Below are positions 1 to 64,000 of a stretch of 64,000 bases of DNA, one piece after another (position 1 is the first letter of the stretch; every line of letters starts with the position of its first letter). The position numbers and the translations under genes are program-made. The notes under the pieces were generated by a model. That model was given only the letters and a program-made list of their open reading frames with translations, was not told the origin of the DNA and did not search any database. Source of the DNA: a candidate division FCPU426 bacterium (lineage in GTDB: Bacteria; Oederibacteriota; Muellerivitia; Muellerivitales; Muellerivitaceae); NCBI GenBank assembly GCA_963771075.1, contig CAVYSE010000003.1:32001-96000 (forward strand), written 5' to 3'.

Positions 1-768
1 AGAGCGGGGGAATTTGTACGCGCCTATTTGAACGGCAGCAAGGAAAATATCAGCCGGAGCGCGTCCCTCGCCACTATCGTCGTGGAGCGTATCTTTGACG
101 GGCTGACCATGCTGATCATCCTCTGGGCGGCACTCGCGTTCGGTCACTTGCCTATCCGCGCCGAAAACTTGGACCCCAACCTTCAATCGGCCATTCATAA
201 ATGCCCCTATGTTTTCGGTTTTGCCTTTATCTTTTTATTCATTATGTTACTGCTCAAGGAAAAAGCGGTTTCGGTGGCGGGTTTTTTTACCCGTTTACTT
301 CCAAGCAAAATCCAGGGGCCACTCGATAAGATATTCCAGACATTTTTTGACGGGCTAAAAATATTGAAAAACGCCAGGGAATCCCTCGCCGTCCTCGCCG
401 CTTCCCTTGCCGCCTGGACCTGCGAATTCACGAGTTATTACCTGGTGGCCTTGGGCATGGGTCATTCCCTTTCCGCCCTTTCACTTGGATCCGCCGCTCT
501 CCTTATGGCCATTGCCAATATTGCCATTCTTATTCCCAATGCCCCGGGCGGTTTCGGACTTTTCGAGTTTGTGGGGGTGGTGCTTCTCACTCCCTTTGGC
601 ATTCCAAAGGAGCTTGCCCTGGGTTACATTCTCATCGTTCACATTCTGGTGGTTTGGATGCCCATTAATCTCCTGGGGTTTTATTACATGGGCCGAGAAC
701 ACCTGAGCCTTCAAAAGCTTAAGAAAAGCCGGGAAGAAGAACTCTCTTTGCAAAGGACCCGTACATGA
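1..768 (+). CDS. Lysylphosphatidylglycerol synthase TM-domain / UPF0104 flippase-like membrane protein, 5'-truncated by window edge
   Basis: Frame is open from base 1 (RAGEFVRAYL), then ATIVVERIFD and IPNAPGGFGLFE motifs with multiple hydrophobic helices. Confidence 0.8.
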   Translation, partial: RAGEFVRAYLNGSKENISRSASLATIVVERIFDGLTMLIILWAALAFGHLPIRAENLDPNLQSAIHKCPYVFGFAFIFLFIMLLLKEKAVSVAGFFTRLLPSKIQGPLDKIFQTFFDGLKILKNARESLAVLAASLAAWTCEFTSYYLVALGMGHSLSALSLGSAALLMAIANIAILIPNAPGGFGLFEFVGVVLLTPFGIPKELALGYILIVHILVVWMPINLLGFYYMGREHLSLQKLKKSREEELSLQRTRT

Positions 769-2081
769 AAGTCGCCATCGTCGGGGCGGGGGTTGCGGGT
801 CTTACCGCAGCCTACCGGCTAGCCCTAAAGGGCCATGAGGTTGAGGTTTTCGAGGCCTCGGATCACGTGGGAGGCTTGGCTGCGGGTTTCCCGATTGCGG
901 GAACCACCTTGGAAAAGTATTACCATCATATATTCACGAGTGACACCCAGATCCGGGCGCTGGTGGATGAATTGGGCGTTCGGGAAAGCCTCCACTGGCT
1001 TCCCAGCCAGATGGGCCTTTCCTACCAGGGCAAACTCTATCAATTCGGGACCCCATCCCAAATTCTGAAACTGCCCCTTCTTCCTTATTGGGAGAGAATT
1101 TGGTTTGGTCTTCAGGGTCTTTATTTGGGGTTAAAAAATAATTGGAAACCATTGGAATCTATTACCGCCTATGAATGGCTCAAAAAACACACCGGCCCCG
1201 CCGTGATGAAGATCCTCTGGGAGCCCCTTTTAAGAAATAAATTCAATCGATACTACGACCAGGTGGCCATGGCTTGGTTCTGGGCCCGGGTTCATACCCG
1301 CTTCTCTTCCCGTAAGGGCGCCAAGGAAACCTTGGGTTATTTCAAGGGTGGTTTCGAGGTCTTTCACCAGGCCCTCGCCGAGGGTGCCCGGAAAGCCGGG
1401 GCAAAAATACACCTGATTACCCCCATCCAAAAAATTCTGGCCCAAAAGGGCGAATTCAAGGGACTCGTGACCGAAAAGGGGGAGAAATCCTTTGACCGGC
1501 TGATTTTCGCGGCCGCCACGCCCATCTTCCTGAAAACCTGTCCTGAACTTCCAAAAGATTACGTCCAACGCCTTACCCAACTGGATTTTCTGGGGGCACA
1601 ATGTCTGATCCTTGTTATGAAGGAAAAATTCAGCGATATGTACTGGATTAACAATGGGGATGCGGGAAACCCCATCCTGGCCCTGATCGAACACACCAAT
1701 TTCGCCCCCCTGGAATGGTACCAAGGCAAGCATCTGATGTACGTGGCCAACTACCTGCCCCAGGACCACAAGTATTTCAAAATGAAAAAAGAGGATATTT
1801 TCGCCGAATTGCTGCCCCATCTTCAAAGCATCAAGCCTGGATTCGATCCCTCCGTTATCGAGGAGATCCATTTGTTCCAGGATCTCTTTGCCCAACCCGT
1901 CGTCCCTCTCCATTACAGCGAATTAAAACCAGGTTACCAGACCCCCATCCAGAATTTATACCTAGCCAACATGGCCTTGGTTTACCCGGAGGACCGGGGC
2001 ACCAATTTTGCCGTGGATGTGGGAAACAAGGCCGCCCGGTTGGTGGATACCACCGTGGAAATACCGGCCTTTCGGGACTAA
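765..2081 (+). CDS. NAD(P)/FAD-dependent oxidoreductase (amine oxidase/protoporphyrinogen oxidase-like)
   Basis: N-terminal VAIVGAGVAGL Rossmann motif, VGGLA, LEKYYHHIF and YPEDRG motifs; ATGA overlap with upstream gene. Confidence 0.8.
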   Translation: MKVAIVGAGVAGLTAAYRLALKGHEVEVFEASDHVGGLAAGFPIAGTTLEKYYHHIFTSDTQIRALVDELGVRESLHWLPSQMGLSYQGKLYQFGTPSQILKLPLLPYWERIWFGLQGLYLGLKNNWKPLESITAYEWLKKHTGPAVMKILWEPLLRNKFNRYYDQVAMAWFWARVHTRFSSRKGAKETLGYFKGGFEVFHQALAEGARKAGAKIHLITPIQKILAQKGEFKGLVTEKGEKSFDRLIFAAATPIFLKTCPELPKDYVQRLTQLDFLGAQCLILVMKEKFSDMYWINNGDAGNPILALIEHTNFAPLEWYQGKHLMYVANYLPQDHKYFKMKKEDIFAELLPHLQSIKPGFDPSVIEEIHLFQDLFAQPVVPLHYSELKPGYQTPIQNLYLANMALVYPEDRGTNFAVDVGNKAARLVDTTVEIPAFRD

Positions 2082-2151
2082 GGTCGGGTTTTGTTTCCTG
2101 CCCTTCCCCGCGCGTGGTAAACTTTCAAAGTTTCAAAACCAAGGAGTGATT

Positions 2152-2847
2152 ATGCCCAAGCTTTCTTCCCTTTCCATTTTTTTCCCTTGTTACAACGAGG
2201 AAGCCAATGTTGAGAGAATGATTCGACAGGCACAGGGAATCTTGCCGGAGGTTGCCGTCGAATGGGAAATCATTCCCGTCAACGACGGCAGCAAGGATAA
2301 GACCGGCGAAATTATCGACCGTCTCGCTAAAGAAGATCCCCACGTTCACCCGGTCCATCACGAAAAAAACAAGGGTTATGGAGGCGCGGTGATATCCGGT
2401 TACAACGCGTCTCGTTTTGATTACCTTTTTTTCACGGATGGGGATCTGCAATTCGACCTGAGGGAAATCACGCTTTTGATCGAAAAAATTGACGAAGGGG
2501 ATTTGATCCTGGGTTACCGAAAAAATCGCCAGGATCCGGCGCTCCGAAAGTTAAATGCCTTTATGTGGGGATCTTTGGTGAAATTGCTTTTTGGTTTTAA
2601 GGTGAGGGATGTGGACTGCGCCTTTAAACTGATGAAACGTCGGGTCAAGGACAAAGTGGAATTGACCGCGGGGGGGGCCATGGTTTCCACCGAACTTCTG
2701 GCCCGCTCTCATAAGGAAAAATTCAGGTTCGTGGAAGTCGGGGTGACGCACTATCCTCGCACCGCGGGAACCCAAACCGGAGCGAAATTATCGGTCATCC
2801 TGCGGGCTTTCAAGGAACTCTTCAAGCTTTACAATCGGTTGAAGTAA
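2152..2847 (+). CDS. Glycosyltransferase family 2, DPM1-like (polyprenol-phosphate glycosyltransferase)
   Basis: SIFFPCYNEE, VNDGSKD, NKGYGGA, TDGDLQ and DVDCAFK motifs; AAGGAG RBS before ATG 2152. Confidence 0.85.
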   Translation: MPKLSSLSIFFPCYNEEANVERMIRQAQGILPEVAVEWEIIPVNDGSKDKTGEIIDRLAKEDPHVHPVHHEKNKGYGGAVISGYNASRFDYLFFTDGDLQFDLREITLLIEKIDEGDLILGYRKNRQDPALRKLNAFMWGSLVKLLFGFKVRDVDCAFKLMKRRVKDKVELTAGGAMVSTELLARSHKEKFRFVEVGVTHYPRTAGTQTGAKLSVILRAFKELFKLYNRLK

Positions 2848-2870
2848 TCCACTTCTTCCACCCTAAAATA

Positions 2871-2910
2871 AAAAAAAGCCACTCCCCGACCGGGGGCGGC
2901 TTTTTTTTAT
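2871..2910. terminator. Bidirectional intrinsic terminator
   Basis: A-tract, GC stem (gccactcccc/gggggcggc) and T8 tract between two convergent genes. Confidence 0.8.
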
Positions 2911-2917
2911 TCCCTGT

Positions 2918-3907
2918 TTAACTTTGCGCCTGTAGGAAAGATAAGTGCTGTTTGGCTTGTTGGATATAATCGGGCTGACCGGAATATTGCAGCACTTTGT
3001 GCCAGGCGTCTTCCGCGTCCTGTTTCCGTCCCAAGCGCTCGCAAGTGAGGGCAAGATCCGTGTAGATGTCCGCGTTTTGAGGGTTCAAGGTGGATGCCTT
3101 TTGGAAGGCCTGCAAGGCATCATCATTCTGGTTTTTATCAAGATAAAGATCCCCAAGGTTAAATTGGAAGTCGGCGTTGGAAGGATCCAGGCTGACCGCT
3201 TGCTGGTAAAGACTCAATGCGTCGTCATAGTTTCCCGCGTCTTGGAACATTTTTGCCAGATTATTGATGGAGTCCACATGGTTCGGATTAAATCGAAGGG
3301 ACATCTCGTACATCCGAACGGCGGCGTCATCCATGGAAAAATGGTGGTAAAGATACCCCATCGCGAAATAGGCCATCGAATAGGTGGGATCCACCTTAAG
3401 GGCCTGCTTCAGGAAGTTATAGGAAGCGCGGTAATTTTTCTGATCGAATTGGGCTTTTCCCTTGTGGTAAAAGGTCTCAGCGTCTCCCAATTGGACTTCC
3501 GAGTTTTCCTCAGCGGATTTTTCTTTCACGATAGGCGCGGAAGGTGCGGGAGTCTTGACATGGTGCGCGTGATGGCCAGTTGCGGGCGCAGGCGTCGGTT
3601 GTCCTAAAATCGGGTTTAAAACAATCTTTGCCTCTTCCGTCTCGGTAAATCGGGGAGGCCAACTCAAACGCCAATGGTCCGCTTCTTCCACGAAATAAAA
3701 ACCAATTAAAGCGATAATCGCTAGAAGGAAAAGAACATCCACGAAATCCCGGCCTAAGTCCCCAAGGCGAAAGGACCCAGCCTTGGCAGCCTCGGCGGGG
3801 GCTGTTTTTTTCTTTTCTTTATCGGACTTGGGAAGTTCAGTCCCACACTTAACGCATATTTTCGTGCCTTCGGGATTTTCCGCTCCGCAGGCCGGACACT
3901 TGATCAT
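2918..3907 (-). CDS. Zinc-ribbon, single-TM, TPR-repeat protein
   Basis: CPACG..CVKCG N-terminus, one TM helix, Pro-rich linker, about 5 TPR motifs; AGAGG RBS before ATG 3907. Confidence 0.8.
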   Translation of the reverse strand: MIKCPACGAENPEGTKICVKCGTELPKSDKEKKKTAPAEAAKAGSFRLGDLGRDFVDVLFLLAIIALIGFYFVEEADHWRLSWPPRFTETEEAKIVLNPILGQPTPAPATGHHAHHVKTPAPSAPIVKEKSAEENSEVQLGDAETFYHKGKAQFDQKNYRASYNFLKQALKVDPTYSMAYFAMGYLYHHFSMDDAAVRMYEMSLRFNPNHVDSINNLAKMFQDAGNYDDALSLYQQAVSLDPSNADFQFNLGDLYLDKNQNDDALQAFQKASTLNPQNADIYTDLALTCERLGRKQDAEDAWHKVLQYSGQPDYIQQAKQHLSFLQAQS

Positions 3908-4022
3908 GAACAAACCTCTTGAGGATGGAATAATAGCCATGACAGGGCTGACAACGTTTTACGACGGCCTAAAACCTTTTTACTTTAACTCCCGACGTTT
4001 GGGCCTGTCAACTTAATCCCGG

Positions 4023-5219
4023 TCAGGATGTTGAACCTTCGCGGGCTTCCGTGATTTGAGCACGTATTTTTTGGGACAATTTCTGCACTTGGTCTAAACC
4101 CTGCTGGGCCATATCAAACTTTTCGCGCACCTGCCCACCCGCACTATTGATTTTTTCCAGGAGTTGCACGAGTAACTCGTTGTCATTCCTTTGGTCGTCC
4201 AACGCCTTGGAAATTTCTCCTAACAAACCACCCGCCTTGCGGATGGATTTGACGATGTTCATGAAAACATCCCCCGCGCTGTAGACCACGTTTACATTTT
4301 CCTCAATTTTACCAGTGGTGTTGATAAGGGAAATGGCGTTTGTGGTCTTGCTTCGGATATCATCCACCAGATGTTTCACATCACCTGCCGCCTTTGCAGA
4401 GGCCTCCGCCAAAATCTTAATTTCGCCAGCCACTACCGCGAATCCCGTCCCTTGTTCCCCGGCCCGCGCCGCCTCGATCCCAGCGTTCAGGGCCAATAGG
4501 TTCGTTTTTCGTGCGATAGTCGTGATGGTCGCAAGAAAATCCCCGATTTGTTCCGAAGAAAGGTTGAGTTGTTGGATCACTTCGGCGGAGGAACCGATGG
4601 TCGCCTTGATCTCTGTCATGGCCTTGATTTCCTTGCCCACGGTTTTGATACCCTCTGTCGCTGATCGGGCCGCGGAATCCGTGTCCAAAGCAACCTTATG
4701 GCTGTCATTCACGATGATTTCGTTTAATTGAAGGAGGGACTTATTAATTCGGCCCGCTTTTTCAATGGTTGTGGACCAGTCGTGTATGACATCTTTGAAA
4801 GCATAAAACGCTTGGATGGTTTGTTCTTGTTCCCGAACCAACCGTTCTAAGGTCTCAAGAATTTCCAAGCTGGGGATGGTTTCACCCTCCGGTCGAGCAA
4901 TCGAAGACGCGTCCGACTGGTTCTTTCCCATTTCGACAATGCCCCGGGCAAAGGCCTCCATGGGGCGGGAATCCGCCGCGGATACCTCTAGAAGGCTATT
5001 CAGGCTGGGCGAGGGGTCTTGAGCACGGATACGTTCTTGCAGAAAGTTGTAAGCTTTCTCCTGGCCACGAAAAAAAGTCCAAGCTCCCAATGCCCAGAGT
5101 GCCAGCCCCGCCAGGGGGGCTGTCAACCATGGGCTAAAATAATCTTGTAACGTTCCCAATATCCCGCCCAATAAAAGCCAGAGAAACCAAAGGGGGAAAA
5201 ACAAGGAGCGTCCAATCAT
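4023..5219 (-). CDS. Methyl-accepting chemotaxis protein
   Basis: IARKTNLLALNAGIEAARAGEQGTGFAVVAGEIK signalling hairpin; two N-terminal TM helices. Confidence 0.9.
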   Translation of the reverse strand: MIGRSLFFPLWFLWLLLGGILGTLQDYFSPWLTAPLAGLALWALGAWTFFRGQEKAYNFLQERIRAQDPSPSLNSLLEVSAADSRPMEAFARGIVEMGKNQSDASSIARPEGETIPSLEILETLERLVREQEQTIQAFYAFKDVIHDWSTTIEKAGRINKSLLQLNEIIVNDSHKVALDTDSAARSATEGIKTVGKEIKAMTEIKATIGSSAEVIQQLNLSSEQIGDFLATITTIARKTNLLALNAGIEAARAGEQGTGFAVVAGEIKILAEASAKAAGDVKHLVDDIRSKTTNAISLINTTGKIEENVNVVYSAGDVFMNIVKSIRKAGGLLGEISKALDDQRNDNELLVQLLEKINSAGGQVREKFDMAQQGLDQVQKLSQKIRAQITEAREGSTS

Positions 5220-5227
5220 AGATTTAT

Positions 5228-5605
5228 TTATTTTCCGTTTTGGGATTGAGTAAGATAGTTTTTTAGGGCGTCCACATCCTCTTCTTTCATGGCCAAAAAG
5301 TGGAGTCCCCCTCCGGTCTCATTGGACCAAACAACCTCCGCAAAAGCTGATACCATTTTGGCATTTTCGGGAATCGATATATCTAGTCGAAGGATGCTTC
5401 CCACATTGAGGACCTGTTCGGTAACCAGGTATAGCCCACCCAAACTCATATCCATGGTTTGGCTGGTCTGTTCGCGCTTTTTACGCTCGAAAACCGTTTC
5501 GATTTCCTTTTGATCTTCAATGACCCTGTACTTCACTGGAATCTTGACCGAAACGCGGGGATGAACCCTTTTTTCAAGAAACATATTGGCGTCAGGCATT
5601 ATCAA
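5228..5605 (-). CDS. Stand-alone PilZ-domain protein (c-di-GMP receptor)
   Basis: RxxxR (EKRVHPRV) and DxSxxG (DMSLGG) motifs, AEVVW and GLHF strands. Confidence 0.85.
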   Translation of the reverse strand: MIMPDANMFLEKRVHPRVSVKIPVKYRVIEDQKEIETVFERKKREQTSQTMDMSLGGLYLVTEQVLNVGSILRLDISIPENAKMVSAFAEVVWSNETGGGLHFLAMKEEDVDALKNYLTQSQNGK

Positions 5606-5623
5606 ACTCCTTCGCTACAAGGC

Positions 5624-6658
5624 TCAAAAAGGCTTGAAATCCAGGCCCAAACTAAACATCAAACCCTGGGCGGGGCTTAATCCCCCGATTGCCCAGGGGA
5701 TATAAATTAGTTGGCCATCCACCGAAAATGTTTTGTCCACTTGAACTTCCATTCCATAGGTCGCAAAAGAAAGCTGGTTCGTTGTATCAAGATACCCAAG
5801 TAGGTTGGGTTGATTTCCATAACTCAAAACCTGGCCATTAAACGCCATTAATCCACTCATCCGGGTCCTAAGCTGGAAGTAAAAAGTAACCTGCCTTTGG
5901 GCTCGCTTATAAATCAAATAGCTTATCTTCCCAGAAAAAAACCAATTGTCGGGCCATTGGAATGTCCCCGCCCCAAAATAAGAAGAACTGTTGAGTGGAA
6001 CGGGGTTCGTATTTTCATAGTGTATACTTTGAAAAAAAGAAAATCCATACGCATCTTCTTCCATGACAAGCCCCAGCGCCTTACGGGCCGCGCCTTTCCC
6101 AGTCGCCAAAAGCGGGTAAACTTCATAAAAAGGGTTGGATCCAGTGGGCAAGCGGTACCAACCATCCAAACCGATATAATTTCCTTTTTCCCATTTGCCC
6201 GAAATGAGATAAGTCGCTGCAATTTCAATATCCCCGAACTTTTCCTCACTGTGGGTCCCGTTAGAGGTAACCCCCGCGCTGGTGACGGTTCCCGCGTCTT
6301 CTAAAGCGTTTCCCTCAAAAGGAACGGTGACCTTTAGGTTAACTTGATCCGTCACCCAATCATGAACTCGAAAACCGTACTCAATATCCCGCACGGAATA
6401 GGCCCTAGGAACATTCGACACCTCGCTAACCGGGTTAAAAAAACTGTCCGGAACTCCCGCATTGACCCAGTAAAAACTTGGCTTTTCTTCCCGGAAAAAA
6501 GAGATGGATGTTTCTTCGCGTGAAACCTCCGTGAGAGGAAAAAGATCAAGCTCAACCGCTTCTGCCCGGAGGGAAAGGATGGATTGAAGGAAAATTAAAA
6601 GACAAAGACGAAGAAATGCAAAAGGTTTAAAGACCAAACGGGATCTAAAGGTCTTCAC
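5624..6658 (-). CDS. Putative outer-membrane beta-barrel protein (MetA-pathway/'transporter'-like); start uncertain
   Basis: Signal-like N-terminus, FGDIE and LPTG motifs, amphipathic strands, C-terminal Phe (LDFKPF). Confidence 0.55.
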   Translation of the reverse strand: MKTFRSRLVFKPFAFLRLCLLIFLQSILSLRAEAVELDLFPLTEVSREETSISFFREEKPSFYWVNAGVPDSFFNPVSEVSNVPRAYSVRDIEYGFRVHDWVTDQVNLKVTVPFEGNALEDAGTVTSAGVTSNGTHSEEKFGDIEIAATYLISGKWEKGNYIGLDGWYRLPTGSNPFYEVYPLLATGKGAARKALGLVMEEDAYGFSFFQSIHYENTNPVPLNSSSYFGAGTFQWPDNWFFSGKISYLIYKRAQRQVTFYFQLRTRMSGLMAFNGQVLSYGNQPNLLGYLDTTNQLSFATYGMEVQVDKTFSVDGQLIYIPWAIGGLSPAQGLMFSLGLDFKPF

Positions 6659-6665
6659 GTGTAAA

Positions 6666-7283
6666 TCAGAAACGCAGGGCCAGTTGAGCGCCACTCCTAG
6701 GTTTGACCTCAAATGTCAGGGAAAGATTGTTGCGGTGGTTGTAATTATTGGCCCCATTAGCGGCATCCTGAATGCCAAACCCATAAACCGCAAGGGTGGC
6801 TAAACCAATTAATTCGCCCGCATCCTCATTTTTCACTACAGCATTACCGTTATGAGATACGTCATTTGGATTGGCTCCAGCGCCATTCGCGGCGCCATTG
6901 TTGCCATTGACAAGCGACAAATTGTCGATCGTCTGCCAAAGCCCGACCCCAAAAAGACCGGCAAAAATCAATCCTCTTAAAGGGTCCTCATCATAAACCT
7001 GTCCAACGCCGGGAATCACCGTGGAAAAAATCGCCGCCGTCGTGGGGTCCTTGGGTTTAATCCCAGGAAGAGGTGTGGCAGTGGGAGACGGCATAGCTAA
7101 TGGCCTTACCTCCTGGGGTTTTGGAGTCGCCGCTTGGGGCTCATCGGACTGCTCCGTTTGTTCCACGAACGGAGGCGGGACGGGAGTAGGCGTTGAGTTG
7201 CCCCAAAAAGTAGGAGAGGCCCAAAGGAGGGTTCCAGGAAGAAAAGTTAAAAAGAATAGCCCTACCCGAAAATTTGATCTCAT
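6666..7283 (-). CDS. Exported/membrane hypothetical protein (DUF5683/TM2-like)
   Basis: Signal peptide, Pro/Thr linker, KDPTTAAIFSTVIPGVGQVY motif, C-terminal LALRF. Confidence 0.55.
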   Translation of the reverse strand: MRSNFRVGLFFLTFLPGTLLWASPTFWGNSTPTPVPPPFVEQTEQSDEPQAATPKPQEVRPLAMPSPTATPLPGIKPKDPTTAAIFSTVIPGVGQVYDEDPLRGLIFAGLFGVGLWQTIDNLSLVNGNNGAANGAGANPNDVSHNGNAVVKNEDAGELIGLATLAVYGFGIQDAANGANNYNHRNNLSLTFEVKPRSGAQLALRF

Positions 7284-7289
7284 GCGTCT

Positions 7290-7318
7290 AAGGTATCTTC
7301 CCTCCCTGCCCCTGTCAA
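7290..7318 (-). promoter_or_regulatory. Sigma70-type promoter
   Basis: TTGACA-17 bp-TACCTT on the minus strand, 6 nt upstream of ATG 7283. Confidence 0.55.
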
Positions 7319-7332
7319 GAAATCGGCAAGGA

Positions 7333-8916
7333 TTATAGGCTCACAAAACGCAAATCCTGAATTTGTGGAATACCCTTTAATTCAGCCAATACCTTCTCGG
7401 GGACCTCATTGTCCACGTTCACCATGGCAACAGCCTTACCGCCTACTTCCTGCCGCCCCACATGCAATCCCGCGATGTTTACCCCATTGTTTCCGAGGAT
7501 GGTTCCCAATTTTCCAACGATCCCCGGCTTATCTTGGTGTGCCATCCAGATCATGGGGCCCGAAGGGGTAAAATCCGTATTACTTCCGTCCAAATTAACG
7601 ATCCTCATCTCGGTCTTGCCGAAAACTGTTCCCGAAATGGAATGGCTTCCCTTTTCGTTCTTAATGGCTACGGTTAATAACGAAGAATAATCTTTCACGG
7701 TGTTATTGATGGTTTCCGTGATTTGAAATCCCTTTTCCTTGGCGATCACAAGCGCGTTGACGTAATTGACACCGCCTTTCATCCCTTTATCCAGGATACC
7801 CTTGACTAGGCTTAAGGTTAAGGGTTTCAGGTCAAATTTGGCGATTTCACCGTTATATTCCACATGGATATCACGGATATAGGATTCAGCCAGCTGGGAA
7901 TGAAAGGAACCGATTTTTTCCATCAGGTCCAGATAAGGTTTCAATTCCTCAAGAATTTTTGGATCCATGGAAGGCATGTTGATGGCGTTTCGGACCCGCC
8001 CTCCCTTAAGGGCTTCCACCATTTGTTCCGCCACCACGACCGCCACATTGACTTGGGCTTCCTGGGTGGCCGCACCCAAATGCGGCACAAATACCACGTT
8101 ATTTAGGTTCAGGAGGGGACTGTCAAAGGGCGGTTCCTTCTCGAACACATCCAAGGCGGCTCCCGCCACCTGGCCACTCACCAAAGCGTCATGGAGGGCT
8201 TTTTCATCAATGATTCCCCCCCTTGCGCAATTGATGAGGCGCACGCCCTTCCTCATCTTGGCGATTTGGGCGGTCCCCAAAAGGCCCTTGGTTTCTTTCG
8301 TTAAAGGCGTGTGCACCGTGATGAAATCGGATCTTACGATCAGGTTGTCCAGCGTCACGATCTCAAACTCATGTCCCTGGGCCCGCGCCGGGTCGAGAAA
8401 GGGGTCGTAACCGATGACATTCATTCCCAAGCCCCGGGCTTTCCGCGCCACGTTGGTGCCAATCCGGCCCATCCCCACCACACCCAAGGTCTTCTCATTT
8501 AATTCACATCCGGTGAAATTGGTCCTTTCCCACCTTTTCTCCCGAAGGGATTGCATGGCTTGCGGGATCATCCGGGCCATCGACATCAACATGGCCACGG
8601 TATGTTCCGCGGTGGAAATGGTGTTTCCGTCCGGGGTATTCATAACGATGATCCCCCGTTTCGTGGCGGCCTCGATATCGACATTATCGACCCCGACCCC
8701 TGCCCGTCCGATGACCTTTAAATCCGGCGCGGCCTGGATCAAGTCTGCGGTCACCGTAGTACCGCTTCGGATGACCCAAGCATGAAATCCCGGGAGGATG
8801 GCTTTCAATTGTTCGGGAGTTTTTTTTAGGTGTTCTTCCACCTGAAAATCTTTCTCCCTTGTGAAAACTTCCATACCCTGCTCGGACAAAGCGTCAGTGA
8901 CAAGGACCTTAATCAT
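7333..8916 (-). CDS. serA: D-3-phosphoglycerate dehydrogenase (long form with ASB and ACT domains)
   Basis: GRAGVGVDN, GMGRIG, INCARGG and PHLGA motifs; C-terminal DKPGIVG ACT domain. Confidence 0.95.
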   Translation of the reverse strand: MIKVLVTDALSEQGMEVFTREKDFQVEEHLKKTPEQLKAILPGFHAWVIRSGTTVTADLIQAAPDLKVIGRAGVGVDNVDIEAATKRGIIVMNTPDGNTISTAEHTVAMLMSMARMIPQAMQSLREKRWERTNFTGCELNEKTLGVVGMGRIGTNVARKARGLGMNVIGYDPFLDPARAQGHEFEIVTLDNLIVRSDFITVHTPLTKETKGLLGTAQIAKMRKGVRLINCARGGIIDEKALHDALVSGQVAGAALDVFEKEPPFDSPLLNLNNVVFVPHLGAATQEAQVNVAVVVAEQMVEALKGGRVRNAINMPSMDPKILEELKPYLDLMEKIGSFHSQLAESYIRDIHVEYNGEIAKFDLKPLTLSLVKGILDKGMKGGVNYVNALVIAKEKGFQITETINNTVKDYSSLLTVAIKNEKGSHSISGTVFGKTEMRIVNLDGSNTDFTPSGPMIWMAHQDKPGIVGKLGTILGNNGVNIAGLHVGRQEVGGKAVAMVNVDNEVPEKVLAELKGIPQIQDLRFVSL

Positions 8917-8936
8917 TTTCTCCCCTTATTTAGGTT

Positions 8937-10091
8937 TTATAGATTTTCTTCGAGCAGTACCTGCAGGGATGCCTTGACTCCCGTTCCCAGGGCGACCTTT
9001 ATTCCCAGCTTCGTGAGAATCATTTCCAAACGGGCTATCGCGAGGATCGTGTCAGACCCATCCACATATCCCAGATGGCCGATCCGGAAGATCTTTCCCT
9101 TGGCCGGTCCCTGACCCCCGGCAATGCTGATTCCGTAATTATCCCGGTAGGCCTTGTTGATGAGGCCGCTGTCCACCCCATCGGGAGAGATCACGGAGGT
9201 CACGGCGGGAGAAGGGGCCGTGGGGGCATAAAGCTTGAGTCCCAAGGCCTCCACTCCGGCGCGGGTGGCGCGGGCCAGCCCAGCGTGACGTTTCCATATG
9301 TTTTCCATCCCCTCCTGGTGAATCAACTCCAAGGCTTTTTTCAGCTGGATGATCAGCGAGATGGCCGGGGTAAAGGGGGTATCGGGCATCTTTTCCTCGG
9401 TCAATTTTTTCAGGGCTTTTTCGTAGCTGAAATAAAATTTCGGATTTTTCGAGCTTTTACTTTTCTCGATTGCGGCCGGGTTTATCGAAGTGAAGCTCAA
9501 GCCGGGGGGAATCATGAAGCCTTTTTGAGATCCCGAAACAACTACGTCCAGTCCCCAGGCATCCGTTTCACAGGGAGCGGCGCCCAAACCGGAAACCGCA
9601 TCCACCACGATCAAAGCCCCCGCCGCATGAGCGATCTTTGCCAAAGACTGCACGTCATTTATATTTCCGGTGGCTGTTTCATTGAGGGTGGTGAATACCA
9701 TCTTGATTTCAGGGCTGGCTTTGAGTCTCTTTTCAACCTCCGAAGGATCCACAGCCTTTCCCCACTCACACTCGTAGTAATCAGTTTGAACGCCATAAAC
9801 CTTACAAATGTCATTCCAGCGTTTCCCGAACCAGCCAGACGAGGCGACCAGAACCTTCTCTCCGGGCGATGTCAAGTTGGCGACCGCCGCTTCCATGGCT
9901 CCAGTCCCGACTGAGGAGAAGGTTATGACAGGATTCTTGGTACGATAGAATGCTTGGAGCCCTTCGGAAGCAACCTTGAAGAGGGCCTGAAAACCGGGTG
10001 TGCGGTGATGAGGAATAGGCATACTGGCTTCTGCTAACACTTCAGGAGGAATCGCGGTGGGTCCTGGGGCCATAATGAACTTTTTCTTCAT
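8937..10091 (-). CDS. Class V PLP aminotransferase (alanine-glyoxylate/serine-pyruvate family), probable phosphoserine aminotransferase by context
   Basis: MAPGPT, NETATG, VDAVS, GSQKGFMIPPG (PLP lysine) and FRIGHLG motifs; directly upstream of serA. Confidence 0.85.
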   Translation of the reverse strand: MKKKFIMAPGPTAIPPEVLAEASMPIPHHRTPGFQALFKVASEGLQAFYRTKNPVITFSSVGTGAMEAAVANLTSPGEKVLVASSGWFGKRWNDICKVYGVQTDYYECEWGKAVDPSEVEKRLKASPEIKMVFTTLNETATGNINDVQSLAKIAHAAGALIVVDAVSGLGAAPCETDAWGLDVVVSGSQKGFMIPPGLSFTSINPAAIEKSKSSKNPKFYFSYEKALKKLTEEKMPDTPFTPAISLIIQLKKALELIHQEGMENIWKRHAGLARATRAGVEALGLKLYAPTAPSPAVTSVISPDGVDSGLINKAYRDNYGISIAGGQGPAKGKIFRIGHLGYVDGSDTILAIARLEMILTKLGIKVALGTGVKASLQVLLEENL

Positions 10092-10187
10092 GGGAAACCT
10101 CTTTTCTTCCCTTGCGGGCCTCAAATTAAATGACAGTTCAGATCAAACACCCAGTTGGGCACTCCCCAATTTTTCAAGAATCTCGTT

Positions 10188-10215
10188 AGTTTAGCTATCG
10201 ACCTAGGGGAGTCAA
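10188..10215 (-). promoter_or_regulatory. Candidate sigma70 promoter for aminotransferase-serA
   Basis: TTGACT-16 bp-TAAACT on the minus strand. Confidence 0.4.
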
Positions 10216-10239
10216 GTGAGTTTCAACAATATTTGAATT

Positions 10240-11079
10240 TTATGAAATAAGCGAGGATGTCTTTAAAAATATGTTAATTCGTTTGCCCACTTCTTCCGGT
10301 CTTTCATGAGCCAGAAGATGTCCCGCCCCTGCAAGACACTCAATCTTGGCGTTAGGGCAGTTTTTACGAAATGCCTCCTGGCTGTTTTTCGAAAAAACGT
10401 TGGAATGTTCGCCCCATAAAACAAGTGTCGGAACCCTCAAATGACGAACTGAGCGCCAAACATTCGTCGGGATGGTTTGGTAAATTCGGGCCTCCCATTC
10501 AGGCGGATAGGCCAATTCCACTCCCCCTCCAGGGGAGGGACAGGTGATACTTTGGGCGTAAGAGCGAACTGTTTCCCGGGGCCAGAGTTTAAACAAGGGC
10601 TTTTCCTTGAAATAGAGAAAGGCCTCCCGACGTGTCTTCCAATGCCGATGTCTTCGCAAGGCACCCTCAACCAATCCCTTGCGATATTCCCACCCAAATA
10701 TCCGCGCTATCCTTATGCGGAGCAACCGGGCCGGATCCAAAAGTGTCGGGTCCAATAGGATTAATCGGCTAAACAAGTCGGGTCTTTTCACCGCCGCATA
10801 AAGGGTCACGACGCCCCCCAAGCTATGGCCAACCGCGGGAATATTTCGGGCGCGAATGGAGTCTAATCCTCTTATTAAATCGTCCGCGAAAAGACCCCAA
10901 TGTTTTAACTGGGCAGGATCCGCCCGAGGCCAAAGCGGGCGGACTCTCAACGACACTACTTGATATTCTCCCCGAAGTGGCCGGAAAACCTTTTTATAAG
11001 TGGGTGGAAGAAAACCATTGGCGTGCGAAAGGTGCAATATCGGTTTAGAGGATTTGCGGCAGAAGTGGTAAAAGTCCAA
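10240..11079 (-). CDS. Alpha/beta hydrolase
   Basis: HANGF oxyanion region, GHSLGG nucleophile elbow, AGHLL catalytic His. Confidence 0.85.
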   Translation of the reverse strand: MDFYHFCRKSSKPILHLSHANGFLPPTYKKVFRPLRGEYQVVSLRVRPLWPRADPAQLKHWGLFADDLIRGLDSIRARNIPAVGHSLGGVVTLYAAVKRPDLFSRLILLDPTLLDPARLLRIRIARIFGWEYRKGLVEGALRRHRHWKTRREAFLYFKEKPLFKLWPRETVRSYAQSITCPSPGGGVELAYPPEWEARIYQTIPTNVWRSVRHLRVPTLVLWGEHSNVFSKNSQEAFRKNCPNAKIECLAGAGHLLAHERPEEVGKRINIFLKTSSLIS

Positions 11080-11091
11080 TGGATTCAGCCG

Positions 11092-12359
11092 TCAGGCTGT
11101 GTTCTCGCCCCGGCCCTTCTGATAGACCAGGATGGGTTCTTCTTTTTTTAGGATAACACCTTCGGTAATGACGGTTTCCTTGATGTCTTTACGGGAAGGA
11201 ATCTCATACATCAAATCCATCATGACGTCTTCCAGGATCGCTCTTAAACCCCTGGCACCTGATTGGCGTTTAATGGCTTCCCGGGCGACCGCCTGCAAGG
11301 CCTCGGGGGTGAATTTCAGTTTCACATTCTCCATCTCGAAATAACGGTGATACTGCTTGGTCAAGGCATTCTTAGGTTCGGTCAAAACGCGTACCAAAGA
11401 ATTCTCGTCCAATTCGTTCAAAGCCGCCATAACCGGGAGACGGCCAATAAACTCTGGGATCAACCCGAATTTGATGAGGTCCTCGGGCTGGGTCAAATCA
11501 AACAGCTCGCCCAACTTTTTTTCCTGACGGCTGAGGGTTTCTCCTTTGAATCCGATGGAACGCCGGCCCAAACGATTCTCGATGATTTTTTCCAGCCCCA
11601 CAAATGCGCCGCCACAGATGAATAGGATATTCGAGGAATCAACCTTGATGTATTCCTGGTGGGGGTGCTTACGACCACCTTGGGGGGGACATTGACCTCG
11701 GTCCCCTCGATGATTTTAAGTAGTGCCTGTTGAACGCCCTCCCCCGAAACATCACGGGTGATACTGGGATTTTCGGATTTGCGGCTAATCTTATCAATTT
11801 CATCAATATAAATAATGCCCCGTTGGGCTTTTTGGACATCGAACTCGGCGTTCTGGAGAAGCTTCAAAATAATATTTTCCACATCTTCGCCAACATAACC
11901 CGCCTCGGTGAGGGTGGTGGCGTCGGCCACGGCAAAGGGTACATCCAAAATGCGGGCCAGGGTTTGCGCTAGTAAAGTCTTTCCCACCCCCGTTGGGCCG
12001 ATCAAAAGCACATTGCTTTTCTGCAGTTCCACCTCTTGAGGCCCGGTCTTGACGGTTAAACGCTTGTAGTGGTTATGGACCGCAACCGAAAGGATGCGCT
12101 TAGCCTTTTCCTGGCCGATCACGTACTGATCCAGGACATCCTTGATTTCAACCGGACGCGGAATGGTCAAACGGGGCTTGGGAGCACCCGACTTGGGTTC
12201 CTCGGTCTTTTCCTCTTCCCTGAGAATGTCGTTACATAAGGCGACACACTCATTGCAGATGTAAACAGTGGGACCGGCAACGAGCTTTTTGACCTCTTCC
12301 TGGCTTTTACCGCAAAAAGAACATCTTAAAAGGTTTGTCTTGTCCCGGTCGCCAGGCAT
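11092..12359 (-). CDS. clpX: ATP-dependent Clp protease ATP-binding subunit ClpX (1-bp frameshift at G7 run 11682-11688)
   Basis: CSFCGK zinc finger, [16 protein letters not shown] and IDEIDK motifs; adding one base restores [13 protein letters not shown] and joins the [18 protein letters not shown]-terminal frame. Confidence 0.95.
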
Positions 12360-12369
12360 ATCGTTCCTT

Positions 12370-12970
12370 TTATTTTTTCTTGGATTCGGGTCGTTTGACC
12401 AGAATATCGTCGATGACCCCGTAGGTTTTCGCCTCTTCCGAGGACATGAAATAATCCCTTTCTACGTCCAATGCGATTTTATCCAGTGGTTTGACCGGTA
12501 TGGTGCGACAAAAGCTTGTTTAAACGTTCTCGGGTTTTAATAATTTCCTTTGCCTGAATCTCGATATCCGTGGCTTGTCCCTGGGCGCCGCCCGAGGGTT
12601 GATGTATCATGATCTGGGCGTTAGGCAGGGCGAATCTTTTTCCTTTCGCGCCAGAGGCCAGGAGCACCGCCCCCATAGAAGCGGCCTGCCCCACGCAAAT
12701 GGTGGAAACCGGGGCCTTCATGAACTGGATAGTATCGTAAATCGCCAGACCTGAAGTGACCACGCCCCCCGGGCTATTGATATAGAGATTAATATCCTTG
12801 TCCGGATCCTCCGATTCCAAAAACAACAGCTGGGCGATGATGGTATTGGCCACATCGTCATTAATGGGAGTTCCCAGCATGACGATGCGATCTTTTAACA
12901 GGCGGGAATAGATGTCATAGGACCTTTCCCCACGGTTAGTTTGTTCAACCACTATCGGTATGAGCGCCAT
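12370..12970 (-). CDS. clpP: ATP-dependent Clp protease proteolytic subunit (1-bp frameshift near 12491)
   Basis: [20 protein letters not shown] and IHQP motifs; removing one A restores [31 protein letters not shown] to TAA at 12370. Confidence 0.95.
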
Positions 12971-12992
12971 CCTATCCTCCGTTCTACTTGGG

Positions 12993-14276
12993 TTAAGCGG
13001 CTTCGATTGTGGCCGAGGAAATTAAAAAATCCAAGGTCTTTTCATATTGGATCCATTCCTTGACCGATTCGACGCGGTTTTGTTGTTGAAGATACTGTTT
13101 TACCGATTCGGGCGTTTGCTGAGAACCGGCGGCAATCCTGACCAAATAGGCGTCGTAATCCTTCGATTCGCAAACAATTTTTTCCGCATCGGATATTTTT
13201 TCTACTAAAAGGGCCATGTGAACGTTTTTCTGGGCCACAGGCCGAAGGGATTCCACGAATTCCTTCTTTTGGGCTTCAGTCCATTTGCCCGCATCCACGC
13301 CTTGGTTTTTCAGTTTTTCCACACCCTGTTGGATTAATCGCTGCTGTTCCAAAATCACCAGGGAGAGGGGTACCTCGATTGGATGGTCCGCCATCAGCTT
13401 TTCGGCGATTTGTTCTATCATCTTAGTTCGTTGTTCCACTTCCTTATGAGTCTTCAAGTCAATCGCTACCCTTTCTTTCATCTCCTTAAGCGTTGCGAAC
13501 TTGCCTACTTTCATGGCGAAAGAGTCATCGAGGTCGGCCAATTTCTTTTCTTTGATATCTTTAATGGTCACAGTGAATTCGGCCTCTTTGCCCTGGATCT
13601 TTTCGTTCCCGTAACCCTGAGGAAAGGTGATCTTGAAGACCTTTGTCTCTCCCTTCTTCAAACCAATAAGATTCGTCTCAAAATCTTTCAATAGGCTCGC
13701 GCTCCCAAGGAGGACCGGATACCGATTGGCTTTCCCCCCCTCAAAAACATTTCCGTCAATCCGGCCTTCAAAATCAATCACCACCAAATCGTCATTTTGG
13801 GCCGATCGAGCCTCAACGGGGATAAAATCCGCCTGCTGTTGGCGGATAGTTTCGATGGTTTTGTCCACTTCCTCCGCATCCACGCTGGTTTTTTCTTTTT
13901 TGACCTTCAAACCCTTATATTCTTTCAAAATGAAAACCGGCTTCACTTCCACGGAAGCCATTATTTTCATTGAAGAGCCTTCTTCAAATTGATAGTGCGT
14001 GATGCGAGGCTGGGCCACAGGATCAATCTTCTTTTCAATTAATGCTTCCCTAAGAAACTCGGGCAATTGATGTTGAACCATTTCGTCGCGAACATTTGTT
14101 TTATATTCTTTTTTTACGACATTCAATGGCACCTTCCCCTTGCGGAATCCCGGCAATTTGGCTTCCCGGGTTATTTTCGAGTAAATTTCATCCACTCTTT
14201 TTTGGACTTCCTCCGTCGGGATTTCGACCTCGATTTCCCTGGCACAACTGGAAACTTCGTTCACGTTGACTTTCAC
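12993..14276 (-). CDS. tig: Trigger factor
   Basis: [10 protein letters not shown] ribosome-binding signature and FKBP domain; GTG start at 14276 with AAGGAG RBS; tig-clpP-clpX synteny. Confidence 0.95.
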
Positions 14277-14308
14277 AAGATCTCCTTGAGTGTTTTCTAA
14301 AGAATAAA

Positions 14309-14393
14309 TGGTGCGAGGGGGGGGAGTCGAACCCCCATGGGTTACCCCGCCAGATCCTAAGTCTGGTGCGTCTGCCAGTTTCGCCACCCTCGC
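14309..14393 (-). tRNA. tRNA-Leu(UAG)
   Basis: GCGAGGG/CCCTCGC acceptor stem, CCAGA-CTTAGGA-TCTGG anticodon arm, long variable arm, GTTCGAC T-loop, encoded CCA. Confidence 0.95.
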
Positions 14394-14824
14394 TTAAAAA
14401 ATTTAATTAAAGGAAAGTGGCACGTTCCAAAATCCTTTATTAATTTATTATGTCCTTTATGGGACGCCACCCGCGCCCTGATCCACAGCAAAATTTCGTT
14501 TGCTCCTTAAATTTAAGGAGGGTGGCATAAAACCAATCCCCTAAACTTTAATCCCAAATGGGGTGTAAAACCCCCGCAAATCGTTTGGCAAAATACATTA
14601 TCGCCAAAATCAGGAATTAGAAGGGCAGCATCACCTTAACATGCTTATTTGAAGCTTTTAAGCCTCTCAAAGAATGAATTTCCAACATTTCAATCGGGAA
14701 TATCTTAAACGAGCCCAAAGCTGCACGCAAATGAAGAGGCGACATTTTGGCTAAAATTAGCTGGCTTTCAAGTGTATAAAGGTCTAAGAATATTTATAAA
14801 GAATCGGTTTCAAGAGGTTGGCCC

Positions 14825-16423
14825 ATGAGCGAAACATCCCAAGTCGATTTGGTGATCCTAGGCGGTGGCATCAACGGCGCGGGAACGGCTTATCAGGCCG
14901 CCCAGGCGGGTCTTTCGGTCGTCCTTTTCGAGAAGGGTGATTTCGGTTCTGGGACCTCCAGTAAATCCACTAAACTGATTCACGGTGGCATCCGATACCT
15001 GGAACAATTCCGCTTTTCGCTTGTTTTCGAGTCTTTGAGGGAACGTTACCGGCTCCTCCAAACCGCACCCCACCTAGTCCAACCTCTTTCCTTCTTGTTG
15101 CCCTGCTATGAGGGTGACCGCAATCCTCCATGGATGCTCAAAATCGGTCTTTGGCTTTATGATGTCTTAGCGGGGTCTCACCGGATTGCTTTTCACCAGT
15201 GGTTTTCCAAAAAAAAATCCCTTCAGATCGCCCCTTTTTTAAAACCGGAAGGTCTGAAGGGTTGCGGCCTTTATTTTGACGCTCAGGTCAATGACGCCCG
15301 CTTGGTTCTGGAAAATATACTCGGAGCCGAAGAAAACGGAGCTATTTGTTGGAACTATCGGCCAGTCACACAACTAGACAAGACAGACGATGGTTATCAC
15401 GTCTTTTATAAGGATAAAAAAACTGGAAAGACGGGGGTTGTTAAGGCCAGGTGTTTGCTTAACGCAACCGGTCCATGGGCCAACCAGACATCCAAAATTT
15501 TGGGAGAGGATGGGGTCGTGCTGGTTAGGCCCACCCGGGGAAGCCATATCGTGGTACCACAGGTGATTCCAAATCACGCGGTTCTCATTACTACCCCGAA
15601 GGAAAACCGGATTATTTTCATTATTCCTTGGCAGGGTTTCAGCCTTGTGGGAACTACCGACTTGGATGACACGGTTGATCCGGATCAAGTCAAACCCGCC
15701 GAGGAGGAAATCCAATACCTTCTGGACCAGGCCAGCCGTGTTTTCCCGGGTCAAACCTGGGAAAGGAGCCAGGTCATTTCCGCCTTCGCAGGGCTCCGCC
15801 CCCTCGCCTTTTCAACGGGAAACAGCACTTCCTCCGTTTCCCGGGAAGACCGCATCCTTTCGGAAGGCCGTTTGGTGACCATTATTGGTGGAAAATTGAC
15901 GACTTACCGTTCCATGGCCCTAAAAGCCCTCCATAAAATCATCACGATACTTGGAACCAAGACTATTCTCCCCCTTTCCATTCGCCTTCCCGGAACACCT
16001 ATGATGCCCTGGGCCGAGTTTTTGATCCATCAAACCAACCAGGCCCGTGAGAAATATTCCCTGACTCCAGAAACAGCGGAACATTTAGTCAGGTTATATG
16101 GCCAAAGGGTTGAAAAGATTTTTGAACTTTTGGATGAAAATCCCAACTGGACCGAAAGACTTCACCCCAATCGCCCCGAAATACTGGCCCAGGTCGTCCT
16201 CGCGGTTCGCTATGAGAAGGCCCACCATTTGGAAGATGTCCTTTTAAGGCGCCTGGAGATCGGTTATAGCTCGGAACGCTGGGGAGAAGCCTCCCAAAAA
16301 ACCGCTCTTTGCATGGGTGCCCTATTAGGATGGCCGGAAATCCAGGTGAAAGAAGAATTATCCCGTTATCGCCATAAGCTATTCCCTTCACCTGCTGATG
16401 ATCCCTCGGATAATCATGTCTAA
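14825..16423 (+). CDS. glpD: FAD-dependent glycerol-3-phosphate dehydrogenase/oxidase
   Basis: GGGINGAG, GTSSKSTKLIHGGIRYLE, AGLRPL and GGKLTTYR motifs. Confidence 0.92.
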   Translation: MSETSQVDLVILGGGINGAGTAYQAAQAGLSVVLFEKGDFGSGTSSKSTKLIHGGIRYLEQFRFSLVFESLRERYRLLQTAPHLVQPLSFLLPCYEGDRNPPWMLKIGLWLYDVLAGSHRIAFHQWFSKKKSLQIAPFLKPEGLKGCGLYFDAQVNDARLVLENILGAEENGAICWNYRPVTQLDKTDDGYHVFYKDKKTGKTGVVKARCLLNATGPWANQTSKILGEDGVVLVRPTRGSHIVVPQVIPNHAVLITTPKENRIIFIIPWQGFSLVGTTDLDDTVDPDQVKPAEEEIQYLLDQASRVFPGQTWERSQVISAFAGLRPLAFSTGNSTSSVSREDRILSEGRLVTIIGGKLTTYRSMALKALHKIITILGTKTILPLSIRLPGTPMMPWAEFLIHQTNQAREKYSLTPETAEHLVRLYGQRVEKIFELLDENPNWTERLHPNRPEILAQVVLAVRYEKAHHLEDVLLRRLEIGYSSERWGEASQKTALCMGALLGWPEIQVKEELSRYRHKLFPSPADDPSDNHV

Positions 16424-16554
16424 TGGGTATTGGTCACCGTTATTACCTTGATATTTCCCCCGTTCTTATTGACTTATTTACCTGTGAAAACTTAAGTTAA
16501 CTTCTCTTCTCGAACGAATCCGTCAACATCGCATTTTATTTTTGGAGGAATCCC

Positions 16555-17481
16555 ATGGAAAAAGTCGTCATCATCGGATCAGGCCCTGCTGGCTATACGG
16601 CGGCCCTTTACACATCCCGGGCCAACTTGAACCCTTTATTGATTGACGGCCCTCAACCGGGCGGCCAATTGACAACCACCACCGAGATCGAGAATTTCCC
16701 AGGTTTCCCGGAGGGCATTCAAGGTCCGCAACTAATGGAAAATATGAAACAGCAAGCGGCTCGATTCGGCACCCGCTATAAAACCGGCCTGGTTACTAAA
16801 ACCGATCTATCCAACCGTCCTTTCAAAATATGGGTGGATGAAACCGAAATGATTGAAACTGAGGCCCTCATCATCGCCACCGGAGCTTCCGCTAAATACG
16901 GTGGGGTACCCCGTGAGACCGAATTGATCGGCCGGGGCGTTTCCGCCTGCGCGACCTGTGACGGCTTTTTCTTCAAGAACCACGATATCGCGGTGGTGGG
17001 GGGAGGAGATTCAGCCATGGAAGAGGCCGGTTTTCTCACCAAATTTGCCAATTCAGTCACGCTCATCCATCGGCGTGAAGAATTCCGGGCTTCCAAGATC
17101 ATGTTGGAGCGGGCAAAGGCCAATCCCAAGATCAAGTGGATGATGAACACGGTCATTACCGAATTGTTGGGAGACCAGGAGCTTACCGGAATGAAGGTGA
17201 AAAATGTCAAAACCAATGAGAAAAATACCCTGTCCCTAACGGGTCTCTTTTTCGCCATCGGGCACAAACCCAATACTGATATATTCAAGGGTCAATTGGA
17301 TATGGACGAGGTGGGATACTTGAAACTTCCCAAACCACCCTACACGATGACGAACATCCAGGGTGTTTTTGCGGCAGGTGACGTGGCGGACCACTACTAC
17401 CGCCAGGCGATCTCAGCGGCGGGTATGGGGTGCATGGCTGCGATTGAGGCCGAGCGCTGGTTATCCGCCCAGGAAAAGTAA
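16555..17481 (+). CDS. trxB: Thioredoxin-disulfide reductase
   Basis: GSGPAG, CATCDG, GGGDSAMEEA and FAAGDV motifs; GGAGG RBS. Confidence 0.95.
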   Translation: MEKVVIIGSGPAGYTAALYTSRANLNPLLIDGPQPGGQLTTTTEIENFPGFPEGIQGPQLMENMKQQAARFGTRYKTGLVTKTDLSNRPFKIWVDETEMIETEALIIATGASAKYGGVPRETELIGRGVSACATCDGFFFKNHDIAVVGGGDSAMEEAGFLTKFANSVTLIHRREEFRASKIMLERAKANPKIKWMMNTVITELLGDQELTGMKVKNVKTNEKNTLSLTGLFFAIGHKPNTDIFKGQLDMDEVGYLKLPKPPYTMTNIQGVFAAGDVADHYYRQAISAAGMGCMAAIEAERWLSAQEK

Positions 17482-17528
17482 AATTACAAAGTTTGAACCC
17501 ACCCGTTGAGCTTTTCGCTTCTCCCGCC

Positions 17529-18179
17529 TTATTTTGGGGGAAGCTGTAATTTGGGCGGAAGATGCAATTCCGTCTTTTGAACGATCGGCGGGGTATCCTT
17601 GAGTTCCCTATCCGTTTCCGCTTCGGGCAGGCTTAACCGCATCGAATCCAATTCATCCAGATTGGTCTTGAGAGCCCGACAAAGGGTTTCGTTGGATTTG
17701 GAAATCTCAAACTCACGGTAGGCTTTTTCAAGCGGATCCTGGCTTTCCATTTTATGGTAAAAATTTTCGGAAGCTTGATGTCCTAACCCGATTCCAATCC
17801 CCTCAATCGCCATTCGCTGCCATCTTTTGATACGGTAATAAAAGTCGTGTTCATGTGAGTGTTCAAAAATTTTTTGCCCTTCCTGGATCAAAAAACCGAG
17901 GTAGGCTTTGAAAAAGTTGACCGAAGTCTTGTCAAAACTTTCTTTTTGTCTTAAGGAATGCTCGATAAAACCCGCCCCCATTAGGGCCAGCCAAGCGATG
18001 ACCCATGCATACCAGGGAACCCAGGCGGCCCATTTGGAATCAAAATCGGGATTGGCGGAGGGTTGAGCCATGGACAGGATGATCCAACCGATCTGTAAAA
18101 GCCCGAGGGCGATAACGTAAAAGGGGCGTGGTAGGGCCGCTAAGATGATTCCCAAACGCACTTTGATCCATTTAGGCAT
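17529..18179 (-). CDS. Hypothetical membrane protein
   Basis: 216-aa ORF with two N-terminal TM segments and a helical soluble domain. Confidence 0.6.
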   Translation of the reverse strand: MPKWIKVRLGIILAALPRPFYVIALGLLQIGWIILSMAQPSANPDFDSKWAAWVPWYAWVIAWLALMGAGFIEHSLRQKESFDKTSVNFFKAYLGFLIQEGQKIFEHSHEHDFYYRIKRWQRMAIEGIGIGLGHQASENFYHKMESQDPLEKAYREFEISKSNETLCRALKTNLDELDSMRLSLPEAETDRELKDTPPIVQKTELHLPPKLQLPPK

Positions 18180-18230
18180 AACGGGATTGTAGCGAACGGC
18201 CCTCCAATAGGAAACAGGGCAACACCCGGA

Positions 18231-19358
18231 TTAAAAGAACCTGGCGGATGCGAAAATGCCGGGCCCCGAAAAATCCAAACTCGTATTAGGACTATCAGCG
18301 ATTTGATTGGGGATGGGCGCGCTGGAGGTGCCATTCGTACTAGAGGTATAGGTCACCGACGCGAAAGACAAATATTGATAATAGACCCCAAAATCCAATG
18401 CCCACGTTTTTTGGGCGTCCATCATGAATTCAAGGCCCAAGGATGCCTGGACTCCCGGGGCGGAACCTCCCAGGTTTCCTGTTGCGGAGTACAAACCTGA
18501 AGCCCTGGCATACCCCATGAGTGCGTAATACCCGCCCTCAACAGAACCTATTAAATTAACCCCATCATCAACCGGCAGAATCCCTTCCGCCCTAACCGCT
18601 CCACCGATCGCGTTCTCTACGAAGCTTTGATCCAGGACATCCGCGAAATTAAGGACCTCGGTCATTTTATAAAGATATTCAAAGCGGACTCCGAGTTGAA
18701 AATTCTGGGACAAAGCGTAAGCCACTCCCAGGTTGAGGTTCGTACCGAATGGGACATCATAGTTTGAAAGGTCAACGTTGTATAAATTGGACAGATCGTC
18801 CCAACTCGCTAGCCAAAGGGTCCCCCCACACTCAAGATTTAGCTCTCCCTGCTTGCGCAGGTTAATGTTAATTCCTGCCGGAATGGGCGTGGGAGTTCCG
18901 CTGACAACGACCCGGGCATTGGGGTTGATCTCGGTTGCAATCGGGGTTGCGGTTGCGATGGGGGCTGCCGCTACTGGTGCGGTGCCTGGAACCGGTGTCG
19001 TCGATGGAACTACCCCCCTAATTTTTTGATCGTATTGGGCCAAAGTAGGGTTGTTTGGATTGATCCGCAGGCTTTGGTCGAGGGCTTGCAAGGCCTGGGA
19101 GTAGTTTTTCTCACGACAATAGCAATAACCCATCAATTGGTAAGCTTGCCAAAAATCGGGGTTTAACATAAGCGCGTATTTGCACTGTTGGATTGATTGA
19201 TCAAATTGCCCCAGTTGGTAATACTGGGCCGCCGGTTTGTAATAGTCCTCCGCAGTGTAGGCAAGCAGTGTGATGGGAAGAGTTAAAAAAAACCCGAAAA
19301 GAAACAAGACTCGAATCGATATGCGTCCGTTATTACCTTGGCGGTTTCTCATAAACAC
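18231..19358 (-). CDS. Exported TPR protein with Pro/Thr linker and C-terminal OmpW/OMP-like beta-barrel
   Basis: Signal peptide, 2-3 TPRs, TPVP/TATP linker, amphipathic strands ending SARFF. Confidence 0.65.
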   Translation of the reverse strand: MFMRNRQGNNGRISIRVLFLFGFFLTLPITLLAYTAEDYYKPAAQYYQLGQFDQSIQQCKYALMLNPDFWQAYQLMGYCYCREKNYSQALQALDQSLRINPNNPTLAQYDQKIRGVVPSTTPVPGTAPVAAAPIATATPIATEINPNARVVVSGTPTPIPAGININLRKQGELNLECGGTLWLASWDDLSNLYNVDLSNYDVPFGTNLNLGVAYALSQNFQLGVRFEYLYKMTEVLNFADVLDQSFVENAIGGAVRAEGILPVDDGVNLIGSVEGGYYALMGYARASGLYSATGNLGGSAPGVQASLGLEFMMDAQKTWALDFGVYYQYLSFASVTYTSSTNGTSSAPIPNQIADSPNTSLDFSGPGIFASARFF

Positions 19359-19443
19359 TCCCTGGTTAATTTAGGTGTTATTCCCATTAGCTCAAAATCC
19401 AAACGCACTCATTTTTTCATAAAAGGTCCTGCCTGAAAACCCT

Positions 19444-20034
19444 TTAATTTCCCAAGGTCACCCATTGGCTATTGGCCAAGTCCACCCCTATCACCATGGT
19501 GTTGTTGCTCGATTCGGTGAATTCCTTGGGATTCAAACCTTTTAAGATGATCTTGTATATGCCGTATTTGATGGGTTTGGCGGAAGCTGAAAAAATCTCC
19601 GCCCAACCCGGGTCAAAGAGGTAATAGGCATTATTAGGTTTTTTCGCGTCGATCAGGTAAGCCTTACCGCTTAAACACCAAAATGAAAGTGTTGTTCCGT
19701 TCAAAGTCTTGAAATAACCGGAAAAATTGGTATCCGGATTATAAAGTTGAAGGTTATTGAACCTTTTCAACAAAGGCTTATTTCCAGTATAGACCGTCCG
19801 TTCCTCGATGGGTTTCCCTTCCGAAAAAATACCAGAATCCTTCATTTCCAACAGGAGCGCGGGCAAATTCTCATTAAACGTAATAATCTTGATCGGGTGA
19901 GCTTGGATGATCGTCCCCGTGGCGGGAGTCGGCTTTGCAGGTTGAGAAGGTATATTTTGTGAATAGTTTTTTTCAGGAATCGCCAAGGCCACCAACTGCA
20001 ACAGGAATAAAAATATAAAACGCTTCATGACCAC
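19444..20034 (-). CDS. Hypothetical exported protein
   Basis: MKRFIFLFLLQLVALA signal peptide; 196-aa ORF. Confidence 0.55.
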   Translation of the reverse strand: MVMKRFIFLFLLQLVALAIPEKNYSQNIPSQPAKPTPATGTIIQAHPIKIITFNENLPALLLEMKDSGIFSEGKPIEERTVYTGNKPLLKRFNNLQLYNPDTNFSGYFKTLNGTTLSFWCLSGKAYLIDAKKPNNAYYLFDPGWAEIFSASAKPIKYGIYKIILKGLNPKEFTESSNNTMVIGVDLANSQWVTLGN

Positions 20035-20100
20035 GCCTTTCTTAAAACTACCTGCCCTTCCCCATACATCTATCCTTTGATTTTAGCAAAAAGTAAATAT

Positions 20101-21222
20101 TTATTGATCGAACAATCTGTCCTGATTGGCCAAATCAGTGAAAAATCTCGCTTTCAACTTCCCCTCCTTCCATTCCCCCTCAGGGGTGGAATCCCAAATA
20201 ATACCTCCGCCGATGCCCAGCTCGCCCCGTCCGCCTTCCAACAAGAGGGTCCGGATGGGGATATTGAAATACATGTCTTTATTCGGTGTGATGTAACCGA
20301 TCGCGCCGGTGTAAATATTTCGCTTTTCCACTTCTATTTCCCGAATGATCTCCATGGCCCTGATTTTGGGTGCCCCAGTCACGGATCCAGATGGAAAAAG
20401 GGCTTTAAAGAGATCGTAAACCCTTATGTTCGCGTTAATTTCAGCGCCAATGGTCGATGTCATCTGAAAAAGGGTCTTATAGGAAGCCACCTCGAAGAGC
20501 CGGGGGACACGGACTCCCTTTCCGATCCTCCCCAGGTCATTTCTCAAAAGGTCGGTGATCATGACGTTCTCCGCCCTGTTCTTTTCATCCCGTTCGAAGT
20601 TTCGCCTGGCCCACAGGTCACGGAAGAAACCTTTCTCCCTGGGCCAAGTGCCCTTCATGGGTTTGGTGGTGATGTAAGTTCCCCTCTTTCTCAAGAACAT
20701 CTCCGGAGAAAGGGAGAGGATGATCCGCTCCTTAGTTTCCAAATAAGCGGCGTAAGGCACTGGTTGCTGGTGCAGCAGGGTTTGGTAAAGTGAAAAGGGG
20801 TCGCCTTCAAAACCAAAATGGATCTTGAGGCAATAGGTGATCTGATAGACATCCCCGGCGGCGATGTAATCCCGAACGCGGTTGATGTTCCGGTCATAAT
20901 CCTTGCGGGTCATATTCAACCTCAGGCGGGTGATGTTCGTGGAAACAGGAATGGATAGAACCGGATTGGGTTTCTGATTTGGCGCTTCAAAAATGCCAAA
21001 GTAAAACAGGGGAAATGGATTCTTACGTTTGAAGGAGAATTTACCCTCGAAAGCGTAACCCGCCTCATAAGACAGGAAACCGGCGGCATAGAGGCCTTGA
21101 CTTAAGGCCCTTTCAAGCTCATTGAAGGCGTCAGGAATTCCATTGGGCTCATGGCAGGAGATGACGCGGATGGGATTGACGAATGCAAGGCGTGCTTGTT
21201 TGAAGTGAAATAGAATCCTCAA
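20101..21222 (-). CDS. pabB: Aminodeoxychorismate synthase component I (chorismate-binding enzyme)
   Basis: GDVYQI, SLSPEMF, KPMKGT, AENVMITDLLRNDLG and FPSGSVTGAPK motifs. Confidence 0.85.
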   Translation of the reverse strand: MRILFHFKQARLAFVNPIRVISCHEPNGIPDAFNELERALSQGLYAAGFLSYEAGYAFEGKFSFKRKNPFPLFYFGIFEAPNQKPNPVLSIPVSTNITRLRLNMTRKDYDRNINRVRDYIAAGDVYQITYCLKIHFGFEGDPFSLYQTLLHQQPVPYAAYLETKERIILSLSPEMFLRKRGTYITTKPMKGTWPREKGFFRDLWARRNFERDEKNRAENVMITDLLRNDLGRIGKGVRVPRLFEVASYKTLFQMTSTIGAEINANIRVYDLFKALFPSGSVTGAPKIRAMEIIREIEVEKRNIYTGAIGYITPNKDMYFNIPIRTLLLEGGRGELGIGGGIIWDSTPEGEWKEGKLKARFFTDLANQDRLFDQ

Positions 21223-21243
21223 TAAGGTTCCCTGATTTTCAAC

Positions 21244-21771
21244 TTATGCCACCGGCTTCGCCATAACGATGCTCCGGTAATTGGTCACGGCCCATTGGGT
21301 CGTGGAAACCGGGGTATAACCGTGCCGACGATACATGGCGATAAGTTCCACCGCTTGTTCCGCCGTATCCATGGCTATCTCCAATGACTTTTTTTCCATT
21401 GCCCGGTCCTCCACTCGAATTATCAGTTCCCGGGCGATGCCCCGGTTCTGTAGCGACCGTTTTACGGCGTATTGAGCGAAATGAACTAATCCGGGTTTTC
21501 GATAATACTCGCAGGGGCTGTCGGGTTTCGAGGGGTAGAGAGAAATGGTCCCGGCCAATTGGCCTTCCCAAAAAGCCAGGTAAGCATCACCCCGGGTCAG
21601 TCGTTCCAAGGTCTTTTCGGGGGACTGGTGGGAAGCTAGGTAACGCAAGCCCCTTTGGGCAAGAGGGGCGTAAGCCTCATGAAGTAGATCCGTCAGGGGT
21701 TCCACGAGGGACTGGTGTTGGACCCAGTCAAAAAATTCGATTTCCAAGGATCCCAAAGGAATTGCCCCCAT
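21244..21771 (-). CDS. GNAT-family N-acetyltransferase
   Basis: AVKRSLQNRGIA acetyl-CoA motif and MYRRHGY motif. Confidence 0.85.
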   Translation of the reverse strand: MGAIPLGSLEIEFFDWVQHQSLVEPLTDLLHEAYAPLAQRGLRYLASHQSPEKTLERLTRGDAYLAFWEGQLAGTISLYPSKPDSPCEYYRKPGLVHFAQYAVKRSLQNRGIARELIIRVEDRAMEKKSLEIAMDTAEQAVELIAMYRRHGYTPVSTTQWAVTNYRSIVMAKPVA

Positions 21772-21784
21772 ATTCCCTATCGGG

Positions 21785-23437
21785 CTAAATCTCCATTACT
21801 ACCGGCAGAATCATGGGGCGCCGGTTGGATTGGGCGGAAAAAAATTTTTGCAGGGACTTGCGCATGGTTTCCTTCACCGAGCCCCAATCGTTGACCCTCT
21901 CGTGGACTTCACCCTCCAAGGCTTTTTTTAATGTTTCCTTGGCATCGCGCATGAGTTGGTCCGATAGGCTCTCGGAAAATCCACGGGTAACCAGGTCGGG
22001 GCCTCCCACGATGGCGCCTTTTTGGACATCCACACTTAACATGGCCACGACCACTCCATCCTGAGAAAGATGCAACCGGTCCCGTAAAACTACGGTGCCC
22101 ACATCGGACAGGCTCTTTCCATCCACCAGGATGGTGCCTCCCTCGGATTCCTTCTCGATTCGGACATCCTCTTCTTCAACCACCAGTTTTTCCCCATTCT
22201 CAAGAACGAAGGTATTGTTGGGCGAAACCCCGACTTCCTCGGCCAAACGGGCGTGAAGGACCAGGTGGCGGTACTCTCCATGGACGGGAACGAAATATTG
22301 GGGTTTCACCAATGCCAGCATGATCTTTTGTTCTTCCCGGCAAGCGTGCCCCGAGACATGGATTTCGGAAACGGCCTCGTAAAGAACCTCGGCGCCTTTG
22401 CGATAAAGCAGGTTGATGATGTTGGAAATGGCCCGTTCGTTGCCGGGAATAGTGCGCGCCGAAAGAAGGACCATGTCGTCGGACTGGACCGAAATTTGTT
22501 TGTGGTCCCCCATGGCCATGCGGGTAACGCTGGACATGGGCTCTCCCTGGCTTCCGGTAGTGACGATGACCACTTCCTTCGGGTCCATTCCCTTCAGGTT
22601 ATCCGGTGAGATCAAAAGGTTGGAGGCCACGTGCATGAAGCCCAGGTCGCGGGCCACCTGAGTGTTGCGGATCATGCTGCGCCCCATGATGCAGACCTTG
22701 CGGTTGACTTTCTTAGCGGACTCGATGACCTGCTGGACTCGATGGATATTACTAGCGAAACAAGCCACGATGATGCGACGCTTAGCCTTTGGAAAAATAC
22801 GGTCGAATTCTTCACCCACAACCTTTTCCGAAAGGGTATATCCCTCCCTTTCCACGTTGGTGGAATCGGAAAGGAGTAATAGTACTCCCTTGGAGCCGTA
22901 ATCGGCAAAGCGGTTCAGGTCGATCGGAACGCCGTCAATAGGGGTGGGGTCGATCTTGAAATCGCCCGTGTGAATAACGACTCCCTGCGGGGTGGTGATC
23001 GCCAGCCCGCAGCCATCCACGATACTGTGGGTGACTCGGATGAACTCGATCTTGAAATCACCCAAGGTGAATGGAATCTTGGGGTCGGCCTCGATCAACT
23101 GGGGCTTTTCAGGCAGGGTGAACTCCTCCAGCTTGGCCTTAACAAAGCCCAGGGTCAGTTTGGTGCCGTAAATGGGGACATTTAGCTTTTGCAATAAATA
23201 AGGCACGGCACCGATATGGTCTTCATGCCCGTGGGTCAATAGAACAGCCTGAAGATAACCGGGTTTTTCCGCAAGAAAATTAAAGTCCGGGATGATGTAA
23301 TCCACTCCCGGGTGCCGGTCATCAGGGAACATCAACCCCGCGTCGATCATGACGGCATGGTCGCCATATTCGAGCAAAGCCATGTTTTTGCCGATTTCGC
23401 CCAATCCACCTAAGGGAATAAAGGATAGTTTTTCCAA
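21785..23437 (-). CDS. rnj: Ribonuclease J
   Basis: LGGLGEIGKN, THGHEDHIG, HTGDFK, GSQGEP, HVSGH and PVHGE motifs; TTG start with AGGAG RBS. Confidence 0.95.
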   Translation of the reverse strand: MEKLSFIPLGGLGEIGKNMALLEYGDHAVMIDAGLMFPDDRHPGVDYIIPDFNFLAEKPGYLQAVLLTHGHEDHIGAVPYLLQKLNVPIYGTKLTLGFVKAKLEEFTLPEKPQLIEADPKIPFTLGDFKIEFIRVTHSIVDGCGLAITTPQGVVIHTGDFKIDPTPIDGVPIDLNRFADYGSKGVLLLLSDSTNVEREGYTLSEKVVGEEFDRIFPKAKRRIIVACFASNIHRVQQVIESAKKVNRKVCIMGRSMIRNTQVARDLGFMHVASNLLISPDNLKGMDPKEVVIVTTGSQGEPMSSVTRMAMGDHKQISVQSDDMVLLSARTIPGNERAISNIINLLYRKGAEVLYEAVSEIHVSGHACREEQKIMLALVKPQYFVPVHGEYRHLVLHARLAEEVGVSPNNTFVLENGEKLVVEEEDVRIEKESEGGTILVDGKSLSDVGTVVLRDRLHLSQDGVVVAMLSVDVQKGAIVGGPDLVTRGFSESLSDQLMRDAKETLKKALEGEVHERVNDWGSVKETMRKSLQKFFSAQSNRRPMILPVVMEI

Positions 23438-23570
23438 TGGAAATTTTCTCCTAATACAGATAAAGGTTCAAATTCAGGCCCAGGAGGGTCGGTTAAAAAA
23501 ACCATAATGACTAAGGGGCTTTAAAGGTTTAGAAACGATCTGACAAGTTCAAAGCCAATTTTGGAGGAAT

Positions 23571-24278
23571 CTATCGGTTCCCGAAGTTGTCGTCCATGGG
23601 TGGGCGGTTTCCACCACCTTGTCCCTGGCCCTGTCGACGGGAATCACGATCCCCCCAGCTTTTTCGACGGCCTGCGTCTCGACGGACACCCATTCCGTTA
23701 TCACCCCGGCTGGTAAATCCCCCGTTATCGTTTCGCCCAGTGTATCCACCTGCAATGCCGGGGCGGTTGAACCCACCGGTATCCCGGTAACCGCCTTGGT
23801 AACCACCGTTCTTGTTTGAGTCCCGATATCCCCCGCCGTTGTTGCGATTTGGATTATAGGACCCACGCGAATCGCCTTGCCCATTACCCGACCGTTGACC
23901 GCCACCTCCCCAGCTATTGGGTCGGGACTGATTAAACCCGTTATTTCGGGGGCCGGAAAAACCGTTGCCGCCCGATCCGCCGGAAGAGCGGCGACCGTTT
24001 CCATTTGAGGGCGCGTTCGATTTGCGGTCTTCCATGGGCCTGGCTTCATTGACCACGATTTTACGGTCGCCAATGGCAAAACCATTCATTTTTTCCTTAG
24101 CAACGTCCGCCTCGGCGTCCGTGCCCATTTCCACAAAACCAAAACCTTTGGATCGGCCCGTTAATTTATCCGCGATAATTTTCGCACTCGCCACGGTTCC
24201 ACAAGCGGAGAACATTTCCGCCAATTGCGGCTCGGTGGTCTGAAATGGCAGGCTCCCAACATAGAGGCGTTTTCCCAT
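23571..24278 (-). CDS. RRM RNA-binding protein with long Gly/Asn/Arg-rich disordered tail
   Basis: RNP2 LYVGSL, RNP1 KGFGFVEM and VNEARP, followed by ~150 low-complexity residues. Confidence 0.9.
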   Translation of the reverse strand: MGKRLYVGSLPFQTTEPQLAEMFSACGTVASAKIIADKLTGRSKGFGFVEMGTDAEADVAKEKMNGFAIGDRKIVVNEARPMEDRKSNAPSNGNGRRSSGGSGGNGFSGPRNNGFNQSRPNSWGGGGQRSGNGQGDSRGSYNPNRNNGGGYRDSNKNGGYQGGYRDTGGFNRPGIAGGYTGRNDNGGFTSRGDNGMGVRRDAGRRKSWGDRDSRRQGQGQGGGNRPPMDDNFGNR

Positions 24279-24305
24279 AAGCTTCCCTTTCCTTGTTATG
24301 AGGCC

Positions 24306-25142
24306 CTAAACAGCGGCCCTATCCCCTAAAAAACCGACTGACAAATCACTGGTCAAAAACTTTAGTTTAAACTCATCCATTTCGGCCATCTTTGCGTAAG
24401 TCTTCTGGAGGATATATTCCGGATCCATGCCAACTTGGTCGCCGTATGGTTTGAGACTGCGGACCTCTCCAACCGCCAATCGTGCGAAAAAGTTCCACCA
24501 CACCCTCAGGATTATGGTTTTAAATGGTCCCGAATGGTCCATAAGTGTTTGAACGCCCAATCGGGTGCCCGCGATATGACGAGACTCGTCCTTAAGCATA
24601 AGCTTGATCATTTCCTTCCCGGTGGGATCGATAGCCTCTAACTCCAGTGACCTCTGAAAGATGGCGCCAGCCAAGGTCTCGGTGAAATAGGTGGCCAAAA
24701 TCCAGCGTTCCACTGCCATGGGACCATTCGTGGAAAGGGCTACCAGAAAGTCGAAAGCTTTTTGCTTGGCAGGTGGCGAATTCAACTTGTAGAGATATTT
24801 ACGGAATACGAACAAATGTTTGGACTCATCGTAGCATTGGGTCGAGTAGTAGGTCACCATGTCGTTGAGCTTGTACTGGTGGGCAGCCTTGTTCATCAGG
24901 CGCTGGATGATTTCTAAACCCTGCCATTCCCCCTCGTAGAAATAATGGAGGATGTTGATCCAGCCTTCCTTGATGGAGCCCAGTTCGATCGGGTGGTTCC
25001 AATCAATCGCTGATTCGGGATTCCAATCGGCTGCAAAAGCCATACGGGAAAGTCCATCCCAGGTTTTCGCATTTGGTTTTTGAAGCACATCGGATTGAGA
25101 CTCAACCTTGATTCCATCCTGAACGGCGGGTAAATTCCCCAT
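24306..25142 (-). CDS. Ferritin-like diiron protein
   Basis: Paired E...DExxH motifs (EGE / DESKH; ETLA / DESRH) and W..ESAIDW N-terminal motif. Confidence 0.7.
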   Translation of the reverse strand: MGNLPAVQDGIKVESQSDVLQKPNAKTWDGLSRMAFAADWNPESAIDWNHPIELGSIKEGWINILHYFYEGEWQGLEIIQRLMNKAAHQYKLNDMVTYYSTQCYDESKHLFVFRKYLYKLNSPPAKQKAFDFLVALSTNGPMAVERWILATYFTETLAGAIFQRSLELEAIDPTGKEMIKLMLKDESRHIAGTRLGVQTLMDHSGPFKTIILRVWWNFFARLAVGEVRSLKPYGDQVGMDPEYILQKTYAKMAEMDEFKLKFLTSDLSVGFLGDRAAV

Positions 25143-25734
25143 GAATGTTCCTTCTTAAGATTGGCATCCTTGAATGCCATGTTATGTAAACCTGGTTAGT
25201 TACTAATCAATTCGCCAGCTTCTTTTATCAAATCCCAAAAGGCAGAGAGATTTTGATCCCCATCGGGCAATAGGAATGGGATATACCCCTTCCAGATTTA
25301 ATCTCAGGAACTCCTGGAATTAGTTGTCTCAATAGACGAGCCTGGAACAAAGCTTCTGGAAAAAAACATCATCCCGAAAGGACTTCTTCAAACCCAAGAT
25401 CCGAAAACGACCTAATCCCACAAATCAACCCAAATCCCAATACTCTGTCCCAAATTGGGTTGAGCCGATAAAATTTGTTTCGGTTGTCTCGAGAAAATCA
25501 AAACCAAGGAGTTTTCCTGAATGTTCTCGCCATTTGAACTCAAAACCTTCGAGCGGGCCCCATTTTCATTACTTATTTTCTGATGTTGAAAAAAGTTGGG
25601 GGAATCTCATTCCATCCAAACCAAGACTAACGGGACATTTCTGGTTTCAAACATTATCTTTTAATGAACGCGGGTATCAATATCCCGCTTTTAGCTCCTT
25701 CTTTCAACCTTTTCTTGATGGAAATCAGCTTGTT

Positions 25735-26736
25735 TTATGGGTTTTTATCAGAACCGGGACCAGGAGAGCTGAAATTTAACAAATCTTTTTCATCTTTTGG
25801 TCCTTGAGGAAGGACAGCCTCTTGGCCAAGTGCGAATCGGTTATATCTCTGAACTGCGTTGAATTTGGCCGATTCCGCCCCCTTCAGAAAAAGTTCCCCA
25901 AGCATACCCACAACGGCACTGAAAGCAAAACCCCAGACACAGGCTGTTTTATCATTAGAATCGGCTGTGGAAAAATAGCCTACCGCGCTCCCCAAACAAC
26001 CCGCCCCCCCAATTACTGCCAGAACACTTCCCGTGGTACCATTCGCCTCACATTCACTGAACTGGTGTTGAACTTCAAAATCATTTGACTTAACAAAAAG
26101 AGTCTTAAAATCGCTATCCGACCCTAATTTTTTACCCGCACACTCATACTCAAAACCGTTCAAGGTGGAAAAGCAACTATGAATGGGTAACAAACCGCTT
26201 ATTGGTTTCGAGCCATGGGTGTCCGCCATTTGCTTCCAATAAATCCGGTTCGATTTTTCTACGGCATTAAACATGGATGTATCGGCTTGATCTAAAGAAA
26301 AGGACCCTGCGATCCTCAAACCCACCCCTCCCAAAAAGAGGCCCCAACCCGTCGTCTGGTCGGCATTAGAGCTTGCGACGATAAGGCCCGCTCCAATAAG
26401 TCCCAAACCCGAACCCAAACCGTTGAACCAACCGGCGCTGTCCTTGGAGGATTGGCTGGTTTTCAATAACCTGGAAATTTCATCGTTTTGGAGGGCACCC
26501 AAACCTTTTACCAAATCCGGCGTATCGATTGTTTCCTGGTGCTTGGAATAAAGTTGGAAATCGAGAACTCCCAAGAAGGAAATACGCTGTATATCCACGG
26601 GTGGAACGAGAGTCACAGACTCATCTGTTACTTTCAGAGGCTCTCCTGCCCAAATCAAATTAGGAACCATTCCCCAAAAAGTCATGAACCAAAGGGCACC
26701 CAATACCCTCAAACAATACAAGGGGTTACCTCTCAA
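25735..26736 (-). CDS. Hypothetical membrane protein with internally duplicated Gly-rich helical-hairpin module
   Basis: Signal peptide; two modules ending FNAVEKSNR and FNAVQRYNR. Confidence 0.6.
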   Translation of the reverse strand: MRGNPLYCLRVLGALWFMTFWGMVPNLIWAGEPLKVTDESVTLVPPVDIQRISFLGVLDFQLYSKHQETIDTPDLVKGLGALQNDEISRLLKTSQSSKDSAGWFNGLGSGLGLIGAGLIVASSNADQTTGWGLFLGGVGLRIAGSFSLDQADTSMFNAVEKSNRIYWKQMADTHGSKPISGLLPIHSCFSTLNGFEYECAGKKLGSDSDFKTLFVKSNDFEVQHQFSECEANGTTGSVLAVIGGAGCLGSAVGYFSTADSNDKTACVWGFAFSAVVGMLGELFLKGAESAKFNAVQRYNRFALGQEAVLPQGPKDEKDLLNFSSPGPGSDKNP

Positions 26737-26785
26737 ATAAAAGTTGTTGAATTATAACGAAAAGAAAGGAAAAGAGGTAATTCGC

Positions 26786-29700
26786 TTACCGAACCACGAC
26801 GATCTTGAGGGCCTTGTGGCCCACCAGGCCGCCTTGGACGTTGTAGGCGTCCACCGCCATGAAATAAACCCCGCTCGCCAGTCCCGCCGCGTCGCAAGTG
26901 GCCATGTTGGAACCTGCCGGACCCGTGACCTCCCTCCTCACCAGTTCCCCAGCCGCATCATAGACCCGGAAGGCCAGGGTCAGGCTTTCCCCTGAATCCG
27001 ACACCACCTGGACACTGTATCCCGTCCCCGCGTTCAACAGGTTCGGCCTCGCCGTCAGGTTCCCCATCCCCGCGTTCGCGTTATCCGACATCACCAGCAC
27101 ATGCCCTGTCATCACCGTCTCCCCGCCCTGGCCATCCTGTGCCGATACCGAGATGAAATACTGACCCGACGCCACCACCGCCCCATTGTCCCCCGTACCA
27201 TCCCACACGATCGTCGTCCCGTTGTTGAGCGTGATCGTTACATTCGTCGGAATCGTCCCCGCCGGCGTCCCGCTCGTCGGCTCGAACCCTGTCGTCGACA
27301 GTCCCAACTGCGTCGCGTTGTTCGACACCGGGTTGCTCGTATAGGAATAGAGGTTCTTCACCACCTCTCCCGCCTCGTTGTAGATCTTCACCGCCACCTT
27401 GTACACCGCCCGGTTCACCACCACCGGTTCCGTCACGCTCGTGTCCGCTCCCATCCCACTGATGCTGTCCACCTTCACGTAATACTGCCCGTTCACCGCC
27501 GGGTTCCCCGTCGAGTCCATCCCGTTCCACGTCCCGATCGGCACCCCATCGAAATAGATCGTCGTCGAGCTTCCCGTCCCGCTTACTGCCGTGATCGCAC
27601 TGGAACTCAGGCTCACACCGCTGATCACCTGCGAATACTGGCTCACCGGCATCGACTGGATCAGTTCCCCCGCCTCGTTATACACGTCGATCTTCACCGT
27701 GTATTGCCCCGTCGTTTGTACACTCGCGCAAGATGACGCCGCGGCCCCTCCCGTATAGCTCATTACCGCACAGTTTTGGATCGTCAATCCTCCCGGAACC
27801 AGGGGGTTCACCATTACCTGGTAGGTCATCTGGTACTGACCCGGGCCCAAGGGCGAGGGCATCTGCCAGCTCATCACCGAGGTCGCCTGGTTGTAGGACG
27901 CGGTCACTCCCGCGGGCGTATAGCTAAACGATTCGAAGATCACATTGGCCGGCAAGGGGTCGGTCACCACCACGTTCGTCACGCTGTTCCCCACCACGTT
28001 CAACGTGAGGGTATAAATCACCGCCCCTCCCCCGCCCGTGCTGGAGGAGGAAGCCTGTTTGCTCAAGGACGCCAATCCCGTCGGGGTCGGGGTTGCCGTA
28101 GCCGTGGGGGTTGCTGTCACCGTCATGCTCGGGGTCGGAGTGGAGGTACGCGTGGGAGTGGAGGTATGGGTTGAGGTCGGGGTTGGGCTGGGTGTTCCAC
28201 TGGGGGTAGCCGTCGGGCTATTCGTGGGGGTGCGGGTATTCGTCGGGGTGCCGGTGCTGGTCGCCGTGTGGGTCGGGGTGCCGCTATTGGTCGAGGTCGG
28301 GGTGAACGTAGGCGTCGCGGTCACGGTAAAGGTGCGGGTGTCCGTCGGAGTCAACGACCAGGTGGGGGTATTCGTGGCCGTAAAGGTATTGCTCGGCGTA
28401 TAGCTGTTCGTCGGTGTCATCGTGGGGGAATAAGTACGTGTCATGGGCGCGGTATTGGTTGGCGTAAAGGAATTCGTAACCGTCGGTGTGTTCGTCGGTG
28501 TGAAACTATTCGTTGGAGTAAAGGTGGGCGTAACCGTATTGGTATACGTGGGAGTCTGAGAATGGGTGGGCGTATAGGTGGCCGTATAGGTATTCGTGGA
28601 AGTGGGGGTGAAAGTAATGGTGAAGGTGGAGGTGGGGGTGGGGGTATCCGTAATGGTCGGGCTGTATTGGAAGGTGTGGGTCCAAGTCGGGGACAAGGTG
28701 ATGGTATAGGTCGAGGTAATGGTAGCAGTGTTGGTCGGGGTGTGGGTGAAGGTAGGAGTGGCGGTAATGGTCGGGGTGTTCGTTTGGGTAAGTGTGTTGG
28801 TTGAGGTGGAGGTGTTCGTGATCGTGACTGTGGGCGTAATGGACAAGGTGTTGGTTGACGTCATGGTTAGGGTCAAGGTGGCAGTCACCGTGGGGGTATT
28901 GGTAAGGGTCAGGGTGTTAGTTTGGGTGGGGGTGACGGTCAGGGTACGAGTCGAGGTCGCGGTGGGGGTGGGTGTCACCGTCAAAGTATTCGTGGGGGTC
29001 GCCGTCAGCGTAAAGGTATTCGTCAGGGTCAAGGTCGGGGTCACGGTGGGCGTATTGGTGGGGGTGCGAGTAGAGGTGTTAGTTGGGGTTAAGGTCGGAG
29101 TAGGCGTATTCGTGGAGGTCGGAGTCAGTGTGGGCGTGGGCGTCAAGGTTGGAGTGGGTGTATTGGTGGGAGTATTGGTTGGGGTAGGAGTATTCGTGGG
29201 AGTGGGAGTAGGCGTATTGGTAGGAGTTAACGTGGGTGTGGGTGTGTTGGTGTAAGTTCGGGTGGGTGTCACGGTAGGTGTCATTGTGGGTGTGGGAGTG
29301 TTGGTAGGCGTCAGGGTGGGCGTAGGTGTATTGGTAGGGGTAAAAGTCGGAGTAACCGTGGGTGTGTTGGTGGGAGTCGGGGTCGGGGTATTCGTCGGTG
29401 TTAATGTGGGCGTATTCGTTGGAGTCGGGGTCGGGGTATTGGTTGGCGTCATGGTCGAGGTGGGTGTATTGGTGGGTGTCCGGGTATTCGTTTGAGTCGG
29501 AGTTGGGGTCACGGTGGGTGTATTGGTTGGGGTAAAGGTTGGAGTCGGAGTATTGGTTGGTGTTGGAGTTGGAGTATTGGTAGGTGTCATTGTAGGGGTT
29601 GGAGTATTGGTTGGTGTTGGGGTGGGAGTTTGAGTAGGTGTCAAAGTTGGCGTAGGGGTGTTGGTCGGAGTCGGGGTCGGGGTAGGCGTATTGGTGGGGG

Positions 29701-32700
29701 TAGGTGTCGGTGTCGGTGTTGGTGTATTAGTGGGCGTGGGAGTTGGGGTCACCGTAGGCGTATTCGTGGGGGTACGTGTAGGCGTTGGTGTCGGCGTATT
29801 GGTGGGAGTGGGCGTTGGGGTAGGTGTATTGGTGTTAGTTGGGGTAGGAGTCGGAGTGGGGGTATTCGTGGGTGTGGGTGTTGGCGTTGGAGTCGGAGTA
29901 TTAGTCGGGGTATGAGTGGGGGTAACAGTGGGTGTAACCGTTGGGGTAGGTGTAGGAGTGGGGGTATTAGTCGGAGTAGGTGTCGGCGTATTGGTCGGGG
30001 TCGGGGTGGGGGTCGGCGTATTGGTCGGGGTCGGGGTAGGAGTGGGCGTATTAGTGGGAGTGGGAGTAGGAGTGTTAGTGGGGGTAGGCGTGGGAGTAGG
30101 AGTTTTAGTAGGTGTCGGGGTAGGAGTCGGTGTATTAGTCGGGGTTGGAGTCGGAGTGGGCGTGTTTGTAGGGGTGGGGGTCGGCGTATTGGTTGGAGTC
30201 GGTGTTGGAGTCGGGGTGTAGGTTGGTGTTGGGGTGGGGGTATTCGTAGGAGTTGGGGTAGGTGTGGGTGTATTCGTAGGCGTTGGAGTCGGGGTGGGAG
30301 TGCGGGTGGGTGTAGGCGTCGGTGTAGGTGTATTCGTGGGTGTCGGAGTAGGGGTAAAGGTGGGATTACAAACACCATGCCAAGCAAAAGATTTGAAAAG
30401 ATTATTATTATTCCCGTAATCGCTTAAACCTACGAGACCGCTTGAATAGGTAGAATCGGTAAAAGTTACACCGTAGGTATAGTTCGTGGCCGATGATCCA
30501 ATGGAAACGATGAAGCTGTTTCCCACAACAATTAATTGAAGCCATGTGTTCGTGGGGCAAGTCGCGCATAAGGGGCTGTTGGCTGGAAGATCAACGGTTT
30601 TGGTGGAAATCTTGTTACCCGTTCCCGTGCCTGCGGCCCCATAAACGTTGAATACCAATTCGCTATCCGCGTTTGCGCAATTATCTCCGTCCCACTGCAA
30701 TTCATAACCCGCGCCAGTGTTCTGGTTCACGTCCCACATGATGCCGTTCATATTAGGCTCTTGATGCACGCCGATTTGACAAAAATTCACCACCATGGTC
30801 CCGGGACCGCTGGCGACCTGGGTATTCAGCAACTGGTTGTTCAATTGGTTCGTACAATAGGGGGCGCATTGGAAGGAAACGCCGCCCGTGCCTTCGCCCC
30901 AAGTACCCTGGTTGGGGGGAGCCGACCCCACCAGCCATCCCGCCGGGGTTCCATTGATCGCTTGGTTGAAAGTCTGACTCACCGAACATTGGGTAACCGG
31001 ATTGCAAATGTATTGGGATATGAGGGCCTGCTGCCAATAGGTACTCTTCGTCGGAAAAATGGGTGGCGCTGGATCAAAACCCCACTCGAAACTTTGTCCA
31101 TTATTCAGGAAGGCGCTGGTGGGAGGATAGTAATCCCTTTGAATCTCATCCGGCCCGCTTCCGACCTTGCAGTCGAGCGCCCCTGGGGGGCCGCTCCAGA
31201 TGGCTGGCGAACCCTGATCGCCTCCATATTGGGTTCCATTTCCCGCCGGTTCGTGAGTGGGGCTTGAGCCCCAAGTCTCGATTTGATCCATGAACCCGTC
31301 CGTATTACCCGTGCATTCATCAGCGCCCCCAAGTACTGAAAATCGGGTCTGATAAGTTCCACAACTCATACCCAGACATGTCCAATCCATTTGAGTGTCA
31401 TAAGGGGGATAACCATAGGCCACCTGGCCGTTCTCCTCGAAATGCCAGGCAAATTCCCCGTCCGCAATGTCCACCACATTGTTTGTGGTTTCCGCAGGAT
31501 TTTTGTAAAGGAGCATTATCCCCAACCCTTTGCAGGTGTCGGGATTGGCCGTGGTCACGACGGTATTAGCACCGATCATCAGGGAAGCGGGGCTGATTCC
31601 ATACCGAATGCTGTACCAGGTTTGAATCCAACTTTGATAGGTAACCGCCCCCTCCGCGGTTCCCGCACCCGTTCCGTTTCCGTTAATCGTAATTTGGGTT
31701 GTGTTGGGAGCTGCCGCAGACCCGTTTTGATATTCCACGTAGAGGAAAGCCGTGACGGGGGTGGCACCCGCTGGAAGGTTGATATCCAGGGGTTGGCCAC
31801 ACTGGGCCGAAGCCATGACATAATCCAACCCAGTTCCTTGGGCTAACAATCGCTGTTGCTGGGACCATTGAGTGGGCTGGGCCACATTGCAATCCGTAAA
31901 AGATATTCCACCGACAACCTGGGTGGGCATGGGTGCGGGTGTGCTAGTAATCGTGGGTGTGGCGGTCGGGGGTCCCGGCGTATAAGTGGGGCCGCAAGGC
32001 TGTTCTTGTTTTGTAGTCGTCCCGTATGGCACTGTGGATTCCATGGGACTACATTGATTCAGGGGCCCAATGTCAGTTACGTTGCCTCTCGCGTCCGTGA
32101 TTTGAAAGTAAGTACCGCTGAACATACCGGTGGAGGTGCTCCAAAACTCGTTATCCCCCACATTATTCCCCAGGCTCAGGGCAGTTGGATAGGTGACACC
32201 GTCAACGCCGACGCTCACGCTCACGATGGGAAAAAGATAATCGAGGAATTGGATTTCGGTGTAGTTGACGTTGCATCCCGATTTCCATTCATAGGTGATA
32301 TTTCCGGTAGGATTGTTTCCGCCAACATTAAGCAGGCTCATGGGACAAGGAACGAAGTGCCACGAAATGTTTCGGATACCACCCGGAGCATTACCCGTCA
32401 TGGCGTTCCAGGCCTGAAGCCCCAGGTCGATCTGATTGGCAGTGCTACAAGAAGGGCACTTGTCCACGATCATTACCGTGATGGCGGAATTGTCCGTGAG
32501 ATCGGAAACCGCAGCGCAAGCACCGCAAGCCATTCCCTTTTGATAATCATCCGTGGGGCTGGAAGCGATTGCGGCATAGTAAGTGGGGTCGTACATGCCG
32601 GCTTTAAAGCCACAAGCGCCAGTGCCAGGGGAGAGTGGCCCATATTCGGTCGCAATGGAGGTAAAGGCAGTAGGGGGATCCGTCGAACAAAATTTGGTTG

Positions 32701-32869
32701 TTGAATAATTAATTTGTGCGAATGTCAAACTCGGATGGATGGCAAATATTGCAAAAAAGCACAGGCATATAGAACGAAGATAATTGAAATACCTTCGGCT
32801 TTTAGAGTTTTGAAGTGTTGTCCTTTTGGCAACCATAAAAGCACCGCCTATCTTGCCAAAAACAAACAA
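26786..32869 (-). CDS. Giant secreted protein, copy 1: expansin-like (DPBB + CBM63-like), DUF3344-like, lectin-like beta-sandwich, Pro/Thr stalk, DUF11, 2x FlgD-like Ig, T9SS-CTD-like
   Basis: Signal peptide, [57 protein letters not shown], (TP)n, [15 protein letters not shown]..WxG.D, ASGVY..KIVVVR; start may be 32836. Confidence 0.8.
26790..28427 (-). repeat. Direct repeat A1: ~1.6 kb 3' module nearly identical to 37499-39128
   Basis: Visual alignment: ~300 bp and ~550 bp blocks appear identical, with scattered substitutions and indels between them. Confidence 0.9.
28080..30362 (-). repeat. Coding low-complexity Pro/Thr repeat (TPTPTNTP)n, copy 1
   Basis: Degenerate 6-24 bp periodic GT-rich sequence on the + strand encoding about 750 aa of T/P/N. 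Confidence 0.95.
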
Positions 32870-33134
32870 TCTTCAACCGTTAAGTTTACGGTTAACTCTC
32901 CCCTTTATGTTTTTCAGGAATCTCCTGGGCGAAAATCGTTATTAGAATTGGAAATTCTAGTTTTAACATCTAGACGGTCAGCCCGTCTTTCCATCCAATT
33001 CCTTAGTTAAATTTTACATCTACTTTATTCAATACTTTTAAAATTTTTCATAATATTTTTATAAAGTTGCCTCAAAAAAGCCCCCTATTTCCTTAGGAAA
33101 TTAACGTTTTCCTGCCTTTAGGGAAATCTTCCCT

Positions 33135-34385
33135 ATGTTATCATCTTTAAAATTTATCTACTCATTTGGGAAATCCATGCAATTAAAAAAAACTTTTTTC
33201 TTTCACCTCTTTTTATTGTCGGTCACATTGGCTCATGCCGATTTTGGGTGTCATTTCATCATTAATAAAATTGTTCAACAGGCCCTGGATAACCCGGAAA
33301 CAAAGATCTCTTTTCGTTTTACCTGCCGGGAAGATATGGATTTAATTGGCGTTTCATTTTGCGTTGGTGACGCTCGTAAACCGCCCTCTTACTTAGTCAC
33401 GATCCATGAGGATTCAAAAGGATTTCCGGTTTCACAGGCATTGACTTCTGCAGCCATTACCCCAAAAGCGCATAGTTGGGCCAGCTTGCCCATGGATAAT
33501 CTGCCCCTGCAAGGCGGGCGAGTTTATCACCTTGTCATCGAGCAGGATTCACTTCGCGGGGGAATGCATCCCGTTGGGATCATCGGCCCAGATCATTACG
33601 CGTCGGTATCCTTTAGTGATGTACTCAACGCCTTCGACCCGAGAAATGAGACATTCGATCCCAATTTAAACGTCTTGCTTTATCAAAATAACAAGTGGCA
33701 AGCTCTAGATCGCCAGCCTCTTTACGCCCTTCACGGTACCGGGTCCCGCTTTCAAGGCGATCCTTATGATGAATATGGAGAGTTGGCAATTCACGGAAAT
33801 GGTACACCCAATGAACGTCCTGACGACATTATTCAAGGCGAGGCATTGCATCCCCATTATGGTTTCACCGGAACCGGGTTAGCGGTACGGCTACGCAAGG
33901 TCGGCCACCCTACCCTTCCGTTAAACTACGGCGTCTTCATAATCGACTACCTGCACCACAAAGCCGTCCCCTCTTTCTCTGGAGAAGCTCTAAACCCGGA
34001 TCAAGTGTCGACGACCTATCAATGGGTCACGATTGGATTTCATTCGAAGGACAATCCCAAATCCTTTCCGCCACAGGGCCAATGCGTCGTTTTTCAAACA
34101 GACTCCGGAAAGGCGGTTTCCGAATCTCCGGGTTGCATGGATTGTTACGTCATTTCCGAAGTGGGAAACTCCGGAGGACTCGCCTCCGCCGCGGATTTGA
34201 GCTTTGATGGTGGCGCCCACTTATCCCGGGAAGTCCATTCCAGCGACGGATGGTCAACCTGGACGGATGAATTTGAACGCGACGCCAATATAGTCATCTT
34301 GGGGCCCTCCCAGCCCCCACTATCCGAAAACACGCCCGGTCCCATACCCACCCCCGACCTTTGGTTTCAAGGGTTGACCCCATGA
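33135..34385 (+). CDS. Hypothetical exported beta-rich protein (start may be 33177)
   Basis: Signal peptide ending LAHA; beta-strand-rich sequence; PIPTP tail; ATGA overlap with next gene. Confidence 0.6.
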   Translation: MLSSLKFIYSFGKSMQLKKTFFFHLFLLSVTLAHADFGCHFIINKIVQQALDNPETKISFRFTCREDMDLIGVSFCVGDARKPPSYLVTIHEDSKGFPVSQALTSAAITPKAHSWASLPMDNLPLQGGRVYHLVIEQDSLRGGMHPVGIIGPDHYASVSFSDVLNAFDPRNETFDPNLNVLLYQNNKWQALDRQPLYALHGTGSRFQGDPYDEYGELAIHGNGTPNERPDDIIQGEALHPHYGFTGTGLAVRLRKVGHPTLPLNYGVFIIDYLHHKAVPSFSGEALNPDQVSTTYQWVTIGFHSKDNPKSFPPQGQCVVFQTDSGKAVSESPGCMDCYVISEVGNSGGLASAADLSFDGGAHLSREVHSSDGWSTWTDEFERDANIVILGPSQPPLSENTPGPIPTPDLWFQGLTP

Positions 34386-35551
34386 AATTTTCTGTAATGA
34401 GAATCCATTGGCATCCCAAAATTCTGTTTCACCTTGTTTTCCCATTTCTTTTGATACGTTTTAGCCTCTCCCCTTTGTGGGCCGAGCAAATCCTGGATGT
34501 CGCCGACCCCCTCTCCGTCGCGAAAAACCAAGCCTACCTGGCGGTAAACCAAGGACATCTAAATGACGCACTGGCCCTTGAAGCGAAAGCGAGAAAAATT
34601 GCGGAAGATCGTTGGGGGCCAACTCACCCTTCCCTCTCACCCATTCTCTCCGACATTGCCACAATTGACCGGCACCTGGGATTATTCACGGATGCCGAGG
34701 CCTCACTGAACTGGGCTTTGGCCCTTCGTGTTAGGGCGTATGGTATGGATAACCCTCTCGTAGCAGAGTCACTAAACCAGCTTTCATCCCTTTATTGCGA
34801 TTGGGGCCGGTGGAAAGACGCGGAATATTTTTCCAATCGCGCCCGCATTATTCTAGAAAAACACAAAAATCCACTGAGGAGTCTTTACGCTACTTCGCTC
34901 AACAAGCTAGGCGAAATTCAATTGGCACTCGGCCAAATATCCTCCTCTCTCCATTGGCTTGAGCAAAGCCAAACCTTCCAGGAAGAAAAACCCAATCCAG
35001 ATGCGGGCGTCTACATTCAAACCCTCACGCTTCTCTCGAAAGCCCACCTGCTTAACCACCATTTGCCGGAGGCGCAATCCTTCCTAGAAAAGGCCCTCGA
35101 AACCACCCAAAAAAGGTTTCCCAGTGATTCGATTGAAGTCGCTGACGCCCTTGAAAACCTGGGGTCCTATTTACAGGCTCAAAACCAGTCCCAGTCAGCT
35201 GATCCCCTGTTGGATTCCGCTCTTAAAATCTATGGCCGTTTCATGGGTGATTATTTCGGGTACAGCAATTTGCCTTATGCTTTCAGGCTCGCAAGGGCTT
35301 GCCAATCGGTGGGAAACGATAAAAAGGCTCTCGATCTTTTAACTCACTGCTTGGAAACACAAAAGGAAATTTACGGGGAAAAAAGCCTTCAGGTCGCTCT
35401 GACCCTTTTGGATAAGGCGAAGGTAGAAAAAAAGCTCAACGAAGAACCGCTTTTTATCAAGGATGCCGACGAGGGTTTGAACCTTTTGGAAACCTATTTC
35501 AACTCAGAAAATACATTGATCAAAAAAGCCCGTCTTCTTAGGCATTCATGA
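34382..35551 (+). CDS. Exported TPR protein (kinesin-light-chain-type 42-aa repeats)
   Basis: GPTHPSL, GMDNPLVAESLNQL and SIEVADALENLG repeats after a signal-like segment. Confidence 0.8.
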   Translation: MKFSVMRIHWHPKILFHLVFPFLLIRFSLSPLWAEQILDVADPLSVAKNQAYLAVNQGHLNDALALEAKARKIAEDRWGPTHPSLSPILSDIATIDRHLGLFTDAEASLNWALALRVRAYGMDNPLVAESLNQLSSLYCDWGRWKDAEYFSNRARIILEKHKNPLRSLYATSLNKLGEIQLALGQISSSLHWLEQSQTFQEEKPNPDAGVYIQTLTLLSKAHLLNHHLPEAQSFLEKALETTQKRFPSDSIEVADALENLGSYLQAQNQSQSADPLLDSALKIYGRFMGDYFGYSNLPYAFRLARACQSVGNDKKALDLLTHCLETQKEIYGEKSLQVALTLLDKAKVEKKLNEEPLFIKDADEGLNLLETYFNSENTLIKKARLLRHS

Positions 35552-37482
35552 GTTTCGATTTAAATGTTTCAGCGCGCCAATCTTCCCCCAAAGAACCCAC
35601 TCCAAAAATTCATTTCCCCGCATCAGGACAAGGCTATTGGGCCTTCGCCTTCGCGGCTTGTTTCCTGCTTCTGATCCTTTTGGGGACGAGAAAAATAGAA
35701 TCCTACGACCTGGGCACCCATCTGAAATCAGGTTCCTGGATTGTTCAAAATCACGCTTTCCCATCAAAAGACACCTTCACTTATACGCAGAACACCCAGG
35801 ATTACCTGGATTCCAACGGACTCTATCAAATCCTTCTTTATTCCCTTCAAACCCTGGGTGGTTATCCCGCCCTGACCTTGATGAACATCGCGGTATTTAT
35901 CGCAGTCTTCGGGATTTTAGCCTGGCGCCTTCTCTTGTCGGGCGCAAACCCGCCTTGGGCCTGTCTTTTCTTTTTCGTAGCTATTTTAGTGATGGAACGT
36001 CGCTTTTTTGTCCGGCCCGAGCTTTTCTCCTGGCTTTTCCTTTCGCTTACTCTACTGATACTCGAATACCGGGAAAAAGGCAGGAATTACCTTTATTTAC
36101 TGCCCCTGATCCAGCTTTTCTGGGTCAATATGGAAGGCCTGTTTGTCTTAGGCTGGGCTCCGATAGTCACTCAAGCCGCAAGAGGATATCTTCAACGCCG
36201 GAAACTGGACAAAGCCCTGATCCACGCAAGTTTTTTGTGCCTCGGAGCGGATTTGTTGAACCCATATTTTTTCAAGGGAGTCGCCTTTCCATTCATCCTA
36301 TGGTCCCGTCTTCAGGGTTCCAATCTTCATAAACAAAACATTTCCGAATTGGCCTCGCCGATTCAGTCCTTTTTCTACTTAACCCATCATCACGATTCCG
36401 CCTTGCATCTTTATCTTTTCTTTTTCCTGGTGGCGACCGTGGCCATCTTGTTGGTTGCGACCTTTAAAAAAAGAAACCTCAACGAAATCACACTTGTCGT
36501 CATTTTCGGGATTCTTGCTTTTAGCGCAATTCGGAACATCCCATTTTTTGTCTTGGTCTCCGTCCCATTGATTCCGGTTATGCTCCAAGACCGCCTTCGA
36601 GGCCGCGAGGAACCCTTTTTCAGGCAAAAATCCCTTCCAATATTGTCGATTATCCTAATTCTCTTACTCTGCGCGAGAGTCGTAACCAACGCCTACTATA
36701 TTTCCGACCGGAGAGTGGATCGATTTGGCTTGGGCTTGGGTGAATATTGTCTTCCAGTAAAAGCGGCGACCTTTTTAAATCTGAATCATCTGGACCAGCG
36801 GATTTTAAACACACTGAACGATGGAGGATGGCTGAATTGGCAGGCTCCCCAACTAAGTTTCATTGATGGCCGTTCAGAAGTGATGTCCGATGATTTCTAC
36901 GCGGAATATTTGGAAAGTCAGGCGCCCGGAGGTCTTTCGCACCTCGTGGCACGCTATCAACCACAATTGATCCTGGTGGATTACAACACCCATAATACCT
37001 GGGTGGATCAACTCCGGGGTTCCAGCGATTGGCGCCTGATCTATTTAGATGACTGTTCTGCCCTTTACGCCGCCAAAGACTACGCCCTCCAGTTACCCAC
37101 TTTCGATTTCACGAACCTGCTTTCGAATTACGAAATCCCTTTTATTCTCGAGGAAGACATGCTTTCCATCGTAAGTCAAGGGAATCCCCATCCATTCAAT
37201 TATTGGGTCAGCGGTTTCTTTAAGCCACAAACCTATCCCTTGGGCCTTTCCAATCTCGGCCTTTTCGCCCTGAAATACGGCCAATACCCGGTCGCACGGA
37301 TGTTTTTTTTGCGGTGCCTTCAATTGGCCGGGGGACATTATGAAGAAATCTTTTTCAATTTAGGGATTTCAAATCTGCATTTAGGAAATTTCGAATTGGG
37401 CCGTCTTTGTCTTCAGCAAGCCTTCAAACTAGACCCATCCAATCCGGAAACCCGCAGGATGTTAAGCCATTTTTCCCAGTGA
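35548..37482 (+). CDS. Polytopic membrane protein with C-terminal TPR, putative GT-C-fold glycosyltransferase
   Basis: About 11 TM segments; D.GTHL.SG.WI...P..D.F.YT loop after TM1, RPELFS, WVNMEG, GGWL.W, FIDGR motifs; final TPR. Confidence 0.55.
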   Translation: MSFDLNVSARQSSPKEPTPKIHFPASGQGYWAFAFAACFLLLILLGTRKIESYDLGTHLKSGSWIVQNHAFPSKDTFTYTQNTQDYLDSNGLYQILLYSLQTLGGYPALTLMNIAVFIAVFGILAWRLLLSGANPPWACLFFFVAILVMERRFFVRPELFSWLFLSLTLLILEYREKGRNYLYLLPLIQLFWVNMEGLFVLGWAPIVTQAARGYLQRRKLDKALIHASFLCLGADLLNPYFFKGVAFPFILWSRLQGSNLHKQNISELASPIQSFFYLTHHHDSALHLYLFFFLVATVAILLVATFKKRNLNEITLVVIFGILAFSAIRNIPFFVLVSVPLIPVMLQDRLRGREEPFFRQKSLPILSIILILLLCARVVTNAYYISDRRVDRFGLGLGEYCLPVKAATFLNLNHLDQRILNTLNDGGWLNWQAPQLSFIDGRSEVMSDDFYAEYLESQAPGGLSHLVARYQPQLILVDYNTHNTWVDQLRGSSDWRLIYLDDCSALYAAKDYALQLPTFDFTNLLSNYEIPFILEEDMLSIVSQGNPHPFNYWVSGFFKPQTYPLGLSNLGLFALKYGQYPVARMFFLRCLQLAGGHYEEIFFNLGISNLHLGNFELGRLCLQQAFKLDPSNPETRRMLSHFSQ

Positions 37483-37494
37483 TCCAGGAAAGGC

Positions 37495-40400
37495 CTATCG
37501 AACCACGACGATCTTGAGGGCCTTGTGGCCCACCAGGCCGCCTTGGACGTTGTAGGCGTCCACCGCCATGAAATAAACCCCGCTCGCCAGTCCCGCCGCG
37601 TCGCAAGTGGCCATGTTGGAACCTGCCGGACCCGTGACCTCCCTCCTCACCAGTTCCCCAGCCGCATCATAGACCCGGAAGGCCAGGGTCAGGCTTTCCC
37701 CTGAATCCGACACCACCTGGACACTGTATCCCGTCCCCGCGTTCAACAGGTTCGGCCTCGCCGTCAGGTTCCCCATCCCCGCGTTCGCGTTATCCGACAT
37801 CACCATCACATGCCCCGTCATCACCGTCTCCCCGCCCTGGCCATCCTGTGCCGAACCGAGATGAAATACTGCCCCGACGCCACCACCGCCCCATTGTCCC
37901 CCGTACCGTCCCACACGATCGTCGTCCCGTTGTTGAGCGTGATCGTTACATTGGTCGGAATCGTCCCCGCCGGCGTCCCGCTCGTCGGCTCGAACCTGTC
38001 GTCGACAGTCCCAACTGCGTCGCGTTGTTGACACCGGGTTGCTCGTATAGGAATAGAGGTTCTTCACCACCTCTCCCGCCTCGTTGTAGATCTTCACCGC
38101 CACCTTGTACACCGCCCGGTTCACCACCACCGGTTCCGTCACGCTCGTGTCCACTCCCATCCTACTGATGCTGTCCACCTTCACGAAATACTGCCCGTTC
38201 ACCGCCGGGTTCCCCGTCGAGTCCATCCCGTTCCATGTCCCGATCGGCACCCCATCGAAATAGATCGTCGTCGGGCTTCCCGTCCCGCTTACTGCCGTGA
38301 TCGCGTTGGACTCAGGCTGAGCCGTTGATCACCTGCGAATAGTGGCTCACCGGCATCGACTGGATCAGTTCCCCCGCCTCGTTATACACCCCGATCTTCA
38401 CCGTGTATTGCCCCGTCGTTTGTACACTCGCGCAAGAGGACGCCGCGGCCCCTCCCGTATAGTTCATTACCGCACAGTTTTGGATATCCATCCTCCCGGA
38501 ACCAGGGGGTTCACCATTACCTGGTAGGTCATCTGGTACTGAGCCGGGCCCAGGGGCGAGGGCATCTGCCAGGTCAACACCGAGGTCGCCTGGTTGTAGG
38601 ACGCGGTCACTCCCGCGGGCGTATAGCTAAACGATTCGAAGATCACATTGGCCGGCAAGGGGTCGGTCACCACCACGTTCGTCACGCTGTTCCCCACCAC
38701 GTTCAACGTGAGGGTATAAATCACCGCCCCTCCCCCGCCCGTGCTGGAGGAGGAAGCCTGTTTGCTCAAGGACGCCAATCCCGTCGGGGTCGGGGTTGCC
38801 GTAGCCGTGGGGGTTGCTGTCACCGTCATGCTCGGGGTCGGAGTGGAGGTACGCGTGGGAGTGGAGGTATGGGTTGAGGTCGGGGTTGGGCTGGGTGTTC
38901 CACTGGGGGTAGCCGTCGGGCTATTCGTGGGGGTGCGGGTATTCGTCGGGGTGCCGGTGCTGGTCGCCGTGTGGGTCGGGGTGCCGCTATTGGTCGAGGT
39001 CGGGGTGAACGTAGGCGTCGCGGTCACGGTAAAGGTGCGGGTGTCCGTCGGAGTCAACGACCAGGTGGGGGTATTCGTGGCCGTAAAGGTATTGCTCGGC
39101 GTATAGCTGTTCGTCGGTGTCATCGTGGATGTGTGTGTGTGGGTTGAAAGGGCTGTAATGGAAGCGGTTGGTGTGGCAGTGATTGTGTACGTGTTTGTGA
39201 TTGTGGGGCTGTATTGGAATGTTGGGGTCCAGGTAGGTGACTGAGTCCTGGTTGAGGAGTAAGTGGCGGTCGGGCTGTTCGAGGCCGTTGGGCTGTTCGT
39301 CGCTGTGAAGCTGTTTGTTGGAGTAAAGGTGGGCGTAACCGTATTGGTATTCGTGGGAGTCTGAGTATGGGTGGGCGTATAGGTGGCCGTGTAGGTATTC
39401 GTGGAAGTGGGGGTGAAAGTAATGGTGAAGGTGGAGGTGGGGGTGGGGGTATCCGTAATGGTCGGGCTGTATTGGAAGGTGTGGGTCCAAGTCGGGGACA
39501 AGGTGATGGTATAGGTCGAGGTAATGGTAGCAGTGTTGGTCGGGGTGTGGGTGAAGGTAGGAGTGGCGGTAATGGTCGGGGTGTTCGTTTGGGTAAGTGT
39601 GTTGGTTGAGGTGGAGGTGTTCGTGGTCGTGACTGTGGGCGTAATGGACAAGGTGTTGGTTGACGTCATGGTTAGGGTCAAGGTAGCAGTCACCGTGGGG
39701 GTATTGGTAAGGGTCAGGGTGTTAGTTTGGGTCGGGGTGACAGTCAGGGTACGGGTCAAGGTCGCGGTGGGGGTGGGTGTCACCGTCAAAGTATTCGTGG
39801 GGGTCGCCGTCAACGTAAAGGTATTCGTCAGGGTCAAGGTCGGGGTCACCGTGGGCGTATTGGTGGGTGTGCGGGTGGAGGTGTTGGTCGGGGTTGAGGT
39901 CGTTGTAGGCGTATTCGTGGAGGTCGGAGTCAGTGTGGTCGTGGGCGTAGGAGTAGGGGTGGGCGTGTTGGTGCGAGTATTGGTTGGGGTAGGAGTATTC
40001 GTGGGAGTGGGAGTAGGCGTATTGGTAGGAGTTAACGTGGGTGTGGGTGTGTTGGTGTAAGTTCGAGTGGGTGTCACGGTTGGCGTCAATGTGGGTGTGG
40101 CGGTGTTGGTGGGGGTCGGTGTGGGCGTTGGCGTATTGGTAGGGGTAAAAGTCGGAGTAACCGTGGGTGTGTTGGTGGGAGTCGGGGTCGGGGTATTCGT
40201 CGGTGTAAGAGTGGGGGTAGGGGTAGAAGTTGGTGTATTGGTCGGTGTATGAGTGGGTGTAACCGTGGGGGTCATCGTGGGAGTGGGCGTGGGTGTATTG
40301 GTATGGGTCAAAGTCGGAGTTGGAGTATTGGTAGGGGTATTAGTTGGGGTCACAGTGGGTGTTTTCGTTGGTGTATTCGTTGGTGTTGGAGTGTTAGTGG

Positions 40401-43400
40401 GTGTGGGTGTGGGTGTATTGGTCGGGGTCATGGTGGGAGTCGGCGTGTTCGTTGGAGTGGGGGTAGGTGTATGTGTGGGTGTATTGGTGGGTGTATTGGT
40501 CGGAGTCGGAGTCGGCGTATTGGTTGGTGTCATTGTGGGAGTTGGAGTGTTGGTTGGGGTTGGGGTGGGTGTGGGTGTATAGGTGTTCGGGGGTGTCGGC
40601 GTCGGCGTGGGTGTTCGGGTGGGGGTGGGGGTAGGCGTTGGTGTATTGGTCGGGGTAGGTGTAGGAGTGGGTGTATTGGTCGGTGTAGGAGTCGGCGTAT
40701 TGGTCGGCGTCGGTGTAGGAGTTTTGGTCGGGGTCGGAGTAGGAGTGGGAGTATTTGTGGGTGTGGGGGTAGGCGTGTTGGTCGGGGTTGGGGTGGGGGT
40801 CGGAGTGTTAGTAGGGGTAGGAGTGGGAGTAGGAGTTTTAGTTGGTGTCGGGGTAGGAGTCGGTGTATTAGTCGGGGTTGGAGTGGGAGTGGGTGTGTTA
40901 GTTGGGGTAGGTGTAGGCGTCGGGGTGATCGTCGGGGTGGGGGTAGGGGTTGGGGTACGAGTCGGGGTGGGTGTGGGAGTGGGCGTGTTAGTAGGAGTGG
41001 GGGTCGGGGTTGGGGTATTGGTGGGCGTGGGGGTTCGGGTGGGGGTCGGTGTGGGAGTACGGGTAGGGGTTGGTGTCGGAGTAGGGGTAAAGGTGGGATT
41101 ACAAACACCATGCCAAGCAAAAGATTTGAATAGATCGTTCGGGCAACCATGGTCACTGATGCCCACAAGTCCCGATGAATAAGTCGAATCCGTGAAGGTC
41201 GTGCCAAAGGTATAAGAACCCTGGGCGGCGCCAATGGAGACAATGAAGCTGTTCCCACTGACGATCAATTGGATCCATACCGAGGTTGGACACATGGCGC
41301 ACATGGCGCTGTTGGCAGGCAGGTCCACCGTTTGGGTTTTAGTAACGTTTCCGGTACCCGTGCTGGCGGCCCCATACACGTTGAAAGTCAGAGTGCTATC
41401 CGCGTTTGCGCAATTGTCCCCGTCAAATTGAATTTCATACCCCGCGCCCGTGGAGGGGTTCACGTCCCACATGATGCCCCCCTCGTTCGGAGATTGATGC
41501 ACGTTATTTTGGCAATAATTCACCACCATGGTCCCGGGGCCGCTGGCGACCTGGGTGTTCAGCAGCTGGTTGTTTTCATCCAAACACGAGGAATAAACGC
41601 CGCCTACGAACGAAACACCGTTGGTACCTTCACCCCAAGTACCTTGGTCGGGCGGTGCAGCCCCCACCATCCAGCCAGGAGGAGTACCAGGAACCGACTG
41701 ATTGAAAGTCTGACTCACCGAACATTGTTGGGTCGGGTTACATTGGTATTGGGCCACGACCGCCTGTTGCCAATAGCTGCTTTTGGCCGTTAAAGGTGGA
41801 GCCGGGTCTAACCCCCACTCAAAACTCTGACCATTGTTGCTGAAGGCGCTAGTGGGCGGGTAATAATCCCTAGATATTTCATCAGGACCGCTTCCGACTT
41901 TACAATTCAAGGCGCCTGGAGGGCCGCTCCATACGGCTGGAGACCCTTCGTTACCCCCGTATTGTGAACCATTTGACGCCGGTGGATGGTTGGGGCCCGA
42001 TCCGTTGGTTTCGATCTGGTCCATGAATCCATTGGTACTGCCGGTACACTCCTGGGCGCCGCCAAGAGCGGAAAAACGCGTCGAGTAGGAACCGCAACTC
42101 ATGCCCAGGCAGGTCCAATTCAAGTTGGTGTCATAGGGGGGATAACCATATGCTATTTGGCCGTTTTCTTCATAATGCCATGCGCTCTCCCCATCCGAGA
42201 TGGCCACGACATTATTGGAGGTTTCCGCCGGATTTTTGTAAAGCACCATCAGCCCCAATCCCTGGCATGAATCGCCGACGGCGGAGGTGTTAACGGTATT
42301 GGCGCCCGTGTTAAGGGAACCGGGACTAATTCCATAACGAATGCTGTACCAGGTCTGGGTCCATCCGACATAGGAAACCGCACCCGTATTTGTTCCAGTG
42401 CCTGTCCCGTTTCCATTGATCGTGATTTGAGTCGTATTAGGAGCAACATCAGCACCACCGTTGTTGTATTCCACATATAGGAAGGCCGTGACGGCTGTTG
42501 ATCCTGCGGGAAGAGTTACGTTCAAGGGTTGGCCGCACTGGGCAGAGACCATGGTGTAATCTAACCCGGTACCCTGGGCCACTAAACTTTGCTGTTGGGA
42601 ATAGGCGCTCGGTTGGCTCGCGCCGCAATTGGTGAAGGTAATCCCGCTGACCGTCACGGGCTGCATGGGGGCAGGTGTTTGGGTGATGGTGGGGGTCGCG
42701 GTATGGGGTCCGGGAGTGTTGGTGGGCCCGGTCCCATTAAATTGGTTGGTGGTCGTATAGGTCGTTCCGCAGGAACCCACGCTCAAAGGTCCAATGGTTG
42801 TGGATTGCCCACAGGCGTTCGTTACGTCGAAATAAAATGGCCCTCCGGAGTTTCCGTTCAGGCCACCGCTGGTGAGTCCCCAATACTCATCCCCACCCAC
42901 GCCGTTCGCACCCAATGTAAGAGCCGTGTAGGTGCCATTGGAGGTAGAGGAGACACTGACAGACGTGATGGGAATATTCATGTCCAAAAACTGGATGGGA
43001 TCGTAACTTGCGCTGCAACCTGACTTCCATTCATACATGATGTCACCGGAGGGGTCCCCGGTCATCATGCTCAAAGGACACTGGATGAAATGCCAGTCGA
43101 TATTTGCGATACCCGCTGGAGCATTTCCCGTCAATGTGTTCCAGGCAGTGGGGCCCAAATCCAGTTGGTTTGCGGTGGAACAACTCGGACAGTTGTCCAC
43201 CACCATGACCGTGACGGAACCGCCCGTCGTTATATCCAACGCGTCGATGCAAGCCCCGCAGGCCATACCGTTCTGGTAATCAGCGCTGATGATGGCGGCG
43301 TAATAATTCGGATCGTAGGTCCCACTCGGAAAACCGCAATTGCCCGTACCCGGGGATAGGGGCCCGTAGGTAGTCGCGATGGATGTATAGGTGGTGGGTG

Positions 43401-43578
43401 AACTGGAACAAATGACGGCCGAACCAAGAACTTGGGCGTAAGAATACGTTACCGGTAGAATTCCGATAATAAGTGAAGTAATAAATATTTTTGCGCTTCG
43501 ATTGTCGTTAAAATTAACCAACAATCGACGCTCATGAAAACATGATAACGTTTTCAGGAACTTCAGTAACGAATTCAC
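37495..43578 (-). CDS. Giant secreted expansin-like Pro/Thr-stalk protein, copy 2 (several 1-bp deletions in 37850-38490; error or pseudogenisation)
   Basis: Same domain order as 26786-32869; ORF 38467-43578 plus fragments to the KIVVVR stop at 37495. Confidence 0.8.
37499..39128 (-). repeat. Direct repeat A2 (copy of 26790-28427)
   Basis: Near-identical DNA at an offset of about 10.7 kb. Confidence 0.9.
38783..41095 (-). repeat. Coding low-complexity Pro/Thr repeat, copy 2
   Basis: (TPTPTNTP)n-type translation over about 770 aa. Confidence 0.95.
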
Positions 43579-43870
43579 GTACTGCTCCCCTATGAATCCC
43601 TGACGAAGTTAGTCAACCTGCTGGTTTTGAAATTGTTGTTTTGGCGTGGAATTAATTAGTTCGCAGGTTCCGACTTCTTCTACCTATAAGCTACCATGAT
43701 TTGCGTCATAAATGTATGTTTCCCGACAATTTTTTTCACATTTTGGGTAATAAAATCGCTTCAATCGTCAATAAAAAGCCTTGTTTTGCCGCCATTTAAT
43801 GAAATAGGGCTAAAAGAGGGTATAAAAACTTCCAAAAACGGAGAATAAACGGCTTAAAACCAATTTACAG

Positions 43871-44836
43871 TTATGCTTTCCATATCAATTCATTCCAAAG
43901 CTGGGAAGATAAACTCATTCTTTGGAGACATTCCAAAAAATCGATTGGGGGAGGCGTCGTAAAAACTTGCACCTCACCTGAAATGGGATGTTTGAGAGTC
44001 AATTTGAAAGCATGGAGCATTTGCCGGGGGGCCAATCCCGAATCCTCTCCATAGACCGCATCCCCAAGAATGGGATGCTTGATAAATTCCATATGAACCC
44101 GGATTTGATGGGTTCGGCCCGTCTCGAGTTTTAGGTAAATTAGGCTTGCTTTCTCATTCGCATTCAGGGTTTTGAAATGGGTGATGGCGGGTTTCCCCGT
44201 TTCGGCCCGCACCGCCATGCGGTTTCGAGCCGAAGGATGCCGGCCGATTGGAGCCTCCACCCTTCCTTTTTCATTCAAAGACCCTTTGACGATTCCCAAA
44301 TATTCACGGCTAAGTTTTCTTCCTGCCAGTTGCCGGACCAGGCTTCGGTAGGCCTTATCCGTCTTGGCGACCACCAATAGCCCGGAAGTGTCCTTATCGA
44401 TCCGGTGAACTAGCCCCGGCCTCTGAACTCCCCCGATTCCAATAATATCCGGACAGTGTGCCACCAAAGCATTTAAAAGGGTTCTGTCCGGGTTCCCCGC
44501 CCCGGGATGCACGACCAACCCGGCTGGTTTGTTGATCACCAGGATGTCGTCATCCTCAAAAAGAATTTCCAGTTGAATCGCTTGGGCCGGAATATCGGTG
44601 GAAGTTGGAGGGGGAATCATCACGTGGAATTTTTGCCCTTCTTCCACTTGTAAACTCGGCTTAATTTCTTTTAATGGAAACTCAGCTGACACCTGTCCAT
44701 CTTCGATGAGGCCGCGAATGCGAGTGCGAGAAAGATCAGTCAATTGGGCGGCCAGGAAAACATCCAGGCGCCAACCTTTTTGGGCAGCCTTCACGACCGC
44801 TATGATTTCTTGGGGTTCATGGGCAGGAGAGATCAT
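43871..44836 (-). CDS. rluD: RluA-family 23S rRNA pseudouridine synthase
   Basis: S4 domain RLDVFLA, NKPAGLVVHP, HRIDKDTSG, GRTHQIRVH and LHA motifs. Confidence 0.9.
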   Translation of the reverse strand: MISPAHEPQEIIAVVKAAQKGWRLDVFLAAQLTDLSRTRIRGLIEDGQVSAEFPLKEIKPSLQVEEGQKFHVMIPPPTSTDIPAQAIQLEILFEDDDILVINKPAGLVVHPGAGNPDRTLLNALVAHCPDIIGIGGVQRPGLVHRIDKDTSGLLVVAKTDKAYRSLVRQLAGRKLSREYLGIVKGSLNEKGRVEAPIGRHPSARNRMAVRAETGKPAITHFKTLNANEKASLIYLKLETGRTHQIRVHMEFIKHPILGDAVYGEDSGLAPRQMLHAFKLTLKHPISGEVQVFTTPPPIDFLECLQRMSLSSQLWNELIWKA

Positions 44837-44850
44837 GGAAGCAGGATAAC

Positions 44851-45684
44851 CTATTTCGACCGCAGTTGAACGTTTTTGGGGCGATGGCACCAGACACTCC
44901 ATACGATCACGGCCAAGGAAACCGCGATCAGAAGACCGCTGACGGCCTGGGACGCGGAATTAAAAAAGATGAGATAGCGTTTATCCCAGTCCCTGCGCCA
45001 AAACTCAATGACGAGACGCAAAATTCCATAAGTGAACCCGTAAAGGGATAGGCCCAACCAGGGATAACGGATGGTCCAACGACGTGCCCCAAGAAGTAAA
45101 AAGAAAAGGATCATGTCCCCGGCCAATTCCCAAAGCTGGGTGGGAAGATGCGGCAGATTGTCTTCTCCTCCTGGAAAAACCAGCCCATATTTGTTACTGA
45201 CCACCCCATAACAACATCCATTGAGAAAGCATCCCATCCGACCAATGGCTTGCCCGAGGGAAATATAAGGCGCCACCAAATCAAAAGAAAATGCCATCGG
45301 CCATTTCTCGTGCTGGAACCAAACCAGGGCCGCGATGACCGCCCCGAAAAGGCCGCCGTAATAGACCAATCCACCCTGCCAAATATAGAAAGCTTCCCAC
45401 CACTTTGCCGTGAACTCCTGATGGTTCTCCAAGACGAAAAAAAGTCTCGCGCCAACCAAGGAAGCGAAAATAACGCCAACCGCAAGATCAAATACTTTTT
45501 GAAACACCAACTCTGGATTTAATTTTACCTTGCCCGCGAGATTCCTTTTAGCGTCGTAGGCAAAGAGGGTGATGCTGATTCCCAAGGCCAAGGCCAGGCA
45601 TAGGCCATAGGAATAGAAATGGAGGGGACCCCAAACATGGCCCGCAAACGAGAAAGGGCCTAAAGAAAGAAGAATGGGATACAC
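44851..45684 (-). CDS. lgt: Prolipoprotein diacylglyceryl transferase
   Basis: GARLFFV, IWQGGLVYYGG, IGRMGCFLNGCCYG, PTQLWE and EFWR motifs; AGGAGG RBS before GTG 45684. Confidence 0.92.
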   Translation of the reverse strand: MYPILLSLGPFSFAGHVWGPLHFYSYGLCLALALGISITLFAYDAKRNLAGKVKLNPELVFQKVFDLAVGVIFASLVGARLFFVLENHQEFTAKWWEAFYIWQGGLVYYGGLFGAVIAALVWFQHEKWPMAFSFDLVAPYISLGQAIGRMGCFLNGCCYGVVSNKYGLVFPGGEDNLPHLPTQLWELAGDMILFFLLLGARRWTIRYPWLGLSLYGFTYGILRLVIEFWRRDWDKRYLIFFNSASQAVSGLLIAVSLAVIVWSVWCHRPKNVQLRSK

Positions 45685-45692
45685 AACGCCTC

Positions 45693-46265
45693 CTAGGTCG
45701 GGTCGCTTTTTGAATCGGAAAAATAGGCAAGGAATATCAAAATAATTCCCACCGTAATACAGGAATCGGCGAGATTGAAAATCCACGGGAACTTAACAAT
45801 GATACCCGGACCGGCAAGTTCAAATAACCATGGAAATTTCGTTGTGAAGTATGAATTGACATAATTTAAAATCCACGGAATTTTCAACGTAAAAAAGTGG
45901 ACTCTTTCAAAATCAATAAAATCCACCACTTCCCTTCGAAAAATCCGGTCCGCGAAATTGCCCATGGCCCCGCCCCAAATCAGTCCCAGGGCGAACCTTA
46001 AGACGTTTTTTTCCTTGGGAACAAAGCGTTGATAGGCATAGACCACGAAACCCGCGCCTAGGGTGATCAGGATAAAAAAGGGGATTCGCACCCAAACCCC
46101 CAGATGGGAAAAGAAACCAAAAGCGGCGCCCGGATTATGGATATAGGTCAGGTAAAGCACCCGGGGAACGACAGGAATCGATTGGTCTGGAACGCAAAAG
46201 CGCGACACCAGGAATTTCGAGAGCTGGTCCAGGATCAAGACCCAGAGTGAAACCTTTCGAATCAT
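45693..46265 (-). CDS. lspA: Lipoprotein signal peptidase II, paralog 2 (with insertion)
   Basis: DQLSK, NPGAAFG, GAMGNFADR, VVDFID and FNLADS motifs. Confidence 0.9.
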   Translation of the reverse strand: MIRKVSLWVLILDQLSKFLVSRFCVPDQSIPVVPRVLYLTYIHNPGAAFGFFSHLGVWVRIPFFILITLGAGFVVYAYQRFVPKEKNVLRFALGLIWGGAMGNFADRIFRREVVDFIDFERVHFFTLKIPWILNYVNSYFTTKFPWLFELAGPGIIVKFPWIFNLADSCITVGIILIFLAYFSDSKSDPT

Positions 46266-46744
46266 CCCGGTTCCGCCGCTTTCTCCTTTTGGCCCCTTAA
46301 ATAAACCGTAAGGAGGATCAACAAACCGATCAGGACGCAGGAATCGGCGATATTAAATACATACCACTGGAAATCTTCCCAACGTAAATCGATGAAATCA
46401 ATCACCCTGCCGTAAAGAAGCCGGTCTAAGAAGTTGCCCAACACCCCCCCCAGCACCAGGCCCAAACCCACCCGGGGAAGGTTCTTGTCGGGAGGTAAAA
46501 AATGTTGATAGGTATAAACGATGGCGAATGCGGCCAAGGTCGCGGCCACGAAAAAAGGGATCCTCACAATCGGCTCCATTTGGGCCATAAAACCGAAAGC
46601 CGCGCCGGGATTCTGCTTGTAGGTCAAAAAAACCGTGTTGAACAAAAGGGGTATCGACTCGTTCAATTGAAGCTGATGCAAAACCAGGAACTTGCTTGTT
46701 TGATCAAGCGCCAAGACAAGCATGGCGATACCCAGGAGGATCAT
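46262..46744 (-). CDS. lspA: Lipoprotein signal peptidase II, paralog 1
   Basis: DQTSK, NPGAAFG, GNFLDR, VIDFID and FNIADS motifs; ATGA overlap with ileS stop. Confidence 0.92.
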   Translation of the reverse strand: MILLGIAMLVLALDQTSKFLVLHQLQLNESIPLLFNTVFLTYKQNPGAAFGFMAQMEPIVRIPFFVAATLAAFAIVYTYQHFLPPDKNLPRVGLGLVLGGVLGNFLDRLLYGRVIDFIDLRWEDFQWYVFNIADSCVLIGLLILLTVYLRGQKEKAAEPG

Positions 46745-49593
46745 GCCTTCCCACCTCCCCGGGTGGTTGGCCATTCGCGTACCCGAGGTCCGCAACGATG
46801 GCAAATATCCGAAGTTACTTTGTCCATCTGCTCAACCGGGTAATAGTTCCAACAGCGTGCGCACTTTTGTCCGTTAAATTTGCGGGAAACAGTTTTAATT
46901 TTCAATTCCGAATCTTCCGCTTCCTGTGCATCCACCGGCGGGTTCCCATCCTTAAGGTTCACGGAGGAAACGAGGAAGTAATAACGCAATTGGTCCTGGT
47001 GCTTTAACAAGGATTTCCCGACTTTTTCATTGCCTACATAAAGATCGACTTCCGCTTCCAAGGAGCTTCCGATGACCTTCGCTTGCCGAAGGCCTTCCAG
47101 GGATTTCGAAACGGCCCTTTTCACCGCCAGAATCCATTCCCATTCCTGCTCAAAAACCGGGTCCACCTGGGAGTCCACCGAAGACCACCGGGAATCAAAC
47201 ACGCTTTTTTCCTTGTTTACGCGAAACTTTTCCGGCAAGGCCTGCCAAATTTCCTCCGCGGTGAAGGAAAGGATGGGCGCCACAGCGACGACAAAATGTT
47301 TCAAAATGTCGTAAAGAACAGTCTGGGAGGCCCGGCGGTCCTTGGAATCGGTCGCGTAAGTATAGAGCCGATCCTTCAGGATATCGAAATACCCCGCGCT
47401 CAAGTCCACGGAGAAAAACCGGTCCACCTGGTGGAATACCCTCGTGAACTGATATTGCCGGTAGGCATCCTCAATCCCCGCCAGCGTTTTTCGGGCTTCC
47501 ATCCATGCCCATCGGTCTAGGGCGGTCAATTCCTTTTCACCCACTCGGTGAAGGACCGGATCAAAATCCGAGAGATTTCCCAGGATGAACCGGAAAGTGT
47601 TGCGGATACGGCGGTAGGCTTCCGACATGCGGGTCAACATCACCTCACTGATGGATACATCTTCGGTGTAATCCTCCGAAGCCACCCAAAGACGCAAAAT
47701 GTCCGCGCCGTATTTTTTCACCATTTCTGTCGGATCGATCACGTTGCCCGCACTCTTGTGCATTGCCTTGCCCTGGGCGTCCAAAACCCAGCCATGGGTT
47801 AAGACTCCGGTAAAGGGTGCTTTCCCTTTCAGGGCGACCCCGGTCCAAAGGGCATGTTGAAACCATCCCCGGTGCTGGTCGCTTCCTTCTAAATATAGGA
47901 CATATCTATTTTCTTGCGGGCCGACAGCCTTCAACTCATCCCTTTGGTCCAAGACGGCAAAGTGAGAATTCCCGGATTCGAACCAAACATCCAAAATGTC
48001 TTCTTCTTTAATAAATTGAGTGGACCCACAATGACACTTATGGTCTGGGGGTAGAAGATCCGACGCCTGATGTTGGAACCATCCGTCGATTCCCTCTTTT
48101 TGAACCAGCGAGACAACGTTTTCAAGCACCGTTGGATTTCCCACCACCTCGCCGCAAGACTGGCAATAAATGGCCGTAATGGGCACACCCCAAGCCCTTT
48201 GCCTGGAAATGCACCAGTCCGTTCTCCCCTCGACCATGTTTCGCATGCGGTCTTTGCCCCAGGTAGGTATCCATTGCACATTCTCGATTTCCGCTAGGCA
48301 TCTTTTCCGCAAGTCTTTGTTGTCCAATTCGATAAACCATTGGGCGGTGGCCCTGAAAATGATGGGATTTTTCGACCGCCAACAATGGGGATAGCTGTGT
48401 TTCAGTTTCTCAACGGAAAGCAGTAGCCCCAATTCCTTGAGTTTCTCGACGATTTTCGGGTTGGCGTCCCAAACCGAAACGCCCTCCATTTCCTTGAAAC
48501 GGGAGTCATAGCGCCCCGCCTCATCCACCGGCGAGTAAACTTCCAAATGATATTGAAGGCCGATCTCGTAGTCTTCCCGTCCATGTCCGGGGGCGGTGTG
48601 AACCAAACCCGTTCCCGTGTCGGCGGTGACGTGGGGCCCGACCATGACCAAAGAATTCTTGTCGAGAAAAGGGTGCCGTGCCAGAGCTCCGTCCAGGGCC
48701 CGCCCCTTCACCTCATCCACGATCTTGATGTGGGAAGCGTTCCAACCGCAAGCTGCGGCCACTTGGGACAGCAAGACCTTGGCTAGGATGTAATTGTTGT
48801 CCCCAACCTGGACCGTCACATAGTCAAAATCCGGGTGGACGGAAATGCCCAGGTTCGCGGGCAAAGTCCATGGGGTAGTCGTCCATATAAGAAAGAAAAG
48901 GTTTTTCCGGGGAGTATTGGGGAAAACACCGCTGGGTAGGTCCTTGACCGGGAAAGCCACTGTGACCGACAGGGACTCATGGTCGGCGTATTCCACCTCG
49001 GCTTCCGCCAGGGCTGATTTGCAAACTGGACACCAATGGATCGGCCTCAGGCGCCGGGTGACATAGCCTTCCGAAATCAATTGGGTTAGGGCCCGAACCA
49101 GGGAAAGCTCATAAGCGGGGTCCATGGTCGAATAGGGTTTGTCAAAATCGCCCAATATCCCTAATCGTTTAAACTCCTCCTTTTGGCGTGCCAGGAATTT
49201 ATCGGCGTATTTCCGGCATTCCTTGCGGATCTCAATTTTTGACATCGTCTTGGCCCTGGAACCTAATTGCTCGACCACCTTGTGCTCAATGGGCATGCCA
49301 TGGCAGTCCCAACCCGGCACATAAGGCGTTTGTTCTCCCCGAAGGGCGTGAAACTTGACAATGATATCTTTAAGAATCTTGTTGAGGGCATGACCCATGT
49401 GGATATCCCCATTTGCGAAAGGAGGGCCATCATGAAGTATGTATTGGGTGGTGGAACCGGCGGACTGGGTTCGGCCTTGATAAAAACCAAAATTTTCCCA
49501 CAGTTTCAAGCGTTCGGGTTCGGTCTGGGGAAGGTTAGCCTTCATGGGAAAGTCAGTCTGGGTGATGTTGAGGGTGTGTTTGAAATCGGCCAT
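46741..49593 (-). CDS. ileS: Isoleucine-tRNA ligase (type 1)
   Basis: HDGPPFANG, HMGH, GWDCHG, WTTTPWT, WCISRQR, EGSDQHRGWF, AMHKS and C-terminal CARC/CHRC zinc finger. Confidence 0.97.
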   Translation of the reverse strand: MADFKHTLNITQTDFPMKANLPQTEPERLKLWENFGFYQGRTQSAGSTTQYILHDGPPFANGDIHMGHALNKILKDIIVKFHALRGEQTPYVPGWDCHGMPIEHKVVEQLGSRAKTMSKIEIRKECRKYADKFLARQKEEFKRLGILGDFDKPYSTMDPAYELSLVRALTQLISEGYVTRRLRPIHWCPVCKSALAEAEVEYADHESLSVTVAFPVKDLPSGVFPNTPRKNLFFLIWTTTPWTLPANLGISVHPDFDYVTVQVGDNNYILAKVLLSQVAAACGWNASHIKIVDEVKGRALDGALARHPFLDKNSLVMVGPHVTADTGTGLVHTAPGHGREDYEIGLQYHLEVYSPVDEAGRYDSRFKEMEGVSVWDANPKIVEKLKELGLLLSVEKLKHSYPHCWRSKNPIIFRATAQWFIELDNKDLRKRCLAEIENVQWIPTWGKDRMRNMVEGRTDWCISRQRAWGVPITAIYCQSCGEVVGNPTVLENVVSLVQKEGIDGWFQHQASDLLPPDHKCHCGSTQFIKEEDILDVWFESGNSHFAVLDQRDELKAVGPQENRYVLYLEGSDQHRGWFQHALWTGVALKGKAPFTGVLTHGWVLDAQGKAMHKSAGNVIDPTEMVKKYGADILRLWVASEDYTEDVSISEVMLTRMSEAYRRIRNTFRFILGNLSDFDPVLHRVGEKELTALDRWAWMEARKTLAGIEDAYRQYQFTRVFHQVDRFFSVDLSAGYFDILKDRLYTYATDSKDRRASQTVLYDILKHFVVAVAPILSFTAEEIWQALPEKFRVNKEKSVFDSRWSSVDSQVDPVFEQEWEWILAVKRAVSKSLEGLRQAKVIGSSLEAEVDLYVGNEKVGKSLLKHQDQLRYYFLVSSVNLKDGNPPVDAQEAEDSELKIKTVSRKFNGQKCARCWNYYPVEQMDKVTSDICHRCGPRVREWPTTRGGGKA

Positions 49594-49719
49594 TTTTATT
49601 CCAAATAAGTGATTTTGAAGAGGGAGAGCTTAACAAAAAGGCCTGAAAATGTTGAGAGGAAATTTCTTGGTATCCAGCGGGGTGGGTTTGGGCCGGTGAG
49701 CCACACGGCTGGAAAAAAC

Positions 49720-51000
49720 TTACGAACGGGATTCGCGAGGGACTCGCAGGATACTGTTGTCGCCTCCCTGGCCGTCATGGATCCTCTCTGAGCTCTTCGG
49801 ATCGGAAATCCACTCCACATCCTCCAACACAAACTTGTAATGGTAGGTTCCCGGGTTCAAGGACATGATGAAACGGAATGAACCGTCAGGCTGGCGTACC
49901 ATGAGGTCTTCATCCTTGTCCCAATTGTTGAAATCCCCGACCAGTGCCACGCGGTTCACCGGCCGGTAAGGATGGTAGGTAATAGTCACGTTGCTCGGCG
50001 GGCTATAAGACTCGACCCGGTTACGCCCCTTGGATTTGGCCGAGTAAAGGCTTTCGTCGGCGGTCTTGATCAGGGATTCCTCGTTGGAAGCGTCCACAGG
50101 AAAGGTCGCCACCCCGGCCGAAAGGGTAACCCGGCCTAATGGCTGGGATTCCATGTGGTCAAAAGGGGTCGTCTCGATCCGGCTACGGATCCGTTCCGCC
50201 AATTCGGAGGCCCTTTTGCGGCTCGTCTCCGGCAGGATCAGCACAAATTCCTCGCCCCCGTACCGGGCCACCACATCCACCTCCCGGGCCTCGTCCTCCA
50301 AAATCTGCGCCACTTTTTTCAACACCTCGTTGCCGGCCGGATGGCCGTTGGCGTCGTTATAGATCTTGAAATGATCCAGGTCAAAGATAACCAGGGAGAG
50401 TAGACGGTGATATCTGTCGGCGCGGACCCTCTCTTCCTTCAGCCTTTCCAGGAAGTACCCGAAGTTATAGAGCCCGGTCAAACGATCCGTAATGGCCATT
50501 TGTCTTGTCCGTTCATAGAGCAAGGCGTACTCGATGGCCAGAACGTCTTGGCCCAGGCTCTCCGAATCCCCACCCTGCCGCATGGCCCCATCAAAGAAAA
50601 CCAAGCCCAAACGGTTCAAGAGCAGGGTGACCTGCTCCAGCTTTTCGACCGTTCCCGACTCGGCGGGGCTTTCCCCCGCCGATACCTCGCTGGACAATTC
50701 CCTCAGGCTGTCCCGCAAAAGGAATAGTAAAAAAACCATGTCCGTCCCGGATAAACGGTTCACCGCCTGCAAGGTCTTGAGGTTTTGAACGATAGGTTTA
50801 AGGACCGCGTCAACGGCTTGTTCGGCGCTACCCTTTTTATCGACGATAGCGACCAGGTTGCGAAGAAGATCCCGTACCGCCCCAAAAACGGGAGTCTCGG
50901 TTCCCATCAAAGACAAACGCCCCGCCAAAGCCTCCCGGGTCATCTGCCAGTGGGCCCGAAGGCTTTCCATCCGGGTATCCAAAAATAGATTTAAGTTCAT
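49720..51000 (-). CDS. Diguanylate cyclase: RsbRD_N-like helical domain, GGEEF domain, C-terminal CBM48/AMPK-beta-like glycogen-binding domain
   Basis: DRLTGLYN, DLDHFKIYND, RxxD I-site (REVD), RYGGEEF; tail VALVGDFNNW...GTYHYKFV...WISDP...GGDNSIL. Confidence 0.9.
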   Translation of the reverse strand: MNLNLFLDTRMESLRAHWQMTREALAGRLSLMGTETPVFGAVRDLLRNLVAIVDKKGSAEQAVDAVLKPIVQNLKTLQAVNRLSGTDMVFLLFLLRDSLRELSSEVSAGESPAESGTVEKLEQVTLLLNRLGLVFFDGAMRQGGDSESLGQDVLAIEYALLYERTRQMAITDRLTGLYNFGYFLERLKEERVRADRYHRLLSLVIFDLDHFKIYNDANGHPAGNEVLKKVAQILEDEAREVDVVARYGGEEFVLILPETSRKRASELAERIRSRIETTPFDHMESQPLGRVTLSAGVATFPVDASNEESLIKTADESLYSAKSKGRNRVESYSPPSNVTITYHPYRPVNRVALVGDFNNWDKDEDLMVRQPDGSFRFIMSLNPGTYHYKFVLEDVEWISDPKSSERIHDGQGGDNSILRVPRESRS

Positions 51001-51058
51001 GGGTTCGTTCTTCCGTTTCCTATGGGAAATTTAAATGGGATGGAGGTCAAGGGCGGGG

Positions 51059-52576
51059 TCAGGGCTTCATCAAGGATTCGTATAAAACCATGTATTTTTT
51101 GGCGGTCGAATCCCAGGAAAAATCCTGCCGCATGTCCCTTTCCACCAGATCCGCCCAAAGCTTGGACTGGTGGTAGGCCTCCAAGGCCCGCCGTAGGGCG
51201 CCTAAGAACTCATCCCGCCGGGTATTCTCAAAGACAAAGCCCGTGCCCCGCAGGCCATCGGGCGAGAGATTCTCCACCGTGTCCGAAAGGCCGCCCGTTT
51301 TCCGGACCACCGGCACAGTGCCGTATTTCATGGCGATGATCTGGCCCGACCCGGAAGGTTCGAACCGGGAGGGCATGAGAAAAAGATCGCTACCGGCGAA
51401 AATGAGCTTGGCCAGCCGGTGGTCGTATTTCAGGTTCACGGCGAGTTTCTTCGGGTACCGGCCATGCCATTCCTGTAGCAAGTCGTGGTAACGGCTCTCG
51501 CCGGTTCCCATTACGACGAATTGGGCGTCCATTTCCACGAGATCTCCCATTGTTTCCGCGATCAAATCAAACCCTTTCAGGTCATTGAGGCGGGTGAGGA
51601 GGCTTACCACCGGAGTGTGGGGCTTGAACTCAAGGTCCTGTTCCTTCGTCAGTTTGCGTTTGGACTCGACCTTATGGCTGTGGTTTTTCATGGTGTATTG
51701 CGCTGGGATTTCCTTGTCGGAGGCCGGGTTCCATTCCGCGTAATCGACCCCGCTGAGGATCCCATGCAAGTCCATGGATCGGGTTTGAATTACCCCTTGC
51801 AGGCCGTGCCCCTCCTCATCCGTTTGAATCTGCTTTGCGTAGGTGGGAGAAACAGTGCTCACGGCCTCGGAATACACGAGACCGGCCTTGAGATAATTCA
51901 CTTGGTCGTAAAATTCCAGGCGTTCCGCGCGGAACTCCTCCCAGGGAAGCCCGGTCATGGGCAAAACATATTTCGGAAACAATCCCTGGTAAGCCATGTT
52001 ATGAACGCTAAAAAGTGTTTTAATCGGGGTATAAATCGGTTTCTCCCGGTAAAGGGTTTTCAAATAAGCCGCCACCAAGCTGGTCTGCCAATCGTTCAAA
52101 TGGATGATATGCGGAATCCAATTGACTGCCTTGAGCATTTCCAGGACCGCCCTGGAAAAGAAGGCAAACCGTTCGGCGTTGTCGAGATAATCGCCATCCG
52201 GGGTTCCGTAGAAACCGTCCCGGTCAAAATAACGGTCGTTCTTGATGAAATAAGCCATGCCGTGGGACTCGGTGAAATGGGTCGACAGGATATCGGCCTG
52301 CATATCCCCCATTCCCATGGGCACCGGAAGTCCCCGGGCCTCCAACTTGAAATCATACTTTTCATAAGAGACGGCGCGATAAAAAGGGAGAACGACTCTT
52401 ACATCGCAGCCCAGCTTTAATAGGGCGGCGGGGAGAAAATGGGAAACATCGGCCAATCCCCCGGTTTTCATGAAAGGGGACGCCTCGGAGCTGACAAAAA
52501 GCACCCTCATTTGGGAGGAACTGGTGGTTTTCGCCGAATGGGAAAAGGACTGTTGGATTCGATCAAAAATCGACAT
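51059..52576 (-). CDS. glgA: Glycogen synthase (GT5, ADP-glucose)
   Basis: KTGGLADV, DNAERF, HLNDWQT, HNMAYQG, TVSPTYA, MPSRFEP and TGGLSDTV motifs. Confidence 0.95.
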   Translation of the reverse strand: MSIFDRIQQSFSHSAKTTSSSQMRVLFVSSEASPFMKTGGLADVSHFLPAALLKLGCDVRVVLPFYRAVSYEKYDFKLEARGLPVPMGMGDMQADILSTHFTESHGMAYFIKNDRYFDRDGFYGTPDGDYLDNAERFAFFSRAVLEMLKAVNWIPHIIHLNDWQTSLVAAYLKTLYREKPIYTPIKTLFSVHNMAYQGLFPKYVLPMTGLPWEEFRAERLEFYDQVNYLKAGLVYSEAVSTVSPTYAKQIQTDEEGHGLQGVIQTRSMDLHGILSGVDYAEWNPASDKEIPAQYTMKNHSHKVESKRKLTKEQDLEFKPHTPVVSLLTRLNDLKGFDLIAETMGDLVEMDAQFVVMGTGESRYHDLLQEWHGRYPKKLAVNLKYDHRLAKLIFAGSDLFLMPSRFEPSGSGQIIAMKYGTVPVVRKTGGLSDTVENLSPDGLRGTGFVFENTRRDEFLGALRRALEAYHQSKLWADLVERDMRQDFSWDSTAKKYMVLYESLMKP

Positions 52577-52641
52577 AGACGCCTTTATTCGCTTTAAATT
52601 AAACGGAATTTATCAGGGATTGTGGCCGTCAAATTTTTGGC

Positions 52642-52670
52642 ATTATAGGTTTCGCGGCAGGGAGGGTCAA
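52642..52670 (-). promoter_or_regulatory. Near-consensus sigma70 promoter upstream of glgA
   Basis: TTGACC-17 bp-TATAAT on the minus strand. Confidence 0.75.
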
Positions 52671-52787
52671 GGAAAGCCCCAAACGTTCGTTGAATACAGC
52701 CTACTTTCGACAGGCATCAATCCTGACACAATATTATCTCAATGAAACCCGCTGAGTGGACCCCAGTTCATTCCCACCATGGATATC

Positions 52788-52821
52788 AAGGAAGGGCTAA
52801 AAAGGTTTTCAGCCCTTTCTT
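52788..52821 (-). terminator. Putative terminator hairpin after glgM
   Basis: aagggct/agccctt stem 24 bp downstream of the glgM stop; weak U-tract. Confidence 0.45.
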
Positions 52822-52844
52822 AATTAAAACAAGCAACCCCAACA

Positions 52845-53999
52845 CTATTTTTTAGGCACACCGGATACAAGGGACGCGTACAAGTCTCTGGTCTTCTCGG
52901 CGATGGAAGTCCAGCTGAAATATTTCTCCACCCTTTTGCGCCCGTTTTCCCCGTAACGTTGGGCCATGGCCGGATCTTTTAACAGCTTCTTAACGGCCTC
53001 TGCGATCTCGGTAGGTTTGCCAGGCGTGACCAGATACCCCGTCTCATCCGGCACCACCACTTCCAGGATGCCCCCCACGGCCGAAGCGACAACCGGGGTT
53101 CGGCAGGCCATGGCTTCAAGGTTGATGATTCCGAAAGGCTCGTAGATCGAGGGGCAAATGAAAACCCGGGCGGAGCTGTACAATTGGATGACTTCCTCTT
53201 CCTTGAGCATCTTGCGGATCCAAAGGATGTTCTTCTTCGTGCTGGCTTTTTTCGTCATCAGTTCCTCATATTCCTTGGTATCCCCTCCGCCAGCGCATAA
53301 CACGACCTGGCAGGGAATCTGATCCGCGGCGTCGATCAAGTGCTCGATTCCCTTTTGCGGGGTCGTGCGGCCGACATAAAGAACGAAATCATCCTGGATC
53401 CCGTATTCTTTCTTCAAGGAATCGCTCAAGGACGTCTTCACGTATTTATTCAGGTCGATCCCATTATGGATGATCGCGACCTTGTCTTCCGGAACCTTGA
53501 AATGTTTGAGGATATCGGCCTTCATGTCCTTGGAAACGGCCACGATCTTGTCGGCCGATTCGATGGATATCCGCTCGATCCAGGAACTCAACTGGTATCC
53601 CCCCGCCCCCAATTGCTGGTCTTTCCAGGGACGCAGCGGCTCCAGGCTGTGGCAGGTGAGGACGAAGGGCACCTGATAAAGAATCTTGGCCAGGAGACCG
53701 GCGAAGTGGGCATACCAGGTATGGGTGTGGATCACATCCGAATCAAAATCGTCGGAGAGGGACGCCATATTGACCGACATCGTTTCCAATACGGACGAGA
53801 ATTTCTGCTTGTCTTTGAGGTATTCCCAGGGTTTGTAACCCTTGGCGCGGCGGCGGGCCTCCCGCTCGTCCTGTTCGCCGAAACATCGGACATCCACATC
53901 CATTATTTTCATCAACTCTTGGGATAGATATTTGATGTGGATGCCCGCCCCTCCGTAAATGTGCGGCGGATATTCCTTGGTAACCAGGGTAACTTTCAT
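52845..53999 (-). CDS. glgM: GlgM-type alpha-maltose-1-phosphate synthase (GT4, Corynebacterium-family 'glgA')
   Basis: TKEYPPHIYGGAG, HTHTWY, HSLEPLRPWK, PSIYEPFGIINLEAMAC motifs; directly downstream of glgE. Confidence 0.85.
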   Translation of the reverse strand: MKVTLVTKEYPPHIYGGAGIHIKYLSQELMKIMDVDVRCFGEQDEREARRRAKGYKPWEYLKDKQKFSSVLETMSVNMASLSDDFDSDVIHTHTWYAHFAGLLAKILYQVPFVLTCHSLEPLRPWKDQQLGAGGYQLSSWIERISIESADKIVAVSKDMKADILKHFKVPEDKVAIIHNGIDLNKYVKTSLSDSLKKEYGIQDDFVLYVGRTTPQKGIEHLIDAADQIPCQVVLCAGGGDTKEYEELMTKKASTKKNILWIRKMLKEEEVIQLYSSARVFICPSIYEPFGIINLEAMACRTPVVASAVGGILEVVVPDETGYLVTPGKPTEIAEAVKKLLKDPAMAQRYGENGRKRVEKYFSWTSIAEKTRDLYASLVSGVPKK

Positions 54000-54038
54000 T
54001 CTTTCTTCTCCTTGAGGAATTGGGTCAGCGATCCGGGT

Positions 54039-56027
54039 TTAATGCCCAGGGGTGCGGATATAAGCGTCGATGATGGACTCCCATCCGTGTTTTTGAGCTA
54101 GGCCGTCGATCACGAAGTGGAATGCCTCTTCGTAGTTCACTCCCGAGTAAATCTTTGGGGCGATGACTTCCTGAAAGAGGTGGGACATCTGGCGGCGCGC
54201 CAGGATGTCGCTCTTTTTGCCAGCCTGTTCCTGGAATTCGAAAAACAACTTTCCTTTTTCTTCCGCCATGGGCGAGGCCAGATTTCTAGGAACCTTCGCC
54301 CTTCCCGGCCGGAGGCGGAAGATCTGAACGGGTTCGCGCGTCGGGTCCAGCAGCACGTAATTCTCTCGGCCCTTCCAGGCGAAAGTTTTTTCGGTGATTA
54401 ATTCCTCGGCCAGGTAGGTCTCGTCCGATCCCAGCCCCAAATTCTCGACCGGAACAGTAACACGGGAAGTTTGGGTTCCGTTCAAGTTGAAGTTGACAGT
54501 GATCAGTAGGTGGTTTTCGCCCTTGGGATCGGATTTCAAAAATGCAAGGACATGTTCGTTGGTGGAAGGGCAGAATTGGATATTGTCGAAATAACGCAAG
54601 GCGAGGTTTTCCTTGCGGATGCGGTTGACCGCGCCGATATAGTCCTTGATATGTCCCGGGCGGTCCCAATCCCAAACCTTATATTCATACTTTTCGGAAT
54701 GGATGTAGGTTTCCGCATTCGGGTTGGCCGCGTTCTCGCACAGTTCATAGGTGCTGTAGATGCCGTAGGCGGGCGCCAGGGTGGCGGCGAGCCCCAGGCG
54801 CATCTTGAAGGCGGGCCGCCCTTCCCTTTGAAGGATCTCGGGCAGAATATCCGGGGTGTTGCAGAAGAAATTCATCCTGAGAAAATCCTTCACGTAGCTG
54901 GACGTCAGCCGGCCCATATACTCGATCATCTCGTTCTTCGTGTTGCGCCAAGTGAAATAGTTGTAGGACTGGGAAAAACCCAGCTTGGCCAGCAGTTCCA
55001 ATCGCTCATAGTAGGTGAAGGCCTCCGAGAGGAAGAACAGGTCCGGGTTTTCTTTTTTCAGTTCCGGGATGACCCAGTGCCAGAAGTCGTCCGGTTTGGT
55101 GTGGGGATTGTCGATCCGGAAGATGGTCACGCCCTGTTGAATCCAGAAGGAAAAAATATTCTTGAGTTCCTTCCACATCGCGTCCTTATCCGGGGGATAA
55201 AAGTTTAGGAAAACCGTGTCTTCATATTTCTTCGGCGGGTTCTCGGCGTATTGGATGCTCCCATCGGGATTGTGGAAAAACCAGTCTGGATGTTCCTTGA
55301 GCCAGGGATGGTCGTAGGAACAGGTGAGGGCCATGTCCATCGCGATGCGGATCCCCATCTTGTCGGCTTTCTTGACGAATTTCCTGAAATCCTCCAGCGT
55401 TCCCAACTCGGGGTGGATCGCGGTGTGTCCCCCCGTCTCGTCCCCTATGGACCAAACGCAACCCGGGTCTCCCGGCCCGGCCCAAAGGGTGTTATTGGGT
55501 CCCTTGCGATTGGTATGACCAATGGGGTGGATAGGCGCCAGGTAGATCACGTCAAAACCCATGCCCTTGATCTCACCCAAACGTTCCTCACAGTCCTTGA
55601 AAGTGCCGCTCTTACCCGGAACCCTTCCTTGGGATCGGGGGAAAAGCTCATACCAGGCGCCGAAGCGGGCGACCTCGGGCTCCACGAAGACCTCCAAAAT
55701 ATGTTCGTACCCTAACGGTTTGCCGGCATGGCCCGAAGAGGCCTCGACGGTGTATTCGTAAATGCCGGTTTTGGGGAACCGGACGGATCCCCGGTACCTT
55801 TTAAGTTTTCCGGGCATATTCAAGGCTTCCAGTGGTTTTGAGTCCCACTTTTTTTCGCCTTTTTTCCTGTAAAGAAGTAAAACCTCGGAGGGGTTCCCAT
55901 CCAATCCGGCCTCCACCTGAAATTCCAGGTTCAATTCCGTTTTGACAGGGTATTTTCCACCGTCCACTTCGGGGTAAATGTGCCGAAAGGCTAAAGGCCC
56001 GGAACTTTTTGGTTTCTTCATGTTCAA
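54039..56027 (-). CDS. glgE: Alpha-1,4-glucan:maltose-1-phosphate maltosyltransferase
   Basis: WYELFPRS, RKGPNN, YAENPPKKYED, FRIDNPHTKP, LSEAF and NTPDILP motifs. Confidence 0.93.
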   Translation of the reverse strand: MNMKKPKSSGPLAFRHIYPEVDGGKYPVKTELNLEFQVEAGLDGNPSEVLLLYRKKGEKKWDSKPLEALNMPGKLKRYRGSVRFPKTGIYEYTVEASSGHAGKPLGYEHILEVFVEPEVARFGAWYELFPRSQGRVPGKSGTFKDCEERLGEIKGMGFDVIYLAPIHPIGHTNRKGPNNTLWAGPGDPGCVWSIGDETGGHTAIHPELGTLEDFRKFVKKADKMGIRIAMDMALTCSYDHPWLKEHPDWFFHNPDGSIQYAENPPKKYEDTVFLNFYPPDKDAMWKELKNIFSFWIQQGVTIFRIDNPHTKPDDFWHWVIPELKKENPDLFFLSEAFTYYERLELLAKLGFSQSYNYFTWRNTKNEMIEYMGRLTSSYVKDFLRMNFFCNTPDILPEILQREGRPAFKMRLGLAATLAPAYGIYSTYELCENAANPNAETYIHSEKYEYKVWDWDRPGHIKDYIGAVNRIRKENLALRYFDNIQFCPSTNEHVLAFLKSDPKGENHLLITVNFNLNGTQTSRVTVPVENLGLGSDETYLAEELITEKTFAWKGRENYVLLDPTREPVQIFRLRPGRAKVPRNLASPMAEEKGKLFFEFQEQAGKKSDILARRQMSHLFQEVIAPKIYSGVNYEEAFHFVIDGLAQKHGWESIIDAYIRTPGH

Positions 56028-56056
56028 CTCCTGAATTTCATTTCAACGCTTTCATT

Positions 56057-57580
56057 TCAGGGAATCTGCCAGCGTGCCTGCAGGTCGGCGGCGGATAGGG
56101 TTTTTCGCGCCAGCAAGGCCGTCTCCAGGGAGTCACGGAAATCGAGATCGGTTTTTTTGCGGGATTTCAACTTTTTCAAGGGCCAATAGCCGCCTTGGCC
56201 CATAACAAGGCGGTCAGTGGTGACAATCGTGTAGGTTTTCTTTTCAACCAAGGGGTCCCCCCCCACCAAGAGGCGAAGTTTAGGTTCGGTCGCGTCCACG
56301 CTTAGGCCGGAGATTTGGAGAAAACCCGGCTGGCCCTTCATTTCCAGCGATTTCTGGATGGCTCCCCGAAGAAGGGACCCTGTCACTTCCACCGTATAAA
56401 CCGTGTCTTCCTCGGGATAAAGGTTGTAAAGGTCTTGGCGCGTGAAAGGCCCTTGCGCCAGGGGTTTGGAGAGGGTCTCCGTGGGCACAAGGGCCACATC
56501 CGCTCCCGCGCCCTCCTTGAGCGAATCCGCCACGATTTGTCCCAAAAGGCAATCACCCTTCGAGGAGAGAGGCGTGGAAACGGTCGCCAGGACCTGGTCC
56601 AAGGGCTTGTCCACCAGGGCCTTCCGATATTGATCCAAAAGGGTTTTCATTTGCGGGTCTTCGGGAATATCGGCGGTGATGGGAATCATTTGGTAACGGT
56701 AATCCACGATGGCGAACTCGGATTTTTTTGTCTTCCGGTCCCTTTTTCCCTCCACCGATAGGTCAAGCCTTCCCAGGTAAAGGCCACGGTTTCCGGTCTG
56801 GACCAAAAGAGGTCCGACCAGATCCCCCCCCTTGGTCTGGTTGGCGAGGGGTTCCTTCAATATTTTGTCTCCGTCACCGCCGATGATGACGTGCAGGAAA
56901 GAATTATCCTTGGCCAGTTTCATGTCCTGGTCCGGTCCCAGGCGGCTCAAAATAATGAATAGGTCCGCGTCCTTCTTGAAGATGGAATGCAGCCCTTTGA
57001 CGGCCGCGTTTCCTTGAATAAAAGACAGGCCCTCAATGTTCTTTTTGCTGGTCAGGTTTTGAATGTCGGGATTGGAGAGCCCGATCAAACCCACCCGGAC
57101 ACCCGAATACTTGAGCTCGTAATCCTTGACGAAGGGTTGGAGGCCCGCGTGCACATTGGCCGACACCCAGGGGATCCTGAATTTTTTCCGGTACTCCAGG
57201 AGGGTCTTTTTACCGTAGGTCAGGTCCCCTTCCCCCACGGCGAGGGCGTCATAACCCATTTTTTGGATAACGGCGCACATGACCTGGCCCCGGGTCATGT
57301 CGGCGAAAGCTGTTCCCGTCAAAAGGTTCCCGCTATCGACCAAAATAACGGAAGCCTCACCCGCTTCCTGGCGGATCTTGTTGATGAGGGTCATTCGGCG
57401 GGCCACCCCGCCCACCGGCTGGGTCGGATCGGAAAGGGGGAGGGAGTCGATCTGCCCGTTCTCGTCGCCGGTGAATAAAAGGGTCAGTTTGGCTTCAACG
57501 GCGTATAGGGAATGGGATTGAAGGTAAAGGGCAAATGCGCAAAGAAGGAGGAGGCTGGGAAATCTCAAGCGTGGAGCCAT
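56057..57580 (-). CDS. Exported 5'-nucleotidase/UDP-sugar hydrolase-like protein with degenerate metal-binding motifs
   Basis: Signal peptide, GGVARR, DSGN, WVSANV, YLGRLDL and 5'-nucleotidase C-domain (FLQISGL, GQGGY). Confidence 0.75.
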   Translation of the reverse strand: MAPRLRFPSLLLLCAFALYLQSHSLYAVEAKLTLLFTGDENGQIDSLPLSDPTQPVGGVARRMTLINKIRQEAGEASVILVDSGNLLTGTAFADMTRGQVMCAVIQKMGYDALAVGEGDLTYGKKTLLEYRKKFRIPWVSANVHAGLQPFVKDYELKYSGVRVGLIGLSNPDIQNLTSKKNIEGLSFIQGNAAVKGLHSIFKKDADLFIILSRLGPDQDMKLAKDNSFLHVIIGGDGDKILKEPLANQTKGGDLVGPLLVQTGNRGLYLGRLDLSVEGKRDRKTKKSEFAIVDYRYQMIPITADIPEDPQMKTLLDQYRKALVDKPLDQVLATVSTPLSSKGDCLLGQIVADSLKEGAGADVALVPTETLSKPLAQGPFTRQDLYNLYPEEDTVYTVEVTGSLLRGAIQKSLEMKGQPGFLQISGLSVDATEPKLRLLVGGDPLVEKKTYTIVTTDRLVMGQGGYWPLKKLKSRKKTDLDFRDSLETALLARKTLSAADLQARWQIP

Positions 57581-57583
57581 GGT

Positions 57584-57934
57584 CTAAAATTCGCCGACAG
57601 CATCCTGCTCGGTCTTGAGGATATGAAAGAGGCCCGGTAATTCCAACAGGTCGAAAACCTTGTAAATGTCGGGACTGACGTTGGTGATCTTGATGTCCCC
57701 CCTGTTTTTCCGGACATCCTTGATGACACTCATCAAAACGCCGAAACCGGCGCTGGAAATATAGGTCAGTTTCTTCATGTTCAACACGACCTTGTACTGT
57801 TTCTTCTTGAACAAATCTTGGAGGCACGTCTCAAAATTACCGACCGTGTTGATGTCCAAAACTCCCTCTATATCCACCACAGTCACGGCGGTGTTGGACA
57901 TGGCGGAGTGCGTGGATAGGACCAAACTTTCCAT
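57584..57934 (-). CDS. STAS-domain anti-sigma factor antagonist
   Basis: GVLD, LTYISSAGFGVL and FDLLEL motifs; GGAGG RBS. Confidence 0.9.
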   Translation of the reverse strand: MESLVLSTHSAMSNTAVTVVDIEGVLDINTVGNFETCLQDLFKKKQYKVVLNMKKLTYISSAGFGVLMSVIKDVRKNRGDIKITNVSPDIYKVFDLLELPGLFHILKTEQDAVGEF

Positions 57935-58006
57935 TCAAAATCCTCCCAAAAGGGATAATTCCCTGGAACAAAGGGAACCGGGATCATTCCGGGTTCAACG
58001 ATTATT

Positions 58007-58927
58007 TTAAGGCAAAGCTTCTTCGGAAAGCATCGCCTTGGCAAAAAAACCAGCGTCAAAGGCCACCAAATCTTCCAGACCTTCCCCGACTCCCAAGAAT
58101 CGGATGGGAAGCGATAGGCGGTCGGCCAACGCCAGCACAACCCCGCCCTTTGCGGTTCCATCCAGCTTGGTCAATACCAATCCCGTGAGGGACATACCCT
58201 CGTTAAATTCTTTCGCCTGAGGGATGGCGTTCTGGCCCGTATTGGCGTCCAATACCAGCCACCTCTCCTCCGCCATTCCTGGAACTGCCTTCTGGGTAAC
58301 CCGCGCGATTTTATCCAGTTCTTCCATTAAATTGGAACGGTTGTGGAGACGCCCAGCCGTATCCACTATAAAACAATCCATCCCACGGGAAAGCCCTGAT
58401 TTTAACGCATCAAAAATAACCGAGGCGGGGGAAGCCCCATGGGCTCCCCGAACAAACTCTACTTTAGCACGAGAAGACCATTGCGTCAGCTGTTCTTCCG
58501 CTGCCGCCCGAAAAGTATCCCCCGCTACCAATAGGACCTTCCGGCCTTCGTTCGAGTACTTGGCGGCCAATTTACCCGCCGTGGTGGTCTTCCCCGCCCC
58601 ATTGACCCCGCCTAATAGGATCACGGCCGGCTTGGGCAAAACAAAGGGGTGGTCTTGGTAAGTCAGGCGGTGTTCAACCACTTCAATCAATAATTGTCGG
58701 GCGGAAGGAAGGGTAGAGGGGGGTAAAGAACCGGCTTTCTCCACGATTTCCTGGACTATCGCCTTGGCGGTTTCAGTACCCGTATCGCAAAGAATGAGCT
58801 GTTCCTCTAAACGGGAAAGGGTTTCCCGGCTTAAGGGTTGGGAGGAATGGAGAATCTGGCCCAAGCCGGAGGATAATTGTCGGGCGGTTTTTTTTAGGCC
58901 TTCTTTTAATTTTTCAAATAATCCCAT
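58007..58927 (-). CDS. ftsY: Signal recognition particle receptor
   Basis: GVNGAGKTTT, DTFRAAA, DTAGR, TKLDGTAKGG and GVGE motifs. Confidence 0.96.
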   Translation of the reverse strand: MGLFEKLKEGLKKTARQLSSGLGQILHSSQPLSRETLSRLEEQLILCDTGTETAKAIVQEIVEKAGSLPPSTLPSARQLLIEVVEHRLTYQDHPFVLPKPAVILLGGVNGAGKTTTAGKLAAKYSNEGRKVLLVAGDTFRAAAEEQLTQWSSRAKVEFVRGAHGASPASVIFDALKSGLSRGMDCFIVDTAGRLHNRSNLMEELDKIARVTQKAVPGMAEERWLVLDANTGQNAIPQAKEFNEGMSLTGLVLTKLDGTAKGGVVLALADRLSLPIRFLGVGEGLEDLVAFDAGFFAKAMLSEEALP

Positions 58928-58938
58928 CCCCAAACCAC

Positions 58939-60030
58939 CTATCTTTTGGTTAATACCTTTTTCAAAACCTCGGCCACCTTTTCCGGTGCGATCGAATCGC
59001 AAAGGTTATCCCGGGAACGGATCACGAGCGGACGGTGAATCTTCAAGGGCCCCCATTGTCGGGGGTCGCTAGGCCCGAATAAGGCGATCACCCGGGTCAC
59101 CAGGGAGCAGGCGTGGGTCAACCCGCTGTCCCCCGCGATCACCACCGAACACCTTTGGGCCGCGGCCAAGGTCGAGAACAAATCATTCGTGGGTAGGATA
59201 ATGACTCCGGATCGATCCTCAATCGTTTTTTTGAAATTTTCGAGGGCGGATTCCTCACCCTTTCCATGCAAGACCAGCCACTTCAATCCCGGTCGGGCGG
59301 GAAAATAGTTTATCAACTCGGCGAAATGACCCGAATCCCATCGGTTGTCCTTCTTGAGAAGGGTGGGATGGATCCCGATAAGCCGGTCTTTCGGCCCTAA
59401 CCCATGAATCCTCAAAACTTCATCAACTGATTTCCTGGCTTCATTCAAATCCAGCTTGAAAACAAGATTCAGGCCCTGAAATTTGGCGCCGGGATAAAGG
59501 CGGCGGGACAAAAGCATGCTTTTTTGGGATTCATGGAGGAAAAGATCGGGGTTTTCAACTCCCCAATTGAATATTTTGTGGATGATGCCATCCCCCTCGG
59601 CGGAATGGACGAAACCCACCCGGCGGGAGGTTCCCGAGGCCAGGGCCATCAGTCCCGAGGTGGTGGAAAAGGGATAGGAGTGCAGGTCCACGACCGCGTC
59701 AAAGCGCGTGAACAGGATTTTCAGGAAAAGGAAGGTTCGGGAAAAGAAGTTCTTCCGGAAGGTCCAAACGGTAATTTTCGGAAAGAGAAGGCGGGCGATC
59801 GATTCATTGGGTTCACCCGCGACCAAGGTCACCCGGGCGGAAGGTCCCGCCTGTTGGATGAGGGCCACAAGGGCGGGCGCGGACAAAATGAAATCCCCCA
59901 AACGGTCCGGCCTCAGGAGAAGCAGGGACGGGGCGGAAGGCGGGGGTTGTTGACTGTGGGGCAGGCGGACCAGGACGGGCTCTAAAAATAGCCAGAAACC
60001 CTTCTTTGCCATTTTTTCCAGCCGGGACAT
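58939..60030 (-). CDS. Glycosyltransferase family 9 (LPS heptosyltransferase-like)
   Basis: RPDRLGD, IGIHP..KDNRW, GDSGLTH and ALFGPS motifs. Confidence 0.85.
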
Positions 60031-60036
60031 TTCGGT

Positions 60037-63000
60037 TTAACCGACCTTGGATTCCTCGGGCCGGTTTTCCTTGAACTTGGTCGAAAGGATCTTGGAGACG
60101 CCCGACTCCTGCATGGTCACCCCGTACATGATGTCCCCCGTTTCCATGCTGACCTTGTTGTGGGTGATCATGATGAACTGCGTTCGCTTGCTGAATTCCT
60201 TGAGCAGGTGGGTGAACCGGCCCACGTTGACGTCGTCCAGCGGCGCGTCGATCTCGTCCAAGCAGGCAGAAGGGGCTGGGTTTGACCATGAAAAGCGCGA
60301 ACAGAAGCGCGATAGCGGTCAGGGCCTTTTCCCCCCCGGATAGCAGGAAAATGGATTGCAGCCTTTTGCCCGGGGGGACGGGCCACGATCTCAATGCCCG
60401 ATTCCAGCACATCCCCCTCGTCGATCAGGATCAACTCCGCCCGTCCCCCCTCGAAAAGGCGCTGGAAGATGTCCTTGAAATTTTCCTGGACGGTGGCGAA
60501 GGTGGATGTGAAAAGTTCCTTGGAGGTCAGGTTGATCTTGTTGATGGCTTTCTGCAGATCGTCCTTGGCCTTGAGCAGGTCCTCCTGCTGTTCGCGTGAG
60601 GAACTTGTAGCGCTGGGAAAGCTCGTCATATTCCTCCATGGCGACCATGTTCACGAGCCCTAACCGCTCGATCTTGGCGCGCAATTCGATGCACTCGGTC
60701 TCGGCCAAGGCCGCGTCAAAATCCTCCTGGGGGGTGACGGGAGGGTTCTCAATATCGACCTTATATTCCACCTGGAGCTTTTCCTCGTAATTACGGATCT
60801 CCACGTTGATCTGGGCTTCCTGCACCGCCAGGCCGTGCATTTCTTTCTGGATCTCCTCCAGCTTAATCCTGGATTTTTTCACCCTCTCGATGCGTTCCTC
60901 AGTTTCGGCGGCGACGGTTTCACGTTTGGCCATGACCGCATGGACCTTGTCATCCGCCTCTTTTTTGGAGTGGGTGAGGCCACCGGCCTTTTGCTCCAGG
61001 TCGGTCAGATCCAGCGATAACTGGCGGTCTTGGCTCTCCAACTGCTGGTTTTCGTCCTTTTTCAGGGCGACCGAATGGGTCAATTGGTCCTGTTCGGTCT
61101 GGTAACGGTCGGCTTCCTCCTGGGCACGAACGGCCATTTCGTCCATGGCCGCCAGTTCCAATTCCGCCTGGACTACCAACCGGGACAATTCCTCCCGCCG
61201 TCCCTGCAGGTTTTGCAGGGATTTGCGCGCCTCGGAGATTTCTTCCTGGGTCAGGTGGTGGGCTTGTTCGCTTTGGGCCAGGAGCACCGAAAGCTGGTCC
61301 ACCCGGTCCTTATCCGCCTGCCAATGGGCTTCCAGGTCTTGGCGTTCTTTCGCCAGCCCCGTTCGTTCCCCCTCCAGTCGGGCCTTGGTTTCCCCGATAC
61401 GGTGAAGTTCCTTTTCAGTCTCGGCCAAGAGGATCTTCAACTGTTGGTTGCGGCCCTCGGAGGCCAAAAGGGCGTCCTCGGTTTCTTTGCGGACCCTTTT
61501 GGAATCGATGAGCTTTTGCTCAGCCGTTTGGATATCCCCCTCCAGTCCCTTGAGGCGGTCGCTCAACTCGGTCATTTCCCGGTGGCGGCCCAAAAGCGAG
61601 AAGCCCGAAACCGCGGACCCGGCTTTCCAGGAACCCTTGGGCCCCTGGCGGTCGCCGTCCCGGGTCACGAAACGCCGGGTGGGATGCTGTTCGCTCAAAC
61701 GTCCCGCCGCGGACCAATCCTCCACCAGGTGCCCATCCCCCAATAAAAACCGGACCATGGGTTCCATCTCCGGTTTGAATTGGACCGATTCGGGCAGGGG
61801 ACCGACATGGCCCTCCCCCGGAGATAGGGCGACGGCTCCGGCGGGGACGAGGTCTTCCAGCACCAACAAGGAAACCTTACCCTGGCCTTCGGCTTTCAAG
61901 AATTCCACGACCTTGGTGGCGGCAACCCGGTTTTGGACGACGAGGGATTGCAGCTGGCTGCCTAACAGGTTTTCCACCGCCCCTTCCATGGATTGGTCCA
62001 CGGAGAGGAGGTCGGCCACCACACCCAGCACTTCCTGCCACATCAGGGGTTCGTTTTGCTTGGCCTGGAGGACCGCCTTCACGCCCGCGTCATAACCCGT
62101 GAGTTTGTCCTGGAGTTCCTGGAGCACGCCGTAACGGGACCTTACCTCGGAACATTGGTTGTTCAACTGGCGCAAGGATGAGTTGATCTCCTCCAATTGG
62201 GTTTCCTGTTGGGAGAGCGAGGTTTGGTAGCCCATGATCGTCTCGACGGTCTGGATCTCCTCGGCTTGGGCATTTGTCTTCGCGAGATGAAATTCTCCCA
62301 GCATGCGGTCGGAATCCGCCACTCCCGTTTCCACGCGGTTCAATTGGTCCACCAGGTCCTGGATGCGCTTGGAGGTTTCGGCGTCCTGGGAACGGAGCGA
62401 GTCCAGCTCGGCGCGCATTTGGGCGGCCTTGGTCACCAGGTCCACCGCGGCGCTATTCTTGCTTTCCAGGTCCTGGTTTTTGGCGCTCAGATCGCCGTCC
62501 AGGGCGGATAATTTCTCGACCAGTCCGCGTTTTTGGGATTCCCTCTCGGCCTTTTGGCTTTCCTTCGAGGCCACCGCCTGGCGCCGTTCGGCGATCCAGG
62601 TCTTGAGGTTCTCGATACGGGCCAGGGCCTCGGCCACCTGCTGTTGATTGCGGGCTCGTTGGTCGGCCAGCAGATCCTTGTGGCGCTTGGTACCCTCCAT
62701 GCGGCCCTGGGTCAACTCCACCTCGCTGTGGACCTTGTAAGCCTGTTCCCTGGTTTGGGCGAGTTCTTCCTCGATCTCGGCCAGGCGGGAACGCTGCTGT
62801 TTTTCATCCTGTTCCAGGTTGTGGGTCTCGGCCTGGGCCCCCTCCATTTTTCCCCGGACCTGGTTCGTCTTGTGCTCCAGGTCCTTCAATTTGTCCTTGA
62901 GCTTGACGGTCTTGTCCAAATGTAAAAGGATCTGGAGCTTGCCCAGCTCTTCCTTGAACTTTCGGTACTTCTCGGCCTGCTTGGCCTGCCGCTCCAGGGT

Positions 63001-63609
63001 GGAGATCTGACGCTTGATCTCGGCGATGATGTCCGCCACGCGCACAAGGTTTTGCTCGGTGGCGTCCAGTTTCCGCAGGGCCTCGACCTTGCGGGCCTTG
63101 TAGCGGGTGATTCCCGCGGCTTCCTCGAAGAGGGCCCGGCGCTCAAGGGGTTTGGAGGTGACGATCTGGTCCATCTTGCCCTGCTCCATGATGGAGTAGG
63201 CGCCGACCCCCAGGCCCGTTCCCATGAACAATTCCCTGACGTCCTTCAAGCGGGCGATGGCCTTGTTGATCAGGTATTCGGATTCCCCGGAACGGTAGAC
63301 CCGGCGGGTGATGGAGATCTCGTTGAATTCCAGGGGCAGGGCCTTGTCGTCGTTGGAAAGGGTCAGGGTCACTTCCGCCATGCTGGCGGGTTTGCGCTGG
63401 TCCGTGCCGTTGAAAATGACGTCGGTCATTTCGGAAGCCCTCAACCCCTTGGCCGATTGTTCCCCCATCACCCATCGGATGCTGTCCGACACGTTGGTTT
63501 TTCCGCAGCCGTTGGGTCCCACCACCGCCGTGATGCCCGGCTCCAGGATCAATTCGGTCTTATCGGCGAAGGATTTGAAGCCGTGGAGTTCAAGTTTTTT
63601 TAGGAACAA
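60037..63609 (-). CDS. smc: Chromosome segregation protein SMC (three 1-bp insertions near 60596, 60374 and 60261)
   Basis: [17 protein letters not shown]-loop, coiled coils and hinge; LSGGEK and DEIDAPLD lie in shifted frames. Confidence 0.95.
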
Positions 63610-63712
63610 TCGGTTTTCTCCGAAAGAATTTTTTAGGTGTGGATCGGTATCGTTGGGACGGAATCAGGTAGGCGAATTTGCCAAAAGGACGAAGTCCAAC
63701 ACGATTGGGCAA

Positions 63713-63741
63713 AATTTAACATTCCCACAGGTTGTTGTCAA
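63713..63741 (-). promoter_or_regulatory. Sigma70 promoter for smc operon
   Basis: TTGACA-17 bp-TAAATT with an extended -10 TG. Confidence 0.7.
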
Positions 63742-63893
63742 AACCTTTTCCACCCCAAAATGTAGTTGAAATGGGCCTTGGCACCTTCGTTGAGGCCTCA
63801 AGCTGAGACTCAAGATTTGGCTGTACCAACGCAAAATAAATTGTTGGTGTGAAGTAAAACTTAGAGACTATAACAAAACCTAATTTCACCACA

Positions 63894-63910
63894 GGCCGCC
63901 TTTGGCGGCC
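63894..63910. other. GC hairpin (terminator- or REP-like)
   Basis: ggccgcc-ttt-ggcggcc flanked by cacag on both sides. Confidence 0.4.
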
Positions 63911-63931
63911 ACAGAGATGAGGACGTTTCGT

Positions 63932-64000
63932 TCAAGCCCCGAAATCCAAAAGCGAGATGGCCAGGTTGGTCCTGCGCAAACGGGCCGAGAATTGCTGGAT
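63932..64000 (-). CDS. Possible 3' end of a gene entering from the window edge
   Basis: Open frame IQQFSARLRRTNLAISLLDFGA-stop, followed by a hairpin. Confidence 0.3.
   Translation of the reverse strand: MQQFSARLRRTNLAISLLDFGA

Follow-up and report, generated by a model that had tools for sequence, protein, structure and literature searches.

The 64,000-nucleotide stretch of DNA analyzed here (the window) carries, directly behind the glycogen synthase gene glgA, a gene for a protein in which a GGDEF domain is fused to an AMPK-beta/CBM48-type module. Our best explanation, to which we assign a probability of about 0.55, is that this fusion protein is a glycogen-docked cyclic-dinucleotide synthase of the GGDEF family, with an output that likely follows the glycogen store. 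Literature searches found no description of a GGDEF domain combined with a glycogen-binding module, in agreement with the original prediction that the architecture is uncharacterized. CBM48 and GGDEF are named for separate proteins in PMC6851124 (partial text), and the text covered of PMC11046441 mentions neither c-di-GMP, diguanylate nor CBM48.

Domain architecture of the fusion protein

The reading frame of the fusion protein is real, and the motifs VGDFNNW, GTYHYKF, WISDP and GGDNS were all found in it. The AlphaFold2 model (mean pLDDT 88.4, pTM 0.65) contains an N-terminal helical domain, a stalk helix, the GGDEF domain and the C-terminal module (Table 1). As had been anticipated, the Pfam scan matched GGDEF and AMPK1_CBM, the latter above its cut-off; of two further profiles proposed for the same scan, CBM_48 (PF02922) scored 17.2 bits, under its cut-off of 22.4, and RsbRD_N did not match the fusion protein itself. 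Conservation was assessed in an alignment of 70 homologous sequences sharing 47-80% identity with the fusion protein. The stalk-helix residues Y158, Y162 and E163 are invariant in all 70, and the helix likely forms a coiled-coil dimer contact. The linker that joins the module to the GGDEF domain is only about 5 residues long and contains an invariant proline, P334. One 249-nt contig from a single RNA run matches positions 49679-49927 exactly, the rest of the locus being unmatched in a run that covered 6% of words, which is too little for statements on transcription, operon structure or habitat.

Table 1. Features of the fusion locus, in coordinates of the window
Feature	Position	Strand	Remarks
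GGDEF-CBM48 fusion gene (P0001)	49720..51000	-	426 aa; helical domain-GGDEF-CBM48
AMPK-beta/CBM48-type C-terminal module, residues 337-422	49735..49992	-	Profile, sequence, fold
GGDEF domain, residues 169-332	50005..50496	-	D207/D209, K212, N215, R246, GGEEF, RxxD
Asn224 codon, base-reading position (Watson-Crick face)	50329..50331	-	Alignments to 6d9m and WspR
Stalk helix, residues 150-168, running into the GGDEF domain	50497..50553	-	AlphaFold2 model
N-terminal all-helical domain, residues 1-141	50578..51000	-	No conserved His
glgA, glycogen synthase family	51059..52576	-	TIGR02095, 533 bits vs cut-off 328
Sigma-70-type promoter TTGACC-17-TATAAT	52642..52670	-	Upstream of glgA; conserved in family
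glgM-type gene	52845..53999	-	TIGR02149 'glgA_Coryne'
glgE	54039..56027	-	GlgE_dom_N_S, Alpha-amylase, GLGE_C; maltosyltransferase

The N-terminal domain is probably RsbRD_N-like, that is, of the non-haem globin type. The RsbRD_N profile (PF14361) gave matches at E≤1 for 20 of 23 aligned members, the best at 1.4e-7, and the model superimposes on the stressosome domain 3zta with Z 7.9 and rmsd 4.0 over 115 residues, a score tied with those of many other helical proteins. An Atlas score of 0.81 for an RsbRD_N-type domain is taken as a lead only. Foldseek returned no match for this domain at E≤0.001, an outcome compatible with a globin fold, and the stressosome/ASK literature yielded nothing relevant to it. 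A haem-globin oxygen sensor of the DosC type was rejected, with no histidine column exceeding 26/70 in residues 1-169. Across homologs the N-terminus is of at least three different kinds, one of them with an EAL domain, while the GGDEF-CBM unit is retained.

Predicted glycogen-binding module

The C-terminal module was recognized as AMPK/CBM48-like by profile, by sequence similarity to rat AMPK beta1 and by fold. AMPK1_CBM (PF16561) matches residues 348-422 with 42 bits (cut-off 26.8), the only match of this profile in the host genome. The best fold matches are 4aef (Z 12.2, rmsd 2.4, 89 aligned residues), 3nme (Z 11.5) and 2qlv (Z 11.3, rmsd 2.2, 85 aligned residues). Residues W360, K389, W397, G412 and N415 align with W100, K126, W133, G147 and N150 of rat AMPK beta1 and are invariant in 70/70 homologs, among which adjacent positions vary; the two stacking tryptophans and the lysine expected of a CBM48 domain (W100, W133 and K126 equivalents) are thus present in all of them. 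Mutation of W100, K126 or W133 in AMPK weakens glycogen binding and abolishes inhibition by glycogen (PMC2642990, partial text). Two of five AMPK contacts differ, both described for mammalian beta subunits in the same source: L146 is replaced by Q411 (L or M in 53/70) and T148 by G413 (G in 70/70). Judged from these sequence features, the module very probably binds alpha-glucan. Its ligand is probably the glycogen polymer rather than the GlgA enzyme.

GGDEF domain and its base-reading position

Membership in the GGDEF family is shown by PF00990 (158.5 bits vs cut-off 23.8; residues 169-328, E 1.6e-46), by TIGR00254 (176.8 bits vs 37.4) and by fold, the domain superimposing on the GGDEF domain of WspR with Z 27.2 and rmsd 1.4 over 162 residues. 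The GGEEF motif occupies residues 248-252 and an RxxD motif (REVD) residues 239-242, five residues N-terminal of it. D207, D209, K212, N215, R246, E250 and E251 are invariant in all 70 aligned homologs, and RxxD is retained in 68. Among database matches to the fusion, GG[DE]E is present in 119/120 and RxxD in 115/120; in a distant lineage of fusions GG[DE]E is found in 74 of 74 members.

The GGEEF site had been described as intact. This is correct for GGEEF, the acidic metal ligands and the N215, K212 and R246 positions, all as in canonical diguanylate cyclases, but the aspartate that reads guanine is replaced by Asn224. Asparagine occupies this position in 119 of the 120 database matches (one was unreadable) and in 74/74 of the distant lineage, whereas 77 of 79 GGDEF domains outside the fusions carry Asp. 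The position was fixed by alignment to WspR and to the Hypr enzyme GacA (6d9m), with N224 facing Ser348 of the latter. According to PMC6456294 (partial text), canonical enzymes have Asp here, Asp-to-Ser substitution inactivated four of five canonical enzymes, and Hypr enzymes have Ser or Thr at 348 solely together with GGDE[F/Y]. The fusion, with Asn and GGEEF, does not have this GacA-type combination. We found no paper on Asn at the base-reading site of GGDEF domains, although the 2016 PNAS Hypr paper or its supplements may report such variants; PMC13725321 has nothing on this position.

Because Asn replaces the guanine-reading Asp throughout the fusion clade, c-di-GMP, the product named in the original prediction, is not assured. 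The conserved residues suggest that the enzyme is very probably active, and Asn224 may impair catalysis. From the sequence, c-di-GMP would be the most likely product, at roughly even odds; a mixture of c-di-GMP with 3',3'-cGAMP or c-di-AMP is a less probable outcome, and failure to make any cyclic dinucleotide an unlikely one. A further, rather improbable reading is that the GGDEF-CBM48 clade forms a third, Asn-type specificity class of GGDEF enzymes, switched by glycogen binding and making 3',3'-cGAMP or c-di-AMP, alone or together with c-di-GMP. The cGAMP-type GEMM-I riboswitch (RF01051) was found in 0/5 genomes searched, but also in 0/14 control genomes.

Genomic context and distribution

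The end of glgA at position 51059 confirms the proposed 58-bp gap to the fusion gene; no terminator-like site was listed in this gap, and the two genes are likely co-transcribed. The proposed glgA promoter is present and conserved in the family, but is by itself not above chance, as 2 promoter-type sites were found in the scanned region against 4.6 expected. Among 28 family relatives, which as kin are not independent, 18 carry a perfect TTGACA-16-TATAAT no more than 260 nt upstream of glgA and 4 others a site matching at 11 of 12 positions; the entire 4.39-Mb genome contains 6 perfect sites. In 4 of 31 family genomes, the glgM and glgE genes have been inserted as a pair upstream of glgA.

The fusion was identified in 28/30 family relatives. 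The two relatives that lack it also lack glgA (completeness 63% and 85%). It adjoins glgA in 26 of the 28, and in the other two a contig ends beside both genes. The pair belongs to an inherited block, smc-ftsY-STAS-nucleotidase-glgA-fusion-ileS-lspA-lgt-rluD, and since the neighborhood is part of this longer block, the 26 glgA-adjacent cases amount to about one event. A sister-family genome shares this block but lacks the fusion and has ileS immediately after glgA, so this is precisely where the fusion was gained or lost. Across the phylum glgA lies among housekeeping genes.

Outside the family, linkage to glycogen genes was found in 0/8 same-phylum genomes and at 0/16 loci in the class of L052 and the phylum of L112. 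All eight fusion-bearing genomes from other families of the phylum also carry glgA elsewhere; in a single-contig genome the two genes are 674 kb apart. One phosphorylase gene 4 kb from a fusion is the sole glg-type gene found near it outside the family. The predicted association with glg genes thus holds as glgA adjacency across the family and fails beyond it, partly the result that had been named as speaking against the prediction. In the GGDEF tree the GGDEF-CBM unit forms one side (support 93/90, not starred). A scan of the genome collection with the whole protein gave mostly ordinary GGDEF proteins (3 of 80 full-length among the matches listed), a metagenome scan mostly lone modules (3 of 80 listed spanned the junction region), and a search of representatives mainly tandem-module proteins (in 10 of 150 listed, a single stretch covered most of the query). 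One of the three metagenome loci across the junction region, L142, resembles GlgB and not a GGDEF protein.

Glycogen enzymes of the host genome

Glycogen genes of the host genome comprise glgA, glgM, glgE, a GlgB-like gene, a phosphorylase and GH57 genes. The host GlgA departs from 13 of 141 well-conserved columns, including N275S, Q333L, C408S and L410S; it retains KTGG and the catalytic E406, but has EPSGS in place of the EPCGL motif, and N275S replaces the conserved Asn of its donor site. By these sequence comparisons its active site is eroded, as in other genomes with the same type of glgE, while GlgAs of genomes without a glgE match have EPC in 45/45 readable cases. The cyclase motifs are intact in three relatives that combine an altered GlgA with this glgE type (G001, G003 and G018).

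Canonical glgC was not found in any of the 99 genomes of the phylum. A GalT-type route to ADP-glucose was rejected, PF01087 being not found in the host genome (1/5 genomes). Alpha-amylase-family matches are confined to two genes, those for GlgE and the GlgB-like protein, so that no GlgX-type target of c-di-GMP was seen and the parallel drawn earlier with Streptomyces GlgX has no counterpart among these genes. The genome contains 21 PilZ matches, which are possible distant readers of the messenger.

Proposed function and alternative explanations

The fusion enzyme is predicted to dock on glycogen through its AMPK-type module. A cyclic dinucleotide would be synthesized at this site, with a rate likely tracking how much glycogen is stored or what shape it has. 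By offering many chain ends, a glycogen particle could crowd or orient the two GGDEF domains needed for catalysis and so change the output. The N-terminal helical domain may serve as a second, exchangeable input and as a dimer contact. Whether binding alters the output or purely anchors the enzyme we judge about evenly balanced. Counting against this explanation are the two differing AMPK contacts, the W133 equivalent lost in one lineage, the inherited block around glgA, the missing glg linkage outside the family, the possible impairment by Asn224 and the sugar donor for glycogen, which is unaccounted for without canonical glgC.

In a rather less probable scheme the module only positions the enzyme while the N-terminal domain supplies the true input; glycogen would then be controlled by the signal, through local action of the messenger on glycogen enzymes. 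Swapping of the N-terminal domain between lineages under a constant GGDEF-CBM unit fits this scheme, as do two known links: c-di-GMP activates GlgX in Streptomyces (PMC9530166, partial text), and in cyanobacteria SbtB bound to c-di-AMP targets an enzyme of glycogen synthesis (PMC10118264, partial text). However, no GlgX-type gene was seen in the host, the very short conserved linker suggests coupling of the domains, and the PilZ proteins may read the messenger at a distance. The module might also be a remnant, or serve protein contact, in an otherwise ordinary signaling enzyme whose gene came to lie behind glgA by an accident of inheritance, as part of a housekeeping block. The absence of glg linkage outside the family and the phylum-wide position of glgA among housekeeping genes favor such an accident, together with the loss of the W133 equivalent in one lineage (motif match 0/74; Tyr in some others) and the abundance of AMPK1_CBM-like modules (43,663 representatives at E≤0.001). 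We consider it unlikely, given that the carbohydrate-contact residues are invariant between variable flanking positions, that a dedicated promoter precedes glgA with no terminator-like site between the two genes, and that gain or loss of the fusion took place precisely behind glgA.

Least likely is that Asn224 spoils substrate binding and that the protein is a weak or dead enzyme which binds c-di-GMP at RxxD as an adaptor on glycogen. The inactivation of most canonical enzymes tested by Asp-to-Ser and the retention of RxxD could be read this way. Dead GGDEF domains usually drift at catalytic sites, and here the catalytic residues are invariant in the family alignment and GG[DE]E persists in the distant lineage; moreover, Asn matches Asp in length, as would agree with the spacing rule for GGEEF enzymes.

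In the cyclic dinucleotide-glycogen links of PMC9530166 and PMC10118264 (both partial text) a glycogen enzyme is the target of the messenger. The glycogen-docked synthase proposed here appears to be built for the reverse direction, or at least for messenger synthesis on the granule; bacteria would thereby be able to read their stored carbon directly, as AMPK does in animals. If the Asn-type class exists, bacteria of at least three groups would have a counterpart of AMPK glycogen sensing, with its own messenger separate from that of the cell's other GGDEF enzymes. The effect of Asn at the base-reading position would bear on the annotation of every such 'diguanylate cyclase', and the fusion protein is small and soluble, has a well-predicted structure and should be readily expressed.

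Comparison with known systems

A close counterpart is the CBM48 domain of the AMPK/SNF1 beta subunit (1z0n, 1z0m, 2qlv), described as a 'glycogen sensor' (PMC2642990, partial text). The fusion has the same module by profile, sequence and fold, keeps the W100, K126, W133, G147 and N150 equivalents, and likewise joins it to a signaling enzyme and not to a glucan-processing one. Unlike AMPK, it is bacterial and single-chain, its predicted output is a cyclic dinucleotide and not phosphorylation, and the L146 and T148 equivalents differ. The RsbR-type N-terminal non-haem globin (PF14361; 3zta) gave a weak profile match in most aligned members and a helical fold match to the N-terminal domain, but in the fusion this domain is not joined to STAS and the match is tied with generic helical bundles.

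With the canonical diguanylate cyclases WspR, PleD and DgcR the fusion shares the fold, GGEEF, the metal ligands, RxxD, an input domain and the stalk helix; it differs in having Asn for the base-reading Asp and in its C-terminal glycogen-binding module. Hypr GacA from Geobacter (6d9m; PMC6456294, partial text) similarly departs from Asp at the base-choice position, but with Ser/Thr and GGDE[F/Y] in place of Asn and GGEEF. Finally, Streptomyces GlgX (PMC9530166, partial text) likewise couples a cyclic dinucleotide directly to glycogen, but there the messenger works on a glycogen enzyme, whereas in the fusion the messenger-making enzyme itself carries the glycogen-binding part, in a genome where no GlgX was seen.

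Architecture and genomic context of the fusion

The original prediction of a GGDEF domain and a glycogen-binding-type module in one 426-aa ORF was borne out by Pfam, whose matches are GGDEF (residues 169-328, E 1.6e-46) and AMPK1_CBM (residues 348-422, 42 bits vs. a cut-off of 26.8). The proposed CBM48/AMPK-beta identity thus holds for the AMPK-type profile, whereas the CBM_48 score is below its cut-off. No other AMPK1_CBM match occurs in the source genome. As predicted, its gene lies 58 bp downstream of glgA, with no terminator-like site listed in the gap; a glgM-type gene and glgE are located upstream of glgA. The predicted glgA promoter is present and recurs in family relatives, but as a single site it is not above chance (2 promoter-type sites observed vs. 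4.6 expected in the scanned region). A perfect TTGACA-16-TATAAT site, found six times genome-wide, precedes glgA in 18 of the 28 relatives; four of the others have an 11/12 match and six have weaker matches.

Features of the window and related loci (window positions unless a genome or locus is named)
Feature	Position	Strand	Remarks
Fusion gene	51000-49720	minus
glgA promoter TTGACC-17-TATAAT	52670-52642	minus	upstream of glgA
Altered GlgA	51059-52576		source genome; also L021, L292, L293, L273, L300
5'-nucleotidase-like protein	56057-57580		C-terminal Pfam domain alone matched; metal-binding motifs apparently degenerate (GDENG, DSGN, GEGD)
Lone STAS protein	57584-57934
smc-like frame	60168-63609		apparently split by a frame change near 60400-60630 into two overlapping ORFs
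1703-aa ORF	38467-43578		very long Pro-Thr repeat tract, signal-peptide-like start
Tandem lspA-like gene pair	45693-46804		between ileS and lgt-like gene; conserved in family; lspA/lgt labels presumed from sequence motifs
330-aa GGDEF protein	G000:C6:149177-150169	minus	source genome; base-reading Ser
Fusion of the distant lineage	L131:7233-8438		metagenome locus

In the model, residues 1-141 form an N-terminal domain of five or six helices, which leads into a conserved stalk helix. An RsbRD_N assignment is tentative: an Atlas match (0.81) gives a lead only, and the profile, which recognizes 20 of 23 aligned members at E<=1 (best 1.4e-7), does not hit the fusion protein itself. Fold searches gave no clear match; of many tied helical folds, the stressosome domain 3zta aligned over the most residues (115; Z 7.9, rmsd 4.0). 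The aligned homologues share no conserved histidine here; the domain probably resembles a non-haem globin and serves for input and dimerization. The lone STAS protein of the window is unusually well conserved (82-94% identical in family loci, 67% in G071 and 81% in the sister-family genome G025) and is a possible partner of the RsbRD_N-like domain, yet it is also present where the fusion is absent.

Active site of the GGDEF domain

We aligned the fusion protein with 69 of the 120 matches listed. Residues D207, D209, K212, N215, R246, E250 and E251 are invariant among these 70 homologues, and RxxD is present in 68. The GGEEF site had been described as intact; the catalytic residues, GGEEF and RxxD are indeed kept, but the description overlooked that the base-reading Asp is replaced by Asn224, whose counterparts in the alignment are Asp in WspR and Ser348 in GacA, a Hypr enzyme. 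According to PMC6456294, this residue contacts the Watson-Crick face of the base and Asp sets GTP specificity, Ser/Thr-type enzymes have only GGDE[F/Y], and four of five canonical enzymes were inactive after Asp-to-Ser substitution.

Asn occupies this position in 119 of the 120 listed fusion matches (one unreadable), in all 74 members of the distant lineage, in 23 of 24 genome or metagenome loci outside the family (one unread by the pattern) and in 7/7 further proteins. Asp stands at this position in 77 of 79 GGDEFs that are not part of a fusion; among the other ten readable GGDEFs of the source genome, nine have Asp and one has Ser. That last protein combines Ser with GGDEF, the Hypr signature, and is a candidate cGAMP synthase. 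Since an amide both donates and accepts a hydrogen bond and Asn has the length of Asp, Asn224 could read guanine or adenine; our search found no paper on Asn at this position. Because Asn replaces the canonical Asp or the Ser/Thr of Hypr enzymes, the fusion is filed as a putative GGDEF-family cyclase belonging to neither class.

Distribution and origin

The GGDEF-CBM junction was found in 37 of 99 phylum genomes, comprising the source genome, 28 of 30 family relatives and all eight genomes of three other families. The two relatives without the fusion (63% and 85% complete) also lack glgA. The predicted co-location with glg genes holds within the family, where glgA is directly upstream in 26 of 28 relatives and both genes are at contig ends in the other two. 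The whole block smc-ftsY-STAS-nucleotidase-glgA-fusion-ileS-lspA-lgt-rluD is conserved, so the linkage amounts to little more than one inherited event. G025 has the same block without the fusion. Co-location fails in the eight other-family genomes, where glgA either sits on a different contig or lies 674 kb distant (G029, a single contig), and the fusion has a HAD hydrolase, a methyltransferase or similar neighbours. It also fails at the 16 full-range loci from the class of L052 and the phylum of L112 (see below; several on short contigs), none of which has GlgA, GlgM, GlgE, GlgB, phosphorylase or GH57 in the flanking sequence covered; metagenome locus L131 has a phosphorylase ∼4 kb upstream. 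In families f3 and f14 (L042, L043, L044, L277, L278, L280), a Cof-type HAD hydrolase directly follows the fusion, then mostly a methyltransferase.

Scoring 10 candidates per genome, we found the junction in at least 10 of 401 genomes from the class of L052, a Polyangiaceae record (nine over the whole query), and in at least nine of 401 from the phylum of L112, Planctomycetota (seven over the whole query). The GGDEF-CBM unit occurs under at least three different N-termini, one with an EAL domain. The single chain of P0245 (691 aa) carries EAL, GGDEF and the glycogen-binding-type module, and its base-reading residue is again Asn. When 43 GGDEF domains were placed in a tree, one branch (93/90, not starred) separated the 29 fusion rows from the others. 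This makes a single origin likely without proving it, because the tree kept 14 non-fusion rows, leaving out most intended outgroups, and lost four fusion rows (L313, L314, L325, P0308).

Elsewhere in the window, the 5'-nucleotidase-like gene upstream of glgA is conserved across the order, the smc-like split is possibly an assembly error (relatives have a single ORF of ∼1190 aa), and the two strongest GC-skew peaks are at 28-30 kb and 38-42 kb.

Glycogen metabolism and c-di-GMP network of the host

The genome carries glgA, glgM, glgE, a GlgB-like gene, phosphorylase and GH57 genes; no GlgX was seen in it. Although glgA occurs in 89 of the 99 phylum genomes, canonical glgC was found in none by a search positive in 8 of 14 controls (best score in the source genome, 119 bits vs. 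a cut-off of 425). UDP-glucose in place of ADP-glucose is one possibility for the GlgA/GlgM donor; a GalT-type gene was not found in the source genome.

Of 141 well-conserved GlgA columns, the host enzyme differs at 13 (N275S, C408S and L410S among them), whereas the 19 aligned family relatives differ at 0-5, except G003 (nine). EPC has given way to EPS in five of the six genomes whose glgE is of the close type (for the sixth, G018, no KTGGL match was obtained). It is intact in 4/4 examined genomes with distant glgE and in all 45 GlgAs that could be read from genomes lacking a glgE match. This erosion spans two families, with N275S common to the source genome and G033, and leaves glgA full-length; it could reflect weakened selection or a shift in role, perhaps to a non-catalytic one. 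The cyclase motifs are kept in G001, G003 and G018, which would fit the glycogen polymer rather than the GlgA enzyme as ligand. The host c-di-GMP network is real, with 15 GGDEF, 21 PilZ, four EAL and one HD-GYP-type matches.

Proposed mechanism and alternatives

The architecture, conservation and position of the fusion, together with the promoter, are established by these observations. We propose that the module tethers the enzyme to glycogen. A GGDEF domain is catalytic only when it faces a second one; a glycogen particle offers many chain ends, and binding there would concentrate or align the domains, so that cyclase output likely tracks the glycogen store. The N-terminal domain may contribute a second input. 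Taken jointly, these steps have a probability of about 0.55 in our estimate.

The module could also be a pure anchor that places the enzyme on glycogen, its messenger acting locally on glycogen enzymes; we consider this distinctly less likely. That glgA and the fusion are incidental neighbours seems unlikely, and a dead receptor slightly more so.

Comparison with known systems

For its module, the proposed glycogen-docked cyclase has a close counterpart in AMPK. The last 90 residues show similarity to rat AMPK beta1 (1z0n, E 5.8e-5), and in the AlphaFold2 model (mean pLDDT 88.4) the module superposes on the CBM48-type domains of 4aef, 3nme and 2qlv (Z 12.2, 11.5 and 11.3). Counted along the alignment, W360, K389, W397, G412 and N415, invariant in 70/70 homologues, correspond to rat W100, K126, W133, G147 and N150. 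According to PMC2642990, with which PMC6274970 agrees, W100, K126, W133, L146 and T148 are contacts whose mutation lowers glycogen binding and abolishes the inhibition of AMPK by glycogen. Unlike AMPK beta1, the fusion protein has Q at the L146 equivalent (L/M in 53 of 70 homologues), and all 70 homologues have G for T148; three of the five named contacts, both tryptophans among them, are therefore retained. The distant lineage (L131 and relatives P0122-P0194) has another N-terminal domain and has lost the W133 equivalent (0/74 match the motif), keeping Asn, GGDEF and RxxD. Many proteins (P0199-P0347) have 3-20 tandem AMPK1_CBM-like modules, some with TPR repeats.

In agreement with the original prediction, no description of a GGDEF-CBM48 fusion was found in the paper listings searched, which cover a minority of subscription papers, or in passages of PMC9530166, PMC10118264 and PMC6851124; databases already record the co-occurrence of GGDEF and an AMPK-type module in one protein. 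GGDEF signaling is of a known kind, to which the fusion is predicted to add a previously undescribed glycogen-type input and a putative separate active-site class.
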